Shown piece by piece: positions 1 through 64,000 of a stretch of DNA of 64,000 nucleotides; positions within the stretch are counted from its first letter, which is position 1, and the number at the start of each line of letters is the position of its first letter. This DNA comes from an uncultured Ignavibacteria bacterium (GTDB taxonomy: Bacteria > Zixibacteria > MSB-5A5 > SM1-73). Where the stretch lies: positions 5,139-69,138 of the forward strand of contig CAYOFL010000002.1 of assembly GCA_964403165.1 (NCBI GenBank), read 5' to 3'. Both the position numbers and the translations under genes were made by a program. The notes under the pieces are model-generated. The model saw only the letters and a program-made list of their open reading frames with translations. It was not told the DNA's origin and searched no databases.

Positions 1-71
1 GTTTATAAAACTCCACCATTTTGCCCCGAAAAATCAGTGAACTAAAACAGAGCATACAAGATATTTTTCTG

Positions 72-2492
72 TTATCTTCTCAGAGTGGCACCAAAGCTTT
101 TTCCCAGCTCCGAGATCACCTTTCGGTGAGTTTCATCCACCTCCTCTTCTGTTAATGTTTTTTCCTTTAAGCGGTAGCAGATAGCGTATGCTAAGCTTTT
201 TTTGCCGGCAGGCACCTGTCTACCTTTATACACATCAAATAAAGTAACCTCCTCTACCATGCTTCCTCCCACTTCTTTTATTTTATCCCCGATCACCTCA
301 GAAGGTAGCGTCTCATCCACCACCACTGCCACGTCCCGATCCACTGGAGGGAATTTGGGTAGAGAAAAAAACTGCTTTTTTGGAGGCACCCGGGCGGAAA
401 GTCTCTCAAAATCCAGCTCGGTTAAGAAGACACTGTCTTTGATTCCGAAAGCATCCAAAATCTCCTCGGACGCCTCACCCAGAAGTCCAATCTTTTCGTC
501 TCCCATCTGAACATGGAAACATCTTTCTGCCCGTAAAAAAGCATTTCCGCCGGGATTTAGCTCAAATGAAAGTTGAAGATGATCAGACAACCCCTTCAGT
601 ATCCCTTTGAGATCGAAAAGATCTGTCTGTGTCTCTTCAGTTCCCCAATGCCGGGGTTCTCTGTTTCCAGAGATAGCTATGCCCAGATGAAACCTCTCCT
701 CTGGCAACTGGTCTTTTGGAGCCTGTAAATTCCTGTTGGCTGAAAACACCTTTCCCAGTTCAAATATCCTCAAATTTTTCTCCTGCCGGTTTTTATTCCG
801 GCTCACCACCGAAAGGAGATTGTAAGCCAGTGTGGTGGAGAGAACAGAGAGGTCCTGGCTCAAAGGATTTCTTATGCGCACCTGGGCAACATCAGGATTC
901 AATTTGGTCAGCATCTCAGGGTCCACCAGATTGTTGGTGATCACCTCAAAGAATCCTCTTCCCACCAGGAATTCTTTGATCCTTCGGGAGACCTCATCCT
1001 TCCGGTGTATCTTTGTGACCAGATCACCCCCGGCTCTCAAGGTGGTCTTTATATTATCGTAACCATAGATACGAGCTATCTCCTCCACTAAATCGATCTC
1101 CCGGGTCAGATCAGGTCTGAAGGTGGGAATCCCCACCTCCAGATCACCCTTCTCCCCGCCTTCGGCGGGATTTCCAACTTTGACCGAAAGCTCCAGACCG
1201 GTCAATATGCTTTTTATCTGTCGAGGTTGAAGATCGGTGCTCAAGATTCTATTAACCCGCTGCGGTCTTAAAGTTATTTGAACCGGATGGATGGGGGAAG
1301 GATAGCTATCCACCACACCCTTTAATACTTTACCAGAAGCTAAGTTCTCTAAAAGCTCAGCCGCACGATCGATGGCTTTCACCACTCCATTGGGATCGGC
1401 TCCTCTTTCGAATCTCTGAGACGATTCGCTGGATATGCCCAAAAATATCCGTCCTCTCCGGATAATTTTCGGATCAAAATAGGCGCTTTCCAAAAGAATA
1501 GTTCGAGTGCTCGGACCCACCTCGCTTTCCGAACCTCCCATTATTCCGGCAATAGCCACAGGCTTTTTCCCGTCGGTGATAAGCAAGACTTCCCGATTTA
1601 AGGTTCGTTCGACATCATCCAAGGTGATAAATTTCTCTCTTTCTTCTGCTCTTCTGATAACCACCTTCTTTTGTTTGAAGAGATTATAATCAAAAGCGTG
1701 CAGTGGATGCCCCAGCTCCAGCATCACCAAATTGGTTATATCCACCACATTGTTTATGGGACGCATCCCGGCTGATTGCAGTTTTCTTTTCAGCCAGAAG
1801 GGGGATTCGGTTATCTTGACATCTTCAATCACCCGAGCCGCATACCGGGGACAGGCTTGGGGATCTTGAATTTCCACCTGAACCCGATTTTGAGCCATTT
1901 CGGCTATTTCGTGTAAATTTACCCCACTCTCTTTTAGCTGACTTTTACACAAAGCCGCCACCTCTCTGGCAACTCCCCTGATGGAAAGACAATCAGGTCG
2001 ATTGGGGGTAAGGTCAATGTCCAGGATAAAATCCTCCAAATTAAGTGCTGAGGTGAGCGACCCTCCCACCTTAAGATCCGCATCCAGAATCATGATCCCC
2101 TCCTCATCCTCCCCAATGTCCAGTTCCTTCTCTGAGCAGATCATGCCATAAGAATCCACACCCTTCAAAGTATTTTTGGTGATCTGAATTCCTCCGGGTA
2201 GCTTGGCATCGATTAAAGCCACTGGGACTTTGGCACCTTCGGTTACGTTTGGAGCACCGCACACCATCTGAAGGCTCTCCGATCCGACCGCCACCTCACA
2301 CACGGACAGCTTATCTGTCTGTGGATGTCTGGACACCTTCTTTATCTGTCCCACCACCACCTTATCCAAATCCTTGCCTATTGGTGTGATGGTCTCTACC
2401 TCCAGACCGGCATCGGTAAGTCGGGAAGCTAACTTTTCAACTGAGAGGTCAAAATCAACAAATTCTTTGAGCCATCTGAAGCTTATTTTCAT
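72..2492 (-). CDS. pheT: phenylalanine--tRNA ligase beta subunit
   Basis: 806-aa ORF with an N-terminal tRNA-binding fold, a B3/4-type motif (RPDCLSIRGVAREVAA) and a C-terminal FDX-ACB-like end. It starts 1 nt after the pheS stop. Confidence 0.95.
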   Translation of the reverse strand: MKISFRWLKEFVDFDLSVEKLASRLTDAGLEVETITPIGKDLDKVVVGQIKKVSRHPQTDKLSVCEVAVGSESLQMVCGAPNVTEGAKVPVALIDAKLPGGIQITKNTLKGVDSYGMICSEKELDIGEDEEGIMILDADLKVGGSLTSALNLEDFILDIDLTPNRPDCLSIRGVAREVAALCKSQLKESGVNLHEIAEMAQNRVQVEIQDPQACPRYAARVIEDVKITESPFWLKRKLQSAGMRPINNVVDITNLVMLELGHPLHAFDYNLFKQKKVVIRRAEEREKFITLDDVERTLNREVLLITDGKKPVAIAGIMGGSESEVGPSTRTILLESAYFDPKIIRRGRIFLGISSESSQRFERGADPNGVVKAIDRAAELLENLASGKVLKGVVDSYPSPIHPVQITLRPQRVNRILSTDLQPRQIKSILTGLELSVKVGNPAEGGEKGDLEVGIPTFRPDLTREIDLVEEIARIYGYDNIKTTLRAGGDLVTKIHRKDEVSRRIKEFLVGRGFFEVITNNLVDPEMLTKLNPDVAQVRIRNPLSQDLSVLSTTLAYNLLSVVSRNKNRQEKNLRIFELGKVFSANRNLQAPKDQLPEERFHLGIAISGNREPRHWGTEETQTDLFDLKGILKGLSDHLQLSFELNPGGNAFLRAERCFHVQMGDEKIGLLGEASEEILDAFGIKDSVFLTELDFERLSARVPPKKQFFSLPKFPPVDRDVAVVVDETLPSEVIGDKIKEVGGSMVEEVTLFDVYKGRQVPAGKKSLAYAICYRLKEKTLTEEEVDETHRKVISELGKSFGATLRR

Positions 2493-2493
2493 T

Positions 2494-3531
2494 TCAAAAT
2501 TGCCTCAAAAATCTAATATCATTTTCATAGAAGAGCCGGATATCGTCAATCCCATATTTTAACATGGCAATTCGCTCTACTCCCATGCCGAAAGCATAGC
2601 CTGAATAGATTTCTGGATCATAGCCCACCGCTTTGTAAACTTCCGGATCTATCATGCCCGCCCCCAAAATCTCCAGCCATCCTCTGTGCTTGCACACACT
2701 ACAACCCTTTCCTCCGCAGATCACACAGGAGATGTCCACCTCGGCTGAAGGCTCGGTGAATGGGAAGAAGCTGGCTCTGAATCTTAAAGTCACATCCTTG
2801 CCGAACAACTCCCACACAAAGGCAGAGAGAACCCCTTTGAGGTCGGCAAAGGTGACATCGGTGTCCACATAAAATCCTTCCACCTGATGAAAGGTGCAAA
2901 AGCTTCGAGCGTTGATGGCTTCATTTCGATAACATCTTCCCGGAGCGATGATCCTCACCGGAGGTTTTCTTTTCTCAAACACTCTCAACTGAACCGGGGA
3001 GGTATGCGTGCGGAGAAGGAGATCACCTTTTATATAGAAGGTATCCTGCATGTCTCTGGCCGGATGGTCGGGGGCAAAGTTAAGGGCGGAGAAGTTGTAA
3101 TAGTCTGTCTCCACATCCGGTCCTTTGGCTACCTCAAACCCCATTCCATAGAAAATCCTTATTATCTCCTCATTAACTTGAGTGAGGGGATGTAATCTCC
3201 CCTCCCATCCTTTCCTTCCGGGCAGGGTATAATCGAAAAATTCCTTTCCCTTCTTTTGGACAGCCTCTCGCTCCTTTAGCTCTTTTGTCCTCTTTAACAA
3301 AAACTCCTCCACCTCACTTTTGATTTGATTGGAGAGTCTGCCTAAAGTCGGACGCTCCTCTTCTGATAAATCTTTTAAGCTTTTCAGAAGGGAGGTGATG
3401 ATCCCCTTCCTTCCTAAATATTTAATTCTTATCTGTTCCAATCCCTCAAGCTTGTTAGTTTGCTCTATCGTCAAAAAAGCTTCCTTTTGTGCCTGCTTGA
3501 GGGACTGTTGAAATTTAGTCACGCTTAACAT
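2494..3531 (-). CDS. pheS: phenylalanine--tRNA ligase alpha subunit
   Basis: 345 aa with class II aaRS motifs (HPARDMQDTFY, FRASFFPFTEPSAEVD, GMGVERIAML). Adjacent to pheT. Confidence 0.96.
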   Translation of the reverse strand: MLSVTKFQQSLKQAQKEAFLTIEQTNKLEGLEQIRIKYLGRKGIITSLLKSLKDLSEEERPTLGRLSNQIKSEVEEFLLKRTKELKEREAVQKKGKEFFDYTLPGRKGWEGRLHPLTQVNEEIIRIFYGMGFEVAKGPDVETDYYNFSALNFAPDHPARDMQDTFYIKGDLLLRTHTSPVQLRVFEKRKPPVRIIAPGRCYRNEAINARSFCTFHQVEGFYVDTDVTFADLKGVLSAFVWELFGKDVTLRFRASFFPFTEPSAEVDISCVICGGKGCSVCKHRGWLEILGAGMIDPEVYKAVGYDPEIYSGYAFGMGVERIAMLKYGIDDIRLFYENDIRFLRQF

Positions 3532-3540
3532 AATTTAAGT

Positions 3541-3604
3541 CGTAGGGACAGCCCTTGTGGCTGTCCTCATTAGGGTTAGGACAGGGACAAGCCTTGTCCC
3601 TACG
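3541..3604. repeat. GC-hairpin repeat module (GTAGGGACA family)
   Basis: cgtagggaca...tgtccctacg closes two inner hairpins (ggacagcc/ggctgtcc and gggaca/tgtccc). The same word family occurs at 19241-19350. Confidence 0.7.
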
Positions 3605-3729
3605 CTACGTTTCTGGCACCAAATGACTTCTTTTCAGGAGACTGGAATTTTGGAATACTCCGGAAGTGGACTACAAGGACCACCCCAAGCATCTATGAAA
3701 AGTTATTCGAGAATTCTTGACTTTGTTTT

Positions 3730-4089
3730 TTAACCGGCTTTGGATTTTGAAGCCAGCTCAGCTAATTTGGCGAAGCCCTCTTTGTCTCGAACTGCCATAT
3801 CTGCCAGAATTTTGCGATCTAAGACCACCCCCGTCCTTTTCAAACCATTGATAAAAAGGCTATATGAGAGCCCAGAAAGTCTGGCCGCGGCATTGATCCG
3901 CACTATCCAGAGTCGACGAAAATCTCTTTTCCTTCTTCTTCTATGCGCATAGGCGTATGCCAATCCTCGTTGCACTGACTCTTTGGCAGTGCGGTAGAGT
4001 TTACTTCTGCCTCCATAATATCCTTTGGCGGCTTTCAGAATTTTTTTTCTTCTTGCTCGTGAAGCGACTGTATTTGTTGCTCTGGACAT
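3730..4089 (-). CDS. rplT: 50S ribosomal protein L20
   Basis: 119 aa, basic, with the typical L20 N-terminus ([24 protein letters not shown]). Confidence 0.95.
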
Positions 4090-4100
4090 CAGAACCCTCC

Positions 4101-4295
4101 TTAGCTGGCCAGTAGTCTTCTTACCTTATTTTTATCAGCTTTATCCACCAATCCCGCCTTCCTCAAGCTTCTTTTTCTTTTAGTGCTCTTCTTGCTTAAA
4201 AGATGTCCTCTGAAGGCTTTGTTTCTTTTGAACTTTCCCCCACCTGTCCGTTTGAATCTTTTGGCGGCGCCTCTGTTTGTCTTCATCTTAGGCAA
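4101..4295 (-). CDS. rpmI: 50S ribosomal protein L35
   Basis: 64 aa starting [24 protein letters not shown]. Sits between infC and rplT. Confidence 0.95.
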
Positions 4296-4395
4296 TTAAC
4301 TGTCCCTCCATCTTACTTGGGTGTTTAATGTTATACATCAAGCTACTGCATTAAGTTGTTGAAACCACAAAAGTTACGCCACTATGTTTGAGATA

Positions 4396-4938
4396 TCATG
4401 ATGTCGTCGAACTTTTGTCCTGCATCTTAGGCATAAAAGTCAAGGTCAGAATTCGACCCTCCATTTTGGGTCTGGGACCTGGTTCTCCCACCTCAGAAAG
4501 GTCAACTTTCAGTTTATCTAAAATCTTTTGCCCGAACTCCATATGGGCTCTTTCCCGCCCCTTGAACACCACCAGAATCTTCACCTTGTTACCCTGGGTC
4601 AGAAACTCCCGGATATGCCTCATCTTGAACGTGTAGTCATGCTTCTCGGTTTTGGGTCTGAAGCGCATCTCCTTCATTTGTAAGAAACGCTGCTTTTTCT
4701 TGGCGTCTTTTGCTTTTTTAGTAAGTTCATATTTGTATTTTCCATAATCCATTATCTTACAAACGGGCGGTCTGGCTTGCGGAGAAACCTCCACCAGATC
4801 ATACCCTTTCTCTGCCGCTAACTTGATAGCGTCTCTGGTGGGCATGATTCCTATCTGTTCGCCACCCTCTCCGATAACCCTGACCTGGGAAAAACGAATT
4901 CTCCGATTAACCCTGATCTCCTTAGGTCTTATTGGAAT
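4396..4938 (-). CDS. infC: translation initiation factor IF-3, with a non-canonical ATT start
   Basis: The ORF-track Met (4845) truncates the protein. The frame stays open back to a TGA at 4939-4941 and reads IPIRPKEIRVNRRIRFSQVRVIGEGGEQIGIM..., a typical IF-3 N-terminus. ATT at 4938-4936 follows GGAGGTG. Confidence 0.85.
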   Translation of the reverse strand: MPIRPKEIRVNRRIRFSQVRVIGEGGEQIGIMPTRDAIKLAAEKGYDLVEVSPQARPPVCKIMDYGKYKYELTKKAKDAKKKQRFLQMKEMRFRPKTEKHDYTFKMRHIREFLTQGNKVKILVVFKGRERAHMEFGQKILDKLKVDLSEVGEPGPRPKMEGRILTLTFMPKMQDKSSTTS

Positions 4939-5055
4939 TCACCTCCTTTCTTCTCTCTTTGTCTTTGCTGAGAGGAGTTTTCATCCTCAAAAGATTTTGG
5001 GCCCAGAAAAAGTGCCAAGTTTTGAGAGTTTGCTCTAAAGATTTTCTCATCTTTG

Positions 5056-6993
5056 CTAGAAAGGTATGGGTTCTACAGCTTTATTCTTTACCTCCTCTTT
5101 CAACTTCTGGATGGTCTTATCTAAGTCGAACCGACCCAAATCTCCTCTTTTGTGTCTTCTTACTGAAACGTTTTTTTCCTGAACCTCCTTTTTGCCCACA
5201 ATAAACATATACGGTATTTTTTCCTTTTCTGCCTCTCTTATTTTATAGTTTATCTTTTCGTTTCTATCGTCCAACTCCACCCGAAAGCCTTCTTCTTTTA
5301 GCCTACCTTCTATTTCGGCAGAATACGAATTTTGCTCGTCGGTGATGGGCATCACCCTAACCTGCACTGGAGAAAGCCATAAGGGGAATGCCCCCCCGTA
5401 ATGCTCAATTAGCACTCCAAAGAATCGCTCCAGCGACCCCAACAAAGCCCGATGAATCATGATGGGTCGATGAAAGTTCCCATCTGAATCCACAAAGGTT
5501 AGATCAAATCTCTCCGGGATATTGAAATCAAATTGTATGGTGGTGCATTGATGTGATCTTCCCATCACATCTTCGATTTTCAAATCGATTTTGGGACCAT
5601 AGAAGGCACCACCCCCTTCATCCACTTCGAACTTTAGATTTTGCTTTTCCAAAGCCCTTCTCAGAGCATCTTGTGCTTTTTCCCAGTTTTGTTCTTCTCC
5701 GATGGATTTCTCCGGTTGGGTGGACAAGAATATCTGATATTTCTCAAAGCCCAGGGTTTTCAGCATGGAGGTTGAGAAATCTAAAAGTTTGATGACCTCC
5801 TCCTCCAGTTGCTCCGGCTTGCAGAATATATGAGCATCGTCCATGGTAAAACCCCTAACCCGAAATAGTCCCTGTAACACGCCGGATCGCTCATACCGAT
5901 AGCACGCACCCAACTCAGCCAGTTTAAGGGGTAGGTCTCTATAACTTCTGAGCTTGGATTTATAGATTAAGATGTGAAAGGGACAATTCATAGGCTTTAG
6001 CTGGTATTCCTCATCCTCCACCCGCATGGTTGAATACATGTTCTCCTGATAAAATCCGGTGTGCCCACTTTTCTCCCACAGATGCAGTCGAGCAATGTGA
6101 GGAGTGTAGATCAACTGATAACCATGCTTCTGATGTTCCTCCACCCAGTAGTCCTCGATGATCTTCCGAATCTGTGCTCCTTTGGGATGCCACAATACCA
6201 AGCCGGGTCCCACCTCATCCGAAATCGAAAAAAGCTCCAACTCCTTTCCCACCACTCGATGGTCTCTTCGTTTCATCTCCTCGATTCTTTTTAAGAATTG
6301 GTTTAGTTCTTCTTTTGTGGGGAAGGAGATACCGTATATCCGCTGAAGCATAGGATTTTTCTCAGAGCCTCTCCAATACGCTCCAGCCACACTTAAAAGC
6401 TTAAAGCTTTTGATCACCCCGGTGGAGGGAACATGTGGTCCCCGACAAAGATCCACAAAATCATCATGCTCATACAAAACCACTTTGTCCTCATCTAGCT
6501 CGGAAAGTATCTCTAATTTATAATTCTCCCCCTTTTGTCTAAAAATCTGCTCAGCTTCCGATTTGCTAAGTTCTTTCCTCTTGAAAGAATGATTTTCCTT
6601 CACGATTTCTTTCATTCTTTTTTCAATTCGTGCCAAGTCTTCAGGTTCGAATGGCTTCTGCGTATCAAAGTCGTAGTAGAATCCATCCTTGATCGGAGGT
6701 CCGATGGCTAATTTCACCCCAGGAAAAAGCTCCTGCACTGCCTGAGCCATGACATGTGAAGTGCTGTGCCAGAAGACCCCTTTCCCCTCTTCAGAGTCAA
6801 AGGTGATTATCTTGATATCTGAATCCTTTTGCACCTTTTCAGACAAATCCGCCACACTGCCATTTAGAAATGCGGCAAGTGCATCCTTAGCCAAAGATGA
6901 GTTGAAATCCCGCAATATCTGAGAGATCGTCATCCCAACTGGATATTTCTTTTTTGATCCGTCAGGTAGAACCACCGATACTTCATCTGCCAT
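5056..6993 (-). CDS. thrS: threonine--tRNA ligase
   Basis: TGS N-terminus, editing domain, class II core and anticodon-binding domain. I prefer the ATG at 6993 (MADEV...) because AAGGAG lies 6 nt upstream; the track start at 7017 is a TTG. Confidence 0.93.
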   Translation of the reverse strand: MADEVSVVLPDGSKKKYPVGMTISQILRDFNSSLAKDALAAFLNGSVADLSEKVQKDSDIKIITFDSEEGKGVFWHSTSHVMAQAVQELFPGVKLAIGPPIKDGFYYDFDTQKPFEPEDLARIEKRMKEIVKENHSFKRKELSKSEAEQIFRQKGENYKLEILSELDEDKVVLYEHDDFVDLCRGPHVPSTGVIKSFKLLSVAGAYWRGSEKNPMLQRIYGISFPTKEELNQFLKRIEEMKRRDHRVVGKELELFSISDEVGPGLVLWHPKGAQIRKIIEDYWVEEHQKHGYQLIYTPHIARLHLWEKSGHTGFYQENMYSTMRVEDEEYQLKPMNCPFHILIYKSKLRSYRDLPLKLAELGACYRYERSGVLQGLFRVRGFTMDDAHIFCKPEQLEEEVIKLLDFSTSMLKTLGFEKYQIFLSTQPEKSIGEEQNWEKAQDALRRALEKQNLKFEVDEGGGAFYGPKIDLKIEDVMGRSHQCTTIQFDFNIPERFDLTFVDSDGNFHRPIMIHRALLGSLERFFGVLIEHYGGAFPLWLSPVQVRVMPITDEQNSYSAEIEGRLKEEGFRVELDDRNEKINYKIREAEKEKIPYMFIVGKKEVQEKNVSVRRHKRGDLGRFDLDKTIQKLKEEVKNKAVEPIPF

Positions 6994-7022
6994 GAACTTC
7001 TCCTTCTGGAGTGTCAAGCTTT

Positions 7023-7130
7023 AGGGGTGTTGAAAAACCCCTCTTATTCGTGCGGGAATTGGATTTTTCCGCCTCTGGCGGAATCCCGGTGACCCGCACG
7101 AAAGTGGTTCGGGAATTCCAATTCCCGAAC
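7023..7130. repeat. Cluster of nested GC hairpins upstream of thrS
   Basis: Three hairpins: agggg..cccct; cgtgcggg[..ttccgcctctggcggaa..]cccgcacg; gttcgggaattccaattcccgaac. The ttccgcctctggcggaatcc module recurs at 21078. Confidence 0.7.
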
Positions 7131-7333
7131 CAACTTAACCTTTTAGATTCTCATCGCAACTAACCCCATTACCTAATTAGTTGGCTCTTTCAATAGTCCC
7201 TTTAGCTTGACCTGTTTTATCCTGTGTATCCTGCAGGAAAACTCTGTTCCGCAGAATTCCCTGCATGTTGCTATAAAAAATTACCCCATACCTTTTGGGG
7301 TGCGGCTCTCCTCTGTGCTTGACCATCAACCGA

Positions 7334-7389
7334 TCACTGTTGACTGTATACTGTATACTGTATACTGCTTACTGTTTACTGCTTACTGT
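7334..7389. repeat. Heptanucleotide tandem repeat, 8 units (NNACTGY)
   Basis: Units read tcactgt tgactgt atactgt atactgt atactgc ttactgt ttactgc ttactgt. Confidence 0.9.
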
Positions 7390-7392
7390 TTC

Positions 7393-7459
7393 TGGTGGGC
7401 GATACTGGAATCGAACCAGTGACCCTCCCCCGCCTATGGCGGGGGATACTCTAACCAAC
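7393..7459 (-). pseudogene. tRNA-Val remnant (3' two-thirds, anticodon arm replaced)
   Basis: 7393-7425 is identical to the acceptor-3'/T-arm of the tRNA at 7502-7578, and 7447-7459 matches its D-arm. The anticodon arm is replaced by cccccgcc-tatg-gcggggg, and there is no 5' acceptor strand. Confidence 0.75.
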
Positions 7460-7501
7460 AAAAGGTTTAGAGCTTGATCCCAGTATAACTGCCCTGTTAA
7501 A

Positions 7502-7578
7502 TGGTGGGCGATACTGGAATCGAACCAGTGACCCCTTGCATGTCAAGCAAGTACTCTAACCAACTGAGCTAATCGCCC
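7502..7578 (-). tRNA. tRNA-Val (anticodon GAC), CCA encoded
   Basis: The reverse complement is GGGCGATTAGCTCAGTTGGTTAGAGTACTTGCTTGACATGCAAGGGGTCACTGGTTCGATTCCAGTATCGCCCACCA. It folds as a 77-nt cloverleaf with anticodon loop TTGACAT. Confidence 0.93.
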
Positions 7579-7881
7579 AACAAAAAAATCAAGAGTTTAC
7601 GATTGAAGTCTCTTTGTGTTCTTTAACCTAAGCTTTTGATTTGTAATCTCAAGCCAAATCTAATATATTTCTTTACGAATCTTTTGTCAAGATTTTATTA
7701 CGAGGGCTTTAGAAAAAGTCAAATTTGAATTAGCAAATCTGGAGTGCCTGCCTTTAGAGCTTGCCTTCCCATGACTTCTGCAGATTATCGCTATAAAAAC
7801 ATAAATCTACGTTTTTTCAATAAGATAGAGTTTCAGTATCTTTTGGTTCAGATAAAATCCTTAACAGTATGCTGATTACTA

Positions 7882-8169
7882 TTAGATTCCGAACAAATCC
7901 ATAAGTCTATCTGCGATCTTTTTGTAAACCTCCCGGCTATCGTAGTCTCCGTTTTGTTTTTTCTTTTTTGCCTCTTCTACCTTTTCTTTTCGAATTGCTG
8001 GTGAATCACCAGAAAGAACAGCTTTCCTCTTTGAGATACGATTGTCTCCTTGACATTTTGATTGTTCTAAGATGCGATCTATCTTCTTCCCGTTCTTTTT
8101 CTTAAAGGACGATGAATCAGGATTTTTCTTTTTATTCTCAAATTCTTCTTTTTCACTGAAGGATAACAT
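7882..8169 (-). CDS. flgM: anti-sigma-28 factor FlgM-like protein
   Basis: 95 aa, K/E-rich and probably disordered. The C-terminus IRKEKVEEAKKKKQNGDYDSREVYKKIADRLMDLF resembles the FlgM sigma-28-binding helix region. fliA is also in this window. Confidence 0.6.
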   Translation of the reverse strand: MLSFSEKEEFENKKKNPDSSSFKKKNGKKIDRILEQSKCQGDNRISKRKAVLSGDSPAIRKEKVEEAKKKKQNGDYDSREVYKKIADRLMDLFGI

Positions 8170-8531
8170 TCTCTTTTCTCCTGTGCAAACATTTGCACAT
8201 CATCTCCACCCGAACTCCTTTAGCTAACATACTGTCTGGCATGATGATCTGCCGCTCCACCCAACTTCATGGAGATTGAATCGCACACCTGTTGCTATCT
8301 TTGACCAACATATCGTTGGACACTTTTGTCAATCTTCCTCTATTAATTGTATCGACCTGGAGGCGTTAAACTTTATAGTCCGAATTTACAGGATGGGTTT
8401 TAAGACAGGGAAAATGGAGTAAATAGCTGAAATGTCAGCCAATGGGGTTTTTTAATATCAAGCAAGCTTTAGGGCGAAGAAGCTCAACTTCGTGCTTTTT
8501 TAGAGCTTCTATACGGTATCTGATAATTCCT

Positions 8532-9686
8532 TTAGGAATGTTTGGGGAGACTAAGAAAGGATGTTTTTTTATCTTTTTGAACCATCTGCCAAACAAATTC
8601 ATTATAGAGGTGCCATGGACAATCCTTGATATGGCAGTCATTTTCTCTTAGGTGCTCAACTGCCCTTCTGTGCTCAGGACCGAACCAGAGCCTATCTGCT
8701 GGCTGAGCGAAGATGTTGCCAAAAGAGGTGATCTCAGGACGATGATCAAAATGATAGCAAGGGTAAACATTGCCCGAAGGATTTATGACCAGATGGATAG
8801 GTGAAAGCCAGCATCCCCCTCGAAACTTTCCGGTTTCAACTTCCCCATATACTTCAAACGGATGGTAACTATTCCTCAGCTCCTCTATTAGTGTATTCGC
8901 CTCTCTTCTCTGTTCTGAAAGCAGGCCATCGAATGTTTTACAATTGATCCGGAACTGGATATAATCCAACCCCACATCCCTGACCAGACAGATCATCTGC
9001 TCCATGAAATTCATGTTAGCTTGGCATAATCGAACTTCAGCTCCCACCATCAAATCCACCTTTTTTCTTTCTCTTTCAGAGACGATCCTTTCCAGATTGC
9101 CTAAAACCTTCTGAAATTCCCTCGGGCCTGGAGGATGATGAATCCGATTATAAACCTCATCATTGTTGGCATCTAAATTCACTCTCAAAAAGGAAAAATC
9201 CTCCACCACAAGGTCGACGACTTCTGTGGTAAATGAGGCGGCATTGCTCAAAAGGCTCAACCCGAACTTTTCTTTTATGCACATCTGCGAGAATTTATCG
9301 AATTCCGGATGTAGCGTAGGCTCTCCTCCTCCAGCGAGATCAATGAATTCAACCTTCAAGGAATGCAAGCTATCAAGGAGTTTTGAAAAGCTGTTTGAGT
9401 CCATGAAGACATTTTCTTTTTTGCCACCGCTTCCATATAGGCAACCAGAACAGTTGTGATTGCATGTGTAAGAGAGACAGACTCTGGCTATGACAGGATA
9501 GGGAATGCTTCCCTTCGAGATTGTTTTTGCCCCGGGCAAAATCCTTCCTATCATTGCTTTCTCAAAAGAAGAAAACTTCACCTTCTGGCTTGGTTGGTGG
9601 ATGCGTCTCTCCAAAGAGAAGGTAGCTACCTCTTTCAGTCTTGCTTCTTTTTCAGCATCTATCCCCAGATAATCTTTAATTTTCAA
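8532..9686 (-). CDS. radical SAM protein with a Cys-rich (SPASM-like) C-terminus
   Basis: CX3CX2C motif (CNHNCSGC), a GGGEP motif, and C-terminal Cys clusters (GNVYPCYHF, CHIKDCPWH). TTG start preceded by AGGAGG. Confidence 0.8.
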   Translation of the reverse strand: MKIKDYLGIDAEKEARLKEVATFSLERRIHQPSQKVKFSSFEKAMIGRILPGAKTISKGSIPYPVIARVCLSYTCNHNCSGCLYGSGGKKENVFMDSNSFSKLLDSLHSLKVEFIDLAGGGEPTLHPEFDKFSQMCIKEKFGLSLLSNAASFTTEVVDLVVEDFSFLRVNLDANNDEVYNRIHHPPGPREFQKVLGNLERIVSERERKKVDLMVGAEVRLCQANMNFMEQMICLVRDVGLDYIQFRINCKTFDGLLSEQRREANTLIEELRNSYHPFEVYGEVETGKFRGGCWLSPIHLVINPSGNVYPCYHFDHRPEITSFGNIFAQPADRLWFGPEHRRAVEHLRENDCHIKDCPWHLYNEFVWQMVQKDKKTSFLSLPKHS

Positions 9687-9733
9687 AAAACGTCCTCCTG
9701 GTTAAAATATGGGGGAACAGGTGAAGATCAACG

Positions 9734-9761
9734 AAGGTTTAAGGTTTAAGGTCTAAGGTTT
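9734..9761. repeat. Heptanucleotide tandem repeat, 4 units (AAGGTYT)
   Basis: Units read aaggttt aaggttt aaggtct aaggttt, between fliW and the radical SAM gene. Confidence 0.9.
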
Positions 9762-9862
9762 CTTGTGAAGATGGTTGTGTTAAGAGACTGTGATTGTTAT
9801 ACAGAAGATTATCTCAAGCCGGCACCTTTAGGTTCTTCTTCGGTGCGCTAACAATTAGCCAC

Positions 9863-10336
9863 TCAAACAGAAGCTTTTCTGCCAACATATTTTCGCCGTA
9901 CTCGTTTTTTGAGCTCATCCAAAAGATAGTGCTTTGTGGTGTAAGGGCTGTTGGGCATGACTGCCTGTTTTGCCAATCTCTTCTTGGAGTTTATCACCAA
10001 AGGACCTAAAAGGTCGGCGGAAGCCAATGAAACATCTTGAGGAACCGTGACTATAACATAGGTCACCAGATCGCCGGAATTAGTATAATTTAGCTCTTCC
10101 AACTCTATCTCATTGATCTCCAGTTTAAAGTTGGGAAAGAACTTCTGAGGATCCATGATCACAAAAGCCACATTGGGATCCTCAATGGATTGCAGCCATT
10201 TGAACGGAGCAAATTCTTCTCTTTTAAGAACCACATATCGGGTTAGCTGTGAAAAACCAAGAACCCCCTTTGGAAAAAGGATTACTTCGGTCTCTTTAAA
10301 CTCGATCTCTCCAAATCTGGTAGTGACAAATTTCAT
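9863..10336 (-). CDS. fliW: flagellar assembly factor FliW
   Basis: MKFVTTRFGEIEFKETEVILFPKGVLGF...FVIMDP is typical of FliW. Start moved to the ATG at 10336. Confidence 0.85.
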   Translation of the reverse strand: MKFVTTRFGEIEFKETEVILFPKGVLGFSQLTRYVVLKREEFAPFKWLQSIEDPNVAFVIMDPQKFFPNFKLEINEIELEELNYTNSGDLVTYVIVTVPQDVSLASADLLGPLVINSKKRLAKQAVMPNSPYTTKHYLLDELKKRVRRKYVGRKASV

Positions 10337-10699
10337 TCTCCCCCCATGTGACCGAGTTTTAGGAATGTGCATTAATCTTAAACCAAAGACAGTTCGAATT
10401 CCATTTCATATCTATCCCCTTTAAACTGGAAGATCTTATGGGGACTCTTGCATACCAAGGCAGAACAAAAAAGCGAGCAACGTTTCTTTGCCTTTCCGCC
10501 TTCTCTAAATCATCTAACTTTCTTCGTAATAAACAAAGCTTGAATCAAAAGGTTTTGTGTTTGAGTGGCTCTTTTTCGAGCGATTTGATTTTTCATAGGA
10601 AAGATCCTGGGTTTGATCATGCCACCACCTTCTGAACTTCTCTACCTTTTGATTTAAATCCTCGCCTCTCTTTTTGTTTCTGTTTTTGAAAAACATGCC

Positions 10700-11035
10700 T
10701 CATCCCTTCGGTTTTGTTCTATTACCTCTTTTTGAGTTTTCCTTCTCATCCGATTTATTAGTCCGCAAAAGCTCAGAGGCGGAGCCTGACCCCTGCGGCT
10801 TCTGGTGGTCCTCTTTTAACTTAGCCGCGATTCTGAAAACCCCGTCCGCCGTGTTCTCAACCGCCCTTTTATTCTCCTCCTGGATTTTGAAATATATTTC
10901 CTCTCTATGTATGGTTACCCTCTGAGGAGCTATTATCCCCAGTCGAACCTGTCGTCCCCGCACCCCTAAAATGGTTATCTTGATATCATCTCCGATGGTA
11001 ACGCTTTCTCCCAACTTCCTGGTCAAAATCAGCAT
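10700..11035 (-). CDS. csrA: carbon storage regulator CsrA with an extended C-terminal tail
   Basis: [48 protein letters not shown] is a canonical CsrA core, followed by about 55 extra K/E/S-rich residues. Confidence 0.92.
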
Positions 11036-11294
11036 AGCCCCCTCTTTTCAAACTGAGATCTTTAGATGACTGAAAAGAGCACCCTGCTGGAAAATTTCCG
11101 ATCTTTTTAAAGTGCCAGATCACTTTAGATGATCAAAGTATCGAAAAATCTTTCAGAACATCCCCTCGTTTCTTTGGTCATCTCCATCTGCTGACGTAAT
11201 CTCGAACTCAATCGGCCGTCTTTTTTTCAAGCTTACATCTTTTAAGAATCGGTATTAAATTCAAATTTCTTAACTTTCCCTTCCGCTTTTCCTA

Positions 11295-11696
11295 TCACGA
11301 GATCAACTTATTATTAGCGGAAACTGATTTCAGCTTCTTTATGATATATAACACCCTTTGACTTTCAGCTAAAACCGACTCCAATGATCGTTCGATCTTT
11401 TCAATCAACTCTCTGTTTTTTTCCAACTCTATCTCCCCATGTCGGGAAAGCTTATAAAGTCTTCCTACCTCCATTCTTACTACCCGGATCATCCTGCTTA
11501 TGTCCGAAGTGGCGTGACCGGTCTGATCAACCAAATCTAAGATGTCATCATAAACTCGAGTGGAAATATTCCCCGTCTCCCTAGCCCTGGAGGCAACATA
11601 AGCTAAGTTGGACGCCATTCTCTTAGCCTGTGCGGAAAGCTCCTCCAGTGATTTCAATACGTCTGAAGCTTTTTCGATCTCCTGGGACTTAATCAT
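11295..11696 (-). CDS. hypothetical helical protein
   Basis: 133 aa with a GGGGGAG SD. It weakly resembles an MCP-signalling or coiled-coil segment. No confident family assignment. Confidence 0.45.
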   Translation of the reverse strand: MIKSQEIEKASDVLKSLEELSAQAKRMASNLAYVASRARETGNISTRVYDDILDLVDQTGHATSDISRMIRVVRMEVGRLYKLSRHGEIELEKNRELIEKIERSLESVLAESQRVLYIIKKLKSVSANNKLIS

Positions 11697-11773
11697 ATTC
11701 TCCCCCGCTGATTTATTTTGTTATCGGAATGAGTTTGCTAAAATGATAAAATGTAAAAAGATCAAACTCACCT

Positions 11774-12190
11774 TCAGACGCTCACCAACTCCCTTATTTT
11801 CTTTTTAAGTTTTTCCAAATTGGGGGATTTCACCAAGTATGCATCTGCCAGCCATGACTGAAAGTCACTTTTGTAGGTGGAATATGCTGAATTCAGTATG
11901 ATGGGAGTGCTTTTATTGAGCTTTCTCAAACCACCCAACACGTCCAGACCGTCCTGGTCTTGCAGTTTGATATCCAGAATCACCAGATTTAAGGATTCCT
12001 CTTCAGCTATCCTCAAAGCCTCCTCCCCTCGGGTGGTGGTTCTCACCTCATACCCTTCTTCTGAAAGTTCCTTTTCATACAGCTTTAGAATGTGTTCCTC
12101 ATCATCCACCACCAATATGTTCACCCTGGTGGATGAATTGATCGGGTTTCGTTTGAGCTGTGGCTCTACTTTAGATTGCTTAATTTGCAC
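11774..12190 (-). CDS. CheY-like response regulator (receiver domain only)
   Basis: Acidic pocket ILVVDDE, phospho-acceptor LVILDIKL, and a later conserved T/K region (PIILNSAY..K). Confidence 0.9.
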   Translation of the reverse strand: MQIKQSKVEPQLKRNPINSSTRVNILVVDDEEHILKLYEKELSEEGYEVRTTTRGEEALRIAEEESLNLVILDIKLQDQDGLDVLGGLRKLNKSTPIILNSAYSTYKSDFQSWLADAYLVKSPNLEKLKKKIRELVSV

Positions 12191-12205
12191 CTTTTCCTCC
12201 CTGTT

Positions 12206-14068
12206 TTAAGATTTAACTTGAGTTTCGGATGGTTGGCCAGTCATTTCATCCTCTGTCAAGGGTAGTTCTATGTAGAAGGTAGCTCCTCTCCCTTCCGTGC
12301 TCCCCACACCAATGTTGCCTCCATGATTTTCGATTATCTCTGAGCTTATGGTCAGTCCCAGGCCGCAGGCTTCAGATTTGGTGGTGAAGAAGGCATCGAA
12401 GATTTTGCCTACGTGTTCCCCAGAAATGCCAAAGCCGGTATCTTTAATCTCTATCCTCACAAATTTGTCTGTCTGTTTGGTGGTGACGGACAATATACCT
12501 CCCTGAGGCATGGCCCAGATTGCATTGCGGAGGATGTTTAACAGAGCCTGGCGTATAAGATCAGGATTAGCCCGAACAGAAGAGAGATTGGGAGAAGGAA
12601 ACTTAACCATCGAGATCTTAGTGGAATCTATTTCCGGCTCCATCATTTCAAAGGTCTGATCCACCAGTTCATTAATGTTGACCGTGCTAAGATGAGATTT
12701 ATCGGGCTTGGAAAAATTGAGCACGTTGTTCAAAACGTTCTCCATCCTCTCGGTCTCTTTGGCTATGATCTTTATATATTCATAATCTGTACTTTTTGTG
12801 TCCATCTTCCTTAAAATCGAATGGGCAAATCCACCGATGACGGTCATGGGATTTCGCAACTCGTGTGCCACCTGAGAGGTGATCTGTCCCAGGACTGACA
12901 GCTTCTCCATCTTCAAAAGCGTTTTGGTGTTTTCTGCGATTCTTCTGTTGGCTTCTGCTAATTTACTTACCTTCTCTGCCAGCTCCCGATAGAGTTGAGA
13001 GCTTTCTATTGCCGCCGAAGCATGATTAGCACAGATGGAAAGAAGCTTGATGTTCTCATCTTCGATGGGTTTTCGGTTAATCCGATTGTCGGCTACGATG
13101 ACTCCAAGCATTTTGTCCTTGGATACAAGAGGAGCTACCGCAAATTGATCGGTTTGCAGTATCTCAAAAAGATTTTTATCTGTTTTTCCTTCTCCTGGGG
13201 TGATGTTAAATGCTCTCTTATTTAACATCGACTGAATCAGTGGATTTCTTTCGTCTGAGAGCGGAATTTTAAGCTTTTTTACTATTTGATTGACCAAAAC
13301 ATCTTTATCTTTCAAAGCGTCCTTGTATGAGTGCAGTATATCTTCTAAGGACTGTTCCCGAGCTGAAAGGGCATCCCAGATTCTTTTTGCCTCCTCCGGA
13401 TTAGAAGGGCCGATGGCCATCTTTCCCTCTAACATGGTTCCCCTCTGGTTTAGAAGCAAAAGGAAGGCGCGATTGAATCCCAATCCCTGTCCGGCGGTAA
13501 CACCGATTAAGACGATTTGAAGTATCTCCTCCAAATTAAGAGTGCTTCGTAAAACTTTGCCTAACTCACACAGGATGGAAAGCTCATTTATCTTTTTCTG
13601 CAGATTCGAATGCAAGCTTAATATGCTAAAGACATCCTCAACCCAACCAATTGCTCCCACCGTCCTTTTTGCTTCGTCTTTGACCGGGAAGGTCCGGATG
13701 AAGAGATTTGAGTTTTCAAAATCATTCACCTTTACTGACAACGGCTCACCGGAGAGCACACAGCTTTTAACCTGTGTGGAAATCTGATGCTTTAATGATT
13801 CTCTTTCTTTAAGCTTGGTTTCGCCTTCCCTTTCTAACAACTTAGACAAATATCTGTTCACATACTCCAATTTTCCTAAAGATGAGCTTCTGAACATCCC
13901 TATGGGTAGATTGTCCAAAAGGTCTTTCAAATCTTTGAACCCGGAGTTTGCTATCTTTAAAGTTTGATCTGATTTAGCCACATTCTGCATAAATGTCATC
14001 TCGGAATCAATCGATTTTGATGGTTTTAAAGCAAAAGGTGTTGCCTGAAATTGGCTTTGGGAGCCCAA
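12206..14068 (-). CDS. PAS/GAF sensor histidine kinase
   Basis: GAF-like middle region, H-box SQVAHELRNPMTVI, N-box LRNAIWAM, and G-boxes IKDTGFGI and GLGLTIS. Confidence 0.9.
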   Translation of the reverse strand: MGSQSQFQATPFALKPSKSIDSEMTFMQNVAKSDQTLKIANSGFKDLKDLLDNLPIGMFRSSSLGKLEYVNRYLSKLLEREGETKLKERESLKHQISTQVKSCVLSGEPLSVKVNDFENSNLFIRTFPVKDEAKRTVGAIGWVEDVFSILSLHSNLQKKINELSILCELGKVLRSTLNLEEILQIVLIGVTAGQGLGFNRAFLLLLNQRGTMLEGKMAIGPSNPEEAKRIWDALSAREQSLEDILHSYKDALKDKDVLVNQIVKKLKIPLSDERNPLIQSMLNKRAFNITPGEGKTDKNLFEILQTDQFAVAPLVSKDKMLGVIVADNRINRKPIEDENIKLLSICANHASAAIESSQLYRELAEKVSKLAEANRRIAENTKTLLKMEKLSVLGQITSQVAHELRNPMTVIGGFAHSILRKMDTKSTDYEYIKIIAKETERMENVLNNVLNFSKPDKSHLSTVNINELVDQTFEMMEPEIDSTKISMVKFPSPNLSSVRANPDLIRQALLNILRNAIWAMPQGGILSVTTKQTDKFVRIEIKDTGFGISGEHVGKIFDAFFTTKSEACGLGLTISSEIIENHGGNIGVGSTEGRGATFYIELPLTEDEMTGQPSETQVKS

Positions 14069-14087
14069 GCTTCCTATGTTACCAGAC

Positions 14088-14972
14088 CTAATTTCTTTTC
14101 AGCAGTCTTTCTGTAGCTTTAGTAATTTGATTTACCTCATTTTTGATCTGTTTTAACCCGCGTTTGAACTCAACGTCAGACTTTTTACTCGACCGCAGTG
14201 GTTTCGCCTCCTGTCGGGGTGAGAAGCTGTTCAAAAGAAAGGAAGCATTTTCCGCTATGCTAAAAAGTGGGGTTTTGATCTTTTGGTTTAGGCTCTCTAA
14301 CAGTTGTGGGGTAGGAATTATGCTGTTCATTCGGGTGATTTTTTCCTCAAGCTCTCTGGAGTGTTCCCTTGCCTGAAAAATCTCCTCTTGGAGCCTTTCT
14401 TGCTCTGAATGATAAAACATCCTTTCTAAGCTTAATGTCACTGGAATAGAGATTAAGCTTAAAAACTTCACATCTTCCGGTTCAAAAGCGTGTGCTTTTA
14501 TGTGGCCTAAATTCATAACCCCAAAGAGCTCGCTATCTAAAATCAGAGGTACGGCAAGAAAAGACTTGATGCCTCCTCCCCTTCTTTTTCGGTGCAGATT
14601 GGAGAGAAGAATGGGTCTCTTCTCCTTAGCAACCCAGGCAGAGAGTCCTATTCCTACATCGAATCTAATGAAGTCTACTAAATCCACCTTCTTTCCTATT
14701 GAAGCTACCTCCTCCAATTGATTTTTCTTTTTATCTAATAAAAAGAGACTGGCTTGACTGAACTCCACAGATTTGCCAATCAAATTCAATATCCTTTCGA
14801 AGACTTTTCTCCCTTGGGTTGATTGTTCAATCATCTTACAGATGCTGATCAACACGTCAAAATCGATTTTCTGGTTTTCAAGGTTTTGATTTACATGCAA
14901 AAGTTTTTGCCTTTCGGCAAGTCTTGAGAATTTAGCAATTTTTTTATTTTTCCCCTTAGTCCTCTTTTGCAT
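14088..14972 (-). CDS. GAF-domain protein with a degenerate DHp-like tail (no acceptor His, no ATPase domain)
   Basis: GAF-like core, then LNQKIKTPLFSI in place of the HELRTPL H-box (H replaced by Q). The ORF ends before any HATPase motif. Confidence 0.7.
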   Translation of the reverse strand: MQKRTKGKNKKIAKFSRLAERQKLLHVNQNLENQKIDFDVLISICKMIEQSTQGRKVFERILNLIGKSVEFSQASLFLLDKKKNQLEEVASIGKKVDLVDFIRFDVGIGLSAWVAKEKRPILLSNLHRKRRGGGIKSFLAVPLILDSELFGVMNLGHIKAHAFEPEDVKFLSLISIPVTLSLERMFYHSEQERLQEEIFQAREHSRELEEKITRMNSIIPTPQLLESLNQKIKTPLFSIAENASFLLNSFSPRQEAKPLRSSKKSDVEFKRGLKQIKNEVNQITKATERLLKRN

Positions 14973-15221
14973 TTTTATGTGCCCCCAATTTATTAAGGTT
15001 TAAGTGATATGGCATTTCAAAGACTCCAAGCTTAGGGATATGACGTCCCCTGTGGGGATTATCCCTTTTTCCATTTAGCCTTTTTGAAAGATTCAAAAAA
15101 CCCTAAAGCCCCCATGAGCCGCCCCTTATGATCGCTTATGAAGCCGCAAAAGAGAGGTGCTCTTATTTGAAATTATCCCGCTTTTCCGGCACTGGAGAAA
15201 AACACCAACAGGTCATTTAGG

Positions 15222-15253
15222 TCTCATTTGAGTCAACTGACAACTGACCTGCG
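15222..15253. repeat. Repeat module shared with 41858-41883
   Basis: tctcatttgagtcaactgaCAACTGAcctgcgg. The 41.8-kb copy lacks the extra 7-nt caactga duplication. Confidence 0.7.
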
Positions 15254-15268
15254 GAATTCCATCTACTT

Positions 15269-15775
15269 TTATCTGGTGGCAAGCTCAGTGGTGCGCAAGT
15301 AGCTGGAAATGATCTCTCGCAGTTTGCGGCCAAAACTTGTCACTTTCACCGGCAAGCGTTCAATCTGCTCCGAAGAGGTGAGCTTTTCTAATTCCTCTCG
15401 GGAGGAAAATTCCACTCCTACCAAGAAATCCTCCTCCTCTGAGGGCTCCACCCTTTTGATTTTTCCCAATACCCCTTCCAGAGTCACCAATTTATTCAGG
15501 TTCAGACTCAAAAGCACAAAACCTTCTTCCGGTACGGGGTAGTCGGTGAGCAGGAGCATCCCTCCCTCGCTCAGATTGAGAATTGCGCCAGAGATTCTTT
15601 CTTTGGACAGTTTTATCTTTCCTTTTTTACATGCCAGCAGACGAAACCGGGCAGGAGAGAATAACTCTATGCGAATATATTTGCGCCCACCAGATGTTTT
15701 GATTGGGAATGGAGTTTTTTCTAAGGTAATAGCTTTAGACTCGGTCTTCACATCTAACTTCTTTAAATCCTGCAA
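15269..15775 (-). CDS. PilZ domain protein (c-di-GMP receptor type)
   Basis: RxxxR motif (RKYIR) and D/NxSxxG motif (NLSEGG) at PilZ spacing. Confidence 0.8.
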   Translation of the reverse strand: MQDLKKLDVKTESKAITLEKTPFPIKTSGGRKYIRIELFSPARFRLLACKKGKIKLSKERISGAILNLSEGGMLLLTDYPVPEEGFVLLSLNLNKLVTLEGVLGKIKRVEPSEEEDFLVGVEFSSREELEKLTSSEQIERLPVKVTSFGRKLREIISSYLRTTELATR

Positions 15776-15885
15776 AATCTCTCCTCCTTTCTAACCCTTC
15801 TTTAAAAACTCCCTCTAGTAAAGAAGGGATTTATGGCTAATCTGATTGAAGCATCTTGTCTTTACCTGATATAGGGACCCCGAAC

Positions 15886-17298
15886 TTACAATTTCAATTG
15901 GTGGAGTGCTTCCTGGTTTTTCTTAACCTCCGGGAGTATGCCAAATCTCAGAGAAAATCCCATTTCGGTGTCTGAAATTTTTTTAAACTTGATGTCGCCG
16001 TGATTTCTGTTTAGGATTTGAGAAACCATCCTGAGTCGATCATCTGTCTCCACATCAGTGAAGTCCGGGTATTCACCTGTTTTTATCTCTTTTGCACTCC
16101 AGTACATATCCAGGCAAAGTGACTCTTCTTCTGTGAATGTTTGTAAGCGAATGCTTCCGCCGGAAGAGAGGCGATCTCCAATCTCCCAGATCAGGCTTAA
16201 GAAAGCCAGTTCCAGCTCTCCAGGACTTCCATATACAAGAGGTAGATCATTACCCAGGTTTAGTTCCAATCTGATTTCTTTCGACTCCAATATGCATTTG
16301 ATCGGAACCATAACGCTTTTTAAGATATGCTGAATGTTTACTTCTTTTGCGTCAGTGGTTTGATCAAATTGTCTGTGCAGATGATCTGAAAAGTCTTTCA
16401 AAATCAAGCAAGTGCGATTCGCATTCCCTTCGATCATTTCCAAGTTGCTGATATTTGAAGGTGCCTTTTGCGACTTTTTCTCATTCATTTTTAAAAGTTG
16501 CGCTCTACCCAGGATTATCTGAAGGGAGTTGTTTATCTCGTGCACAACGGCTTTGGATAGTTCTGTCGTGGTAAAAAGTTTCTCGGTTTCAATATGGTAA
16601 GACTTGTCTCTGTTTGGGTGGAGTGAAGAACCTTTGAGAGAGGAATTCTCAATACAGGAGCCCAAAAGCTCCACCCAGAAAAGCATATCTGCATATTTTT
16701 TCTTCTTGGTGGGAATACCCTGTTTGAAGTGCGCCACCCAAAATCCGTCTTTTTTGCCTAAAATCTTAAATGGGATTACCAGAAGGTTACCCTCTTTTTT
16801 TGCTGGGAAAATCATCCTTCTTTTCTGATCAATTGCACGAAAGATATTGCCTCCACTCCATAAAGCTTTTACCTCATCCTCAAACTCTTCTGAGGATTCT
16901 GAGTATAAGGCCAGCCTTGGGGAGCCACCATTTCCATCGTCAAGAAGAAAAATCCCACAATGTTCAAAACCGTATGATTGTCTTAAGAAATCCAAAAGCC
17001 AGGAAAGTCGAAAGGAAAGCACGGGCTCGGTGAACACATTTTGCCGGGGTGGCATCTGTGAAAGTCTGCTGAAGCCCGGATCATCCGAATTAAGCTTCTT
17101 TTTCTCAGAGGGTGATATCATCTGAAAAAGTTGGCTGTTGACAAAAGCAAGCTTATTCAACTTGCATTTTAAGGAAAGAAGCAATTTTTGTAATTCTCTT
17201 TTTCTCTGATGAGGCTGAGGTGGTTGATTTTCTTCAAACACCTCGGTCATCTGATTATTTAGCAGAGTAAGGTCTTCGGACGCCTGGCAAGATTTCAT
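15886..17298 (-). CDS. sensor histidine kinase-like protein with a divergent catalytic domain
   Basis: H-box VVHEINNSLQIILGRAQLL. The C-terminal ATPase region has weak N/G boxes. Confidence 0.65.
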   Translation of the reverse strand: MKSCQASEDLTLLNNQMTEVFEENQPPQPHQRKRELQKLLLSLKCKLNKLAFVNSQLFQMISPSEKKKLNSDDPGFSRLSQMPPRQNVFTEPVLSFRLSWLLDFLRQSYGFEHCGIFLLDDGNGGSPRLALYSESSEEFEDEVKALWSGGNIFRAIDQKRRMIFPAKKEGNLLVIPFKILGKKDGFWVAHFKQGIPTKKKKYADMLFWVELLGSCIENSSLKGSSLHPNRDKSYHIETEKLFTTTELSKAVVHEINNSLQIILGRAQLLKMNEKKSQKAPSNISNLEMIEGNANRTCLILKDFSDHLHRQFDQTTDAKEVNIQHILKSVMVPIKCILESKEIRLELNLGNDLPLVYGSPGELELAFLSLIWEIGDRLSSGGSIRLQTFTEEESLCLDMYWSAKEIKTGEYPDFTDVETDDRLRMVSQILNRNHGDIKFKKISDTEMGFSLRFGILPEVKKNQEALHQLKL

Positions 17299-17343
17299 GT
17301 GATTCCTCCAGATTTTTTGAATAGAAACTCTTATCTCTTGCTC

Positions 17344-18102
17344 TTACAGAGCAAATTTTTCCTTGACCATCCCCCTGAGTTTCAAAACTGCCTTAGTATG
17401 TATCTGGGAGACCCTGGATTCGGATATCTGCATCACCTCGCCGATCTCTTTTAAGGTCAGTTCCTCATAATAATACAAAGCCACCACTAATCTTTCCTGT
17501 TCGGATAGATGACTTATAGCCTGGATCAGATACGCTTTAAGCTCCTCCTTTTCCATATCTCCCAAAATACCTTCACACCTCAAATCCTCTAAGGTCTCCA
17601 CCCGGGGAATCTGTCGATTATCCTCCTCCTTATAAATCAGCTCATCCAAGGATAGTATGGTGGTGGAAGCAACATCATCCAATGTGGAGAAAAGCTCATT
17701 TGATGAGATCTTCAAAGATTTGGCAAGCTCTCTGTTGGAGGGGGGGCGGCCCAGCTGGTTTTGCAGCTTGCTTGTAGTCTTATCGATCTCTCTGGATTTT
17801 GCTCTGGTGGAGCGGGGCACCCAATCCAAAGAGCGGAGCTCATCCAAGATGGCTCCCCTTATTCGCGGGACCGCATAGGTTTCAAATTTTACTCCACGGG
17901 AGGGATCAAAATTGGACAAAGCTTCAATCAGTCCTATGACTCCGGTGTTGACCAAATCGGAAAGTTCCACCGATTTAGGAAACCCCAAAGCCATCCTTCC
18001 AGCCACGTTTTTCACCAGAGGCAGATATTCCTTCAAGAGTTTCTGTCTTACCTGCGGATCATTGTCTTTTTTAAACTGCACCCATTCCTTAGGGCCTGCC
18101 AT
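17344..18102 (-). CDS. fliA: RNA polymerase sigma-28 factor (FliA/WhiG family)
   Basis: Region 2 (DLVNTGVIGLIEALSNFDPSRGVKFETYAVPRIRGAILDELR) and region 4 (LVVALYYYEELTLKEIGEVMQISESRVSQIHTKAV). Confidence 0.9.
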   Translation of the reverse strand: MAGPKEWVQFKKDNDPQVRQKLLKEYLPLVKNVAGRMALGFPKSVELSDLVNTGVIGLIEALSNFDPSRGVKFETYAVPRIRGAILDELRSLDWVPRSTRAKSREIDKTTSKLQNQLGRPPSNRELAKSLKISSNELFSTLDDVASTTILSLDELIYKEEDNRQIPRVETLEDLRCEGILGDMEKEELKAYLIQAISHLSEQERLVVALYYYEELTLKEIGEVMQISESRVSQIHTKAVLKLRGMVKEKFAL

Positions 18103-18862
18103 TTAATCTACCTCACTTTGCCAGGGTTTAAATTCCCTGGATACACATTGCTCTGTGTATCCCATCTTTTTTAAGATTGATCGAAAAAGTGTATAATTTG
18201 GGGTATCGTTTTATATATCGTCTCTGATTTGCCGATTCTTTAATCTTGGAAAGAATGCAATCCAAAGCTTTAAGTAAGAAAAGTTGACGCACAAGAAATG
18301 GACTTCTTAGTAGTAGGGAATTCAATTTCAGACTAATTGAGGGCAAATGACTTTGGGTCATAGGAATTGGTTTAAACAGATCAACCAAAGTTGAACCAAA
18401 TTCTGGCAAGAGAGTTTTGTTAAATTGTGAAGCAAGATTGCAAGCCAAGCGCATCCTCAATTCTTTCAGTTCCGTTTAGTTTTTCAGTTCCACCTTCTTC
18501 ATACAGCCTTGAAAACTTTTGCAAACTTTGTGCCAAAGCTGTTGAAAAGGGAGGTAATTAGATGTAATTATCTGAGGTGTAATGAATTAACCCAATTAGA
18601 TTAGATGTCAGTTTAAGTCAACCAAGAGACTGTTTAGGAAAAACTTTCCTAAAACAGGCGGAAAAATATTCCGACCTTTAGTTAGCTATGTGGACTTTGG
18701 TAGGTGGAAAAACAACATTTCAGGGAAGGGCAAATTGCATCTGCTGTGTGAGGAAAAAACTCAGCAAATGGTTCATACCAGAGGAGGGGGACGGGGTAGC
18801 CGCAGGCTTATGGTTATCAACTAATTATCTTGGCGATTTGGAAAACGGAGACCCGTCTGGGA

Positions 18863-18990
18863 GAGTAAGAAAAGGAGTGCGCCCCGCCTTTGGCGGGGCG
18901 CTGCGGAAGCCCCGCGAAGCGGGATCTTCGACTTCGCTTCCGCACTCCAAAGCGAATTTGTCAAATTAAATAGTTGGTGACCATTAGCCT
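18863..18990. repeat. Branched GC-hairpin element, copy 1 of 2
   Basis: ggagtgcg[ccccgcctttggcgggg]cgct[gcggaagc..gcttccgc]actcc plus the tail aaagcgaatttgtcaaattaaatagttggtgaccat. Same as 32098-32198 but with a 24-nt extra hairpin. Confidence 0.85.
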
Positions 18991-19002
18991 GCGGAGTGGA
19001 AA

Positions 19003-19036
19003 TTATAGTTGCGTCAGGAGCTCCATTTCTGACGTG
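19003..19036. repeat. Partial copy of the 21046/61845 element
   Basis: attatagttgcgtcaggagct...ctgacg matches the 5' end of the 21046 element. Confidence 0.6.
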
Positions 19037-19092
19037 TAATAGTTAAGACTTAATCTGAGATTCCGGTATGAGAAGAGAAGTATCCTGCTTAA

Positions 19093-19146
19093 GGCGGGTG
19101 TTCTTCACCCGCCGTCCATCACCCGTTGGTGAAGAACACCAACGGG
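19093..19146. repeat. Twin hairpins with complementary loops
   Basis: ggcgggtg-ttctt-cacccgcc and cccgttggtg-aagaa-caccaacggg. The tops of the two hairpins (ggtgttcttcacc / ggtgaagaacacc) are also complementary to each other. Confidence 0.7.
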
Positions 19147-19187
19147 AAGCAAGGATTTTGGCAGGTTGAAAAAGCAACATTTCTTGG

Positions 19188-19216
19188 TTGACAAACCACT
19201 TATCCGAGCATATTAT
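19188..19216 (+). promoter_or_regulatory. Putative sigma-70-type promoter
   Basis: TTGACA, 17 nt, TATTAT, about 165 nt upstream of the TPR gene. Confidence 0.5.
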
Positions 19217-19240
19217 TTAGCTTGGTTACAGATTTTTGTA

Positions 19241-19350
19241 GTTCGTAGGGACAGGGCTTGTCCCTGTCCGAATTTAGAACCGGACAGACACATCAAATAA
19301 GTTCGTAGGGACAGGGCTTGTCCCTGTCCAAATTTAGAACCGGACAGATA
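19241..19350 (+). repeat. Tandem direct repeat (2 x ~60 bp) of a hairpin module
   Basis: gttcgtagggacagggcttgtccctgtccRaatttagaaccggacaga occurs at 19241 and again at 19301. Confidence 0.9.
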
Positions 19351-19378
19351 TAAATAAAAACTCTAACCAAAAGGGCTT

Positions 19379-20941
19379 ATGAAAAAATTCATCTTTATCT
19401 GGGCTTTGATTTTAATGCTTCTATCCTCGCTTTCGGCTAGTTCTCAAACTGTTTCTAAGGATACTTCTCAGAGTGCTGAGCAGATTTTGAAACAGAAAGC
19501 GCAGATTGATAGCTTGAAGATGGAATTTGAGAAGGTTAAGAGCGAGGGCTATGAAAAGGCGATTGAAGGTGCGAATAGGAGTATCTTAATTTCAACTCTT
19601 GTGGTTATTTTTGTAACTTTACTTGCTATAGCGATCGGTATTTTCGGTTATTTTAGAATTAGGGAAATAAAAACAGACTATAAAGAAACTAAAGCAGAGC
19701 TTAGGAAAAGTTTTGAAGACGAGTTAGAAAGAGTACAAGAATATAAAAACGAGATTAAGGCAATATGCGACGAGATAAAAGAAAAAGGCAAATTCGTTGA
19801 TGAAGAAACAGAGAATTTCAAGAAGCGAATCAGCGCTCAGCGAGAAGAAGTCCCAGCGGATTTCTCTAAGGAGGTTTCTGAACTAATAGAAAAGGATTCC
19901 GAGACCGCAATTGAAGATTATGAAAAGGTAATGAATAAAATTTTCGATGAAGAGATCTTTCTTACGATGGCTTACAATTATTATGTTGAGAAAAAATATG
20001 ATGAGTCTATTGGTGAGCTTAAGAAAGTGATAAAGTTAAATCCTAAGCATTATGATGCCTATTATAACTGGGGTGTGGCTTTGCACGAATTAGGTAAGTA
20101 TGAAGAGGCGATAGATAAATATAAGAGGGCGACAGAGCTGAAGTCTGATTTTGCAGAGGCTTATTATAACTGGGGTGTGGCTTTAGGAGAATTAGACAGG
20201 TATGAGGAGGAGATAGAAAAGTATAGGAAGACGACAGAGCTGAAGCCGGATCATGCAGAGGCTTATTCCAACTGGGGTGTGGCTTTAGGAGAATTAGGCA
20301 GGCATGAAGAGGCAATAGAGAAGTATAAGAGGACGACAGAGCTGAAGCCGGATCAGGCAAATGCTTATTATAACTGGGGTGTGGCTTTAGGAAAGTTAGG
20401 CAGATATGAGAAAGCGATAGAGAAGTATAAGAAGACAACCGAGCTGAAGCCAGACTTTGCTGATGCTTATAATAACTGGGGTACGGCTTTGGGAGGATTA
20501 GGCCGGTATGAAGAGGCGATAGAGAAGTATAAGAAGACAACCGAGCTGAAGCCAGACGATGCAGAGACTTACTACAATTGGGGTGTGGCTTTAGGAAACT
20601 TGGGTAAACATGAGGAGGCGATAGAGAAGTATAAGAAGGCAACCGAGCTGAAGCCCGATTTTGCCGAGGCTTATTGTAACTGGGGTGCGGCTTTAGAGAA
20701 ATTAGGCAGGCATGAAGAGGCAATAGAAAAATGCAAGAAGGCAACAGACCTGAAGCCAAATTATGCAAGTGGCTGGTATAATATAGCTTGTATCCATTCT
20801 CTCCAAAAGAACAAAAAAGGGACGCTGAAAAATCTAAAGAAAGCTATTGAACTTGATCCCACTTTTAAAGAAAAGGCAACGAAGGAAGAGGATTTCAAGA
20901 ATCTGTGGGAGGATGAGGATTTCAAGAAGTTGGTGGAGTGA
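19379..20941 (+). CDS. TPR-repeat protein with signal peptide and a membrane helix
   Basis: N-terminal signal sequence, a TM helix (LISTLVVIFVTLLAIAIGIFGYF), a coiled-coil region, then about 10 near-identical 34-aa TPR units (AEAYYNWGVALGELGRYEEAIEKYKKTTELKPDF). Confidence 0.9.
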   Translation: MKKFIFIWALILMLLSSLSASSQTVSKDTSQSAEQILKQKAQIDSLKMEFEKVKSEGYEKAIEGANRSILISTLVVIFVTLLAIAIGIFGYFRIREIKTDYKETKAELRKSFEDELERVQEYKNEIKAICDEIKEKGKFVDEETENFKKRISAQREEVPADFSKEVSELIEKDSETAIEDYEKVMNKIFDEEIFLTMAYNYYVEKKYDESIGELKKVIKLNPKHYDAYYNWGVALHELGKYEEAIDKYKRATELKSDFAEAYYNWGVALGELDRYEEEIEKYRKTTELKPDHAEAYSNWGVALGELGRHEEAIEKYKRTTELKPDQANAYYNWGVALGKLGRYEKAIEKYKKTTELKPDFADAYNNWGTALGGLGRYEEAIEKYKKTTELKPDDAETYYNWGVALGNLGKHEEAIEKYKKATELKPDFAEAYCNWGAALEKLGRHEEAIEKCKKATDLKPNYASGWYNIACIHSLQKNKKGTLKNLKKAIELDPTFKEKATKEEDFKNLWEDEDFKKLVE

Positions 20942-21045
20942 GTGGGGATCCGATTCACAACAGATTAAGCTGATTTAGCGGATTTTTGCAGCAGATTATT
21001 TGAAGGATTTTTTCATCAGCTTAATCCTTATAATCAGCTGTGAGT

Positions 21046-21142
21046 GGCATTACAGTTGCGTTAGGAGCTTCACTCTTCCGCCTCTGGCGGAATCCTGGTG
21101 GCTGACGCTTTAAATGATGTCAGGACTGAGGTCCTGACACAA
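21046..21142 (+). repeat. ~97-nt structured repeat element, copy A
   Basis: Matches the reverse complement of 61845-61942 along its whole length. The internal hairpin ttccgcctctggcggaa is replaced there by ttccccgtacggggaa. Confidence 0.9.
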
Positions 21143-21199
21143 CACAAACGCTACGTTTCATTCTTGACGATTTTTTCACGAAGTATATTCATATTCAGT

Positions 21200-22660
21200 C
21201 TATGCCGACCTTCTCCGTTCCGGTTCTAAGTACTCCTTGTCCCAAATATGGTCGGTAAGCTCTGCAACTTTCTCTCCGTATCGGCAAAGACCTTCAACAA
21301 AGTCCTTTGCTTCTAAAGCCTCCGCCGCTTCGGGATTGATGGGCTTAGCCTGATGTTCCTTTACAATCTGGTAAAAGCGTCGATGATGATCCCGGATGGG
21401 ACAGGGAACGATTTCATTACCCACCAGATGGGAAGGCTGCATATAACCATAATCTGTTTGCCATTTTCGGACCGCTTTGAAAAAAGGACTTTCTAAAACC
21501 GCATTTATGTCTCCGCCATTTGAGTATATCTCTTTTATATTATGCGTGGAATAGGGGGTGAAAACACAGGGCATCACATTGCCGTTCCAATCGATGTAAA
21601 AGTATCCTCCTGTCCTGCCGGCACATAAACAGCCATCGCTGATCGACCCGGAGTTCCAGAAATCAGCAATGAATAGTTTTTGCTTCTCAATTAGCTCTCT
21701 TTCTCTTAAATACATGTTCAGCCTCTGCTCCGGGGTAATCAAAAGGTCTAAAGTGAACTTACAGCCAATGGGCATATATTGGAATATCCAGCCGTAGATT
21801 GTCCCTTGCTGATTGAAATAAAAATCAATGAATTCATCTGAGAGAAGAAGCTCTGCATTATCCTTGGTGGCTGTCAGAGATATGCCGAAGGGAACCCCAA
21901 CTTCTCTTAAGTTATCCATTGCTTTAAGAATCTTGTTATATACTCCCTTTCCTCTTCTTCTGTCTGTCTCCTCCTCAAAGCCTTCAACCGAGATAGCTGG
22001 TGTAACATTCCCCGAATCTGCCATCCTCTGTGCCCTTTTCTTGTCAATCAAGGTCCCGTTGGTGAAGAACAAAAAATAGTTATCATTATGTTTCTCCACC
22101 AGATCCAGAATATCCTTGCCCTGGCTTTTCCACATAAACGGTTCTCCGCCGGAGATGACGGTGAAAAACGATCCCCAGTATCTGGTCTTATCGGCGATTA
22201 TTTGAGATACTAAGTCAAAATCCAGTTTATTCTTAGCTCCAATCAAATTGCCGGCATAACACCCTTCACAATGAAGATTGCAGGCGGCGCCGGGGCTGAT
22301 GGTCAAAAAGCCCGGTGCTTCAAACCCGTGCTCCTCTTCAAACCTCTTGAGCTCCTCTCCGCCTCCTAAGAATATATTCCCCAACAGCACCTTTAAAAGT
22401 CCTTTCCTCACCCGGGGGGAGATGTTTTTATTCCTCAAAGCTTTATCCACGGCATAAAGTAGGTTTCTGGTCATCAGGTGTTTGTCCTCCTGCACCTTAC
22501 GCGGACGTTTAAAAGGGTTCGCTTCCACAAACAACTCATAGATCTTCTTGTCAGTCTTCCTCAATATCATCCCTCGAATAGCATCGTTTGCCATGGCGGC
22601 GTTAAGCAGGCTGGTGAAAGTTGCCAAAAATATTGCCTTTTTCTTCTGGGTAAAATCCAT
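21200..22660 (-). CDS. radical SAM protein (about 486 aa) with a Cys-rich C-terminal domain
   Basis: CNLHCEGCYAG (CX3CX2C), ISGGEPF, and later CLCAGR...NVMPCVF and VPCPIRDH. ATG at 22660 follows GGAGGGG. Confidence 0.8.
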   Translation of the reverse strand: MDFTQKKKAIFLATFTSLLNAAMANDAIRGMILRKTDKKIYELFVEANPFKRPRKVQEDKHLMTRNLLYAVDKALRNKNISPRVRKGLLKVLLGNIFLGGGEELKRFEEEHGFEAPGFLTISPGAACNLHCEGCYAGNLIGAKNKLDFDLVSQIIADKTRYWGSFFTVISGGEPFMWKSQGKDILDLVEKHNDNYFLFFTNGTLIDKKRAQRMADSGNVTPAISVEGFEEETDRRRGKGVYNKILKAMDNLREVGVPFGISLTATKDNAELLLSDEFIDFYFNQQGTIYGWIFQYMPIGCKFTLDLLITPEQRLNMYLRERELIEKQKLFIADFWNSGSISDGCLCAGRTGGYFYIDWNGNVMPCVFTPYSTHNIKEIYSNGGDINAVLESPFFKAVRKWQTDYGYMQPSHLVGNEIVPCPIRDHHRRFYQIVKEHQAKPINPEAAEALEAKDFVEGLCRYGEKVAELTDHIWDKEYLEPERRRSA

Positions 22661-23122
22661 TTTCCCCTCCAATCCGCTTCTGGTTTTACTGCCTCAAAGG
22701 ACATATCCCCTGTTCATAGAAGAACGATCTTGTCTTATTTAATTGACACAAGATTTTTCCCTCCATAACTCCCCCAAATGCCCTAACTCTAATCTTAAAA
22801 ATTAACAATTTGTTCCTAAAAATGTCAAGTATAAAAGCAACCCGACTTAAAAAAGTCTGTTAGTCTTTATAGCATATAGCTGAAAAGAAGAATGGCAAAT
22901 CGGAGAGGGACACAAGTTGTTCTAATGAAAAAATCGAGGTTTTGGCTAACAGCAAACCATAGCAAAATTTGTCTAAAAGCAACAGGACTAAATGCTTCAG
23001 AGGCTTAATTGATTTCGGGTGCTAAATCGACCCATTTGCAAAAGATTTTTAATTTTTGCGTAGAAAATGAGAGAAATTTTGCTGGCGGGAGAGGAGGAGT
23101 TCTTTTTCTCTAAATAGATTTC

Positions 23123-23143
23123 AGGCGACCATTCTGGTCGCCT
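23123..23143 (-). terminator. Putative terminator hairpin downstream of pilQ
   Basis: aggcgacc-attc-tggtcgcct. On the minus strand it is followed by a moderately T-rich tract. Confidence 0.45.
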
Positions 23144-23166
23144 CGGTTCAGAGGTCAGCAACCCCT

Positions 23167-23201
23167 CTGTTATCTGTTATCTGTTATCTGTTATCTGCTA
23201 T
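23167..23201. repeat. Heptanucleotide tandem repeat, 5 units (CTGTTAT)
   Basis: ctgttat x4 then ctgctat. The last unit overlaps the pilQ stop codon. Confidence 0.9.
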
Positions 23202-24562
23202 TCATGGGTTGAACCCTCATCCGGTTGGTGGATCGACCCCATGCTGTGCATCTCGTCAGTAACTATGGTTGGAGTTACAAAGATGACCAGATCGCGATTG
23301 GCTACCTCTTTTCTGGTATATCGGAAAAGATAACCCAACAAGGGTAGATTCTTCAATATGGGAATACCGACCTGGTTCTTCATCTCCACCTGGGTGGTTA
23401 ATCCGCCTATCACCGCTGTTTGTCCATTATCCACCACCACATTGGTCTCAGCGTTATTGGTATTAATGACCACTCCGTTGGCATCAAAGGTATAGGAGCT
23501 ACGCTCCGGCTTGAGTTTTAAAAGTATTCGGTTCTCTGAAGTGATATGCGGTGTAACCCGCAGGATGGTGCCCACCTCCTCGAACTGTATCACCACATTT
23601 CCTGCCTCATCGAATTGCTTAATGGGAATTTTTTGTCCCATCTGAATATAAGCCTCCCGGTTGTCCACCGTGGTGATCTCTGGATGGGCGATTATCTTTC
23701 CCTTGTTGCTGGAGGCTAAAGCCGAGACGATTCCTTCTATGTCGAAATCTCCCTGGACGGTGGCGAAGGTGTAAGTGGCGGTGGGGTCGCTCACCCGGTC
23801 GGTAATTTGAGAAAAGCTTGCCTCGGACTTATCCCCTTCCAGAAGCTGGGCGCTTTTTCTGGAGATCATGGACCAGTTGATCCCCAATTCAGTTAAAGCT
23901 CCCGATTCGATCTCCAGAAGCTGAGCTGATATCTTGATCTGATCGGTCTCCTTGTCCAAAGTGTTGACCAGTCGCTTGACTTTTTCGATGTGCTCGGGGG
24001 TATCCCGGATAACCAGAGAGTTGGTGCGATCGTCTGTATCGATGGTTCCTCTCTTGGAGATCACCGCTTTAATGGATTTCACCATATCCTTAGCTGTGCC
24101 GTGCTTTACTGGGATAACCGCTGTTTCCAGGGGAACCATGGTAGATTGGTCTGCACGATGCTTCTCTAATAGTGCTTGCTCGGCGAAGAACTCTTGGGTG
24201 GGGAGTATCCGGATAAAACCTTTCTCTTCTACCCCGGTCAGGCTGTAAGTCTGCAACAAGATGTCCAGCGCCCTTCGCCAGGTCACGTTTTGCAAGGTCA
24301 AAGTCACAGAGGCTTCCACCGAAGGAGACGCCACGATGTTGACCCCTCCATAATCAGCCAAGAAACTCAAAACTGAATGCATGCTTGCATTTTGTAAGTT
24401 TATTACGGTGATGATCTTGTCGTTCTTTCCTGATAAAGAAGGCTTCGCAAAAACATTCCCTGTTCCCACCAAAATAAAGACCAGCATCTCCAGGAGAAGA
24501 CAAACTCTCCAAACCGTTCCGCTCCACCTGAGCCATCTGTTCCCTTGAAGGATATTTCTCAT
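23198..24562 (-). CDS. pilQ: type IV pilus secretin PilQ (short form, no AMIN domain)
   Basis: Signal/TM, an STN/N0-like segment, secretin N-domains, and the C-terminal secretin core (IPILKNLPLLGYLFRYTRKEVANRDLVIFVTPTIV). Confidence 0.9.
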   Translation of the reverse strand: MRNILQGNRWLRWSGTVWRVCLLLEMLVFILVGTGNVFAKPSLSGKNDKIITVINLQNASMHSVLSFLADYGGVNIVASPSVEASVTLTLQNVTWRRALDILLQTYSLTGVEEKGFIRILPTQEFFAEQALLEKHRADQSTMVPLETAVIPVKHGTAKDMVKSIKAVISKRGTIDTDDRTNSLVIRDTPEHIEKVKRLVNTLDKETDQIKISAQLLEIESGALTELGINWSMISRKSAQLLEGDKSEASFSQITDRVSDPTATYTFATVQGDFDIEGIVSALASSNKGKIIAHPEITTVDNREAYIQMGQKIPIKQFDEAGNVVIQFEEVGTILRVTPHITSENRILLKLKPERSSYTFDANGVVINTNNAETNVVVDNGQTAVIGGLTTQVEMKNQVGIPILKNLPLLGYLFRYTRKEVANRDLVIFVTPTIVTDEMHSMGSIHQPDEGSTHE

Positions 24563-24576
24563 AAGTTACCTCTCTT

Positions 24577-26352
24577 TTAATATTCCCGGTTAAGTTCTAA
24601 AATCATTATTTGATACCCGCCATATTCCTCAACATGAAAGATTGCCCGGTCATCCTCAACACTGATTACATATCCATTTTTGATTCTGTCCCCACTCATC
24701 AGAATATAACCGAACTTTAGCTTATCTTCCAGCAAAGCCCAATTTCCTTTCTCATCCTTTAAGATTCCCACCAACTTTAGATTTTCAAACAGAGGTAGGG
24801 GCACCTCTCCAAAGCTCATATCTTGCCTCTCTGTTAACGGCAAGAAGGGATCCCTTCTGGTTCCGGGATTGTAATATACCATTTTTCTTTCATGAACCCA
24901 GTCCTGCTTAGACTCCTGGGGACTCTGGATCAAAATCAAACTTTCCGCCAATGCGTGGCTTTCCCTGGCGGCTACTGATTCAGGACCCAAAATCCTACCA
25001 ATTCCCTTCTGAACGGAGCCGGGAGCCCCCGTGGAAACATCCTCTTTCCCCTCAGTTTCAGCATCTGTTATCTTTGTCTTTTCTGTCGCCTCAGAAGACT
25101 TATCTTCAAGAAAAGGACCCAACGGAACTTTAGATCGACTTATCTGTCGCTTCGGAATAGATGGTTTAAGCAAGCTTTGTTTCGAACTTGACCAAAAGAC
25201 AGACGGTGCCTTTTTATCTTCAACTTTTGTTCGGGACTTAGGCTTCAAAACCAGCTTTGCAGAAACAGATGAGATGTCCTTTTGGCTCTTATCCTCTTCG
25301 ACTCTTTCAGCATCTGCTTGATGGGAGGAGGATTTGGTCTGCTCCTTGCTTTGCTCTAAAGAAGCCTGTGATGTAACTTCCAGCTCTGGTGGAAGGGCTT
25401 TCTTTTCCATAATCGGGGAAAATTCCTTTCCCTTCTTTATATCTTTATCCTCAGTTTTCGGCCGAGACAACAATACCGGTTTCCTTTCCACAGACGGTAA
25501 GGTTTCAACTGTATCAGTATAGCTGACCATTCTTTTGGGGATTTTTCCCTGTTCAGCGAGCTTAGCTTCAATCTTTTTAGGTTCTTTTTTCTTCACACCT
25601 TCATCCCCAGATTGTGCCTGAGACAATAAGACCGGTTTCTTCTCAGCAGACAGGACCACCTCACCTGTATCAGCATAGCAAACCGCTCTCCGGTAGATTC
25701 GCCCTTTCTGAGCAGGTTCGGCTTCCTCCTTTTCAGATACTGTTAAGTCAGTAGTTCTCTTAGCACCTGCAAGAGAAGCTTTTAATTGATCAGACTTTTG
25801 CTCCTCCTGGGAAGCTATTTCAGTTGAAGAAACTTTGGTTAGTTTTTTTCCCACGGATATCTTTTGATCCTCCTTTTCCTCCAGTACTGCCACCCACAAG
25901 GGAAAATCAGGATATTGCGTAGTCAAAATGGCAATGCTGGCTTCGTTTTCTGACTCCGGGTCGGTCACCTTGTATACCACGGGACCTTTTAGGTCCAGCA
26001 CAACTCTGACCATTCTCTCCGGAACAGTTTGAAACTGGCTGGTGCGGATTGCCTTTATGATGCCTGGCGGAAGCCCCTTTTTGTAATTATGCTGAGGTAA
26101 ACCAAAAATTGCATCCTTGCAGTCGATGATCACCCGGTAAGGTTTCCCACCCTTTGCCTCTTCTGTGGAGTGGATGCACTCAAAGGGTTGGTCCGCATAT
26201 ACACAGACTTTGGTGAAATTTCCCTCTTTTTTCAAGCTGATATTTTCGATTCGGCAACTTCCCCAAGCTGAATCGGAAGAAAAGGAAAACATCCAAGCAA
26301 AGAGAATTATCAGAATGATTACAGATAGCTTGGTCACATTATTTTCTCTCAT
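24577..26352 (-). CDS. AMIN-domain / PilP-like fusion protein with a long K/E/S-rich linker
   Basis: N-terminal AMIN-like domain (...VRVVLDLKGPVVYKV), about 330 aa of low complexity with an internal duplication, and a C-terminal PilP-like domain (DPFLPL...LKLVGIL...ALLED...GDRIKNGYVISV). It occupies the pilP position. Confidence 0.7.
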   Translation of the reverse strand: MRENNVTKLSVIILIILFAWMFSFSSDSAWGSCRIENISLKKEGNFTKVCVYADQPFECIHSTEEAKGGKPYRVIIDCKDAIFGLPQHNYKKGLPPGIIKAIRTSQFQTVPERMVRVVLDLKGPVVYKVTDPESENEASIAILTTQYPDFPLWVAVLEEKEDQKISVGKKLTKVSSTEIASQEEQKSDQLKASLAGAKRTTDLTVSEKEEAEPAQKGRIYRRAVCYADTGEVVLSAEKKPVLLSQAQSGDEGVKKKEPKKIEAKLAEQGKIPKRMVSYTDTVETLPSVERKPVLLSRPKTEDKDIKKGKEFSPIMEKKALPPELEVTSQASLEQSKEQTKSSSHQADAERVEEDKSQKDISSVSAKLVLKPKSRTKVEDKKAPSVFWSSSKQSLLKPSIPKRQISRSKVPLGPFLEDKSSEATEKTKITDAETEGKEDVSTGAPGSVQKGIGRILGPESVAARESHALAESLILIQSPQESKQDWVHERKMVYYNPGTRRDPFLPLTERQDMSFGEVPLPLFENLKLVGILKDEKGNWALLEDKLKFGYILMSGDRIKNGYVISVEDDRAIFHVEEYGGYQIMILELNREY

Positions 26353-26363
26353 GTATCACCTTT

Positions 26364-26954
26364 CTAAAATTCTATCTTCTTGAGCCTCTCCTCTTCCCTA
26401 ACATAGTAGGAGGTCAATTTTAAAGATGCGGTAACACTCTGCCCTTTCTGTTCAGGTATTTGTTCCCCCTGGGGTAGTGCGGTTATGGTCACATCCGACA
26501 CGTTTGCCAGGAAGGGAAAATTGGCGATACTGCCCAAGAAGCTCCCCAGGTTATGATATGATCCAGATATCTCTATGTCGAACGAGTTAGTGTTATAAAA
26601 GCTTGTAGGAGTTGCCCCCCGGGGGATGATCTGGATAACTCCGATCTGATTGGCGGAAGAGGCAGAATGCATTTGCATCAGAAACAGGTCAATCTGTTTT
26701 TCCTCGGGCAATAGGCGTTCCACCTTATGGTATCTTTTAAGAAGTTTTCCGTATTCCTCCTTCAGATTTTCAAAGGTCTTTGTCTTCATCTCCACACTCT
26801 TCAGGTCAGACAACAGATCCTCATACTGGACCTGTCTCTGCTCTATCAAGGTGGCCTTCTTAGAGTAGATCCTGGCATACCAAAAATAAAACACCAGGAA
26901 GACTGCCAGACCTCCCAAAAGAAACTTTTGTGTCTTCGTATCTCTTAAATCCAT
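26364..26954 (-). CDS. pilO: type IV pilus assembly protein PilO
   Basis: 196 aa with one N-terminal TM, a coiled coil and a ferredoxin-like C-terminus. Position is between pilN and pilP/Q. Confidence 0.8.
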   Translation of the reverse strand: MDLRDTKTQKFLLGGLAVFLVFYFWYARIYSKKATLIEQRQVQYEDLLSDLKSVEMKTKTFENLKEEYGKLLKRYHKVERLLPEEKQIDLFLMQMHSASSANQIGVIQIIPRGATPTSFYNTNSFDIEISGSYHNLGSFLGSIANFPFLANVSDVTITALPQGEQIPEQKGQSVTASLKLTSYYVREEERLKKIEF

Positions 26955-27680
26955 CTATTCCCCCTGAATGGCGAAACTCATCTTTAATTCTTTCTTTTCA
27001 TTTCCTAAAGCCAGCTTTAAGGCAGTCGTGTCAGCATCCGGGTTTTCAAACCCTGGCACATAATGAAGATCGCCCACCAGCTGAAATGAAAAGGCTTTAT
27101 ATTCTCTAATTTCCGCTCTTTTTATATACTGCAGTTCCATATTCTTAAAAAATGGCGATCTTTTGAGTTGAATCAAAAAAGAGGCTAAGTTGTTCAAAGA
27201 ATAACTGTATCCTTCCATGGTTATTCTCTTGACTAAAGATTCAAGCCGGGCAGATTGAATGATGTTATCTGTACCTGTATCTGGAGTCGCCTTATTTTTC
27301 GATCCCTCTTCCCTTAAAAGGGAAAGCCATAAGTAATCCGGGACTCTTCTGCTTAAATCTTCCAGCACCCTAACCCAGATTGCCCGGTTTCTATCCAGTG
27401 CTTCTATGGCTGATATCCTCTGCAAGACCTTATCCTTAAGCTCGGTTAAGGCATCCACCAACTCTATGTTCTTTTTAAGTTCATCTGTCCGTCTTTGTGC
27501 TTCAGCAACCTTTTTGTCTAATGCTTTAAGCTTGATGCCTTGAAAAACACCGATCCCTACAATCAAAACTACCAGAATCCCGATAAAAGCAACCACAAGG
27601 GTTAGGCTTTTATCAAAGGTGAAGCCTCTGCTTTTTGCTCTAAGCTCCCTGGGGAGCAAATTGATTTCAATTCTGGCCAT
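26955..27680 (-). CDS. pilN: type IV pilus assembly protein PilN
   Basis: MARIEINLLPRELRAK, which is the PilM-binding INLLP motif, then a TM and a coiled coil. Confidence 0.85.
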   Translation of the reverse strand: MARIEINLLPRELRAKSRGFTFDKSLTLVVAFIGILVVLIVGIGVFQGIKLKALDKKVAEAQRRTDELKKNIELVDALTELKDKVLQRISAIEALDRNRAIWVRVLEDLSRRVPDYLWLSLLREEGSKNKATPDTGTDNIIQSARLESLVKRITMEGYSYSLNNLASFLIQLKRSPFFKNMELQYIKRAEIREYKAFSFQLVGDLHYVPGFENPDADTTALKLALGNEKKELKMSFAIQGE

Positions 27681-27681
27681 C

Positions 27682-28734
27682 CTATTTTACCTTTCTTGAA
27701 GCTAATCCCACCGAGACAGCCAAAAGTGGCGCAATCGTATCTGGCTGCACACCCTTAAAGATGTCTGGATCGTATTCTATGTTTCTTAAGGGATTGGCTA
27801 TCTCAATCGGAACATTCAATTTTGATTGTATGAATTCGGGCAAGAACGGAATCAGGGCGCCCCCACCAGAAAGAACTATCCAATGCACCTGTGGTTCCTT
27901 AGCCGTGGATTTAAAATAAGAAAAGGCAACCTCCAGACTCGAGATCAGTTCCTCTGAAGCTGTGACCACTGTAGCTTTGAGCATATCCTGATCGATAGAT
28001 GCTCCCGTCTCCCCTTTGATGATCTTGGATGCCAACTCCTGATTGATGCGAAATTCCTTCATTATGGCGTTATAGACCAATCGTCCACCGCTGGCTAAAT
28101 CTCTGGTGGAATGAAACAATCCGTTCTTGAGAAAGGTGATACTGGTGGTATCGAATCCTATATCCATCAAAGCGATCACCTTCTCCGGGTCAATTTCATA
28201 ATTTATATGATATGCATTCAAGATGGCAAAGGCGTCGGTATCTATGATCACCGGCCTTAAGCCCGCATCCGTGACCAACTCCACATAGGAATTTAGAAAC
28301 TCGTTTCTGGCGGCGACTAAAAGCACATCCATCTTCTTAATTTCCTCATTCACACTGACGGTGTGATAATCCATGGTCACATCTTCTACATCAAATGGGC
28401 TTCTCTGTTCCGCCTCAAACAGAATAGCCTGCTCCGCTTCCATCCCGCTCTTTTGCTCCATGGTGATCTTATCCGTGATCACCCCATGTCCGGAGATGGA
28501 TATGGCCACCTCCTTCAACTTGGGATCGCATTGCTCCACTAAGCTCTGGAGATTGAAGATGACGGTGTCTTTATCTTTGATTTCCTCATCCACTATAATC
28601 TCCAGCGGCAGTTCCCTCATCCCCAGAGATGTTAAGGCGAAATTTCCAAATCTCTCCTCTAACTTCACCAGCTTAATAGAGGAAGCACCGATGTCTAAGC
28701 CTGCCACAGTCCTTGCTCTTTTTCCGAAGATCAT
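27682..28734 (-). CDS. pilM: type IV pilus assembly ATPase-like protein PilM
   Basis: Actin-like fold (VAGLDIGASSIKLVKL, IIDTDAFAI, VLSGGGALIP). Confidence 0.9.
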   Translation of the reverse strand: MIFGKRARTVAGLDIGASSIKLVKLEERFGNFALTSLGMRELPLEIIVDEEIKDKDTVIFNLQSLVEQCDPKLKEVAISISGHGVITDKITMEQKSGMEAEQAILFEAEQRSPFDVEDVTMDYHTVSVNEEIKKMDVLLVAARNEFLNSYVELVTDAGLRPVIIDTDAFAILNAYHINYEIDPEKVIALMDIGFDTTSITFLKNGLFHSTRDLASGGRLVYNAIMKEFRINQELASKIIKGETGASIDQDMLKATVVTASEELISSLEVAFSYFKSTAKEPQVHWIVLSGGGALIPFLPEFIQSKLNVPIEIANPLRNIEYDPDIFKGVQPDTIAPLLAVSVGLASRKVK

Positions 28735-29395
28735 ATGAGTCTCTTTTTTTGTTTTGTCCGCAAACGTGGTGATTGAAAAATTACACTATTTGTCTTGTCG
28801 GCTTGAAATCCAAAAATCTTAAGTCCCTATGAAAACTTTTGAAATGTTTAATTGCATCCCCTTTCTGGGGAAGATCTCAAACGTTTCTATCTCTGTGTGC
28901 CCAACTTATAATTACAATCGACAACAAAAGGAATAAACTTAATTTCTTTTATATTTTTTTAATGTCAAAAATCTCGCGCTCTCCTAAGAAGGTAAACTTT
29001 CAAATCAAATTAAATAAACAAACCTACCAGGGTTATCATTTATCATCAGTGAAAACAAAAGACCCTATTCACAATGTTAATTGAGACTTCAACCTTCATC
29101 CCCTTTTCTACAAAAGGAAAACGGGATATGGCAGAAAACTATAATCGCTTTATTTCCCCGATGTAAGAACACGTCCACTCAGGAATAATTATTCAGCAGG
29201 AACGGCTAAAATAACGGTTTAGTGAGAAAATCTATTCCATCAATCTTGAATGAGAGAAATCCTAAGTATTTGATTTGGGGATGAATCGAATTGTACAGGT
29301 AGCCTTTTCGTGAAAGTAAAATATTCTTAAAGAAGTAAATGCGTATCTCCTTGACAGGATGCGTTTCCTATTTCAAACACAACTTCTTTTTTTTA

Positions 29396-29896
29396 TCACT
29401 CCCCTTCTAAATACTGAAAGGTGAGCTTCACTCTGCCGGTGGAAGCCAAAACGTCTATATCCGCCTGATCATTTCCCTGCTCGTTGCTTATGGTTACATA
29501 TCCGGAAGAACCTGCACTTCCGTCCGGTTTGAAAACAACACTGCCATTGCTGAAAGTATAATAATAAAGGGATACGTCCTGACCCAGGGTTACTGTCTTG
29601 ATCACCGAGTCGCCTGTTTCATAGGTGAATAGATCTGGATTTACTTGATCTTTGAACAGGACGTATCCGTTCTGGCTGTAATCGAAATACAGTCCAAATT
29701 GAGCTCTCTGAGCAATGGCATCGGATCTGGCCAACCGCATGTCGGAAACGATATCCCTGCTCTTGCTTTTGAATTTCAGTCTGGGCAGAACCCCTGCAAA
29801 TTGAGGAGCCGCCATGGTAACAATAACTCCCACCATGACCACAGCGATCATCAACTCCAACAGGGTGATTCCTTTAGAATTTTTCCTATATCTCAT
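29396..29896 (-). CDS. prepilin-type (GspH/FimT-like) minor pilin
   Basis: Leader MRYRKNSKG followed by ITLLELMIAVVMVGVIVTMAAPQF (N-methylation motif). ATG at 29896 follows AAGGAG. Confidence 0.85.
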   Translation of the reverse strand: MRYRKNSKGITLLELMIAVVMVGVIVTMAAPQFAGVLPRLKFKSKSRDIVSDMRLARSDAIAQRAQFGLYFDYSQNGYVLFKDQVNPDLFTYETGDSVIKTVTLGQDVSLYYYTFSNGSVVFKPDGSAGSSGYVTISNEQGNDQADIDVLASTGRVKLTFQYLEGE

Positions 29897-29959
29897 CCTT
29901 TTCTCCTTTAAACTCAATCTTTGTTAGTTTTATGTGCTTTACTCCTTTTGTTTATTTTT

Positions 29960-29975
29960 AGCAAATCTTATGCCA
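29960..29975 (-). promoter_or_regulatory. sigma-54 (-24/-12) promoter
   Basis: The minus strand reads TGGCATAAGATTTGCT (GG-N10-GC; consensus TGGCAC-N5-TTGCW), 65 nt upstream of the pilin-like start. Confidence 0.7.
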
Positions 29976-30154
29976 AACAGGTCTTTTTAAGTATTCCCCA
30001 CCAGAAAACGCAACACACTGAGGTTAAAGGTGTTCGCTTTACCTGTTTTTGTTGTTTTTTTAAAGATCGATCAAAGGTATATTTTGAGTAAATAAAGATA
30101 GAGGCAAATCGACAGACTATGGGAAAATTCCCATAGTGTTTCTCATAAAAACAA

Positions 30155-30182
30155 TTGACAAATTGTGATTTTTGCTTAAATT
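30155..30182 (+). promoter_or_regulatory. Possible sigma-70-type promoter
   Basis: TTGACA, 16 nt, TAAATT, upstream of the S8 protease gene. Confidence 0.3.
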
Positions 30183-30310
30183 AAAAGAGGAGTAGAAAAA
30201 ATATTCACCTGCGGGATTTTCTAAAGATCACGCTTGGTCTTCTCTTGTGGCAGGATTATTAAAGTTTTGCGGCTGTTTTGCTGATACCTATAAATAAAGG
30301 AGCAGTAATC

Positions 30311-32011
30311 ATGTTGTCTTTTTCAGTTTTCAAAAGGTCTGCTTTATTCCTTGTTATCCTTTGCCTGGTTGGTGGAATGAGCACCCGGATAAGTGGTCAG
30401 CCCCCCCAACAGCCTGAATTTATTTTTCCCAAACAGAGTCCGGTCCTCTCACCGAAATTCAAACAACATGTGGCAAAATTGGAACCGCAAGAAAAGGTGA
30501 AAGTGTGGGTTTTCTTCACAGATAAAGGGTTTAAGGATCTGAAAGGTTACAACTCCGCTGTAAGTGTGGCAGAAAGGGCTTTGACTTCAAGAGCCGCCTG
30601 GAGAAGATCCAAAACCATGAAGCGAACTTTGGTGGACTTTCGCGATCTTCCGGTGAACCAGAGTTATATTGACCAGATACTGAATTTTAAGGCTAAGCTC
30701 AGACAAAGAAGCCGGTGGTTGAATGCCGCCAGCTTTGAGATTCCTGTAGGGAAACTGGAAGGAATATCTAAGTTGGGCTTCGTTCGATCCATAAAACCGG
30801 TTCTGGGAGGAAAGAGAAAGCCAATTAGAATAGAAACACCCCCAGAGGAGCCGCTTCAGGGAAAGGGCTTATTCGATCTGAATTACGGTGCCTCTTATTC
30901 TCAGCTTCAGCAGTTGAACATTCCTGCGGTTCACAATCTTGGATATTATGGTCAAGGTGTGATAGTTTGCATGTTGGACACCGGCTATCGAAAAGACCAC
31001 CAGGTTTTTCAGATGGCTTATTCAGAAGGCAGGGTTTTGGCTGAGTGGGATTTTATCAATAACGACGGCAATACACAAAATGAGACTGGCGATCCTTCAG
31101 GACAGCACAATCATGGAACCTACACCTGGTCCACCCTGGGTGGAGCCGCGGATGGGAATCTTTATGGACCGGCATATGGTGCCTATTTCATCCTGGCTAA
31201 GACAGAGGACATCTCCATGGAGGTGCCGATTGAAGAGGACAACTGGGTGGCAGGAATAGAGTGGGCAGACAGCATCGGTGCGGACGTGGTCTCCAGCTCT
31301 TTAGGATATATCGATTGGTACACCTACCCTGATCTGGATGGAAACACCGCGGTAACCACCATCGCCGCAGACGTTGCCGCCCAGAACGGGATCGTGGTCT
31401 GCAATGCCATGGGCAATAGCGGACCTGGAAGCGGAACCTTGATCGCTCCAGCAGATGCAGATAGCATCATCGCCTGTGGAGCTGTATACTCCACTGGAGA
31501 AATTGCCTATTTCAGCTCCCGGGGACCCACTTACGATGGAAGGATCAAACCGGAGATATGTGCCAGGGGAGTTTCCACGCGCTGTGCCGACCCCAATAAT
31601 GTTACCGGATATACCTATGCCAATGGAACCTCACTCTCCACCCCTCTCATTGGGGGTGCGGCGGCGGTGATTCTCTCTGCCCATCTCAACTGGACCCCCA
31701 TGCAGGTGAGGGAAGCCATGACGGAAAGCGGCGACAACTCTTCATCTCCTGATAATACCTATGGCTGGGGTATCCCTGACATTCTAGCCGCCATCCAGTA
31801 CAGCTTCTATCTTACCGGAGATGTGACCGGCGATGAGGAAATCAACCTCGCAGACGTGGTCTATCTTATAAATTATCTTTACAAAGGTGGACCTCCTTCC
31901 TATCCCTTATTCCTGGGTGACGTAAATTGCGATAGTGGAGTCGATGTTGCCGATGTGATATATTTAATAAACTACCTGTACCTGAACGGACCTGAGCCCT
32001 GTTCTCACTAA
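30311..32011 (+). CDS. secreted subtilisin-like serine protease (S8) with a C-terminal double dockerin-like module
   Basis: Catalytic triad context (MLDTGY, HNHGTY, NGTSLSTP), a signal peptide, and a C-terminus with two GDVN.D..V...DVVYLINYLYKGGP repeats. ATG at 30311 follows AAGGAG. Confidence 0.92.
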   Translation: MLSFSVFKRSALFLVILCLVGGMSTRISGQPPQQPEFIFPKQSPVLSPKFKQHVAKLEPQEKVKVWVFFTDKGFKDLKGYNSAVSVAERALTSRAAWRRSKTMKRTLVDFRDLPVNQSYIDQILNFKAKLRQRSRWLNAASFEIPVGKLEGISKLGFVRSIKPVLGGKRKPIRIETPPEEPLQGKGLFDLNYGASYSQLQQLNIPAVHNLGYYGQGVIVCMLDTGYRKDHQVFQMAYSEGRVLAEWDFINNDGNTQNETGDPSGQHNHGTYTWSTLGGAADGNLYGPAYGAYFILAKTEDISMEVPIEEDNWVAGIEWADSIGADVVSSSLGYIDWYTYPDLDGNTAVTTIAADVAAQNGIVVCNAMGNSGPGSGTLIAPADADSIIACGAVYSTGEIAYFSSRGPTYDGRIKPEICARGVSTRCADPNNVTGYTYANGTSLSTPLIGGAAAVILSAHLNWTPMQVREAMTESGDNSSSPDNTYGWGIPDILAAIQYSFYLTGDVTGDEEINLADVVYLINYLYKGGPPSYPLFLGDVNCDSGVDVADVIYLINYLYLNGPEPCSH

Positions 32012-32020
32012 TATAGATTG

Positions 32021-32048
32021 CCAGAACCTAACTTAAGTTAGGTTCTGG
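32021..32048. repeat. 28-bp perfect palindrome (family copy 1)
   Basis: ccagaacctaacttaagttaggttctgg. Confidence 0.95.
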
Positions 32049-32097
32049 CAACTCCAAAGTTGGCAAACTAAGAATAATGCCCGAATGTAATCCGTTT

Positions 32098-32198
32098 GAG
32101 TAAGAAAAGGAGTGCGCCCCGTCTTTGGCGGGGCGCTGCGGAAGCTTCGCTTCCGCACTCCAAAGCGAATTTGTCAAATTAAATAGTTGGTGACCATA
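32098..32198. repeat. Branched GC-hairpin element, copy 2 of 2
   Basis: Collinear with 18863-18990 but without the 24-nt inner hairpin. Confidence 0.85.
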
Positions 32199-32232
32199 AG
32201 TTAGGTTCTGGCAACTCCAAAGTTGGCAAACC
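32197..32232. repeat. Half-palindrome plus tail, a direct repeat of 32034-32068
   Basis: taagttaggttctggcaactccaaagttggcaaac is repeated exactly. The next ~30 nt are also about 70% identical. Confidence 0.85.
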
Positions 32233-32692
32233 AAGATTAACACCCGTATACAATTCGTTTGTTATGCCCCTGTCGGGTCGTTTGACCAGATAGGAGTGTG
32301 AGTTTAGGGTCCCCTTCAGATGAATCCTTTAGGTAAACTCTCACCCTAACTAATGCTCCAGCAACCAACAAAATATAACTTTTTTTGCGCTCCGGCTGGA
32401 TATTAACCCAGACGCCCGCCTATACGGGTGGGGACGGGCGTCCGTCCAAAGAATCCAAAGGACAATCCGTTTAAGAGCAATCAATAATGCATTTTGTTGA
32501 GACCCAAATCAAAAAACTTACCAAAGCTCTGTTGATGAGGCATTAGGAACGTTGCGGTATAGGACATATCGCAACCACTACGATTGATTTCTCCTCCTTT
32601 CTCCTTATATCTGTCCAATTGATTAGACATTTCAAGGGATAGATAAATTGAGCACTTATTCCTTGCAATTTTGTGCATACGTTAAAAAAACC

Positions 32693-32721
32693 TTGACAAG
32701 AGACAAAAGGGAAGATAAATT
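32693..32721 (+). promoter_or_regulatory. Possible sigma-70-type promoter with a long leader
   Basis: TTGACA, 17 nt, TAAATT, about 390 nt upstream of the beta-helix protein gene. Confidence 0.3.
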
Positions 32722-33114
32722 TGAGGGCAAAGGTTCTTTTTACTCAATTGAAGTTATCATTGATCATTCAAATTTGGGTCTCCCTTTCTAAATAGAAAGG
32801 AAATCAAAAAAAATGTGACTTTCCAGCTACAGGCGTCATTCCTTTTTTTGGGTATCCGTATTTAGGGAGCCTTGTGGAAAACTAATAGTTAAGGGCTGTA
32901 ATTTCTTGGGGCGATCAAATTCTTATTTTGCAGTCAACCTGCGATCACATTGGTAGGCAATAAGATAGCTGTAAAACTTAAACCTTTACGTGTCCCGGAG
33001 ATAATCTAAGGGCAAAATCAAAAGTTTAACACTTTAGATAATTGGAGTAAGAGGTATTCAGGAAACCATTAACCTCATGTTAACCTGAATTGCTTTACTT
33101 GAATGGAGGTAGCC

Positions 33115-35409
33115 ATGCGGTTAAAAATCAAAAGATTGTTAAGAGGTGGGGAGTATCTTGTCTTTTTTGAGAACGTGGACTTCAACCCGGAGGAGACAAA
33201 AAAGATAAAGAAGTTAGGAATGCCCTTTGTCGATTTCAGTGCAGATGGTCTGGGGATACACAGGCTGAATGGGATAGATATCTCCATCACGTGCCGAAGC
33301 GCAGAAGAGGCAGAAAAGAAAACAAATAACATCAAGCAGAGCATCAAAGACAAATTAGCCCAGCTTTCGGTCCCAGCGGACAACTTCACCGGCAAGGAGG
33401 TGGTAAAGACTTCCAATAAGGGGAGAATGTTGGTTTGGGGTTTAGCTTGTGCTTTTGCGCTTCTGCTGTTATCTGCCTACAAAGGAGGAATCTCATCGCA
33501 ACAAATCGCTAACCGGGAGAAACAGCTTCTTGCCTCAGCCCGCGCAAACGCTCAAGAGGAAACCATCAGCGACGTAAACAGCGTGGCTTTTTACGAGGAA
33601 GACCAAGCTCTCCAGCATGATCTGAGCGCAAACTCAGAAAAGGACAAAAGCGAATCTGGCCAGACATTTGTCTATACTAAAGGTTCGCCAGGGAAAACAG
33701 ACTTTGGTTCCATGCCGTTGGTTAAGCCAGATTTCATCCTAAACGTCATTCCTGAAACTCTGGTGAGGTATTCGGATTGGGAATCCGGTATGGCAAGCTC
33801 GGAAGATAAGGCAAATTCTAACCACTTTAAGTTGGTCTTAACTCCTGTGGGGGGATTTGAGGGGCCAGTTACTCTTGGCGTTTCAGGTTCCTCTCCCCTG
33901 CTCAAAAAACGTCTGTATCCAACGCGAATCGAAAAACTTCCGAGCAGTTCAACTTTACTGATTTCCGTTTCGCCCAAATGTCTTCCTCAGATTTATCCCG
34001 ACATAACTATCGTTGCCAGAGGGAGAACTCCCCAAGGGAATCTTATTACCCACGAGAAAAAATTGGCGTTGGCCATTCGACAAAGGTCGTCTTACCGGGG
34101 TCCGGTTTGGCACGTCTCAACCAATGGAAGTGATCTGTCCGGTGACGGGGGATGGGGATCGCCCTTCCGAACCATCCAGAGGGGAATAAATTGTGCCATA
34201 GCCGGGGACACCGTGCTGGTGGAAAGAGGGCTGTATCAGGAGAATATAAATCTGATAAATAAAGACAGGATAGTGGTGGCAAGTAATTTCATATTTGACC
34301 AGGAAGAATCAACCATAAAATCCACCATCATTGAAGCCAAAAAGCCGGGTTGGGTGATAACTATCGGTCGAAGTGATCAGGTCACAATGCGTGGCTTCAC
34401 TATTCAGAAGGGTAGGGGTGATAATGGTTCCTGTGGAGGAGGGATATATTGTTATAACTCCAGTCTCAACATTCTTGACAACATTATAACCAAAAATGAA
34501 AATCAAGCCGGTTACGGGGCAGGCATATACTGTTACGATTCGGAAATCAAAATTCTGCGCAATCGTATAACACAGAATTACAATTACGACGGTCATGGAG
34601 CAGGCATATATTGCTTTAAATCCAACCCTGACATTCAACACAACGTTATCAGCACAAATTACGCAAGTGGCGGTGGCTCGGGGATCCATCTTTTGGAGCC
34701 CAAGTCAGTTAAAATAATTCGCAACTTGGTTTACGGCGATTCGGGATCTTCGGCCATTCTTTTGTATGACGCTGGTGCGGGTGGGGACTTCCAGGTAGTC
34801 AACAATACCATCAGCCACAACCAGGCAGATGCTATCAGATACTTTGGTGGTCCCTGGTTTTTCAAAAATAACATAATTACCCACAATGAGGGTTATGGTC
34901 TGTTCACTCTTGAGGGAACTACTCATTTAGCTCATAATAATGTCTGGGGTAACGTCTGCAGAAACGATACCGTGAATTATTACGGGGTGCCAGAAAATCC
35001 GGTTAGGAACAACGGTAACATCTCGGAGGACCCATGCTTTGGAAACCTGGTACATGGAAATTTTCATCTCAGCTTTAATTCGCCCTGCATAAACTCAGGA
35101 GACCCAGAGGATCCTGTTCTCCCTAAAGGAGGCCTTCGCATCGACATGGGAGCTATCGAGTATATCTACCCAGACATGATTTGCGGAGACATGAACAGAG
35201 ATGGATTTATCGATTACGGAGATATAGATTATCTTCTCAATTTCCTGTTCCGAGATGGCTTGCCACCTGACCCCTTCCGAATTGGTGACGTCAACTGCGA
35301 TGGCGAAATAAACAAGCGCGACCTCAGTTATCTCTATAGGTATCTATATTACTATGGACCGGAGCCCTGCGCAAACCGCAAACCGAAAGATCGCTTGACT
35401 GAAAAATAA
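33115..35409 (+). CDS. membrane-anchored right-handed beta-helix (PbH1) repeat protein with a dockerin-like C-terminus
   Basis: About 100-aa N-terminal soluble region, a TM (MLVWGLACAFALLLLSAY), parallel beta-helix repeats (GGGIYCY.., GAGIYCY.., GAGIYCF..), and a C-terminal double dockerin-like module. ATG at 33115 follows GGAGG. Confidence 0.85.
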   Translation: MRLKIKRLLRGGEYLVFFENVDFNPEETKKIKKLGMPFVDFSADGLGIHRLNGIDISITCRSAEEAEKKTNNIKQSIKDKLAQLSVPADNFTGKEVVKTSNKGRMLVWGLACAFALLLLSAYKGGISSQQIANREKQLLASARANAQEETISDVNSVAFYEEDQALQHDLSANSEKDKSESGQTFVYTKGSPGKTDFGSMPLVKPDFILNVIPETLVRYSDWESGMASSEDKANSNHFKLVLTPVGGFEGPVTLGVSGSSPLLKKRLYPTRIEKLPSSSTLLISVSPKCLPQIYPDITIVARGRTPQGNLITHEKKLALAIRQRSSYRGPVWHVSTNGSDLSGDGGWGSPFRTIQRGINCAIAGDTVLVERGLYQENINLINKDRIVVASNFIFDQEESTIKSTIIEAKKPGWVITIGRSDQVTMRGFTIQKGRGDNGSCGGGIYCYNSSLNILDNIITKNENQAGYGAGIYCYDSEIKILRNRITQNYNYDGHGAGIYCFKSNPDIQHNVISTNYASGGGSGIHLLEPKSVKIIRNLVYGDSGSSAILLYDAGAGGDFQVVNNTISHNQADAIRYFGGPWFFKNNIITHNEGYGLFTLEGTTHLAHNNVWGNVCRNDTVNYYGVPENPVRNNGNISEDPCFGNLVHGNFHLSFNSPCINSGDPEDPVLPKGGLRIDMGAIEYIYPDMICGDMNRDGFIDYGDIDYLLNFLFRDGLPPDPFRIGDVNCDGEINKRDLSYLYRYLYYYGPEPCANRKPKDRLTEK

Positions 35410-35410
35410 A

Positions 35411-35442
35411 AAAAGCCGCCCCTTGTGGGGCGGTTTTTTTTA
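35411..35442. terminator. Rho-independent (bidirectional) terminator
   Basis: aaaaaa-gccgcccc-ttgt-ggggcggt-tttttttt. Confidence 0.85.
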
Positions 35443-35520
35443 TTAAAGCTTAAGCTAATTGCGGGCAAATCATCTTGCAAAAGAGTAAACGTTTGTTTCC
35501 TTTAAACGCAACAAAAAAAT

Positions 35521-36882
35521 TTAAGTTTCGATGTGGTATTTTTTTATCTTTTCGAACAATGTGGTATAATCGATCTTTAACGCGCAAGACGCTTTTCGTT
35601 TATTGCCTCGAACCTGACTGAGTACCCGAATAATTAAAGCTCTTTCTGCCTCTGCTTGAGCATACTGCCCTACATCTTTCAACCCCGATCCTTCCCGCAA
35701 TCTAATCTCGTTGGGTGTGGGAATCCTTATTGCCAGATGCTGGGGCAAAATCTTTTTCCCCTCACACAGAATAATAGCTCTCTCTATGGTATTCTCCAGC
35801 TCCCTGACGTTGCCGGGCCAATGGTATTTGTCCAAAAGAGCTATCACCTCTTTGGAGATGCTCTTCTTTTGCTTTTTCATCTCGGCACAGTACTTTTTCA
35901 CAAAATAGCCGGCTAAATCCGGTATGTCCTCCCTTCTTTCTCTTAAAGGCGGAATGGTTATGGGAAAGACCGACAATCTATAAAACAGATCTTCCCGAAA
36001 TTGTCTTTTCTCAGTTGCTTTTTTCAAGTCCGCATTGGAGGCGGCGATCACTCTCACATCCACCGTTATGGTCTTTGTTCCTCCCAGCCGCTCAAAGGTT
36101 TTGTCTTGAAGAACCCGAAGAAGTTTCGCCTGAAGGGCAATATCTAAGTCTCCTACTTCATCTAAGAAGATGGTTCCTCCTTGTGCTATCTCGAATTTTC
36201 CCATCTTGCGAGCTACTGCTCCAGTAAATGCTCCTCTTTCCGATCCGAAAAGTTCATTTTCCAAAAGCTCTCTGGGTATGGCGGCACAATTGATAGCCAC
36301 ATAAGGACCCTTTCTTCTTTGGCTCAGGCCGTGGATAGCCCGGGCGAAAAGCTCCTTCCCCGTTCCAGATTCACCTAAAAGCAACACCGCGGTATCAGAA
36401 GGAGCCACCTTTTGAATCAGTCGGGAAACATCTTGCATTTTTTCGCACTTTCCAATGATCTCTGTATATCTTAAGTTGTGACCCAACTCCTCTCTTAAAA
36501 GGACGTTTTCCGCCACCAACCTGCGGTTCTCCAATGCTCTTTTGATTAGGATGCTTAGATGATCCGTATCAAAAGGCTTGGTAAGAAAATCAAAAGCTCC
36601 CCCCCGCATAGCTTCAACCGCTTTCTCGATGGTGCCATATGCTGTCATCAGGATAACTGCCACGTCGTGATCCAGCTCCTTCAATGAGGATAACACCTCA
36701 ATTCCATCCATCTTGGGGAGTTTTAAATCTGTCAGCACCACATCATATTTCTTTCCTCTGGCTCTCTCCACTCCACCTTCACCATCCCTGACAGTTTCCA
36801 CCTCATAACCTTCCGTCTCCAGAGTCTTGGAAAGCATCTCTCTCATGCTATCTTTATCTTCAATTACTAAAATTGAAGGCAT
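35521..36882 (-). CDS. sigma-54-dependent response regulator (NtrC family)
   Basis: REC domain (ILVIEDKD, VVLTDLKLP), AAA+ domain (GESGTGKE, GAFTGA, FLDEVGD), and a C-terminal Fis-type HTH. Confidence 0.93.
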   Translation of the reverse strand: MPSILVIEDKDSMREMLSKTLETEGYEVETVRDGEGGVERARGKKYDVVLTDLKLPKMDGIEVLSSLKELDHDVAVILMTAYGTIEKAVEAMRGGAFDFLTKPFDTDHLSILIKRALENRRLVAENVLLREELGHNLRYTEIIGKCEKMQDVSRLIQKVAPSDTAVLLLGESGTGKELFARAIHGLSQRRKGPYVAINCAAIPRELLENELFGSERGAFTGAVARKMGKFEIAQGGTIFLDEVGDLDIALQAKLLRVLQDKTFERLGGTKTITVDVRVIAASNADLKKATEKRQFREDLFYRLSVFPITIPPLRERREDIPDLAGYFVKKYCAEMKKQKKSISKEVIALLDKYHWPGNVRELENTIERAIILCEGKKILPQHLAIRIPTPNEIRLREGSGLKDVGQYAQAEAERALIIRVLSQVRGNKRKASCALKIDYTTLFEKIKKYHIET

Positions 36883-37255
36883 GCCCCCTCCTTGTTGTCA
36901 AAAGAATTCCACCCCAAAGAAAAAAATCATGTTACTTTCAGAATAATCGACACAAGTTGTCATCTCTTTTGATTAGGAAGAAAAATTGTATGAAAAATGG
37001 GCAAGGACTCAAAGGGGTGCAGAGGGACTTTAATACCTTTTGGAGACCTCACCCTCTTGTTCCCTTCAGGGTGAATCCTTTCCTTCGACCCTGAGGTCTC
37101 AGGACCGAAGGGCAGGGTGAACCCCCTCTCCATTTTATGGAGAGGGGGATAGGGGGAGAGGTAATCAGACAAAATTTTGTATGCCGGGGAAATAGGAGTT
37201 ACTAAAGCTAATCAACATCGGCCTTTCTTACTGCCGACGCATCAAAGAGAACATT

Positions 37256-37882
37256 CTACGGCTCACAATTTCGACAAGGACTGTAGCAGGAATCCAAAGC
37301 CTCCTCTCTGGTCTTGAACACGATTTTATTTCTCTCTGCCATCTGTAAAGCGTATTTGCAATCAGGCCGGTGAAATCGTAAGGAACGCTTATTGCCCAGA
37401 TAATATTCCTCTTTTTCAGATACCGGAACTGACCATATCCCGATTTTTTGTCCTCGTGCTTGCTTTTGTAACAGGCAAAAGGTGTCGATATAGGTCAGAT
37501 TTGAACGAAACGGATACAGTCGAGCTAAGCCCTTTTTGATCAACTCCGCATTGACCAAAAGACTGTCCATCCAAACATACGCTAAAATCCTGGAATACTT
37601 ATCTCTGATCTCCTGGTCATATTCTAAGGATATTCTCTTTCCCTCCACCATTTTTCGGTTGACTTCTTTTGCCTCCTCAAAATAAGGTTGGGATTTTTCT
37701 GGGGCATCTATCCCAATATATCTTACCGTTTCCCCATTCTTCAACAGTATGGAATCACCATCGATAACTTCTTTTACTTGCCAGCCCTCATGACGAGGAA
37801 AGAAAATGAAAACTAACGATACTACGGCTAACACAAAAATTATGTAGAGAATCCATCTTGACTTAAAAAAACTTATTCTCAT
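37256..37882 (-). CDS. staphylococcal-nuclease-like (SNase) protein with a C-terminal Ada-type Zn motif
   Basis: N-terminal TM, DGDSILLKNGETVRYIGIDAPE (thermonuclease motif), and C-terminal FHRPDCKY...YSPCRNC. Confidence 0.8.
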   Translation of the reverse strand: MRISFFKSRWILYIIFVLAVVSLVFIFFPRHEGWQVKEVIDGDSILLKNGETVRYIGIDAPEKSQPYFEEAKEVNRKMVEGKRISLEYDQEIRDKYSRILAYVWMDSLLVNAELIKKGLARLYPFRSNLTYIDTFCLLQKQARGQKIGIWSVPVSEKEEYYLGNKRSLRFHRPDCKYALQMAERNKIVFKTREEALDSCYSPCRNCEP

Positions 37883-37968
37883 GTCAAACCATCTGTCTTA
37901 TGGATTTTGAATTATCCTTATTCCAGATGACAGTATCCAGACCCCAGACAGCAGGCTTCAGACGTCTG

Positions 37969-38024
37969 AGGTCTGCTTACTGGTATCTGCTTACCGGAGT
38001 CTGCTTACTGGAGTCTGCTTTCAC
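37969..38024. repeat. 14-nt (2 x 7) tandem repeat, 4 units
   Basis: Four (g)Rgtctgcttacyg-like units. The last unit overlaps the sbcC stop codon. Confidence 0.8.
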
Positions 38025-40414
38025 TGCAACAACAGCTCACTGGTCCCATCCTCATTTTCCGTGACGTAAACTAAATTTTCCACTGAATCTTTTATATCCT
38101 CTATGTGGGTAATCAAAAATATCTGTCTGAATCTATTTTTTAACCTGGCTAATGCGTTTAGAATATTCTCCTTTCGGAGCGTATCCTGACTGCCGAAAAT
38201 CTCATCCAATATAATGAAAGAGAAACCCACCTGGCTGGATTCAGAGATAAGAAGGGAGATGGCAATTCGCAGACACAGATTAGCTAAATCAGTCTCTCCT
38301 CCGGAGAAGCGATCTATGGGGAATTTCTCTCCCTGATCATAGATATAGATTTCGTAATCCTCATCCAGTTCCAGGTCCTCGTATCTGTTTTCACACAGCT
38401 CCACAAACAGATCTTTGGCATAGCGGGAAAGTGTGGGCCTGATCCGTCCGATTAAGGATACCCTAAAATCTGAAAACAACAAGTCCAGCTTCTCTAAATA
38501 CCGCTGTTCTACCCCCCATCCTTTTATGTCCTGTTCCGACTGGATGGTATTTTTGATCTCCTCCTCAATCTGATCGATTTCCTTTCCGATCATCTCCATC
38601 TGATGGCTAATATCTTTTAAAACCAGCTCAGTTGAGTGCACATCCTTTCTTTTTTCTTCCAAACTTTTCTCTACTTTCTTGTATTCTTCTTCAGAAAACT
38701 GCAGGAGTGAGATAGCTTCTTCTATTTTCCCCTCGTCTTTTTTCAACTCCTGTAATTTCTCTTTCAGTTCTTTTATCCCCTTCTCCACCTGGGGTAATCT
38801 TTTAAGCTGGGTAGCAAGCTCTGTTGATTTCTGCTTTAGTTTTTCTAAATGTTCAAATTCCTCTTTGAGTTTCCTGTGATAGGAAGGATCATATTTCACT
38901 TCACCCAGGTCTCTCAAAACCTGTTGCAATGAAGAAAGACTTTTCTCTTTCTCTTCTAAACCACTCACTAAATTCTGCCTCTCCCCTTCCAGTCTGGAGA
39001 ACTTCTCCAATGATTTTTGTAACTCCTCCCTTTGCGCTTCCAACTCCAGCTTTGCCTTTTTTAAATCTTGTCCTTTTTTCTTTATCTTTTCTCTCTCTCT
39101 TTCTATGCTATGTAATCTTTTTCCCAATTGATTTTGTTCATTCAGAAGATGCTCTCGAATCTTGTGATAATCGGATCCCATAGGTCTTAGACAACGATCA
39201 CATACCGAATCAGGACCCAGTTCCTCTATATGCTCCAACTGTGATTCCAATTTGTTTTTTTCATCCTTGGCTGACTTAAAAGATGCTTCCATCTTCATGT
39301 AAAGGCTTCTTTCTTCTCCCAGTTCTTTCTCAACCAAATCCTGTTTTTCTTTGACCTGTTTCAGATTCTTCTCAATCTCGCTTTTAGGTTCAAGCTCTTT
39401 ATTTATAAACGTCAGTCTCTTTTGATCCGAAGTTAGGGACGCTTGCATCTCTTTTTTCTGATTTTGCGTAACTTTTCGATGCTCTGCTTTTATCCTCTGT
39501 TCGTCTAAAATGGAAACCTTACTTTTTATTTCCTCATAGGGGACAAGTAGTTCATCCAGTTTACCTCTCTCAGAATCAAGTGCTGTTAGATTGACTTTCT
39601 CTTCTTCCTGTAGTTTTAGCTGTGCATCCAGGCTCTGTTTCTCTGTTTGGGTTATGCTTCTCTTTTGACTGAGGCAGATGTGTTCTTCATATTTTAACTT
39701 TAGTTTTTCCCACAAGCTTTCAGTCTTCTTCAAACCGGAGGTCTCAGAATCAAACTTTTCTTTTGTGACTTTGAATTTATCTTTTAAAAGGGAAAGATTT
39801 TCTGACTTCTCTTTTTTCCGTGTCCGAAGCTCGTCTTTATCTTTCAGACGGGAACGGTTAAAATCGAGCTTCAACTCCAACTCCCTTTTGTCTGACCTTA
39901 AATTTTTCAAAGCCACATCCACGGTTTCGATTCCTAACATGCGGGCTAAAAGTTCTTTTCTCTTGAATGGTTGAAAATCGGAGAGGGCGTTAAGTTCCCT
40001 TTGCTTGGCATAAAAGGAAGTCATGAAAGCTTTCAAGTCCATATCCAGAGTTTTTTGAATGAGTTCATTGACCGAACTGTTTCCTCTGGCTGATACCTTT
40101 TTGTTTATGATGACCGAGGCATCCACAGAAAGGGATGTTCCTTTTAGCTCCCGCACCACCTGAAAGTTATCTCCATTCATCTCGAAATCCAAAATCACCC
40201 GGCACACATCTGCCTTTCGAGCAAAGATGGATTTGATCTGATCCTTGCTGGTGCGGGAGGCATCTGTGCCAAACAACGCCCAGGCGACAGCTTCCATCAA
40301 TGTGGACTTGCCGGCACCATTGTTCCCGATGATTCCCACTATCCCATCCGGAAACTCAAGCTCCGCCCACTTGAATCTTCTGTAGTTTTCCAATCGAATA
40401 TTTCTTAAGTGCAT
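38021..40414 (-). CDS. sbcC: Rad50/SbcC-family SMC-like ATPase
   Basis: Walker A GNNGAGKST, long coiled coils, zinc hook CDRC, signature FSGGETDLANL, Walker B FIILDE, and H-loop LITH. Confidence 0.92.
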   Translation of the reverse strand: MHLRNIRLENYRRFKWAELEFPDGIVGIIGNNGAGKSTLMEAVAWALFGTDASRTSKDQIKSIFARKADVCRVILDFEMNGDNFQVVRELKGTSLSVDASVIINKKVSARGNSSVNELIQKTLDMDLKAFMTSFYAKQRELNALSDFQPFKRKELLARMLGIETVDVALKNLRSDKRELELKLDFNRSRLKDKDELRTRKKEKSENLSLLKDKFKVTKEKFDSETSGLKKTESLWEKLKLKYEEHICLSQKRSITQTEKQSLDAQLKLQEEEKVNLTALDSERGKLDELLVPYEEIKSKVSILDEQRIKAEHRKVTQNQKKEMQASLTSDQKRLTFINKELEPKSEIEKNLKQVKEKQDLVEKELGEERSLYMKMEASFKSAKDEKNKLESQLEHIEELGPDSVCDRCLRPMGSDYHKIREHLLNEQNQLGKRLHSIEREREKIKKKGQDLKKAKLELEAQREELQKSLEKFSRLEGERQNLVSGLEEKEKSLSSLQQVLRDLGEVKYDPSYHRKLKEEFEHLEKLKQKSTELATQLKRLPQVEKGIKELKEKLQELKKDEGKIEEAISLLQFSEEEYKKVEKSLEEKRKDVHSTELVLKDISHQMEMIGKEIDQIEEEIKNTIQSEQDIKGWGVEQRYLEKLDLLFSDFRVSLIGRIRPTLSRYAKDLFVELCENRYEDLELDEDYEIYIYDQGEKFPIDRFSGGETDLANLCLRIAISLLISESSQVGFSFIILDEIFGSQDTLRKENILNALARLKNRFRQIFLITHIEDIKDSVENLVYVTENEDGTSELLLQ

Positions 40415-40426
40415 CCTTGAAAATCC

Positions 40427-40503
40427 ATGACGAATGATTAATGATGAATGATTGATGAAGGATGGTTGATGACGAATTTATTCGTCATTCGTCATTCGTC
40501 ATT
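40427..40503. repeat. Heptanucleotide repeat array with an inverted arm
   Basis: Seven ATGANNN-phased units (two of them the exact atgacga), then atttatt, then three cgtcatt units, which are the phase-shifted reverse complement of atgacga. The array spans the whole sbcD-sbcC spacer and overlaps the sbcD stop. Confidence 0.85.
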
Positions 40504-41704
40504 AGTCTTCATCTTCTACAGGTCTTACGGTCAAATACTTTAAACCTAACTCCAGCAATCTCTCTTTGTTTAGATTCTCCACCGGCATCTGTTTTAGAAA
40601 CTGTTCGAATTCGACATTAAGTTTACCAATGGAGGTCCCGGCGGTTTGATCCTTCGCCCTTTCTTTTTTTCTTTCTAATCTTAAGTCAAAATAAAAAGCT
40701 CTCGACTTCAGCTCGGCAATTTTACGAAAATCCAGGGAGTTGTATATATGCTCCGAAATGTCTTTAACCTTTAGCCTTACAATTTTTTCCTCAATGTTCT
40801 CTGTTTCGATTGTTTTTTCAATCTCCAGCAAGACCTGCTCTTGATCTAAATCCCTGGCATCGATAGAGAGGAGTTCAATCATCTCTCTGGTGGGGACTTG
40901 ATGGAACTTTACGTTTATGATTGGCGAAGATGTTTCTGTGGACTGTGGACTGTGGACTGTGGACGTCTCTATCTCCACTTCCACAAATCCCTTCTCTTGA
41001 CCCAGCTCCGCCATGGACACTCTTTCGGTCGATCCGGCATAATATACTCTCGGGCTCACCTGGCAAAAGCGGTGATAATGCCCCAGCGCCACATAATCGA
41101 AGGGCATCTCCAGATATGAGGATGGGATCTCCTGTTCAGCTAACTCACCCATGGAAAACTCCGGAATTCCTGCCACCACCCCATGTAGCATCAGAATGTT
41201 GAAGGTCAAATTCTGTCCGCTGTCGGCGGTCGGCCGTCCGCCGCAAATTTTTACTTTCGCCGCTTCCTTAGAGAAATCTTCCTGATCCAGACAGTGAGGA
41301 ATGGCATGGATAGCGACCTTATCAAGTTTTATTAACTCATACTGATTTCTGTATACCAGATGGAGATAAGGTGAGAAAACCTCAAAAAATGAGAAGACTG
41401 ATCCTACTGACCTCTGCTTGGGCGTATCGTGATTTCCTGAGATAATCACCATGGGAATTTTCAGATCCACTACCCGCAAAATCTGTCTAATGGCAAAATT
41501 GATGATTCGATTGGTGGGTCTTACCGTGTGAAAAAGATCACCACTATGCAGGACAAAATCAGGTTTTAGCTTGATTATCTGATCGATCGCAGATTCAAAG
41601 GAGGTGCAGATGTCCTCTTCTCTCTGATTAAATCCAGAGGGAGATAATTTGCGGGAGAATCCGCTTGCTCCCAGATGACTATCCGATATATGAACGAATC
41701 GCAT
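40502..41704 (-). CDS. sbcD: Mre11/SbcD-family nuclease
   Basis: Calcineurin-like phosphoesterase motifs: ISDSHLG, HSGDLFH, ISGNHD, MLHG and LGHYH. Confidence 0.92.
   Translation of the reverse strand: MRFVHISDSHLGASGFSRKLSPSGFNQREEDICTSFESAIDQIIKLKPDFVLHSGDLFHTVRPTNRIINFAIRQILRVVDLKIPMVIISGNHDTPKQRSVGSVFSFFEVFSPYLHLVYRNQYELIKLDKVAIHAIPHCLDQEDFSKEAAKVKICGGRPTADSGQNLTFNILMLHGVVAGIPEFSMGELAEQEIPSSYLEMPFDYVALGHYHRFCQVSPRVYYAGSTERVSMAELGQEKGFVEVEIETSTVHSPQSTETSSPIINVKFHQVPTREMIELLSIDARDLDQEQVLLEIEKTIETENIEEKIVRLKVKDISEHIYNSLDFRKIAELKSRAFYFDLRLERKKERAKDQTAGTSIGKLNVEFEQFLKQMPVENLNKERLLELGLKYLTVRPVEDED
40936..40963. repeat. Perfect heptanucleotide repeat (CTGTGGA x4) inside the sbcD coding sequence
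   Basis: ctgtgga x4. It encodes the STVHSPQST linker between the nuclease and C-terminal domains. Confidence 0.95.
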
Positions 41705-41725
41705 TAGTTAAATCGATTATTGAAT

Positions 41726-41753
41726 ACCAGAACCTAACTTAAGTTAGGTTCTG
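41726..41753. repeat. 28-bp perfect palindrome (family copy 2)
   Basis: ccagaacctaacttaagttaggttctgg, 22 nt upstream of the sbcD start. Confidence 0.95.
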
Positions 41754-41791
41754 GTTGATTAGGTTCTGGTGTCACAACTCTGCAAAGAGTC

Positions 41792-41892
41792 AATTGGTAG
41801 CCGCACCCTTCAGGGTGCGCAGTTTAAGAATCAAGCATTTAATTCTCGCAGGCTGAAGCTCATTTGAGTCAACTGACCTGCGGCTACCAATT
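41792..41892. repeat. Long-range stem element in the herA-sbcD spacer
   Basis: aattggtagccgca ... tgcggctaccaatt (14 bp) encloses the gcaccc-ttca-gggtgc hairpin and the tcatttgagtcaactgacc module shared with 15222. Confidence 0.7.
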
Positions 41893-41911
41893 CGGAATTT
41901 GCTACCACTCA

Positions 41912-43468
41912 TCAGAAAAAATCCCGATCAATTTTTGTTTTTTCAAATTCTTTTTCTTCCCTGGCTCTCCCTTTCAGCCATTCTTCATAAAGATGTATCT
42001 TCGCCGGAATGGCAAAGGGTGACTGAGGAGAGGTGATCAAAGCCTCACCCGCTTCCAGCATCTGAATCTCCGTGCCTAAATCAGAGATATCCTGCTTGGC
42101 TGAGGATTTCACTATGTTTCTATCCCTCTCATCAGCCAGCCCCAGAATGAACAGGGTGTTGAATTGAGACAGAAGCTCCTCGTCAATCAACTTTGGTTGC
42201 TGGGTGATGGCGCATAGACCGGTTTTAAACTTTCTTCCCTCTCTGGAGATCTGGGCAAAGATGTTTATGTCCGATCTCCCCTTTTGAGAAAGCACCCTCT
42301 GTGCCTCCTCCATCACGATGATGGTGGGCAAAAGAGCTTTGAATTTTGCTGGATCCTGATACGCTTTGCTGTGATGATAAAACACTGCTCGGGATAGGAC
42401 TGCGGATACCAAAAGCTCCTCCTGTTCGGACATATTGGAAGTGTCCACCAAGACCAGCTTGCCCGACTCCAGATCGTTAATCACATTTCTGGTGATAGAT
42501 AATTCCGGGTCTTTGTGGATGAATGGAAGCCTGAGAATTTGTTCCACTCTTCTCTGAATAACACCAGCGGTTGATTCAAAAAATCCTTTTCCGCTGGAAA
42601 GCTTAATTAGAAGATCCTCCATCCTAACGTGCGCTATCTCCTCCATCCAGTTTTGCCCGAACAAATATCTTGCCGCATAAAGCATCTCTACCTGCGGCTG
42701 GGTGAAATCGTAAATGTGACGGAAATCCTTTATGTCTATCTCCCGGGGGCTTATTTTAAGCTTGTTGTGAGGACCACCTAAATTTCGGGAGCTATAAACT
42801 CTCAGTCGCTTCTCAGCCAGGGGATGATCCACCAAACCCTTATGGGCTGGGTCTCCCCCACCATCGTAATACTCACCATGAGGATCTAAAATCAGCATGC
42901 CATATTGGGAAGATTCTAAAACCGAGCCGGCGAGAACTTTCATCAGATTGCTTTTGCCCATGCCGGTGGTGGCAAATATCCCAATGTGATAAGGAAAAAC
43001 CTCTCCTGAGATTCCCACCTGAAAGTCTAAAACATCCTCCCCCGATCTCAAAAACCCAACCTCCAGATCACCCATGAAATTTTTTAAGAATTCAAAATCA
43101 TTCTTCTGGGGACTCCTCACCCTGGAAAAATGAGAGGGTATGGTTTTGGGCTTTTTGAAGGTATTCCCTTTTATATATCCTAAGGGGACACATCGTCCCA
43201 CCTTATAAAGTCTTCTTTCCTTCTCCTGGAACTGGAAAGGCTCATTCTGTCTATCCAAAAGCATCATATTCCCCGCAGTCCTCTCCGCCCAGTTGGGATC
43301 GGATGCCTCCACTCCATAGCTTATGTCTACCGCTCTCAAAAAGTAGGGCAACCCTTTATCTTCGTCTTCGGCTAAAAGAATATCTCCCAGATGTAAGTCC
43401 TCTTCGTAAAAGGTTCGAAAATAAAGTTCGGTTATCTTCTTTCCGGTGATTCTTCCTTTATAGTCCAT
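41912..43468 (-). CDS. herA: HerA-like (FtsK/HerA superfamily, DUF87-type) ATPase
   Basis: Walker A IFATTGMGKSNL, Walker B-like TIIVMEEAQRV, 518 aa, next to nurA. Confidence 0.8.
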   Translation of the reverse strand: MDYKGRITGKKITELYFRTFYEEDLHLGDILLAEDEDKGLPYFLRAVDISYGVEASDPNWAERTAGNMMLLDRQNEPFQFQEKERRLYKVGRCVPLGYIKGNTFKKPKTIPSHFSRVRSPQKNDFEFLKNFMGDLEVGFLRSGEDVLDFQVGISGEVFPYHIGIFATTGMGKSNLMKVLAGSVLESSQYGMLILDPHGEYYDGGGDPAHKGLVDHPLAEKRLRVYSSRNLGGPHNKLKISPREIDIKDFRHIYDFTQPQVEMLYAARYLFGQNWMEEIAHVRMEDLLIKLSSGKGFFESTAGVIQRRVEQILRLPFIHKDPELSITRNVINDLESGKLVLVDTSNMSEQEELLVSAVLSRAVFYHHSKAYQDPAKFKALLPTIIVMEEAQRVLSQKGRSDINIFAQISREGRKFKTGLCAITQQPKLIDEELLSQFNTLFILGLADERDRNIVKSSAKQDISDLGTEIQMLEAGEALITSPQSPFAIPAKIHLYEEWLKGRAREEKEFEKTKIDRDFF

Positions 43469-43496
43469 CTCAGTGTCCTTTTTTTTATTGAAAGTT

Positions 43497-43524
43497 CCAG
43501 CACCTAACTTAAGTTAGGTGCTGG
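43497..43524. repeat. 28-bp perfect palindrome (family copy 3, variant)
   Basis: ccagcacctaacttaagttaggtgctgg. Confidence 0.95.
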
Positions 43525-43611
43525 AACCCGAGCCTCACACGACTCAAGATTCCTTTTTTTGATTGTCTATAGAAATTGTAATTCAAGATTTTATCCTCTT
43601 TTCATGAGTCA

Positions 43612-43666
43612 CGCGTAGGCAAGCCTTTACGGCTTGCATACCAAGCCATGAAGGCTTGGCTACGCG
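43612..43666. repeat. Y-shaped double-hairpin element
   Basis: cgcgtag[gcaagcc-tttac-ggcttgc]atac[caagcc-atgaa-ggcttg]gctacgcg. Confidence 0.75.
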
Positions 43667-43686
43667 ACCTTCTTCAATTGAGGGCA

Positions 43687-43714
43687 CCAGAACCTAACTT
43701 AAGTTAGCTTCTGG
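43687..43714. repeat. 28-bp palindrome (family copy 4, one mismatch)
   Basis: ccagaacctaacttaagttagcttctgg. Confidence 0.9.
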
Positions 43715-43727
43715 TCTCTGATTGATT

Positions 43728-44786
43728 TCATCCATTCAAATCCGCATTTAGCACCTCGTGAAAATCGGTAAACAGAAGATCCCAGTCTGAGGTGGTGACA
43801 CCTTTCTCAAAAGCCTTGGATTGCAGTTTATATTTGATATCTTCAATCTCTGATAAGGTGATTCGGGAGATATTATGAACTGCCGCCAGAGGATAAGGGT
43901 ATCCCAAAAATGCCGGATCGCCGGAAAGGTGTGACAAAACAGAAAAAATGAGATCTATATCCACCGGATCAAGCCGATTGACGTCTATCCGGAAGGCAAA
44001 ATTTGAGGAAGCTTTCAGCTTAGCCACGTATATCTTTCCCAGATAACTGGAACCGGTGGTATGAAGTTTCTCATCGGAAAGCTGGCAGAACCATTTTGAG
44101 TTGGGGCAGAACCTCTCCGCCACTTTGGAAACTGCCGGAATCAAGGGCGATTTATCTCCCCAGTAAAGGGTGCTGGTTTTGCTCACCCCCACCAGATGAA
44201 CCCCTTTATCTTTAGCTTTCCGGGCAAATTCAAGCATGAAATTATAAGGCGGCGCAATGCTCGCCTTAAGCGATCCATCGACAAGCAACACATCACCACT
44301 CTCCAGCTCATCTAAAAGCTTTTGTGTCATCCTCCATTCGGAGAAAAGGCGTAGGCGATCCAATATCTTCTCTATTCCCGGAGCTTTAGAAGGCTCTTCT
44401 CCAGTTAGATCACCATAGGCGGAATGATACATCCGGGAGAAATTAGCCTTTGAGATTATAACCAGCTTCAAGGGGATTATTTTCTGATCTATCCTTTTCC
44501 CCTGGTGATAGATAACCGAACCAACCCGATAGACACAGATCAAAAACGATCTACCTTTAACCACCGTAGCCGACCCGCCATCCACAGCCGCAATCTTTCC
44601 TTTAGGCTCCTCTTCCTTTATTATATGGAAGGAAAGCTCATCTAAATCCTTGTCTAAAAGCAAAGGCTCTTTTTCTTCCTCATCTGATTCCACCTCGATG
44701 TAGGAAGGCTCAGAATCCAATGCTTCTTGGATAAAGCTCACCGCCCTATTGATCTCATTCTCAATGGTTTCGTCTATGCCCAGCAT
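43728..44786 (-). CDS. nurA: NurA-domain nuclease
   Basis: IAAVDGGSATV and DVLLVDGSL are the two NurA acidic-residue motifs. 352 aa, immediately upstream of herA. Confidence 0.75.
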   Translation of the reverse strand: MLGIDETIENEINRAVSFIQEALDSEPSYIEVESDEEEKEPLLLDKDLDELSFHIIKEEEPKGKIAAVDGGSATVVKGRSFLICVYRVGSVIYHQGKRIDQKIIPLKLVIISKANFSRMYHSAYGDLTGEEPSKAPGIEKILDRLRLFSEWRMTQKLLDELESGDVLLVDGSLKASIAPPYNFMLEFARKAKDKGVHLVGVSKTSTLYWGDKSPLIPAVSKVAERFCPNSKWFCQLSDEKLHTTGSSYLGKIYVAKLKASSNFAFRIDVNRLDPVDIDLIFSVLSHLSGDPAFLGYPYPLAAVHNISRITLSEIEDIKYKLQSKAFEKGVTTSDWDLLFTDFHEVLNADLNG

Positions 44787-44860
44787 TTTTGTTACCCTAG
44801 TAAACGCAACAATATAACATTAAATTTCTTTTCCCCTAGATTGTTCTTAGTATTCGCACT

Positions 44861-45532
44861 TTAGCAGGAAAGTGATTGCAAATAACGACACGTCCTCCTT
44901 AACGGACATTTTACACAATTAGGGCCACGTGGGCTACAAACAAGGGCTGTGAAATCAAGAATGGCAAGATTAGCTTTTCGAGGATTCCGCCCCGATGAGT
45001 ATGATCTAGCTATTTCCTTGATGTGCTTATCGCGACGGCCTTCTTTTGATGTTCTTACTCCAAAATAGCGCCTGAAGAGTCTCACGATGTTACTGTCAAC
45101 TATCCACTCTCTTTTTCCATAAGCAATAGACAAGACTGCACCCGCCACATAATCACCCACTCCAGGAAGTGTCAGTAGTTCTTCTCTTGTGTCAGGAACT
45201 TGACATCGGTATTTTTTCTTGATTTCTCGGGCTACAAGACGGAAGGCGGGTGTCCGCCACTTGAGCCCCAGAGGATACAAGATCTTGTGTATGCTTTGGC
45301 TCCTGGCATTGGCCAGTGATTCAATATCCGGGTACTTTTTAACTAACTGTTGATACACTCCTTTCACCTGATCTGCTTTCGTCCGTCTGAGCATCATTTC
45401 GGCCATCAAAATTTTAAAAGGGTCACGAGTCTCCCGCCAAGGATACTTTCGTCCATTCGTGTTGAACCAGCGAACGATTTTGGCTCTTAGGGCAATGATA
45501 TGCTCCCTTGAGGCTGTTAACTTGTCAGACAT
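44861..45532 (-). CDS. HhH-GPD / [4Fe-4S] DNA glycosylase, MutY-core-only (Mig-type)
   Basis: YPWRETRDPFKILMAEMMLRRT, HhH LLTLPGVGDYVAGAV, catalytic-Asp context VDSNIVRLF, and FeS cluster loop CSPRGPNCVKCPLRRTC. No NUDIX-like C-terminal domain. The start overlaps the dcm stop by 8 nt. Confidence 0.85.
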   Translation of the reverse strand: MSDKLTASREHIIALRAKIVRWFNTNGRKYPWRETRDPFKILMAEMMLRRTKADQVKGVYQQLVKKYPDIESLANARSQSIHKILYPLGLKWRTPAFRLVAREIKKKYRCQVPDTREELLTLPGVGDYVAGAVLSIAYGKREWIVDSNIVRLFRRYFGVRTSKEGRRDKHIKEIARSYSSGRNPRKANLAILDFTALVCSPRGPNCVKCPLRRTCRYLQSLSC

Positions 45533-46898
45533 GAATCTTCTTCAACTCTCTAAGAATTGCCTTGGCAATAGCACGAGCCAGTAAAGGCGGCACGGCATTA
45601 CCGACTTGCCTGAACTGCTCCGTTCGTGGACCCTCAAATTTGAAGTTATCTGGAAATGATTGACACCGAGCCGCCTCTCTAACGGTGAAGGAACGGCACT
45701 GTTTGATATCAGGATGAATATAGTAGTGTCCATCCTTGCAAATGTGAGCGGTAATGGTTGAAGATGGGCGAGACCACCATTGAACCTTGAATCTATCGAG
45801 AAATTTATCAAGATGTCGGTGGTTAGGGATAAGATCGAGTCTTTTCTCTTTGAGGTGCCTTAAAGTTGCAGGTCCATTTCCGTTTTGGTGATGTTCAATA
45901 AAGAATTTATATCTTTCAAGATCGCTCTTCATGTGTGTTCTTGCCTTATGATTGAGAATCCCTTGAGAATTTAGCCTCATTTTTGCCTGATAATATGTCA
46001 GATTCATATTAGAATCATAATATCCATACCAGCCATCATTTCCCTCACCCGGCTTCAACGGGGGAAAATCACCTATGGCGTCATCTACGGTAAGACGCCC
46101 ATGTTTTCTGTTATCCCGTGCCTGTTTCTGTAAGCTTGAAAACACTTCTCTTATACTTGGATTTTTGTCTTCCAGAGATTTCCTATATCCGATAAGGATC
46201 AATCTCTTTCTGTTTTGCGGAATATGGAAGTCTGCACTGTTAAGAATATAACTACACGGATCCTCATAAATTTGTTCCAAAGGCGGTATAATTTCGTAAG
46301 GAGGATTTAATGATGAAAAATCGTTCAGTATTTTGATGAATATTTTCTTTCCTTCTGCTTTTGCGCTGAAAAGACCGGGAACATTTTCGTAAACGAAAAA
46401 ATCTGGTTGAACAGACTCAAGAATGTCTAGATAATATCTGTAAAGGTAATGTCTACCATCGTTTTCCATTCTTGACGGGTCTCTGGCTCTTCCGACCAGC
46501 GAGTAAGGCTGGCAGGGCGGTCCTCCAAGTAGCACGTGGAACTTCGAGGCACCATGAAACCTTCTGCTGTACTCAACTTTCTCAAGTATGCAGTCTGTTC
46601 GCTCCTTTCCAAGTGTGGCTTGAATGATCCTAGGCGAGATTGCCTGCAGGACGTGCGGGAATTTATTAAGAATGTCTTCGCGAGGGATTTCCCCGTGGAG
46701 GTATTTCTGGTACAAATGGCTTTTTCTGATTCGTTTCAATGCAAAATACAATTGTCGGGTTCTAAGCGTTTCACATGCCCATTTATCCATTTCAATCTGC
46801 GCTATGAGTTCAAATCCTGCCTGTCTAAATCCTTCACTCAACCCACCAGCACCAGCGAAAACGTCAATTGCATAATATATCTTATCCTGCAATTTCAT
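45525..46898 (-). CDS. dcm: DNA (cytosine-5)-methyltransferase
   Basis: Motif I DVFAGAGGLSEGF, IV GGPPCQPYS, VI ENVPGL, VIII QNRKR, and X QVGNAVPPLLA. Confidence 0.95.
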   Translation of the reverse strand: MKLQDKIYYAIDVFAGAGGLSEGFRQAGFELIAQIEMDKWACETLRTRQLYFALKRIRKSHLYQKYLHGEIPREDILNKFPHVLQAISPRIIQATLGKERTDCILEKVEYSRRFHGASKFHVLLGGPPCQPYSLVGRARDPSRMENDGRHYLYRYYLDILESVQPDFFVYENVPGLFSAKAEGKKIFIKILNDFSSLNPPYEIIPPLEQIYEDPCSYILNSADFHIPQNRKRLILIGYRKSLEDKNPSIREVFSSLQKQARDNRKHGRLTVDDAIGDFPPLKPGEGNDGWYGYYDSNMNLTYYQAKMRLNSQGILNHKARTHMKSDLERYKFFIEHHQNGNGPATLRHLKEKRLDLIPNHRHLDKFLDRFKVQWWSRPSSTITAHICKDGHYYIHPDIKQCRSFTVREAARCQSFPDNFKFEGPRTEQFRQVGNAVPPLLARAIAKAILRELKKIHV

Positions 46899-47493
46899 GC
46901 TTAATCTTCCTGTTAAGTTTCTGTAGCTGACTTCTTAGTTCCTTTGCTGTCCAATTATTTATGCAACAATCCCTAACGATTCGGTAGATAGCTTGCTTGT
47001 CTTTGACAATAGCCTTATACTCCAGAATATCGAACCATCTGGACCAAGTCATCCCACTGTAAAATACTATTTTCTCGGGGATTTTTGCAAGCATATACAT
47101 ATGCTCAGGATACCTCGACACTTTTTCGAGGGAAGGAGTCCTTCCTTTATCTACCATGAGATCGTGAAAAAGTCGACGGAATGCTTCATTTCTTGAGGAT
47201 TCATCCCTCAAATTCAGGTCATCTACGAACTGCAATATTTTGCCAAGATTATACCATCGCCTCAGTACGTTCTTGGCTCGCGACGTTTTCTTTATATAGT
47301 CTTTTATTTCGACTGCCCGTCTCTTTATAACTTCATCATCCTCGTCTAGGTCTAATGCCTCCTCGAGAAGATTTTCCAACGATCCACTCCCTAGGGTAAT
47401 TTCAAGTGCATCATCAAAGGTGTACTCTTTCCCATCACCATCTATGTATTTTCTCTTTCTTTTTTTTACTTTCTTCCTTCCCATTTCGCTCAT
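46882..47493 (-). CDS. hypothetical protein (about 203 aa), translationally coupled between the GHKL ATPase and Dcm
   Basis: The ATG at 47493 forms an ATGA overlap with the upstream stop, and the 3' end overlaps the dcm start by 17 nt. Basic N-terminus, acidic patch, helical C-terminus. I recognise no family. Confidence 0.6.
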   Translation of the reverse strand: MSEMGRKKVKKRKRKYIDGDGKEYTFDDALEITLGSGSLENLLEEALDLDEDDEVIKRRAVEIKDYIKKTSRAKNVLRRWYNLGKILQFVDDLNLRDESSRNEAFRRLFHDLMVDKGRTPSLEKVSRYPEHMYMLAKIPEKIVFYSGMTWSRWFDILEYKAIVKDKQAIYRIVRDCCINNWTAKELRSQLQKLNRKIKHEIAG

Positions 47494-49379
47494 CTTCCTC
47501 TCAAATAGGCTGCCCACATTTCATCAAAAAGGTCTTTTGATTTTTTAATCTCTGCTATATCATAAGATATTTCATCGTCTTGCCACCAACTTAGACTTAT
47601 CTCTCTTACTGCCTCGTGAAGGGCTATGTTTATGACTATTGGATAGGTTTCGCGAGCCTTTTGTTTTCTTGTAAGAGAACTCGATTTCCACAACATTTCG
47701 ATTTCTGGGTACGCCGTGTTTACCAGAAGTTCCCCTTTATCGTTAATTGGTAGATTCCTTAGATTCGCTTTAGGACCCCCGAGGGACTGTAATATTAGTT
47801 TTCTTAGCCAACCACCCATCGGGGGAGGGTCTTGTTGGAAATAGAAAACAGCTGTTCTCTCATGTCGTGCCTCTGGAGACCTGCATTCCAAGCGTGCTCT
47901 CAGGAGATACCTACCCCTTGTGAGGGACAACCCGGACAGGTCAATATCAGGAAATTGCAAGACTTTATGCGTTTCGGATTCTATCTTAAATCTTCCTATG
48001 TAATTCGACCAGATTTCTGCTCCACTAGAACTTTCAATCCAGCACTTTAACTTGATTAACGCATTCTTGGGGGTAGTGTTTCTTACTCCCCCCTTTACTT
48101 CCATCAGGTCTCCCGGATCGAATCTCTTACTGGTACCGTGATACCCCCATGGCGATATATGAACAGGCGGAAGGGGTTTGCTTGGACCCACCGGGCCATT
48201 ACCTTCTCGTTTTCTTGACCCTTTCCCCAGACCTTCTAGGTGTTCATCTACTAGTTTATTAACAGTTCGTATAACCTCGTCAAGATCCATCGGTGGGGGG
48301 TTAACTTCTTTTCTCCGTGTATATTTGGCTAAGAACTCCTCGGTCATAGCATCAATTTTCTGCCTTAGTTTAACCCATATGACTTTTCTGCTTTCAAATC
48401 CCTCGTGATTCGCTAGCTCTATTTTCCACATCTCTTCATCTAGCTCTTCATCCATCATACAGTATCCATATGCTCTCTGCCTTATTTCGTCTGGGATGGA
48501 ATAAGGCAGGCTGTGCCTGCACACAGTCATTTTTCCCCTTTGAATGGCAATTCCCCTCAGAGAAGCTGATACCGAATTCTTGGCGAGTACGACTTTCAGT
48601 TTCCGCAGTTTGCCGTGTCCTTTCTCAATTACTAACCTTTCTTTAGTGGTGTGATCCATGGTATCATGAAACTGTGGCAAACCTATTTTCGTCAAATCAC
48701 TCTTAGCATCTTTCGTGATTCTCACCTCAATATCAATTCCGTAGTTTCTTATCAATTCCCACCAAGACTCAGAAAGCTGCTTGGAAAAATATCCGCCAAC
48801 TATTTCATCCGCAAGATCTGGTTTAATATCCAGAATCCATATTCTTGTGCCAATATGATTTAATTTAGATATCGAAGGGAAAAAGTCGTCGATTAACTTC
48901 AATGAACCGTTCGCTTTTTTGACCCAATCAGGATCATCTGCACTCGGAGCATCGTTTTCCTGCCAGTAACCCACATTAGTTCTTATTGAATATCTGTATT
49001 TCTCCCCATCGTAATCAATCGATTCTGTCAGAATCCTATTGCTTGAAGAAAGAAACAGGTATAGGGTCTTTCCTTGCCCCCATCTGCCGATACCTCCGCG
49101 ATAGTCCCCTTTCGTTGACACCCAGTGCGAATGAAACGCCTTCCATCTCTTGCTGTTCATTCCCACAGTGCCAAAATCTTCAAACATTAGCACATTTGCA
49201 TTGCCATCGAGCTCTTTGAAAAACTCATACACCATCTTGAATCCGGTGCCTTGCTTTCTATTAATTCTGGCCTCCCAAGAGTTTTGCATTGAATCCTTTG
49301 CAAATCCTCGGATTTTGTCATCATATTGCCTAGATATTATCTCATCAAGATTGCTGAGGTCTGCTTTTATCTCTCTCAT
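47490..49379 (-). CDS. GHKL (Bergerat-fold, MORC/paraMORC-like) ATPase with an uncharacterised ~430-aa C-terminal region
   Basis: N-box DSMQNSWEA, G1 EDFGTVGM, G2 GGIGRWGQGKT, and a GT-strand IGTRIWILD, all in the first ~190 aa. Confidence 0.7.
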   Translation of the reverse strand: MREIKADLSNLDEIISRQYDDKIRGFAKDSMQNSWEARINRKQGTGFKMVYEFFKELDGNANVLMFEDFGTVGMNSKRWKAFHSHWVSTKGDYRGGIGRWGQGKTLYLFLSSSNRILTESIDYDGEKYRYSIRTNVGYWQENDAPSADDPDWVKKANGSLKLIDDFFPSISKLNHIGTRIWILDIKPDLADEIVGGYFSKQLSESWWELIRNYGIDIEVRITKDAKSDLTKIGLPQFHDTMDHTTKERLVIEKGHGKLRKLKVVLAKNSVSASLRGIAIQRGKMTVCRHSLPYSIPDEIRQRAYGYCMMDEELDEEMWKIELANHEGFESRKVIWVKLRQKIDAMTEEFLAKYTRRKEVNPPPMDLDEVIRTVNKLVDEHLEGLGKGSRKREGNGPVGPSKPLPPVHISPWGYHGTSKRFDPGDLMEVKGGVRNTTPKNALIKLKCWIESSSGAEIWSNYIGRFKIESETHKVLQFPDIDLSGLSLTRGRYLLRARLECRSPEARHERTAVFYFQQDPPPMGGWLRKLILQSLGGPKANLRNLPINDKGELLVNTAYPEIEMLWKSSSLTRKQKARETYPIVINIALHEAVREISLSWWQDDEISYDIAEIKKSKDLFDEMWAAYLRGR

Positions 49380-49572
49380 TTGTAACCTCCCTTCTTTTCT
49401 TACTCAAGTTTCCTTTCACGAGTCTTACTGCTGTTTTCTTCGTTTTACATCCAATCGCTCGCTTCAGTCATCCAGTTGATAAGTTCAATTGAATTCTCTT
49501 CATCCTTACTATAAGATTCCGCCTAATCCAACAACAAATCCGTTACCAACAAGCGCTAAGTCATCTGCTTCC

Positions 49573-50520
49573 TTATCTGCTGGTGCTACCTTCTTGCCCG
49601 ATGAAAATCTTACAGTCACAAGGAGCTTTACCACATTTAGGGCACAGCAGTCTTCTCCCGCGAGTCTTATACACCCTTTGAAGGAGGAAACTAGGTTTGG
49701 GTGCCCTAATCAACGGTGACTCGGTTTCCTTAAATATCTGTGCGATTTTAAGAAACAATGCATTCCACCAAGAAAAAGCATCTGCAATCTCGACAGCTAG
49801 CGATAACTTAAGATCGACGGCTGTGCGCAATCCTCCGGTGGTTCCCTTGTGCATGTATTTTTTTACAGCACTCTCCACAGAGTTGATTTTTTTCACTTCG
49901 GAAGGGAACTTTGCTGCTTCTTCGTTGAGCCTTCTTATCGCATTGGCTACCTCACCGACCTCCTCCATAAAGTGGAAAGCAACATGTTCAAGACTGAGGC
50001 CACTGATTATATCGCCGTAAGCTTTCTCAAACATCCTTGTCCAGTCGTCAAGTTTCTTCGCCCTATACCCTGCATTGTCTGTGCGGAACTGCTTTCTTTT
50101 GTCAAAAAGCGTTCCATATTGAGCCTTCTTGTCGCTAATACTCTCAATTGCCTCCCTAACCAAACCACAGGTGCATTTGGGGCTGCCGCAAATACCGCAA
50201 ACTCCAGGATACTTGAAGGCGACAATGTCAGCGAAAGTGTCTGTGAACTTGAAGGAAGCTGACACAATTGGATCATTGTGTAGCTTTGCAGCGAAGCTAA
50301 CAATCCAAGTGAACGCATCGACCATGTGGACTAGCAGGTCATTCATAGCATAACGTCTTACATCTTCTGCAATTTTACTTGCGTACTCTATTGTGCATAA
50401 CCACATTAAGGGAACAGAACGTTTACAGTCGTGGTGTCCGTACAGTTTCCACATTTCGTCAGCCCACTTGTCAGGGGTCCATTTTCTCAAATCAGTTACG
50501 GCTTGTTTTTTCTTGGCCAT
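49573..50520 (-). CDS. tandem MazG-like (all-alpha NTP pyrophosphohydrolase fold) protein with two Cys4-type knuckles
   Basis: Second half: HFMEEVGEVANAIRR ... LAVEIADAFSWW (EExGE / ExxD motifs). First half is degenerate: IEYASKIAEDVRR ... MVDAFTWI. Cys motifs CGICGSPKCTC and CPKCGKAPCDC. ATG at 50520 follows GGAGG. Confidence 0.55.
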   Translation of the reverse strand: MAKKKQAVTDLRKWTPDKWADEMWKLYGHHDCKRSVPLMWLCTIEYASKIAEDVRRYAMNDLLVHMVDAFTWIVSFAAKLHNDPIVSASFKFTDTFADIVAFKYPGVCGICGSPKCTCGLVREAIESISDKKAQYGTLFDKRKQFRTDNAGYRAKKLDDWTRMFEKAYGDIISGLSLEHVAFHFMEEVGEVANAIRRLNEEAAKFPSEVKKINSVESAVKKYMHKGTTGGLRTAVDLKLSLAVEIADAFSWWNALFLKIAQIFKETESPLIRAPKPSFLLQRVYKTRGRRLLCPKCGKAPCDCKIFIGQEGSTSR

Positions 50521-50534
50521 ACGAAACCTCCTAG

Positions 50535-50969
50535 CTAGGGCTTGTCTGACACTATTCCAAAAGCCTGTATTTTCCACTTCCCTCTCTTTTTGTATAGAAA
50601 GAGCTTAAGCGGTTTTTCAACCTGCAAAGATTCTTTTTCACCTGTTGAGTATGCCAAACTCAGCTTCAATCTAACCTCCGCACTATCCCTGACGATCACA
50701 AACATCTTACTTGTTATCCGGGCACCTTCAAGCTTCTTCCCCAAGGACAGGCTATCCAAAAGCCGGGAAGATATATTTTGCTTTTTGTCCAGTGTGATTG
50801 AGTCCAAAATTGTTTCACTTCTTTGGTTTACTCCTCTTTCAAATTTTGCCAAAAGTTGCTTTAAAAGTGCCACTTCATCATCCGGCTTTTTGCCCACACA
50901 TCCACAAATCAATAAAGCTACAAGAGACGTCCAGGCAACTTTAAAGAGATATCTTGGTCTATTCATCAT
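50535..50969 (-). CDS. putative lipoprotein
   Basis: MMNRPRYLFKVAWTSLVALLICGC looks like a signal peptide with a lipobox-like ICGC. No family recognised and no clear SD. Confidence 0.5.
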   Translation of the reverse strand: MMNRPRYLFKVAWTSLVALLICGCVGKKPDDEVALLKQLLAKFERGVNQRSETILDSITLDKKQNISSRLLDSLSLGKKLEGARITSKMFVIVRDSAEVRLKLSLAYSTGEKESLQVEKPLKLFLYKKRGKWKIQAFGIVSDKP

Positions 50970-51363
50970 AAGGGGTGTTATGATATTGAACCAAAAACCG
51001 ATACAATTATAAAAAGAATTTCTGCAAAACACAACTTTTATTTTTGAAAACCTAAAGGAGACCTTGCGTAAAAAAAGATGAGGGCTTACTCTGGGTGGAT
51101 AGGGGGGCTTTCAATCTATCCTGGGGGATCCAGAGCTTGCCCTCATGTAACTTTTCTTTTGTCTTTTGATACCAGACAAAATATATAATTTCTTCAAAGA
51201 GACGTCAAGAGAAAAGTTAATTTTCAAAACAGTTTTTCTCCATTTGGGGTTACTTTTTCAAAGTAGACTGTCAACTGCTGTCATAATTCAGAGCACCACG
51301 GACTGAGATAAATCAAAACCTAAGTATATTAGATATAAGAAAAATCTTAGCAAATCTGCCGGA

Positions 51364-53244
51364 ATGAATTGGAAAAGATTAATAAACCTTATCCTGGTTT
51401 TCTCCTTTTTCCCTTTCGCAGCAGAAGCTCAACGCTTTTTGGCTCCTGACTCCAATATCATCAAACTCTCCAGCACCCTGTGGTCCGACCTGAGAGACAT
51501 CAAGTTTCGACAGTCCAAAGCTTTTTGTCTGTTCTTCGACGGATTGACTATCGAAAATCTATCCGACATCAATTCACCTTCCCGGATTGGTCAGGTGGAG
51601 CTTCCCTCAAATGGTCAGAAAGTGGATGTTTGGGGTAACTATGCTTATGTTATCGCCACAGATAGCCTAATGCATTTGATAGACCTTTCATCAGTTAACC
51701 AGCCTCTCCTAAAAAACAGCTTTAAAATTCCCCATCTCCCTATGGATATAAAAGTGCGGGACAATTGTGCGTATGTGTCTGCAAAAGATGCCGACCTTTT
51801 GGTTCTGGACGTGTCGAATCCGTTCAATATCTCTTTGATCGGTTCATGTAGCGTAGCTGATTTTCAGGCTCTTTCTCTTTATTTACATGGTAATCTGGCT
51901 TATCTTGCAGGAATGGGAGGTTTGAGGCTCATCAACATTGTGTTTCCTTACTCTCCTTTCTTGTTCGGGTCAAGTGATGCTGTGCCGGGAGCAAATAAAG
52001 TTTTTATCAACCAGGAGAATGAAAGAATCTATGCTTATTTGGGCAATCCAGCACAGCTTGGTATTCTGGATGTTACCAATCCCAGGGATATTTTTCCGCT
52101 TTCCAGTTACTGGTCAACATCTACCATAGCTGGTATTTCCGTCTCAGGAGATTATGCCTATCTGGGCTTAAACTTTCGCGGGCTTCTGGTTCTGGACATT
52201 AAGGACAGGGCTTCTCCAAACGAAGTCTCTGCCCTTTGGTTGGGAGACAACACCAGAGGAATCTTTTTCTATTCTGATTTTGTCTTTGTTACTGACAACT
52301 TCAGCCCAACAGCGATTATCAATGTCTTTAATCCTGATCGCCCCTTTGTATCTGGCAGATGGATTCTTCCCGGCACATGTAAGGATGTAGTTGTGAAAGA
52401 TGATTTCGCTTACGTGATGTGTGACCATTCCGGACTTCACATATTAAATGTGGGGGACCCAAACCATCCTCAGGAGATAAGCACTCTTCATGCCCCTTAT
52501 AACAACAATGATGTTGATATTGAAGGAGATTATGTTTACATTACCGCACTTTTACCTGGAATGCAGGTGGTGGATATAACAGATCCCTCTAATCCAGAGG
52601 TGGTAGAAAGATACCAGCCAGAGGGATATACTTATGGGGTAAAAGTAAAACAAGGATATGCTTATCTTCATAATTCCCAAAATGATATTCAGATCCTAGA
52701 CGTCCAGAATCCTACAAGCCTCATCCTTAGAGGATCTATTCAGACTCCGGGAACCCCACAGGAAATTTTCATACGAGGCGAGTATCTTTACGTTGCAGAC
52801 CTATCTGCAGGATTGACCATTATAAATGTGGCTGATAAAGATCATCCTTTCCTGGTCAGATCCATCCCTACGGTGGGAAGATGCAAGAACGTATTTTCAT
52901 CAGGCAATCTTTTGTTTTTATCCTGTGAGGATGTAGGAATGGAGATATATGAGATCACTGATCCAGAAACACCGGAGTTCCAAAGCTTTTATTCTACGTC
53001 TGACGAAATTAAAGATTTGTATGTGGAAAATCATTACGCCTATTTGACCATGGAAAATCACAAAATAGAGGTGATTGACATCGCCTCTCCTTATACTCCT
53101 GTTCTTGTTGCCAGCTATGACCTTCTGGACAATCCGGGCAATTTAATGGTAAAGAATGAACACATTTATCTTTGTGACCGTCGCTCCTTTAAAATTTTGA
53201 GATTTCTCCCGCATCCCAGGTTGGTTCAGCCACATCCAAAATAG
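51364..53244 (+). CDS. secreted LVIVD-repeat beta-propeller protein
   Basis: Signal peptide, then more than 10 repeats of the pattern Y(A/V)Y.....GL.ILDV.NP..P (e.g. LLVLDVSNP, GMQVVDITDPSNP, GLTIINVADKDHP). Confidence 0.85.
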   Translation: MNWKRLINLILVFSFFPFAAEAQRFLAPDSNIIKLSSTLWSDLRDIKFRQSKAFCLFFDGLTIENLSDINSPSRIGQVELPSNGQKVDVWGNYAYVIATDSLMHLIDLSSVNQPLLKNSFKIPHLPMDIKVRDNCAYVSAKDADLLVLDVSNPFNISLIGSCSVADFQALSLYLHGNLAYLAGMGGLRLINIVFPYSPFLFGSSDAVPGANKVFINQENERIYAYLGNPAQLGILDVTNPRDIFPLSSYWSTSTIAGISVSGDYAYLGLNFRGLLVLDIKDRASPNEVSALWLGDNTRGIFFYSDFVFVTDNFSPTAIINVFNPDRPFVSGRWILPGTCKDVVVKDDFAYVMCDHSGLHILNVGDPNHPQEISTLHAPYNNNDVDIEGDYVYITALLPGMQVVDITDPSNPEVVERYQPEGYTYGVKVKQGYAYLHNSQNDIQILDVQNPTSLILRGSIQTPGTPQEIFIRGEYLYVADLSAGLTIINVADKDHPFLVRSIPTVGRCKNVFSSGNLLFLSCEDVGMEIYEITDPETPEFQSFYSTSDEIKDLYVENHYAYLTMENHKIEVIDIASPYTPVLVASYDLLDNPGNLMVKNEHIYLCDRRSFKILRFLPHPRLVQPHPK

Positions 53245-53455
53245 TAATTCTCTGTTCGGCACGGATGCCTCGTTCCTTACCAATGAGAGATAATAATAGA
53301 GCGTTGGTTCGGGGTGCCCTTCAGGGTGAATCCCTTCAGGATGAACCCCCACCCCGAACCGCAAATTCGTATGAATGCATACGCATGTTGCGGGGTAAGG
53401 GCTTGTCCTGAGGGTGCAGTCCGAAGGGTACCCCGCAACAACACACAAATAAATA

Positions 53456-53510
53456 AAACTGCCCCGTCAAAGGAGTGCCCGTACGGGCACCCCAAAGGCG
53501 GGGCAGTTTT
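53456..53510. terminator. Bidirectional terminator-like long hairpin between convergent genes
   Basis: aaaactgccccg ... cggggcagtttt, with an inner hairpin gtgcccgtacgggcac. Confidence 0.6.
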
Positions 53511-53524
53511 AAATCGACTATCCC

Positions 53525-56236
53525 TTAGAGGCTACATGGAGGCGGTCCACCTTTGTAGAGGTAATTTATCAGATAAACAACGTCTCCGATGTTCACCTCT
53601 CCATTACAATCAAGATCGCCAGTCATCAGAGGATAAGGTGCAGAACCGTCTCTGTAAAGATAATTGACGAGAAAGATCACATCTCCGACATCTATTGAGC
53701 CATCACCAGTAACGTCACCAACTTGGACTGGCGGAAGCTCTATATCGATCCCGCTCACCTTCCCGGATCCTATCTCCACAGGATCAGGATACGATCCATC
53801 GTTATACGATACCATGGAGGCATAAACAGTGTAACTGCCGGGGAGAAGCCCATTTATTACATAGCCTCCTTCAGAGGAGCTTCTGGCGAACCCTCTCACT
53901 TCTCCATCTAATTGTGCATAAACCAAGGCTCCCTCGAGAGGTGAACCATTGGAGCTGATCACACCACAGATCCTTCCTCCTCCTGAGTCAAATGGCACAA
54001 GATAAAAATCTACATTGTAAGCGTCGGGCGTTACTAAAGTAGCTTCTTCCCAGGTATAGACACCGTCATAGAACTCGCCGATGTATCCGGGGGCGATTGC
54101 AAATACATAGTAATCGTCAGTTTGTAACCCTTGAATTATGTATGCTCCCACAGAATCGGTAAAGTCAAATCCCCAATTTCCATTCAAAGAAATGGCGAAA
54201 ACGATAGCATAGGGTATGGGTAAAAGCGTGCTGTCCTCCAAAACTCTTCCCGCAATTATTCCTTCACCGGGACCTCCATAAGGAACTAAAGCGAAGTCAA
54301 TACCAGGAGTATCTTGACCTTCGATCACGGTTACAACAGTGGGATAATCCTGCGGATAATAATCCCATGCCCAGGCAGTGACAAAATAGTCCCCGGCATA
54401 AAGACCAAAGATTGTATACTGGCCCAAAGAATCTGTTTCAGCCTGACCTCGACCAAACTCCCCATACGTCCAAACACAAGCGCCCGCAATCGGTTGACCA
54501 GTACTCGAGTCGGTAACAGTTCCGGAAATCGAGCCAGCTTCACCTATAGGTGTAAGAGCGAAGTTGATATTGGGTGTATCTTCACCAGCAATCACAGGCA
54601 CCGAATCCGGATAGGTTTCTGGAATATAACCTTGCGCATTCGCATTAACTTGATAAGTACCAGCGCACAGGTTTGGGATCATATAATAACCGCCGGTATC
54701 ACTCCAAGCCTCTCCGTAACACCAGTTATCCAAACCAATGGCTATCAGATGAGCCATGATAATGGGGAGATCAGTCTCTTCATCAGTCACCCGGCCTGAA
54801 ATTGAGCCATATCCACCAAAAGGTGTTAAGGCAAAATCAATATTGGGCGTATTCTGTCCTGCAATCACAATCACCGAATCCGGATAGGTTTCTGGAATGT
54901 AGCCATCTTTTCGGGCATTCACCTCATATGCATCCGGGGGAAGGTTATCACATAAGTAATAACCAGCAGTATCGGTATACCAGATGCAATATATCCCAGT
55001 TATAGTGATCTCTGCCATTACAATGGGGAGACCGGTATCTTCATCAATCACTCTGCCTGAGATCGAGCCAAACTCCGGACCACCAACAGGAGTGAGAGCG
55101 AAGTTGATGTTGGGAGTGCTCTGCCCCTCAACCACAATCACTGAGTCCGGGTAGGTCTCTGGGATGTATCCCTGTGCATGCGCGTTCACCTCGTAGATGC
55201 CAGGACACAGATGTGGGATTATGTAATAGCCGTCGGTATCACTCCAGGCCTCTGCATAACACCAGTTATCCAAGCCTATGGCTATCAGGTGAGCCATGCT
55301 AATGGGAAGACCAGTCTCCTCATCAGTCACCCTGCCTGAAATTGAACCGTACTCAGCTATAGGTGTTAGGGCGAAGTTAATATTTGGTGTATTCTGTCCT
55401 GCAATCACAATCACCGAGTCCGGATAGACCTCCGGAGCATAACCCTCCTTACTGGCAACCACCTGGTAGATCCCAGGGCACAGGTTTTGGATGCCATACC
55501 AACCGCCGGTATCACTGAAAGCCTCTCCGTAACACCAGTTATCCAAGCCGATGGCTCTCAGGCGAGCCATGATAATGGGGAGACCTGTCTCCTCATCAAT
55601 AACCTGGCCTGTAATCAAACCGTACTCGGCTACGGGCGTTAAGGCAAAGTCAATATTGGGCGTATTCTGTCCCGCAACCACGATCACCGAATCCGGATAG
55701 GTCTCTTGATAGTATCCGGTTGCATAGGCATTGACCTCATAAGCATCAGGAGGGATGTTATCACACATGTAGTTGCCAGTTGAGTCCGTGTACCACACAC
55801 AATATATCCCGCTTAGAGTAATTGCCGCCCCTTCGATGGGGTAACCGGTTACCCCATCCGTAACTCTCCCGGAAATCGATCCGAATTCTCCACCCACTGG
55901 GGTTAGGGCAAAATTGATGTTAGGTGTATTCTGCCCTTCCATAACAGTCACCAATCTAGGATAGACCTCATCTTCATAACCGTCCTTATGAACTCCTACT
56001 ATATACTGCCCAGCTACGAGATTATGTATGAGATAATATCCGTCAGTGTCTGCCCATGCCTCCCCTCCGCCATGAGTGCTGCTATCATAAGCCCAGACAT
56101 GAGCCGAGGGAATTGGGAAACCTGTCACCTCATCTGTGACTATCCCTGAAATCGACCCGAACTGAGCAAACGCCAACCCCGGAAAGATGACCAAGAGAGT
56201 CAAACTCAGAAGCACAACCAAGAATCTCCCTTTCAT
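53525..56236 (-). CDS. surface protein with about 10 tandem carboxypeptidase-regulatory-like (CarboxypepD_reg) domains and a dockerin-like C-terminus
   Basis: Signal peptide, then repeated ~92-aa units (GSISGRVTDEETGLPI...GYIPETYPDSVIVIAGQNTPNI.FALTP), and a C-terminal double dockerin-like module. Confidence 0.88.
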   Translation of the reverse strand: MKGRFLVVLLSLTLLVIFPGLAFAQFGSISGIVTDEVTGFPIPSAHVWAYDSSTHGGGEAWADTDGYYLIHNLVAGQYIVGVHKDGYEDEVYPRLVTVMEGQNTPNINFALTPVGGEFGSISGRVTDGVTGYPIEGAAITLSGIYCVWYTDSTGNYMCDNIPPDAYEVNAYATGYYQETYPDSVIVVAGQNTPNIDFALTPVAEYGLITGQVIDEETGLPIIMARLRAIGLDNWCYGEAFSDTGGWYGIQNLCPGIYQVVASKEGYAPEVYPDSVIVIAGQNTPNINFALTPIAEYGSISGRVTDEETGLPISMAHLIAIGLDNWCYAEAWSDTDGYYIIPHLCPGIYEVNAHAQGYIPETYPDSVIVVEGQSTPNINFALTPVGGPEFGSISGRVIDEDTGLPIVMAEITITGIYCIWYTDTAGYYLCDNLPPDAYEVNARKDGYIPETYPDSVIVIAGQNTPNIDFALTPFGGYGSISGRVTDEETDLPIIMAHLIAIGLDNWCYGEAWSDTGGYYMIPNLCAGTYQVNANAQGYIPETYPDSVPVIAGEDTPNINFALTPIGEAGSISGTVTDSSTGQPIAGACVWTYGEFGRGQAETDSLGQYTIFGLYAGDYFVTAWAWDYYPQDYPTVVTVIEGQDTPGIDFALVPYGGPGEGIIAGRVLEDSTLLPIPYAIVFAISLNGNWGFDFTDSVGAYIIQGLQTDDYYVFAIAPGYIGEFYDGVYTWEEATLVTPDAYNVDFYLVPFDSGGGRICGVISSNGSPLEGALVYAQLDGEVRGFARSSSEGGYVINGLLPGSYTVYASMVSYNDGSYPDPVEIGSGKVSGIDIELPPVQVGDVTGDGSIDVGDVIFLVNYLYRDGSAPYPLMTGDLDCNGEVNIGDVVYLINYLYKGGPPPCSL

Positions 56237-56475
56237 CTTAAAGCACCTCCTTGTTTTGTTTTAAGGTTTGCGTATTTTAATACAGTCTATGTCCGGAAAT
56301 CTAATTTATCTAATAGCCATTACAGCTTTAATAGCTTGGTTTTTTATATAGCCCCTTCTATAATTGAATCTCTGATTGCAGATTTTGCCATCTCCGCAAT
56401 CCATTTTCAATATAAACATTATTGAACTTCTGTCAAGAAAAAAGAGAATGAAAAATAAAACATCATGTTGAGAGA

Positions 56476-56700
56476 TTGGAGTGTTTATCTGTTGGGGCAG
56501 GGGTTGCATCCCCGCCCCTTTTCTGCGGTCACGGAGACCCCCAGACGGGAGGGCAGACGCCCCCGTCTGGGCGTCGGCTCGTCTGGGAGACGACCGCCCG
56601 TCTGGGCGGACAGGGGCTCGCCCTGCACTTCGTCCTGAGACTCAGTGTCGAAGGAAAGGCTCGCCCTGAAGGGTACAACCCCTGTCCGATCTGGAAAGAG
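56476..56700. repeat. GC-rich island of CGTCTGGG-type short repeats and hairpins
   Basis: ggggcaggggttgcatccccgcccc, then ccagacggg / cccgtctgggcg / cgtctgggag / cccgtctgggcgg. GC is far above the surroundings. Confidence 0.75.
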
Positions 56701-56816
56701 ATTATAGTGTTTACCTTTAAGTTAATCTTATAAAAACTCATTTTCTTTTGCGCAAAGCGGTCTCCTGCAGTGTGAAGCAAATGGTTCATACCCGTCGACG
56801 AAAGGTCTAGGATCAA

Positions 56817-56967
56817 GCTGAAGGGGTTGTTGAGAAACTCTTTTGGCAGGGCTAAATGCCCTGCCCTATGGGTTGCTAATCGTTGTTGTCCATAGGGGCG
56901 GGAATTTTCGTATGAATGCATACGCATATCCCGCCCCGAAGTGTGGCTTTTTCAACAAGCCCTGAAA
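56817..56967 (+). mobile_element. MITE-like element, copy 1 (with a nested extra hairpin)
   Basis: Imperfect terminal inverted repeats gctgaaggggttgttgagaaa / ctttttcaacaagccctgaa. Collinear with the reverse complement of 61385-61515, and carries an additional ttcgtatgaatgcatacgcata insert inside the ggggcggga/tcccgcccc loop. Confidence 0.7.
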
Positions 56968-57027
56968 CCAACACTCCAAGAGAATCTCTCCCAACTTAAG
57001 TTTTTCGTAAACTCCATAAATAATATC

Positions 57028-57056
57028 TTGACAACAGATTGTCGAATATTTACTCT
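57028..57056 (+). promoter_or_regulatory. Possible sigma-70-type promoter
   Basis: TTGACA, 17 nt, TACTCT, 36 nt upstream of the ribD-like start. Confidence 0.4.
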
Positions 57057-57091
57057 TCTTCAGAAAAAACAAAAGACTTTCTTAGGTTACA

Positions 57092-57838
57092 ATGAAAAAC
57101 ATTCCTGTTTTAACAGAAAAACGTATATTGGAGTTTGAGAGATCGCTTGAGAAACTTTCCCAAACCAAATATCGTAAGACCGGGATTCCTTTCGTCACCT
57201 TGAAGTATGCTCAAACTCTGGATGGCAAAATCGCCACCCCCTCCGGGGATTCCAGATGGATCAGCGGGCCGTCTTCCCTTCGCTTTGTTCATCGGATGCG
57301 AAGCGCAAGTGACGCTGTCCTGGTGGGAGTAAACACGATTATCCGGGATGACCCTCGTCTCACTGTTCGGTTCATCAAAGGCAAAAATCCTGAAAAGATA
57401 ATCCTCGACAGTCGACTTCGAACTCCACTTGACTGCAATGTAATCAAGGGAAAGGCGGCACACTCTACCATCATTGCCACCACCTCCCTTTCTGATCAGA
57501 AAAAAATCAAAAGGATACAATCAACAGGTGTCCAGGTGTGGTTGATAAAGAAAAATCGTTCAAACCAGGTCGACTTGCAAAGTCTTTTGAAAGAATTGGG
57601 ACAAAGGAATATCAGTTCCATCCTGGTCGAAGGGGGATCAAAGATAATTACCTCTTTTCTTAAAAAACGACTGGCTGACTATCTGGTGATGATCACTGCC
57701 CCAAAAATCTTGGGAAGGGGAATAAATAGCGTGAATCCTTTTACTCCATACGAATTTAAAAATCTGATCTTATTTTCTTCACTTAAGTATCTTCGATCGG
57801 GTGATGATGTGATCCTGAAAGCACTCATCAACAAATAA
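57092..57838 (+). CDS. ribD: stand-alone RibD-C-type pyrimidine reductase (riboflavin biosynthesis)
   Basis: FVTLKYAQTLDGKIATPSGDSRWISGPSS...DAVLVGVNTIIRDDPRLTVR. No N-terminal deaminase domain. Confidence 0.8.
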   Translation: MKNIPVLTEKRILEFERSLEKLSQTKYRKTGIPFVTLKYAQTLDGKIATPSGDSRWISGPSSLRFVHRMRSASDAVLVGVNTIIRDDPRLTVRFIKGKNPEKIILDSRLRTPLDCNVIKGKAAHSTIIATTSLSDQKKIKRIQSTGVQVWLIKKNRSNQVDLQSLLKELGQRNISSILVEGGSKIITSFLKKRLADYLVMITAPKILGRGINSVNPFTPYEFKNLILFSSLKYLRSGDDVILKALINK

Positions 57839-58003
57839 CAACTGAAACCTTGTTATAAATTCTCTTATCTTAAATCAATAATACTTCCTTTTATAATCAA
57901 ATACAGCAACAGCGTTGTAGAGAAGAACACCAATCTTAGTGTTCAATGTTTTGGCAAACCGCCAATACTGTATCATTGCAAGCAAATAACCTCAAATACC
58001 ATC

Positions 58004-58031
58004 TTGACATTTTCAAGTTTCATGCTATACT
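58004..58031 (+). promoter_or_regulatory. Putative sigma-70-type promoter
   Basis: TTGACA, 16 nt, TATACT, about 200 nt upstream of the M23 peptidase gene. Confidence 0.45.
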
Positions 58032-58230
58032 TACTATTAGAAAGAGAAAATAAAAAACTCCATACTTACACCCCCGTAAGCAGGGCTTCCAGCCCTGCAA
58101 AAGGAGTTTTTCAGAAAACTCTATACAGAAACGTATTATGGGTTTCAAGTAAAACATGAGATGGCATTCCCAAGCTATTGTAAATGATATGCTTATCAAT
58201 TATAACTCAGACCTAAAAGCGTGAAATAAA

Positions 58231-59736
58231 ATGAAACAGAATTCATCTAACCTGAGACGTTTTGCAGAAATTGTCCTTTTCTGCGCCTCTTTGATTCTTT
58301 TAGTCACTCCGGCAGATGCTATTCGTTGGCCCTTTGCTCCCGGGAACGTATCTCTTCCGCTGGGGAACAACTATGGGGAGTATCAATATTATGGAGGTTC
58401 CCCTTATCTTCATCCGGGAATAGACATTATGCAACTTTTTGGTTCCCCTGTATATGCGGTCAAATCTGGCATAGTCAAAGCTGTACTCACCATCTCAGGT
58501 GATTATCACTGGAGGGTGGCAGTAGGGGACTCAGCTGGGTCCGGCTGGTGCGACGGCTGGCTCTATGCTCACCTGGATCGATACACCATTCCGGTTCAGG
58601 TGGGCGACAGCGTAAAGGTCGGCGACTATTTAGGTGATTTAGTCTATTGGCCTGTGGCAAACTTTCATCACCTGCATTTCGTCAAGATAAGAAATCAGGG
58701 GGTAACCTGGTCATCCGACTGGAAGTTCATCGCCAATCCTTTAGACGAACTGATCCCCATCGACGAGCCTGATTATCCTGAGATCGAAAATGCACAAGAT
58801 GGCTACAAATTTGCCTTCTGTTATAATAACACTCACGCATATTTCGATCCCGGAAGTCCGGTCTCAGGATCTGTAGACATCGTCTCAAAGATATATGACA
58901 AAACTCTTCACCCCTCTTGGCGGATGATCCCCTATCAGATTGAATACTCCATCTTCAATGACAGTGTCTCCTTTGGTCCGGTTCTTTCCTTTATTTTCAC
59001 TGACACCCTCTTCTGGGATCAGAATGTAAGCGTGATCTATCAGGATGATGCTGTATGCCACACGCAGGGAGATTATAATTATAGGAATTTCTATTTCATC
59101 CTTACCAACACGGATGGAGACAGCGTAATCGAAGCCTCCGATTGGTTTTGTGGCTGGAACACGGAAGAGTTTCCCAATGCAACTTACTGGGTGAAGGTGA
59201 CCGCTTACGATAGATATGGAAACTCAGATTCAGACAGCATGCAGGTTCAGGTGGAGAATTATTTTGAAGTGATGGGGAAGGTAGGCTTATCCGACAATCC
59301 TCCAGACTCTTCGGAAAGCGTAATCCAAATATGGGAACTGGCAATCTCAGACACCACCGACCAGACCGGTTCCTTCATTTTTGAAAACGTTGGTGGCGGA
59401 CATTACCTTTTTCAGATAACTCATCCAGGTTACTTCACTCTTGATACAGTGGTGCAGATTTCAGGAGGAGTGGACTTTGTGTTCACCTTAAACGTGGGAT
59501 CGTATATTCGAGGAGACGTCAATTACGACCAACAGATCGAATTAGGGGACGTGATTTATCTTATAAACTTTCTATTTAAGAATGGACCACCTCCTATGCC
59601 CTACTTCTCTGGAGATGCTAATGGCGACACGGTGGTGGACATCTCGGATGTGGTCTATCTTATAAATTATCTGTATAGGGAAGGACCACCACCAATAAAC
59701 GATCAAAAATCAAAAACTACAAATACAAAGAGATAA
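58231..59736 (+). CDS. secreted M23 (LytM-type) metallopeptidase with CarboxypepD_reg-like and dockerin-like C-terminal modules
   Basis: HPGIDI (HxxxD), GSPVYAVKSGIV, and HHLHF (HxH), plus a signal peptide and a C-terminal double dockerin-like module. Confidence 0.8.
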   Translation: MKQNSSNLRRFAEIVLFCASLILLVTPADAIRWPFAPGNVSLPLGNNYGEYQYYGGSPYLHPGIDIMQLFGSPVYAVKSGIVKAVLTISGDYHWRVAVGDSAGSGWCDGWLYAHLDRYTIPVQVGDSVKVGDYLGDLVYWPVANFHHLHFVKIRNQGVTWSSDWKFIANPLDELIPIDEPDYPEIENAQDGYKFAFCYNNTHAYFDPGSPVSGSVDIVSKIYDKTLHPSWRMIPYQIEYSIFNDSVSFGPVLSFIFTDTLFWDQNVSVIYQDDAVCHTQGDYNYRNFYFILTNTDGDSVIEASDWFCGWNTEEFPNATYWVKVTAYDRYGNSDSDSMQVQVENYFEVMGKVGLSDNPPDSSESVIQIWELAISDTTDQTGSFIFENVGGGHYLFQITHPGYFTLDTVVQISGGVDFVFTLNVGSYIRGDVNYDQQIELGDVIYLINFLFKNGPPPMPYFSGDANGDTVVDISDVVYLINYLYREGPPPINDQKSKTTNTKR

Positions 59737-59759
59737 TTTGCAAATCGAGGCAGGTTGAA

Positions 59760-61349
59760 ATGAAAATATTGTTAAGTTCTTTTATCATAATTTGTGCTGT
59801 TTCTGGATTTAGTTTTGCTGAAATTCCTCTTCAGAAATCCCCATTCTGGCAATCCACCGAGATTGGGGTTTACTCCACCGGTGCCAATTGGGGTGACCTC
59901 GACAAAAACGGATATTTGGATTTTGCCATCTCTAATGGAAACGACATGGCAAAGGCTCCCAATTACGTTTATTTCAATTATGCTGGAAATATTCAGACCA
60001 CCCATGGCTGGGCTTCTTCTAACCAGCAATATTCCGGACATTCCGCCTTAGGAGACGTAAATCAGGATGGCTATTTAGATTTTGCAGTATCCAACTACAT
60101 CTCCTCTGGATGGAAAAGATCAACCATTCAGCTTTATTTAAACACAGGTGGCACTCTGGAGACAACTCCCTCGTGGCAATCTGCTGACTCGGTGCACTCC
60201 TTTGCTTGTGCGTTCGGGGATGCGGATGGAGATGGTGATCTGGACTTGGCTGTAGCCAGTGGAGAATCCTATCACAGTATCCGGGAACCCCAGAGAATCT
60301 ATTACAACGTTGGAGGAACTTTAGAGATCACCCCTTCCTGGACCTCCATCGATAGCACTCCCTGCTACGATGTGGAATGGGCAGATGTGGACAACGACGG
60401 AGATCTGGATCTGGCTTTTATCGGTTCCATAGGCCCGGTCTTTGTCTATTATAATTATGGAGATTCAATCGAGCCATATGCCTCATGGAACTCCGGTGGA
60501 TACTATGATGGGAATACCCTCAACTGGGGGGATATGGACAATGATGGTTTTCTGGACTTAGCAGTTGCCAACAATACCCAGTTAGGGCAACCGGGATATT
60601 TTGAAGTTTATCTCAATGTAGGGGGAACACTGCAAACTACTCCCATCTGGAGATCAAGCACCCAGGGTTATGGTTCTTCTGTCTGTTGGTGTGATGTGGA
60701 CAATGATGGAGATAAGGATTTAGCCGCGGGCAGATGGTGGGGATACTCGGTGGTATATGAGAACATAGGTGGAACTTTGACCACCACCCCAGCCTGGCAA
60801 TGCAGTTCAAGCTATACCGCCGTGGTGGAGGAGATGGTCTGGGCGGATGTGGACGGCGACGGAGTTCTAAATGTCATGGGCGAGACTCATGCGGGCGATG
60901 GAATAAAAAAAGTGTTCTATCTGAACCACTATCCTGCTCACTCTCTGGAGAACGTGATAGTGGATGGTGACACTCTTGCATTAACCCACTATTGCTACAA
61001 TTTAGCCAGTGGCTGGGTCTCTGTCACTACCGCCCCTATAACAGAGATCATTTTCGATTATCATTACTCTTTCAAGCCTGATCTGGGGGTGAGCAACTGG
61101 GAAGGTGCAAACATGATTTTCAAAAACATTGCCACAACCTATGTATGGGGAGATGCCAACGGTAATGGTGAAGTGGAGGTGGGAGATATAATATATCTGA
61201 TTAATTATCTTTACAAAGGTGGACCAGAACCTAATCCCCGACCTTCCGGAGATCCAAATAACGACTGCACCATAGATCTGGCTGATGTTGTCTATCTACT
61301 GAACTATTTATATCGCGGTGGTCCTGCTCCTTTGCATGGATGCGCTTAG
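59760..61349 (+). CDS. secreted FG-GAP/VCBS-repeat protein with a dockerin-like C-terminus
   Basis: Seven D.D.DG.LD(L/F)A(V/I) Ca-binding loops (e.g. GDADGDGDLDLAVAS, ADVDNDGDLDLAFIG) and a C-terminal double dockerin-like module. Confidence 0.88.
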   Translation: MKILLSSFIIICAVSGFSFAEIPLQKSPFWQSTEIGVYSTGANWGDLDKNGYLDFAISNGNDMAKAPNYVYFNYAGNIQTTHGWASSNQQYSGHSALGDVNQDGYLDFAVSNYISSGWKRSTIQLYLNTGGTLETTPSWQSADSVHSFACAFGDADGDGDLDLAVASGESYHSIREPQRIYYNVGGTLEITPSWTSIDSTPCYDVEWADVDNDGDLDLAFIGSIGPVFVYYNYGDSIEPYASWNSGGYYDGNTLNWGDMDNDGFLDLAVANNTQLGQPGYFEVYLNVGGTLQTTPIWRSSTQGYGSSVCWCDVDNDGDKDLAAGRWWGYSVVYENIGGTLTTTPAWQCSSSYTAVVEEMVWADVDGDGVLNVMGETHAGDGIKKVFYLNHYPAHSLENVIVDGDTLALTHYCYNLASGWVSVTTAPITEIIFDYHYSFKPDLGVSNWEGANMIFKNIATTYVWGDANGNGEVEVGDIIYLINYLYKGGPEPNPRPSGDPNNDCTIDLADVVYLLNYLYRGGPAPLHGCA

Positions 61350-61384
61350 GTTTCTTTTTTTGCAGTGAAAAATGTAGGGACGAA

Positions 61385-61515
61385 GCTTCAGGGCTTGTTG
61401 AAAAAGCTATATTTGGGGGCGGGATAAATTCCCGCCCCTATGGGAGACAACTACTTATCATCCATAGGGCAGGGCATTTAGCCCTGCCAAGAGGTTTTTC
61501 AACAGTCCCTTCAGC
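61385..61515 (-). mobile_element. MITE-like element, copy 2
   Basis: The reverse complement aligns end-to-end with 56817-56967 minus the nested 22-nt hairpin. Confidence 0.7.
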
Positions 61516-61527
61516 TCCGCTCTTATC

Positions 61528-61758
61528 TTACTCAGGTGTTTTGAATCTTTCCTCTTCTTTCTCTTTTTTCGACTCCCTCTTCACCACCGCTCCCACCAGA
61601 AGCGCAATACCGATAACCACCAGAACCAAAGGCCACATGATTCCAAAATCGGGGATGATGCCCAGATTCGACAGAAGGAAAATCACCCCCAGACCTAATA
61701 CTATCAGTCCTCCAATCACCATGCCGTGACGGTCATCTTTCTCATCCTGATGGTTCAT
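61528..61758 (-). CDS. small membrane protein (2 TM helices)
   Basis: 76 aa. Two hydrophobic helices (VIGGLIVLGLGVIFLLSNLGII, MWPLVLVVIGIALLVGAVV) and a K/E-rich tail. Confidence 0.55.
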   Translation of the reverse strand: MNHQDEKDDRHGMVIGGLIVLGLGVIFLLSNLGIIPDFGIMWPLVLVVIGIALLVGAVVKRESKKEKEEERFKTPE

Positions 61759-61844
61759 AACTCCTCCTTTTCAAGCTCAATTTTCTTTACGTCCATACAA
61801 TGTGTTTTGTTACAAAAACCTGTCCTTGGGTAGGTGTAATTTCC

Positions 61845-61942
61845 GTTGTGTCAGGACCTGAGTCCTGACACCTTTTAAAGCGTCAGTCACCAGGATTCCC
61901 CGTACGGGGAAGAGAAAAGCTCCTGACGCAACCATTAATGTT
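61845..61942 (-). repeat. ~97-nt structured repeat element, copy B
   Basis: Reverse complement of copy A (21046-21142), with stem-preserving substitutions. Confidence 0.9.
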
Positions 61943-62013
61943 CGGGATCGAAGTCGGCGGCGGCGCACCTCTGTTTGCCCTGAAGGCAATTAGGGGGTGC
62001 GTCGTTTTTTTTC

Positions 62014-62042
62014 TTGATTTTTGGAAGGAAATTGCATAGTAT
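62014..62042 (+). promoter_or_regulatory. Putative sigma-70-type promoter of asnA
   Basis: TTGATT, 17 nt, TAGTAT, preceded by a hairpin plus T8 (61966-62012). Confidence 0.45.
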
Positions 62043-62147
62043 ATAAGGCTCGGAAGAGCGAAAAAGATAACAGGAGATGACTCTCCTGGTTAAGCAGTCG
62101 AGCAGACAGAAATTTACGCTTATGTTAGTGAAAAGGAGGTAAACACA

Positions 62148-62837
62148 ATGGCAACCGTAGACAAGAAGGCAGACTTAGCTGGACCCGGTATCGGTGACTA
62201 TAACCAGCTGGAAAAAATCCTGCCACAGGACTACAGCTCTCTTTTAACCCCGAAGGAAACGCAGAAGGCAATCACTTCTGCGAAAAACTACATCGAGGAG
62301 GGTCTGTGCAAGGAGCTCAATCTGATGCGGGTTGAGGTTCCCCTGATCGTAGACGTTGAGAGTGGTGTAAACGATATGTTGGACCGGGATGGCTCACGCA
62401 CCCCCATCGGGTTCCATATTTCAAACGACTATGACAAGCACCCGGTCGATGCCCAGATAGTGCAGGCCGCAACCAAGTGGAAGCGTGTTGCGCTGAAGCA
62501 GTTCGGCATGGAGGTGGGGGAGGGCCTATACACCGACATGCGCGCCGTGCGCAAGGACTACTTCTTAGACCACGATCACAGCGCATACGTGGACCAGTGG
62601 GACTGGGAACTGGTGATAACCGAAGAGCAACGCAACCTGCAGTTCCTAACCGAAGTGATAGAGAAGATCTGGAAGGTCATCAAGGGAGCCGAGACCCATG
62701 TTCAGCAACTCTTTCCCCAGTTGAAAACGGACAAATATCCCGACCTGCCCGAGAAGCTCACATTCATACATGCCGAAGAAATCCTTGATAAGTACCCCGA
62801 CCTGCCGCGCAAGCAGCGTGAGACGGCGATTGTGAAG
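62148..62837 (+). pseudogene. asnA: aspartate--ammonia ligase (AsnA), 5' fragment
   Basis: VDQWDWE, LYTDMRAVRKD and YPDLPRKQRETAIVK align with AsnA up to the residue before the conserved (D/E)xxAhF.hGhG segment. The frame then runs into inserted DNA and stops after 2 codons. Confidence 0.85.
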
Positions 62838-63424
62838 TTAAACTAAATTTGAGCTGGTTTAACGACAAAGCATTTATTAATATTAACTTATAACTGAAAA
62901 ATAATGACAATCAAAATCTTTGTCACGGGTGGGACTTTCGATAAAGAGTACAATGAACTCGAAGGTGAACTCTTTTTCAAGGACACTCACCTACCTGAAA
63001 TGCTAAAATTGGGTCGTTGTAAACTAGAAATTGACATCAGAACTCTAATGATGATTGATAGTTTAGATATGACTGACGCTGATAGAAAAATTATTCTTGA
63101 AAACTGCCGAAGAACAAAGGAAGATAAAATACTGATTACCCACGGCACTGATACGATGGTAGAAACTGCCAAAGTTCTCGCAAATTCCATAAACGATAAA
63201 ACAATAATTTTAACCGGTGCAATGATACCATACAAGTTTGGTAGTTCTGATGGATTATTCAATTTAGGAAGTTCTTTGGCATTTGTCCAAACTTTACCGC
63301 ATGGAGTTTATATTTCTATGAATGGCAAATATTTTCACTGGAATAATGTTAGAAAAAACAAACAGACAGGTGAGTTTGAAGAAATAAAGTAAACGTTTCG
63401 CAAAACTTATTGTATTCCTAAACG
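62838..63424 (+). other. 587-bp low-GC insertion splitting asnA
   Basis: The flanks join to ...ATT GTG AAG | GAA GCC GTC... (IVK|EAVAIF), restoring a continuous AsnA frame. GC falls from about 55% to about 35% by eye. I see no TIRs or clear target-site duplication. Confidence 0.8.
62904..63392 (+). CDS. short L-asparaginase-like protein (N-terminal catalytic domain only)
   Basis: 162 aa with IFVTGGTFDKE (TGGT motif) and LITHGTDTMVETA (HGTDT motif). No SD upstream, unlike host genes. Confidence 0.75.
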   Translation: MTIKIFVTGGTFDKEYNELEGELFFKDTHLPEMLKLGRCKLEIDIRTLMMIDSLDMTDADRKIILENCRRTKEDKILITHGTDTMVETAKVLANSINDKTIILTGAMIPYKFGSSDGLFNLGSSLAFVQTLPHGVYISMNGKYFHWNNVRKNKQTGEFEEIK

Positions 63425-63871
63425 GAAGCCGTCGCGATCTTCATCTATGGGGTCGGCTGGATCCTCAAGGACGGTTACCCGCACGAAATGAGAGCGGCAG
63501 ACTACGACGACTGGGTCACGGAGACAAAGTCTAAAGACGGCAGACCCATGCATGGTCTCAATGGTGATATTCTTGTCTGGAACCCGGTGACAAAGCGCCG
63601 CCACGAGCTGACCTCCATGGGTATTCGGGTTAACGCTGACACGCTCAAGAAACAGTTGGAGATGACCGGACAGCTTGATTTCCTCAAGTTGCCATACCAC
63701 CAGGCAATCATAAACAACCAGATACCCTTGAGCATTGGTGGTGGCATCGGGCAGTCCCGCACTTACATGACCCTGCTCAAAAAGGCGCACCTTGGAGAGT
63801 GCAGTGTCACCGTATGGCCAAAGATACTCAAGGACATGTGTAGGGAGAAGAACATTCATATCTTAGAGTAA
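63425..63871 (+). pseudogene. asnA: aspartate--ammonia ligase (AsnA), 3' fragment
   Basis: The in-frame reading EAVAIFIYGVGWILKDGYPHEMRAADYDDW...LNGDILVWNP...SMGIRV...GGGIGQSR matches the AsnA C-terminal half. Confidence 0.85.
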
Positions 63872-63953
63872 AGGGAGGTAACGTCAACACTACCCTTCAC
63901 GCATCAATTTAACGTGTAGAAAAACGAGTCACCACCTTTTTCAGTAATCATGG

Positions 63954-63990
63954 CCAGCACCTAACTTAAGTTAGGTGCTGGTTTTTTTCT
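63954..63990 (+). terminator. 28-bp palindrome (family copy 5) followed by a T-run, acting as a terminator
   Basis: ccagcacctaacttaagttaggtgctgg + ttttttt. Confidence 0.75.
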
Positions 63991-64000
63991 TTCCACGAAA

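Follow-up and report, generated by a model that had tools for sequence, protein, structure and literature searches.

A GHKL ATPase and its small helical partner beside a C5 cytosine methyltransferase and a mismatch glycosylase: a candidate restriction-like cassette without a recognisable nuclease

The 64,000-nucleotide stretch of DNA analyzed here (the window) carries four closely packed genes, g1 to g4, on the minus strand between positions 44861 and 49379 (Table 1). A preliminary description had listed four overlapped genes; all the open reading frames were verified at these coordinates, and the three junctions read exactly as given there, with an ATGA tetranucleotide at 47490-47493 (g1/g2), a 17-nt overlap ATGAAATTGCAGGATAA at 46882-46898 (g2/g3) and an 8-nt overlap ATGTCTGA at 45525-45532 (g3/g4). 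A strong ribosome-binding site (AAGGGAGG) lies ahead of g1 in the intergenic region, where a consensus promoter scan scored no better than shuffled sequences. The longest g2 reading frame spans 46882-47517. The ATGA tetranucleotide is real, but its ATG is probably not the functional g2 start: the ATG at 47484, giving 200 aa and a 5-nt spacer past the g1 stop, is more likely, since the N-termini of g2 homologues align at MGRKK, the gene predicted there by JGI on this contig has 200 aa, and an AGGAAG Shine-Dalgarno sequence sits 9 nt upstream of ATG 47484 whereas it abuts ATG 47493. Tight coupling of g1 and g2 holds whichever start is used, and in the clade of the window the Dcm gene (g3) is translationally coupled to g2.

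Table 1. Position of the genes, the g1 domains and the upstream region in the window
Feature	Position	Strand	Description
g1	47490..49379	-	629 aa; stop codon 47490-47492; GHKL ATPase, unannotated superfamily
g1 aa 1-215	48735..49379	-	Bergerat-fold ATP-binding domain (motifs and AF2 secondary structure)
g1 aa 216-385	48225..48734	-	Transducer (S5-like) domain (Foldseek and conservation)
g1 aa 386-400	48180..48224	-	Gly/Pro/Lys-rich linker, disordered
g1 aa 401-556	47712..48179	-	Ig-like beta-sandwich domain
g1 aa 557-629	47493..47711	-	C-terminal helical hairpin
g2	46882..47484	-	About 200 aa, basic and helical; alternative starts 47493 and 47517
g3	45525..46898	-	457-aa C5 cytosine DNA methyltransferase (Dcm)
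g4	44861..45532	-	223-aa Mig-type HhH-GPD/[4Fe-4S] mismatch glycosylase, 'V' gene
Upstream intergenic region of g1	49380..49572	-	193 nt; presumed promoter location

Profile and sequence searches of Pfam, NCBIfam, PADLOC and the PDB gave no match for g1. The four GHKL motif strings noted in the preliminary description were all located in its translation (QNSWEA at residue 32, EDFGTVGM at 67, GGIGRWGQGKT at 95 and GTRIWI at 177), and they correspond to Bergerat motifs I (D29...N33), II (D68-x-G70-x-x-G73), III (G98/G101/G103-K104) and IV (G177-T178). The claim that these motifs fold as a Bergerat ATPase was borne out, transducer included, by an AF2 model (mean pLDDT 85.9) whose Foldseek matches were Hsp90/TRAP1 (3.5e-13), the SMCHD1 ATPase module (1.2e-12), GyrB (8e-9) and MORC3 (2.4e-8). 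The alignments span about 400-450 columns, extending to the middle domain of Hsp90 and the transducer of SMCHD1. The predicted structure thus confirms as a GHKL ATPase a protein unassignable by sequence profiles. Among 52 diverse superfamily members, the ATP-binding residues and the transducer Arg were 87-100% conserved, and both R281 and the acidic/His patch E321-x-x-x-H325 of the transducer are invariant. The general-base position is Asp in place of the canonical Glu, suggesting an ATPase that may be slow in turnover or switch-like.

Beyond the transducer, pLDDT falls below 50 at residues 387-399, and residues 406-555 are all-beta in the AF2 model. Lower-ranked Foldseek matches of this beta-sandwich were transglutaminase C-terminal, GH3 and arrestin beta-sandwiches, and its R419 and N434 are conserved in the 52 members. 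The last helices (558-564, 571-600 and 608-628) form a hairpin that is a candidate dimerisation element. The small protein g2, modelled as all-helical (pLDDT 78), had no match in Pfam, the PDB or viral structures. Its structural matches to ParB/Noc HTH domains were weak but consistent; the best of them was non-significant (Foldseek E 0.25), and a DNA-binding role for g2 is based on it. The conserved g2 positions are Trp, Gly and Arg, with no conserved catalytic constellation, and g2, in the proposed cassette an obligate GHKL subunit, is most likely its DNA-binding adaptor or loader. Neither g2, described earlier as a 203-aa protein, nor the C-terminus of g1, with its Ig-like sandwich and helical hairpin, has an ordinary restriction-nuclease fold.

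The product of g3 is a complete C5-methyltransferase, as had been proposed: it matches Pfam DNA_methylase (1.3e-56) and TIGR00675 (4.3e-48), has M.HaeIII among its PDB relatives, and shows motifs I (DVFAGAGG), IV (GGPPCQ), VI (ENVPG), VIII (QNRKR) and X (GNAVPP). Its best PADLOC model was DrmMII of DISARM class 2 (3.8e-139, full length). DrmA, DrmB, DrmC and DrmE were unmatched among the cassette proteins, the scanned downstream neighbours and the related cassettes; the similarity is one of methylase subfamily only. A Pfam profile search identified g4 as an HhH-GPD protein. Its Mig-type assignment held, Mig.MthI (1KEA; 5e-44, full length) being its best PDB match, ahead of MutY (6e-40). The protein scores below the MutY equivalog cut-off, lacks the MutY C-terminal domain, matches the PADLOC REase_II 'nicking endonuclease' model (2.7e-46) and contains a readable Cys-x6-Cys-x2-Cys-x5-Cys motif. 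The preliminary description had seen no recognisable restriction nuclease in the operon, and none of the four cassette proteins was found to have a nuclease fold.

The GHKL superfamily of g1 comprises 504 clusters/representatives at 50% identity, ranges from CPR bacteria to Asgard archaea and is essentially uncovered by Pfam, NCBIfam, PADLOC and PDB sequences; every named member seen was labelled "hypothetical". The hosts belong mainly to uncultured phyla, archaea and Bacillota, with many CPR bacteria, DPANN or Asgard archaea among them, and a homologous locus occurs in a cultured organism (Neobacillus bataviensis BABA_10541). A g2 gene lies at most 30 nt directly downstream of the full-length GHKL gene in 125 of 137 related loci (median gap 2 nt), and the two proteins co-evolve (rho 0.79), indicating a tightly co-evolving pair across bacteria and archaea. 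Dcm and HhH-GPD co-evolve as well (rho 0.58), but GHKL does so little with either Dcm (rho 0.18) or HhH-GPD (rho 0.11). By these comparisons the operon is composite: GHKL+g2 (module 1) and Dcm+repair enzyme (module 2) have evolved separately and been recombined repeatedly. The expectation that the four genes would be co-conserved elsewhere was correct for their co-occurrence, but not for a single indivisible unit.

Of the 80 genome loci, 46 have a Dcm gene near GHKL-g2, as do 25 of the 44 well-flanked loci and 65 of the full set of 137; module 2 is found with module 1 at about 50-57% of the loci. Since about 43% of adequately flanked loci have no nearby Dcm, strict methylation dependence of GHKL+g2 is not established. 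C5 methylases are the sole recurrent methylase class beside module 1; in the set of 149 other neighbours, adenine and N4 methylase families each had fewer than two members. The repair gene beside Dcm is either HhH-GPD or Vsr, never both, and occurred without Dcm in only one locus; Dcm and a repair gene are both present in 19 of the 44 well-flanked loci, and over 70% of the GHKL-g2 loci lack HhH-GPD. This distribution suggests that the repair enzyme belongs with the methylase rather than with GHKL.

The arrangement was met again in many genomic settings unrelated to one another, with the gene order kept down to 25% GHKL identity, and the same cassette was seen in at least five unrelated flanks. 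Neighbour genes at related loci encode PIN, resolvase, HNH, Mrr, GmrSD and SRA-HNH proteins; the last, which has a 5mC-reader nuclease architecture, fills the slot in some Dcm-less loci. A sister clade has HhH-GPD co-directional after g2 and Dcm on the opposite strand, and adds DUF2130 and Hjc-like PD-(D/E)XK genes, DUF2130 being a member of the PD-(D/E)XK superfamily (PMC3424549). Searches found no relatives on 72,556 plasmids or IMG/VR viral contigs, and no flanking repeats around the cassette. The significance attached earlier to a nuclease-rich island did not hold: the nurA-herA-mre11-rad50 neighbours of the window cassette are coincidental, since none of about 160 related loci has a counterpart of NurA, HerA, Mre11, Rad50 or the 334-aa gene, and the 'MazG-like' neighbour rests on a sub-threshold match (E 0.037).

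We propose, with a probability of about 0.5, that the two modules together make up a mobile, composite restriction-like cassette linked to 5-methylcytosine, probably a DNA-surveillance system without a recognisable nuclease. As for the methylation-linked defence or epigenetic module suggested earlier, the Dcm link stands for about half of the loci, and the defence role and effector are still put forward conditionally. In module 2, as homology shows, Dcm methylates host DNA and the Mig.MthI-like glycosylase takes T out of T:G mispairs arising from 5mC deamination; together they are the classic methylase plus 'V' gene pair. In module 1 the fold is seen in the models and the function is what we infer. 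The layout of g1 is that of MutL/MORC, with ATP-binding and transducer domains, a flexible linker and a C-terminal beta-sandwich and helical domain, and in GHKL proteins of this type ATP binding leads to dimerisation and clamp closure around DNA. The GHKL-g2 complex would survey DNA in an ATP-dependent manner and act against DNA without the resident C5 mark, for instance that of phages or plasmids entering the cell. Since Dcm genes are freely exchanged relative to GHKL-g2, the complex would probably read methylation status or DNA state generically, and not the recognition sequence of the methylase itself. In the clade of the window its effect could come from non-nucleolytic clamping or occlusion, from host enzymes recruited or activated, or from an unrecognised catalytic site at the E321-x-x-x-H325 patch; in the sister variants the DUF2130 and Hjc-like proteins would cut.

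Counted for this reading were the fold, the conserved ATP-binding residues, the obligate g2 pair, the Dcm link, the repair enzyme that goes with the methylase, the cassette's presence in unrelated flanks, the defence-type neighbours and the MORC/paraMORC and VcSduA precedents described below. Counted against it were the lack of a nuclease in the clade of the window, the Asp general base, the non-significance of the g2 match to an HTH domain, the negative plasmid, IMG/VR and flanking-repeat searches, and the Dcm-less loci, which are unlike the dependency of classical restriction-modification, in which restriction would kill a cell that lacks the methylation. The low Dcm-GHKL rho could equally mean functionally independent neighbours. 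In that case GHKL-g2, with or without a small upstream protein, would be a methylation-independent defence or abortive-infection pair, and Dcm-Mig an unrelated orphan methylase/repair pair often landing beside it in variable regions. Besides the shuffling, minimal C3-GHKL-g2 loci without methylase (for example L016-L018 and L139) and P0047-type loci carrying the pair alone fit this alternative. It is nevertheless unlikely, although to be reckoned with, given the gene order kept at low identity, the g2/Dcm overlap (17 nt in the window, 8 nt in relatives), the presence of C5 methylases, and of no other recurrent methylase class, far above random expectation, and the SRA-HNH genes that again point to 5mC biology. 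Quite improbable is a very-short-patch repair module in which GHKL-g2 would be a private MutL-like matchmaker at T:G mispairs, stimulating the glycosylase or Vsr and sparing the carrier of a mobile Dcm its mutagenic cost, above all where MutS/MutL are lacking. More than half of GHKL-g2 loci have no repair gene, GHKL and HhH-GPD do not co-evolve, the sister clade gains nucleases instead of repair factors, the neighbours are of defence-island type, and Dcm-Vsr pairs are common without such an ATPase. It is favoured by the MutL-like layout, by the loci that join the pair to Dcm and a repair gene, by the many CPR, DPANN or Asgard hosts, lineages often without canonical mismatch repair, and by the functional interaction of E. 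coli MutL with Vsr to which PMC2292703 refers.

Two further alternatives give g4 or g2 another role. If the glycosylase were itself the restriction effector (R.PabI logic), GHKL-g2 would direct or license base excision on unmethylated foreign DNA, and host AP endonucleases would turn the abasic sites into breaks. That g4 is the only DNA-cleaving-type enzyme of the operon, the sister-clade orientation of HhH-GPD, and three loci retaining HhH-GPD with Dcm absent (L104, L109 and L144) agree with this, but it is very improbable: the nearest solved relative is a T:G repair enzyme, HhH-GPD and Vsr are interchangeable, and HhH-GPD tracks Dcm rather than GHKL and is lacking from most GHKL-g2 loci. A two-component-like 'kinase' and 'regulator' controlling the methylase, the role proposed for the HEF_HK/Response_reg_2 genes that lie between Dcm and Vsr, is scarcely credible; the order resembles Dcm, large GHKL, ~200-aa partner and Vsr (PMC8011034) and g2 may bind DNA, but HEF_HK, HisKA and receiver domains were all unmatched at E<=0.1, g1 has a transducer typical of DNA-acting GHKL ATPases and no DHp domain, and the all-helical g2 has no receiver fold.

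The restriction-like cassette can be compared with several known systems. Mig.MthI resembles g4 in size (221 versus 223 aa), HhH-GPD and FeS cluster, lack of the MutY C-terminal domain and an adjoining C5 methylase. In Methanothermobacter (plasmid pFV1) it goes with the methylase M.MthTI, and the partner there is a classical type II endonuclease; the cassette has no such endonuclease, and the partner is GHKL-g2. MutL shares the order of GHKL, transducer, flexible linker and C-terminal domain, and a tie to processing of methylation-related mismatches (Vsr, MutH activation). On the other hand, it was absent among the best 50 structural matches of g1, whose C-terminus is unlike the MutL dimerisation/endonuclease domain, and the cassette has no MutS-like partner. 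The experimentally uncharacterised Dcm - HATPase_c_3/HEF_HK/HATPase_c - Response_reg_2 - Vsr clusters (Bellieny-Rabelo et al. 2021, PMC8011034) likewise put a C5 methylase and a deamination-repair gene together with a large GHKL protein and its small partner, but the cassette proteins match none of HEF_HK, HATPase_c(_3) and Response_reg_2, and these clusters are mainly proteobacterial, unlike the g1 family.

MORC/paraMORC1-5 GHKL ATPases occur in restriction-modification-like operons with Dcm/Vsr (Iyer, Abhiman & Aravind 2008, PMC2292703). Like g1 they combine GHKL and S5/transducer domains beside Dcm and a very-short-patch repair gene, are patchy in bacteria and archaea, consistent with lateral transfer, and are predicted to drive ATP-dependent DNA manipulation in restriction-like systems; the ExxxH at the S5 C-terminal end of g1 fits paraMORC2 as compared by verbal description only. 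The differences are that Pfam HATPase_c_3 does not match g1 and matches one of the 52 members weakly, that RGIAIQRGxM replaces the MORC S5 signature, that the SFII helicases and RE-fold nucleases central to the published neighbourhoods are absent here, that g1 has a new helical protein of ~200 aa as its obligate partner, and that the repair gene in the window is HhH-GPD, not Vsr. The GHKL-Shedu protein VcSduA, of an architecture formerly annotated paraMORC3, is a validated anti-phage protein that needs its ATPase (PMC12137116). It shares an N-terminal GHKL ATPase and a clamp-like middle domain, but is a single gene with its own C-terminal PD-(D/E)XK (DUF4263) nuclease and no linked methylase, whereas the C-terminus of g1 consists of a beta-sandwich with helices, and g1 depends on a partner encoded by a gene of its own. 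VcSduA is thus an example of how an ATPase of paraMORC type can control an anti-phage effector (PMC12137116). The cassette is best read as a new member of the Dcm-linked restriction-like systems of MORC/paraMORC type that were predicted in 2008.

The minus-strand cassette is a real and conserved feature, and in the window it consists of exactly four genes, encoding a GHKL ATPase (g1), a helical partner protein (g2), a Dcm C5 methyltransferase (g3) and a Mig-type HhH-GPD glycosylase (g4). The four minus-strand ORFs of the preliminary description were found where it had placed them, and a script check returned its overlap strings ATGAAATTGCAGGATAA at 46882-46898 and ATGTCTGA at 45525-45532; the start of g4 overlaps the Dcm stop codon. 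The ATGA overlap that it had proposed between g1 and g2 held in part: the tetranucleotide is present at 47490-47493, but the real g2 start is probably at 47484, 5 nt after the g1 stop. This start is suggested by the N-termini of homologues, which align on g2 at MGRKK, by the public gene call for g2 on the same contig (200 aa) and by an AGGAAG Shine-Dalgarno sequence that lies 9 nt from the ATG at 47484 and abuts the ATG at 47493. The tight packing of g1 and g2 holds with the start at 47484 as well. Promoter and terminator scans gave signals not above those of shuffles, a search for flanking repeats, direct or inverted, and for an adjoining tRNA found none, and the GC content of the cassette did not differ from that of its flanks.

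Positions of the cassette genes, of the predicted g1 segments, of neighbouring window genes and of features in related loci (L numbers, related GHKL loci in other genomes or metagenomes)
Feature	Position	Strand	Remarks
g1	47490-49379	minus	ORF, 629 aa
g1 linker	residues 387-399		disordered, Gly/Pro/Lys
g1 Ig-like beta-sandwich	residues 406-555		AF2 model
g1 helical hairpin	residues 558-628		AF2 model
g2	46882-47517	minus	longest ORF, 211 aa
g3	45525-46898	minus	ORF, 457 aa
g4	44861-45532	minus	ORF, 223 aa
rad50 (797 aa), mre11 (400 aa), herA (518 aa), nurA (352 aa)	38021-44786	minus	complete operon, 74 nt downstream of cassette
334-aa Cys-rich protein	49573-50577	minus	5' of cassette; CGICGSPKCTC ... 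CPKCGKAPCDC
626-aa repeat protein	51364-53244	plus	LVIVD-like by eye
903-aa secreted protein	53525-56236	minus	about eight tandem carboxypeptidase-regulatory-like repeats and dockerin-like C-terminus, by eye
C6, DUF2130, Hjc-like genes	L004:5986-8004		5' of GHKL; also L105, L109, L121, L124, L134, L136
C3	L001:6337-6564; L010:7669-7887; L042:7714-7941		also about 90 other loci
SAD_SRA+HNH_2 protein, 303 aa	L109:7702-8610; L104:3209-4117; L144:2699-3592		usual place of Dcm
Mrr_cat gene, 278 aa	L010:6397-7233		divergent, just 5' of cassette; also L011, L012
Metallophos (459 aa) and AAA_23 (826 aa)	L096:8584-12437		after g2; SbcCD-like

An AlphaFold2 (AF2) model of g1, obtained with 39 homologues as input, had a mean pLDDT of 85.9 and matched Hsp90/TRAP1 (3.5e-13), the SMCHD1 ATPase module (1.2e-12, target TM 0.5), GyrB (8e-9) and MORC3 (2.4e-8, target TM 0.52) in Foldseek, with alignments spanning about 400-450 columns, that is, the Bergerat fold plus the transducer domain. 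The Bergerat alpha/beta sandwich is thus predicted for g1, and these matches and the conserved motifs agree with the earlier call of a Bergerat ATPase, whose four motifs were located by script at residues 32, 67, 95 and 177. GHKL motifs I-IV (the N-box Asn with its acidic base, DxGxG, the Gly-rich lid and GT) are all present. Among 52 diverse members, N33, D68, G70, G73, G98, G101, G103, K104, G177 and T178 were 90-100% conserved, and the general-base position, four residues before the N-box Asn, is Asp29 (87% of members) in place of the canonical Glu; the ATP-binding residues of g1 are intact. R281, in the transducer (S5-like) domain, is invariant in these members and presumably contacts the gamma-phosphate, and g1 has the transducer domain of the DNA-acting GHKL+S5 subgroup (MutL, topoisomerase II/VI B, Hsp90, MORC). 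E321 (98%) and H325 (100%) form part of an acidic/His patch, E314...E321-x-x-x-H325, and R419, N434 and N554 are also conserved superfamily-wide.

Searches of Pfam, NCBIfam, PADLOC, PHROGs and PDB sequences gave no match for g1, nor did its superfamily profiles, PDB included. With the HATPase_c and HATPase_c_3 profiles nothing was obtained for g1 at E<=0.1; one of the 52 diverse relatives matched HATPase_c_3 (E 0.0078), and hhalign of the superfamily profile with a single canonical HATPase_c_3 protein gave a probability of 2.9%. The GHKL membership of g1 is based on predicted fold and motifs, not on profiles. No nuclease fold was detected in the g1 model with Foldseek.

For g2 the same sequence searches were negative, even with superfamily profiles, as was a comparison with a viral structure library. 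Its AF2 model (pLDDT 78) comprises an N-terminal beta-hairpin and eight helices, and the best Foldseek match was the HTH DNA-binding domain of ParB/Noc, weak but consistent (E 0.25, probability 0.99). The only conserved positions in the superfamily are G84, W150, W153, W/F105, R167 and R187, a pattern unlike that of an enzyme. A nuclease role for g2 was rejected for lack of a conserved catalytic set. The HEPN RNase fold was likewise rejected (Foldseek HEPN probability 0.1-0.2, TM 0.19), the R...H of the Rx4-6H motif being out of register and found in only 32-46 of 70 members. The profile and structure searches of g2 and of the g1 C-terminal region that had been proposed as a check turned up no restriction-nuclease fold.

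The g3 product is a complete C5 methyltransferase, as described previously (Pfam 1.3e-56, TIGR00675 4.3e-48), and its PDB relatives include M.HaeIII. Its top PADLOC model is DrmMII (3.8e-139); membership in DISARM class 2 was rejected, DrmA, DrmB, DrmC and DrmE being unmatched in the cassette and neighbours scanned and in the related loci. The best solved relative of g4 was 1KEA (Mig.MthI; 5e-44 over full length), ahead of MutY, in keeping with the Mig-type assignment made for it; g4 lacks the MutY C-terminal domain and scored below the MutY equivalog cut-off (162.6 versus 286.5 bits). Judged by its HhH-GPD core, [4Fe-4S] loop (Cys-x6-Cys-x2-Cys-x5-Cys), nearest relative and position beside a C5 methylase, g4 is a predicted Mig/'V' glycosylase.

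For g1 a word-indexed search retrieved 47 relatives, and for g2 it retrieved 23; no Pfam domain was on record for any of them, and where source names were given they read 'hypothetical protein'. An exhaustive profile search extended the g1 superfamily to 504 representatives at E<=1e-3 (50% clustering, 600-870 aa), 254 of them at E<=1e-30. No PADLOC v2.0.0 defence-system model matched g1 or g2, and 52 superfamily members gave three marginal matches, to the candidate model PDC-M33A (1e-3). Bacterial hosts include Patescibacteria, Chloroflexota, Omnitrophota, Bacteroidota, Planctomycetota, Gammaproteobacteria and Bacillota, and archaeal ones Thor-, Bathy-, Nano- and Woesearchaeota and an Atabeyarchaeia genome. 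There was no cyanobacterial member among the 80 genome loci, and no relatives were found in IMG/VR viral contigs or 72,556 plasmids. The GHKL family and its partner are essentially uncovered by Pfam, NCBIfam, PADLOC and PDB, and defining both would fill an annotation gap in CPR bacteria, Chloroflexota, Bacillota, Asgard and other archaea. The cultured Bacillota hosts (Neobacillus bataviensis LMG 21833, Rossellomorea aquimaris, Paraliobacillus quinghaiensis, Sporosarcina and Peribacillus) make the question directly testable. In N. bataviensis LMG 21833 (L042) and P. quinghaiensis (L043) the order is Dcm ... Vsr ... C3, GHKL (778-786 aa), g2, and the GHKL gene of the former, BABA_10541, is annotated 'hypothetical protein'.

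Neighbourhoods were compared across 80 non-redundant loci of named genomes and 79 metagenomic loci, in which ORFs were called and labelled by HMMs built for this analysis and neighbours were clustered. A g2-family gene lies immediately 3' of 125 of the 137 full-length GHKL genes (gaps all <=30 nt, median 2 nt). Dcm (293-645 aa) occurs in 46 of the 80 genome loci, or 25 of the 44 with good flanks, in variable position and orientation; the HhH-GPD glycosylase (18/80) and Vsr (14/80; Pfam 8.8e-33) also vary in position and were never found together in the loci surveyed. Only one genome locus, and a few more metagenome loci, had a repair gene without Dcm: the repair enzyme travels with the methylase. 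Similarity across loci was correlated between GHKL and g2 (rho 0.79) and between Dcm and HhH-GPD (rho 0.58), compared with rho 0.18 for GHKL-Dcm and 0.11 for GHKL-HhH-GPD. Since the correlations are high within and low between these pairs, the operon is a composite in which GHKL and g2 form an obligate pair and the methylase and repair genes an exchangeable one.

Conservation of the four-gene neighbourhood, the other check that had been proposed, was found within the window subclade (>=53% identity), where the order GHKL, g2, Dcm, HhH-GPD was exact in six of seven informative distinct loci with unrelated flanks (a transporter and an Rce1 gene; a dcw cluster; TonB/T9SS genes; nurA in the window), and the order was seen again at 25-30% identity. 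The families that recurred in a set of 149 other neighbours were PIN (6), resolvase (4), HNH (3), Mrr (2), GmrSD (2) and AAA_15 (2), and no adenine or N4 methylase family had two members; the link of the system is specific to C5 methylation.

In the sister clade (41-43% GHKL identity) the typical order is C6, DUF2130, an Hjc-like gene of ~130 aa, GHKL, g2 and HhH-GPD, with Dcm on the opposite strand. DUF2130 is catalogued in the PD-(D/E)XK superfamily (PMC3424549), and the DUF2130 and Hjc-like proteins are candidate nucleases missing from the window cassette, from which C3, C6 and Vsr are also absent. The C6 protein (~346 aa), encoded immediately 5' of GHKL in 12 of the 80 genome loci, resembles a ribbon-helix-helix at its N-terminus by eye. 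The same place is taken in 33 of the 80, and in ~45% of all loci, by C3, a ~75-aa protein of unknown family (consensus ERFxRLAxxRTNxVLxxLRxLGNCSNRxxYxY...KIF) with no Pfam match and weak co-evolution with GHKL (rho 0.20). In three loci (L104, L109, L144) HhH-GPD is followed by a gene for a SAD_SRA+HNH_2 protein, with no Dcm within 6 kb; this architecture is that of a 5mC-dependent type IV nuclease, and a Mig-like glycosylase is retained beside it. A 25%-identity relative (L010) carries the Mrr_cat gene, which is not a conserved component (2/149 neighbours). A 62%-identity relative (L096) carries the SbcCD-like pair, a single occurrence unrelated to the window Mre11/Rad50.

The nuclease-rich island and the adjoining MazG-like gene that the preliminary description had drawn into the context of the cassette did not stand. 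NurA, HerA (which also matches the PADLOC HerA and mad8 models), Mre11 and Rad50 were rejected as system parts, as homologues were missing from about 160 related loci, and their adjacency looks coincidental. The MazG match of the 334-aa protein is sub-threshold (E 0.037), and this gene too lacks a counterpart in those loci. The 903-aa and 626-aa proteins are unrelated to the cassette finding.

We favour a restriction-like reading of the cassette, with a probability of about 0.5. The GHKL protein would have the MutL/MORC layout (an N-terminal module that dimerises under ATP control, followed by a flexible linker and the C-terminal domains) and would probably be a DNA-entrapping clamp; g2, a basic helical protein whose core is HTH-like, would probably be a DNA-binding adaptor, Dcm would mark self DNA and g4 would limit the mutagenic cost of 5mC. 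Given the free exchange of the linked Dcm genes, GHKL-g2 is probably a generic reader of methylation or DNA state, not matched to the sequence specificity of the methylase. As the end step in the nuclease-less clade, DNA might be occluded or compacted, host nucleases might be recruited, or a cryptic site at E321-x-x-x-H325 might act; this patch may alternatively be an interface for conserved arginines of g2. If GHKL-g2 is a defence module, it would belong to a 5mC self-marking system without a known nuclease in most variants, and would bear on the DNA action of MORC-type clamps as well as on an older idea, the descent of eukaryotic MORC-based epigenetic silencing from prokaryotic restriction-like systems.

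The weak correlation between the two pairs would also suit GHKL-g2 and Dcm-repair being independent neighbouring modules, a rather unlikely reading given a gene order kept down to 25% GHKL identity. That GHKL-g2 serves T:G repair as a private helper of MutL type is unlikely; it would fit the MutL-like layout, and has to be set beside the many GHKL-g2 loci with neither glycosylase nor Vsr. We regard as doubtful a nuclease-free, methylation-guided DNA clamp, in which GHKL-g2 would entrap and compact or occlude DNA lacking (or carrying) the resident 5mC and so silence invaders in a MORC/SMCHD1-like manner; the accessory repertoire of the family comprises Dcm, the HhH-GPD glycosylase and, at certain loci, a 5mC reader with an SRA domain, and plant 5mC glycosylases belong to the HhH-GPD superfamily. 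If true, the family would be the prokaryotic equivalent, in bacteria and Asgard archaea, of the set of 5mC writer, reader, eraser and MORC that eukaryotes possess. It is highly improbable that g4 is the effector. It matches the PADLOC REase_II 'type II nicking endonuclease' model end to end (2.7e-46), and that label denotes a V-type repair enzyme. Least credible is a two-component-like regulator; the HEF_HK/Response_reg_2 families (PF19191, PF19192; PMC8011034) had no match in g1 or g2 at E<=0.1.

GHKL+S5 ATPases were predicted in Dcm/Vsr-containing restriction-like operons by Iyer et al. 2008 (PMC2292703), an arrangement of Dcm, GHKL protein, small partner and Vsr from other families has been described (PMC8011034), and VcSduA, a GHKL-Shedu protein of an architecture previously annotated paraMORC3, is a validated anti-phage protein (PMC12137116). 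A literature search found no description of the present family beyond the general MORC/paraMORC predictions. The MORC S5 signature GhXhhpXXRhl (PMC2292703) is not in g1, whose segment reads RGIAIQRGxM, with Arg at +5 instead of +8. The g1 family shares the 'ExxxH in S5' feature of paraMORC2 (E321/H325), a likeness to one verbal description. Unlike MORC/paraMORC, it lies outside the HATPase_c_3 profile and has neither recurrent helicase nor RE-fold nuclease neighbours, but a new obligate partner. As in type II restriction-modification systems a methylase is present, but no nuclease fold or family was found in g1 or g2, so the cassette does not belong with them. It is best filed among the 5mC-linked restriction-like systems of paraMORC type, as a novel variant built from two unannotated families.

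What the first reader, a model, noticed from the sequence alone, without database searches (positions are those of the whole stretch)
62148..63871. asnA (asparagine synthetase A) precisely split by a cassette encoding an asparaginase-like protein
**Seen in the sequence**
- The two asnA fragments join seamlessly when 62838-63424 (587 bp) is removed: ...RETAIVK|EAVAIFIYGVGW...
- No asnA nucleotides appear to be lost.
- The insert has much lower GC than asnA (about 35% against about 55% by eye). asnA is itself richer than its neighbours (about 42%), so foreign DNA appears nested within foreign DNA.
- The insert's single ORF (162 aa) carries the asparaginase TGGT and HGTDT catalytic motifs.
- That ORF lacks the strong SD typical of host genes.
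- I see no transposase, terminal inverted repeats or unambiguous target duplication. GAAG occurs on both sides, but it is also part of the restored sequence.

**Inference**
An enzyme that makes Asn from Asp and NH3 has been knocked out by a gene for the reverse hydrolysis. That is either a striking coincidence, a selected metabolic switch, or an assembly chimera.
Basis: partly seen in the sequence, partly recalled or inferred. Interest (0 to 1): 0.7.

Follow-up and report, generated by a model that had tools for sequence, protein, structure and literature searches.

The report
Recombination-spread asparaginase cassette splitting asnA
A 587-bp piece of foreign DNA carrying a small asparaginase gene sits inside the asparagine-synthetase gene asnA, and the same insert, with no mobility gene of its own, appears at the same spot in asnA of several diverged sediment bacteria, probably spread by recombination through the conserved gene around it.

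Summary
asnA (62148-62837 + 63425-63871) is interrupted by a 587-bp, 33% GC insert (62838-63424). Its only gene (62904-63392) is a short-chain L-asparaginase of the RrA family. Intact 376-378-aa asnA alleles exist, including one at the syntenic locus (L164).

The join is not seamless. All split alleles share a junction scar: CAG GAA TAT CCC GCC GTC has become AAG | GAA GCC GTC GCG ATC.

The new result is that the insert is far younger than the genes it sits in. Between the window and L175, L171 and L169 the 98 non-coding insert bases are identical and ORF dS is 0.06-0.26. The flanking asnA has dS 0.4-1.2 (omega about 0.1), and host neighbour genes are 80-88% identical. Each split allele's flanks are nearest to a different intact allele, shared tracts are at most about 60 nt, and the cassettes are themselves mosaic. 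Older copies (L173/L084, L004, L089) show asnA decaying while the asparaginase gene stays under purifying selection.

Best reading: a single illegitimate insertion made a knock-in/knock-out allele, which spreads by homologous recombination through conserved asnA blocks. This resembles a minimal mobile element lying inside a gene. A selective link between cargo and target is plausible but unproven.

The parts
62014..62147 (+). Putative asnA promoter (TTGATT 62014-62019, 17-nt spacer, TAGTAT 62037-62042) and about 100-nt leader. ORF162 lies inside this transcription unit.
   Evidence: Conserved in 5 of 6 aligned loci, including the non-syntenic L166. No Rfam family matches. The promoter assignment is inferred.
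62148..62837 (+). asnA 5' part, codons 1-230. The reading frame runs on into the insert and stops at TAA 62844-62846, giving a 232-aa product.
   Evidence: 96% identical to the intact P0121 over this part.
62802..62815 (+). 14-nt block identical in all intact and split alleles compared, 23-36 nt left of the junction. Candidate recombination anchor.
62835..62837 (+). Left junction scar: AAG (Lys) where intact alleles have CAG (Gln230). Shared by all split alleles.
62838..63424 (+). The 587-bp insert, 33% GC, with no mobility gene.
   Evidence: It differs from L175 at 4 of 587 nt and from L171 at 10 of 587 nt, against about 10% difference in the asnA flanks.
62838..62903 (+). 66-nt leader of the insert. 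It supplies the in-frame stop for the asnA 5' part. The proximal 30-45 nt travel with the gene at non-asnA sites; there is no SD motif.
   Evidence: (66/66 identical in window, L171, L169 and L175).
62904..63392 (+). ORF162: short-chain L-asparaginase (scASNase, RrA family), 162 aa.
   Evidence: PF00710. PDB 8UOO series E = 7e-35 over the full length. Catalytic residues aligned (PMC10949315). omega 0.06-0.24.
63393..63424 (+). 32-nt tail of the insert. It may be a degenerate second copy of the target segment GCGATTGTGCAGGAA. It is deleted in L173, L084 and L004.
63425..63439 (+). Right junction scar: GAA GCC GTC GCG ATC where intact alleles have GAA TAT CCC GCC GTC.
63425..63871 (+). asnA 3' part, codons 231-378 plus stop, including the GGGIGQSR motif. 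It is open in frame, but the first start codon is ATG 63488 (M252), with no SD.
63438..63461 (+). 24-nt block (TCTTCATCTATGGGGTCGGCTGGA) identical in all alleles compared. It is the longest such block in the whole gene and starts 13 nt right of the junction. Candidate recombination anchor.
63952..63983 (+). Intrinsic terminator of the asnA unit. No terminator lies inside the insert.

Best explanation
**What happened**
- A fragment of a low-GC genome was inserted once, by illegitimate recombination, between codons 230 and 231 of asnA in a sediment bacterium. The fragment carried a short-chain L-asparaginase gene with about 45 nt of its own upstream sequence.
- The event left a characteristic junction scar.
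- The result is a combined knock-in and knock-out. The asparaginase gene lies inside the asnA transcription unit. AsnA is truncated after residue 230, so it lacks its C-terminal third.

**How it spreads**
- The insert has no mobility function of its own.
- The allele moves between lineages by homologous recombination, after DNA uptake by an unknown route.
- Crossovers fall in short, perfectly conserved asnA blocks right next to the site. asnA therefore acts as a portable pair of homology arms, as in a minimal mobile element placed inside a gene.

**What follows in each host**
- After arrival, asnA decays by deletion while the asparaginase gene is kept by purifying selection.
- In this window the arrival is very recent, because both asnA halves are still undamaged.

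**Shown versus inferred**
- Shown: the structure; the single origin of the junctions; the much younger age of the insert relative to its flanks and hosts; the polyphyletic flanks; mosaicism; decay in other copies.
- Inferred: recombination as the mechanism; loss of AsnA activity; asparaginase activity of the product; any selective benefit of coupling the two.
For: **Empty site**
- Intact asnA lies at the syntenic locus in L164.

**Single origin**
- The left junction and the scar are identical in the window, L169, L171, L173 and L175.
- asnA-borne ORF162 copies form one clade, except L089.

**Insert younger than its surroundings**
- The leader and tail (98/98 nt) are identical among the window, L171, L169 and L175.
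- ORF162 dS is 0.06-0.31, against 0.40-1.29 for asnA.
- Insert against flank differences: 4/587 vs 114/1131 (p = 6e-17), 10/587 vs 113/1137, and 33/587 vs 152/1137.
- Host genes are only 80-88% identical.

**Flanks are independent backgrounds**
- asnA flanks have omega 0.06-0.12, so they diverged while functional.
- Each split allele's flanks are nearest to a different intact allele.

**Signs of recombination**
- Shared tracts are at most about 60 nt.
- The site is bracketed by the longest invariant nucleotide block of the gene.
- The cassettes are mosaic among themselves.

**Decay series**
- L173 and L084 share a deletion. L004 and L089 keep only asnA remnants. ORF162 stays intact at omega 0.06-0.15.
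- L169 has 3 changes and L171 has 1 change at positions invariant in 135 intact proteins; the window has 0.

**Cargo and absence of mobility functions**
- The cargo is an RrA-family scASNase (PMC10949315).
- No nuclease, transposase, integrase, attC site or ribozyme was found.
Against: - No recombination machinery, competence genes or transfer vehicle was identified. Viral, phage and plasmid searches were negative.
- Flanks 10-20% diverged should strongly depress passive homologous recombination, and the invariant anchors are short (14 and 24 nt). A process helped by a double-strand break (DSB) would explain the short tracts at least as well.
- The window allele has no lesion at invariant AsnA positions. 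Loss of function therefore rests only on the insertion and on the missing start codon for the 3' part.
- L089 falls outside the clade of the other asnA-borne copies.
- Metagenome contigs may themselves be strain mosaics, which could inflate the apparent mosaicism of the flanks.
Confidence: 0.6

Rival explanations
1. Active homing: the cassette spreads because a double-strand break is made at the empty asnA site, by a nuclease supplied in trans or by an unrecognised activity of the cassette. The break is then repaired from a split allele, as with homing endonuclease genes, mobile introns and inteins.
For: - The insert sits at the same site in asnA alleles up to dS about 1.2 apart.
- Co-converted tracts are very short.
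- The donor carries a scar that alters the sequence right at the site, as expected for cleavage immunity.
- The pattern of invasion followed by decay resembles a homing cycle.
Against: - The only ORF is a bona fide scASNase with all catalytic residues. It is 70-90% identical to resident copies in hundreds of genomes that have nothing to do with asnA.
- No nuclease domain, no PHROG hit and no ribozyme were found.
- The left-end hairpin is not conserved in L173.
Confidence: 0.12
2. The split asnA is still functional. Either it works as a two-piece enzyme, or the insert is removed or bypassed at the RNA or translation level. The insert would then be tolerated rather than a knock-out.
For: - Both halves are open and undamaged in the window, L175 and L171.
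- asnA flanks have omega of about 0.1 between split alleles.
- The joined length is exactly wild type.
Against: - The low omega is explained by recent transfer into functional alleles, because the flanks are polyphyletic.
- Codons 231-251 cannot be translated: a stop at 63419-63421 lies in frame two codons upstream of the junction, the first ATG is at 63488, and there is no SD.
- No intron or ribozyme signature was found.
- In L173, L084 and L004 deletions remove the tail and asnA codons while ORF162 is kept.
- L169 carries 3 hits at invariant residues.
Confidence: 0.07
3. Purely vertical pseudogene: one old insertion inherited by descent in a single lineage. The insert merely evolves more slowly than asnA, and there is no horizontal spread.
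For: - The junctions have a single origin.
- The ranking of ORF162 and asnA divergences is roughly congruent: L084 < L004 < L089.
Against: - Non-coding insert DNA is 98/98 identical where asnA differs by 10-21% and host genes by 12-20%.
- A dead gene should show omega near 1, not 0.06-0.12.
- The flanks group with different intact alleles.
- An intact allele sits at the syntenic locus of a relative.
Confidence: 0.05
4. Integron cassette or transposable element inserted at a secondary site.
For: - The insert starts with TTAAAC after a G, which looks like the integron core site GTTRRRY.
- It carries a single promoter-poor ORF.
Against: - The 32-nt tail is too short for an attC site, and no imperfect inverted repeat was found.
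- No integrase or cassette array occurs in any of the loci.
- There are no terminal inverted repeats and no transposase.
- At other sites only the ORF and 30-45 nt upstream are shared.
Confidence: 0.03
5. Assembly chimera.
For: An abrupt GC change at both junctions.
Against: - The junction is identical in three assemblies.
- Homologous junctions occur in JGI, NCBI, ENA and Logan data from at least six more samples.
Confidence: 0.01

Closest known systems
Minimal mobile elements of Neisseria (Saunders & Snyder 2002; Snyder et al. 2007; as summarised in PMC3787668)
   Same: - A gene-sized insert with no mobility genes.
- It is defined by specific conserved flanks and is present or absent among close relatives.
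- It is identical across distant genomes while the surroundings differ.
- Spread is attributed to homologous recombination in the flanks.
   Different: - Here the 'flanking genes' are the two halves of one conserved housekeeping gene, so every transfer also destroys that gene.
- The shared tracts are only tens of nucleotides long.
- The hosts are uncultured sediment lineages (Zixibacteria-like) whose competence is unknown.
- The cargo catalyses the reverse of the target's reaction.
Homing endonuclease genes, mobile group I introns and inteins (homing cycle; free-standing endonuclease genes that split phage genes). This comparison rests on my own knowledge.
   Same: - The same site is occupied in a highly conserved gene across diverged hosts.
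- Co-conversion is short.
- The donor site is altered.
- Invasion is followed by degeneration.
   Different: - No endonuclease, ribozyme or intein domains are present.
- The host gene is not restored by splicing, and it is the host gene that degenerates.
- The cargo is an ordinary metabolic enzyme.
RrA, the short-chain L-asparaginase of Rhodospirillum rubrum, and the scASNase family (PMC10949315; PDB 8UOO-8UPC)
   Same: - 162 aa, consisting of the N-terminal asparaginase domain only.
- Full-length similarity to RrA (E = 7e-35).
- Thr, Lys, Tyr, Asp-Ser, Thr-Asp and Lys active-site residues are conserved, and there is no signal peptide.
- The paper already inferred frequent horizontal gene transfer (HGT) for the family.
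   Different: - RrA Asn26, which complements the active site from another protomer, aligns to Gly21 here.
- The paper does not describe archaeal members, the very high conservation of this subclade, or any insertion into asnA.
Integron gene cassettes
   Same: A small, single-ORF, promoter-poor unit found in many hosts.
   Different: There is no attC site, no integrase and no array. The ends are not conserved at non-asnA sites.

Membership tests
AsnA, aspartate-ammonia ligase (TIGR00669 / PF03590) | Full-length match above the curated equivalog cutoff | tested here: met
   The joined 378-aa product scores 308.3 bits against a cutoff of 292.8, covering model positions 8-324 of 330. It is 90-94% identical to intact 376-378-aa proteins.
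AsnA, aspartate-ammonia ligase (TIGR00669 / PF03590) | One uninterrupted reading frame encoding both halves, including the C-terminal GGGIGQSR motif | tested here: not met
   The frame stops at 62844-62846. The 3' part has no start codon before M252. As it stands, the locus is an interrupted gene.
Short-chain L-asparaginases (scASNase, RrA family) | 160-185 aa, N-terminal asparaginase domain only, no C-terminal domain encoded nearby | tested here: met
   162 aa. PF00710 covers residues 3-154. The downstream DNA is asnA.
Short-chain L-asparaginases (scASNase, RrA family) | Full-length sequence similarity to RrA, closer than to typical class 1 asparaginases | tested here: met
   8UOO E = 7e-35 (residues 3-161 against 21-181). 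The next best hit is 1WLS at 1.5e-14.
Short-chain L-asparaginases (scASNase, RrA family) | Active-site residues Thr16, Lys19, Tyr21, Asn26, Asp57, Ser58, Thr87, Asp88 and Lys158 (RrA numbering) | tested here: met
   The alignment gives T11, K14, Y16, D52, S53, T82, D83 and K151. Only Asn26 is not conserved (Gly21). The residue list is taken from PMC10949315.
Short-chain L-asparaginases (scASNase, RrA family) | Hydrolysis of L-Asn to L-Asp | not testable with these tools
   This needs an enzyme assay.
Minimal mobile element | No mobility genes in the unit | tested here: met
   The single ORF matches PF00710 only. There are no terminal inverted repeats, target duplication or attC site.
Minimal mobile element | Variable content between specific conserved flanks among close relatives | tested here: met
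   L164 has intact asnA at the syntenic locus, whereas the window, L171 and L175 are split. The flanks here are halves of one gene rather than two genes.
Minimal mobile element | The unit is identical in distant genomes while the flanks differ (transfer by recombination in the flanks) | tested here: met
   Recombination itself is inferred from mosaicism, not observed.
Minimal mobile element | A host capable of DNA uptake and transformation | not testable with these tools
   The hosts are uncultured, and no competence genes were examined.
Homing endonuclease gene / mobile intron / intein | Encoded endonuclease (LAGLIDADG, GIY-YIG, HNH, His-Cys box or PD-(D/E)XK type) | tested here: not met
   Only PF00710 matched. 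There was no PHROG hit.
Homing endonuclease gene / mobile intron / intein | Self-splicing RNA core, or an in-frame intein, that restores the host product | tested here: not met
   No Rfam match, even at E <= 1. The insert contains stop codons in the asnA frame.
Integron gene cassette | attC recombination site at the 3' end, with an integrase or cassette array nearby | tested here: not met
   The tail is only 32 nt and has no inverted repeat. No integrase appears in any locus.
IS element / transposon / MITE | Terminal inverted repeats, target-site duplication and a transposase | tested here: not met
   A degenerate 12-15-bp target duplication is possible but not demonstrable.

The most novel reading that the evidence does not exclude
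The cassette is a new kind of site-specific selfish or adaptive element. It is a nuclease-less 'homing gene' that has lived in asnA for a long time (dS up to about 1.4 between copies) by serially invading intact asnA alleles across species and perhaps phyla. Under this reading, either an unknown break-inducing activity directed at the conserved site helps it, or selection drives it because its product (Asn hydrolysis) makes the gene it destroys (Asn synthesis) redundant or harmful. It would be a self-contained metabolic switch that propagates like an intron.
Probability: 0.12. Interest if true: 0.85.

Novelty: new variant of a known kind. Interest (0 to 1): 0.62.

Why it matters
- **A route for gene spread without mobility machinery.** An ordinary metabolic gene can behave like a site-specific mobile element across species simply by sitting inside a gene whose nucleotide sequence is conserved enough to serve as homology arms.
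- **A natural time series.** The loci run from fresh invasion (this window) through partial deletion to mere remnants of the host gene.
- **A concrete, testable case.** The gene gained (asparaginase) and the gene lost (asparagine synthetase) are mechanistically coupled. This bears on how auxotrophies and nitrogen-scavenging strategies spread in sediment communities.
- **A wider range for scASNases.** The newly defined family extends into many uncultured phyla and into archaea, with unusually high conservation, so its physiological role deserves attention.

Tried and rejected
- **Assembly chimera.** Rejected: the junction recurs in independent assemblies.
- **'Foreign DNA nested in foreign DNA'.** Rejected: intact asnA in relatives has the same raised GC.
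- **Integron cassette.** The insert begins TTAAAC after a G, but there is no attC site or integrase.
- **Left-end hairpin** (GTTAAAC...GTTTAAC). Not conserved in L173.
- **IS element or MITE.** No terminal inverted repeats, target duplication or transposase.
- **Intron, riboswitch or other RNA.** No Rfam hit at gathering threshold or at E <= 1.
- **Phage gene.** No PHROG hit, no IMG/VR contig with the gene or the junction, and no close phage or plasmid relative; the best is 45.6%.
- **Conserved linkage of scASNase with asnA in general.** Rejected: only the asnA-borne subclade shows it, and other low-GC copies sit between intact unrelated genes.
- **Relaxed selection in the window's asnA.**
  - The three-taxon count (17 against 3 lineage-specific changes) suggested relaxation.
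  - The test at invariant positions gave 0 deviations for the window.
  - I therefore treat the window allele as essentially undamaged and the earlier signal as partly due to mosaic flanks.
- **L174** (labelled Deltaproteobacteria; ends in ...IVK). Its contig stops at the junction, so it is inconclusive.
- **Neighbour-gene survey of resident scASNases.** Considered but not run.
Full report
**1. The observation**

The region reads as the first stage described. An ORF with a strong Shine-Dalgarno (SD) motif starts at 62148 and matches AsnA up to 62837. It then runs into AT-rich DNA and stops at 62844-62846. A 162-aa ORF follows at 62904-63392. From 63425 the AsnA frame resumes and runs to the stop at 63869-63871.

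Deleting 62838-63424 (587 nt) joins 690 and 447 nt in frame. The 378-aa product passes the curated NCBIfam equivalog cutoff for asnA (308.3 against 292.8 bits) and hits Pfam AsnA.

Composition:

| Segment | GC | GC3 |
|---|---|---|
| Insert (ORF162 for GC3) | 33.0% | 32% |
| asnA 5' part / 3' part | 53.5% / 52.1% | 70% |
| Window mean | 43.8% | - |

No terminal inverted repeats or convincing direct repeats flank the insert. ORF162 matches only the asparaginase N-terminal domain.

**2. It is not an artefact, and empty sites exist**

The exact proteins and junction recur on JGI contig Ga0315538_1000166 and on a Logan assembly of SRR9700529. Intact AsnA proteins of 376-378 aa at 90-94% identity are common, and several are named Zixibacteria. 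One of them (L164, GCA_030633625.1) lies in the same gene order as the window: RibD_C, M23 peptidase, FG-GAP, LiaF-TM, asnA, 200 aa, 95 aa, AA permease. That is a syntenic empty site.

Among the 120 asnA clusters closest to the window's N-terminal fragment, only about half a dozen have split-type lengths. Intact asnA is therefore the norm.

**3. The join carries a scar**

Both alleles have 18 nt between GTG and TTCATC:

| Allele | Sequence |
|---|---|
| Intact | GTG CAG GAA TAT CCC GCC GTC TTC |
| Window | GTG AAG \| insert \| GAA GCC GTC GCG ATC TTC |

Seven of those 18 nt differ. This gives Q230K, Y232A, P233V and V235I, plus T243I nearby, at positions otherwise nearly invariant. 'Seamless, nothing lost' is therefore true for length only.

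The 32-nt tail of the insert is homologous to a longer tail in the divergent copy L089. Both resemble a degenerate second copy of the target segment GCGATTGTGCAGGAA. The founding event may have duplicated 12-15 bp of target, but this stays uncertain.

asnA's raised GC is also present in intact relatives (0.54 against about 0.46). It is therefore an old property of the gene, not a nested import.

**4. What the cargo is**

ORF162 aligns end to end with the 185-residue chains 8UOO-8UPC (E = 7e-35). These are RrA of Rhodospirillum rubrum, the prototype of the short-chain L-asparaginases (scASNases). The family has the following properties (PMC10949315):
- 160-185 aa, cytoplasmic, with millimolar Km;
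- present in about 7% of bacterial species;
- frequent horizontal gene transfer (HGT) inferred by the authors.

The RrA residues Thr16, Lys19, Tyr21, Asp57, Ser58, Thr87, Asp88 and Lys158 align to T11, K14, Y16, D52, S53, T82, D83 and K151. Only Asn26 is replaced, by Gly21.

The family is much wider than reported. More than 594 GTDB species representatives encode a copy at least 70% identical, including CPR bacteria and several archaeal lineages. In most of them the gene's GC equals the host's, so there it is a resident gene.

The subclade closest to the window (at least 83% aa identity) keeps 33-38% GC in hosts of 42-64% GC, which marks it as recently mobile. At non-asnA sites it lies between intact, unrelated genes. 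Only the ORF and 30-45 nt upstream are shared there.

**5. The same insertion in other asnA genes**

| Locus | State of asnA |
|---|---|
| L175-L177 (three samples), L171/L172 (plus five similar places), L169/L170 (an NCBI Zixibacteria MAG and a Logan run) | Complete structure: both halves open, same insert |
| L173, L084 | Share a deletion running from the ORF162 stop into asnA codon ~264 |
| L004 | Only a short N-terminal remnant and the last 96 codons remain |
| L089 (64% GC host) | N-terminal remnant, a partly ameliorated ORF162, and asnA from about codon 230 |

All alleles with the left junction preserved share GAAG|TTAAAC and the Lys230 scar. All with the right junction preserved share GGAAGCCGTCGCG. 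In a neighbour-joining tree of ORF162, the asnA-borne copies form one clade, except L089. The junctions therefore have a single origin.

**6. The insert is much younger than what surrounds it**

| Measure | Insert | asnA flanks / host genes |
|---|---|---|
| Non-coding bases (window, L171, L169, L175) | 98/98 identical | - |
| dS among window, L171 and L169 | ORF162: 0.06, 0.26, 0.26 | asnA N part 0.40-0.47; distal C part 0.47-1.21 |
| dS, window vs L173 | ORF162: 0.29 | asnA: 1.2 |
| nt differences, window vs L175 | 4/587 | 114/1131 (Fisher p = 6e-17) |
| nt differences, window vs L171 | 10/587 | 113/1137 (p = 5e-12) |
| nt differences, window vs L169 | 33/587 | 152/1137 (p = 4e-7) |
| Host neighbour genes (FG-GAP, LiaF-TM) | - | 80-88% identical |

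Further points:
- The flanks have omega 0.06-0.12, so they diverged while functional.
- Each split allele's flanks are closest to a different intact allele: window-N to P0121, L169-N to P0124/P0128, L171-N to P0127, L084-C to P0134.
- Outside about 60 nt on either side, split alleles are no more alike than unrelated alleles.
- The cassettes are mosaics of each other. For example, L084 equals L171 over the first 120 nt, L169 over nt 180-360, and the window over the last 120 nt.
- The site is bracketed by a 14-nt invariant block 23-36 nt to the left. To the right, starting 13 nt away, lies a 24-nt block that is the longest invariant stretch of the whole gene.

**7. Interpretation**

One founding illegitimate insertion produced an asnA::scASNase allele. 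That allele has since been moved repeatedly into functional asnA genes of other lineages, and split alleles keep recombining with one another. Because the insert encodes nothing but the asparaginase, the simplest engine is homologous recombination through the conserved coding blocks next to the site. (Evidence that nothing else is encoded: no nuclease, transposase or integrase domain, no attC site, no ribozyme, no PHROG hit.)

This is the logic of the Neisseria 'minimal mobile element' (PMC3787668), with the two halves of one gene serving as the flanks.

After arrival asnA decays, while ORF162 is kept (omega 0.06-0.24). Signs of early decay are L169's 3 changes and L171's 1 change at positions invariant in 135 intact proteins, and the deletions in L173, L084, L004 and L089.

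The window allele has 0 such changes, so here the event is very recent. A three-taxon count had suggested relaxation (17 against 3 lineage-specific amino-acid changes). Part of that signal is the scar, and part may reflect mosaic flanks.

**8. Expression and function (inferred)**

A conserved sigma-70-like promoter and leader precede asnA. No terminator lies in the insert, and the asnA terminator follows at 63952-63983. ORF162 is therefore most likely transcribed with asnA.

ORF162 has no SD, but only 17 of 34 window ORFs have one. The AsnA fragment ends after residue 230 plus Leu-Asn, and so lacks the C-terminal third with GGGIGQSR. The 3' part cannot be translated before M252: an in-frame stop lies at 63419-63421, two codons upstream of the junction, and there is no SD before the ATG at 63488. 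I infer loss of AsnA activity.

Replacing an ATP-consuming Asn synthetase with a low-affinity cytoplasmic asparaginase would suit a cell that imports Asn. An amino-acid permease lies three genes downstream on the longer contig. That selective story is untested. Alternatively, the cassette may simply persist in asnA because asnA's conservation lets it spread.

**9. Rivals**

- **Break-driven homing, with a nuclease supplied in trans.** It explains the short tracts and the altered donor site at least as well, but no candidate nuclease exists.
- **A still-functional split enzyme or RNA-level removal.** The untranslatable codons 231-251, the deletion variants and the polyphyletic flanks all argue against it.
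- **A purely vertical pseudogene.** The identical non-coding insert DNA and the low omega of the flanks contradict it.
- **Integron, IS element and chimera readings.** These fail their defining tests.
- **Vehicle.** None was found: viral contigs, phages and plasmids were all negative.

**10. Verdict**

The finding is real. It is more interesting than a single pseudogene but less exotic than a new mobility mechanism. It is a new variant of recombination-spread, mobility-gene-free cassettes, located inside a conserved housekeeping gene, whose cargo reverses the target's chemistry. Interest about 0.6. There is a minority chance (about 0.12) that an active or selection-driven homing process underlies it, and that would rank much higher.

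Noticed in passing
window 61964-62012 (overlapping a 33-aa ORF at 61938-62039): A GC-rich hairpin followed by a T-run sits just upstream of the asnA promoter. It is conserved in L164, L166, L169 and L171 and matches no Rfam family. It could be a terminator or insulator, or part of an attenuator controlling asnA.
   Followed up: partly
L004-L163 (loci fetched with ORF162): The scASNase family is at least 70% identical in amino acids across more than 594 GTDB species, including Bacteroidota, Acidobacteriota, CPR, Micrarchaeota, Methanofastidiosa and Thermococci. Its GC is usually host-like. That is unusually strong conservation for a small enzyme whose physiological role is unknown, and the archaeal members are not mentioned in the paper that defined the family.
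   Followed up: partly
window 63407-63859 (minus strand): A 150-aa antisense ORF covers the asnA 3' part. Gene callers picked it on L001 and L175 instead of the asnA fragment. It is most likely an artefact of the GC3-rich asnA frame.
   Followed up: no
L004 4500-4590: A tandem repeat of about 22 nt (GGGATGTCCCTnTCTTTCnTACA-like) has replaced the middle of the decayed asnA downstream of ORF162.
   Followed up: no
L171 2054-2839 and 7246-8010: Compared with the window, this related lineage has a Zeta_toxin/AAA_33 gene inserted between LiaF-TM and asnA, and a HEPN_AbiU2 gene downstream. The asnA neighbourhood seems to be a variable, defence-associated spot.
   Followed up: no
L011 1163-2228 and 2253-2948: In another Zixibacteria contig, a low-GC ORF162 copy (0.39 against 0.58 flanks) lies between a CoaBC-like gene and an isoaspartyl-peptidase/asparaginase_2-like ORF, next to an rve-type transposase fragment. 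This is a second, different way in which this gene has entered Zixibacteria.
   Followed up: no
L174 4001-4686: A contig labelled Deltaproteobacteria has an asnA that is 85% identical and ends at ...GAGATCGTTAAAAA (IVK), exactly at the junction position. It may be a further, more distant split allele whose assembly broke at the insert.
   Followed up: partly
window 7505-7578 (minus strand): A tRNA gene, the only Rfam hit at gathering threshold in the window.
   Followed up: no
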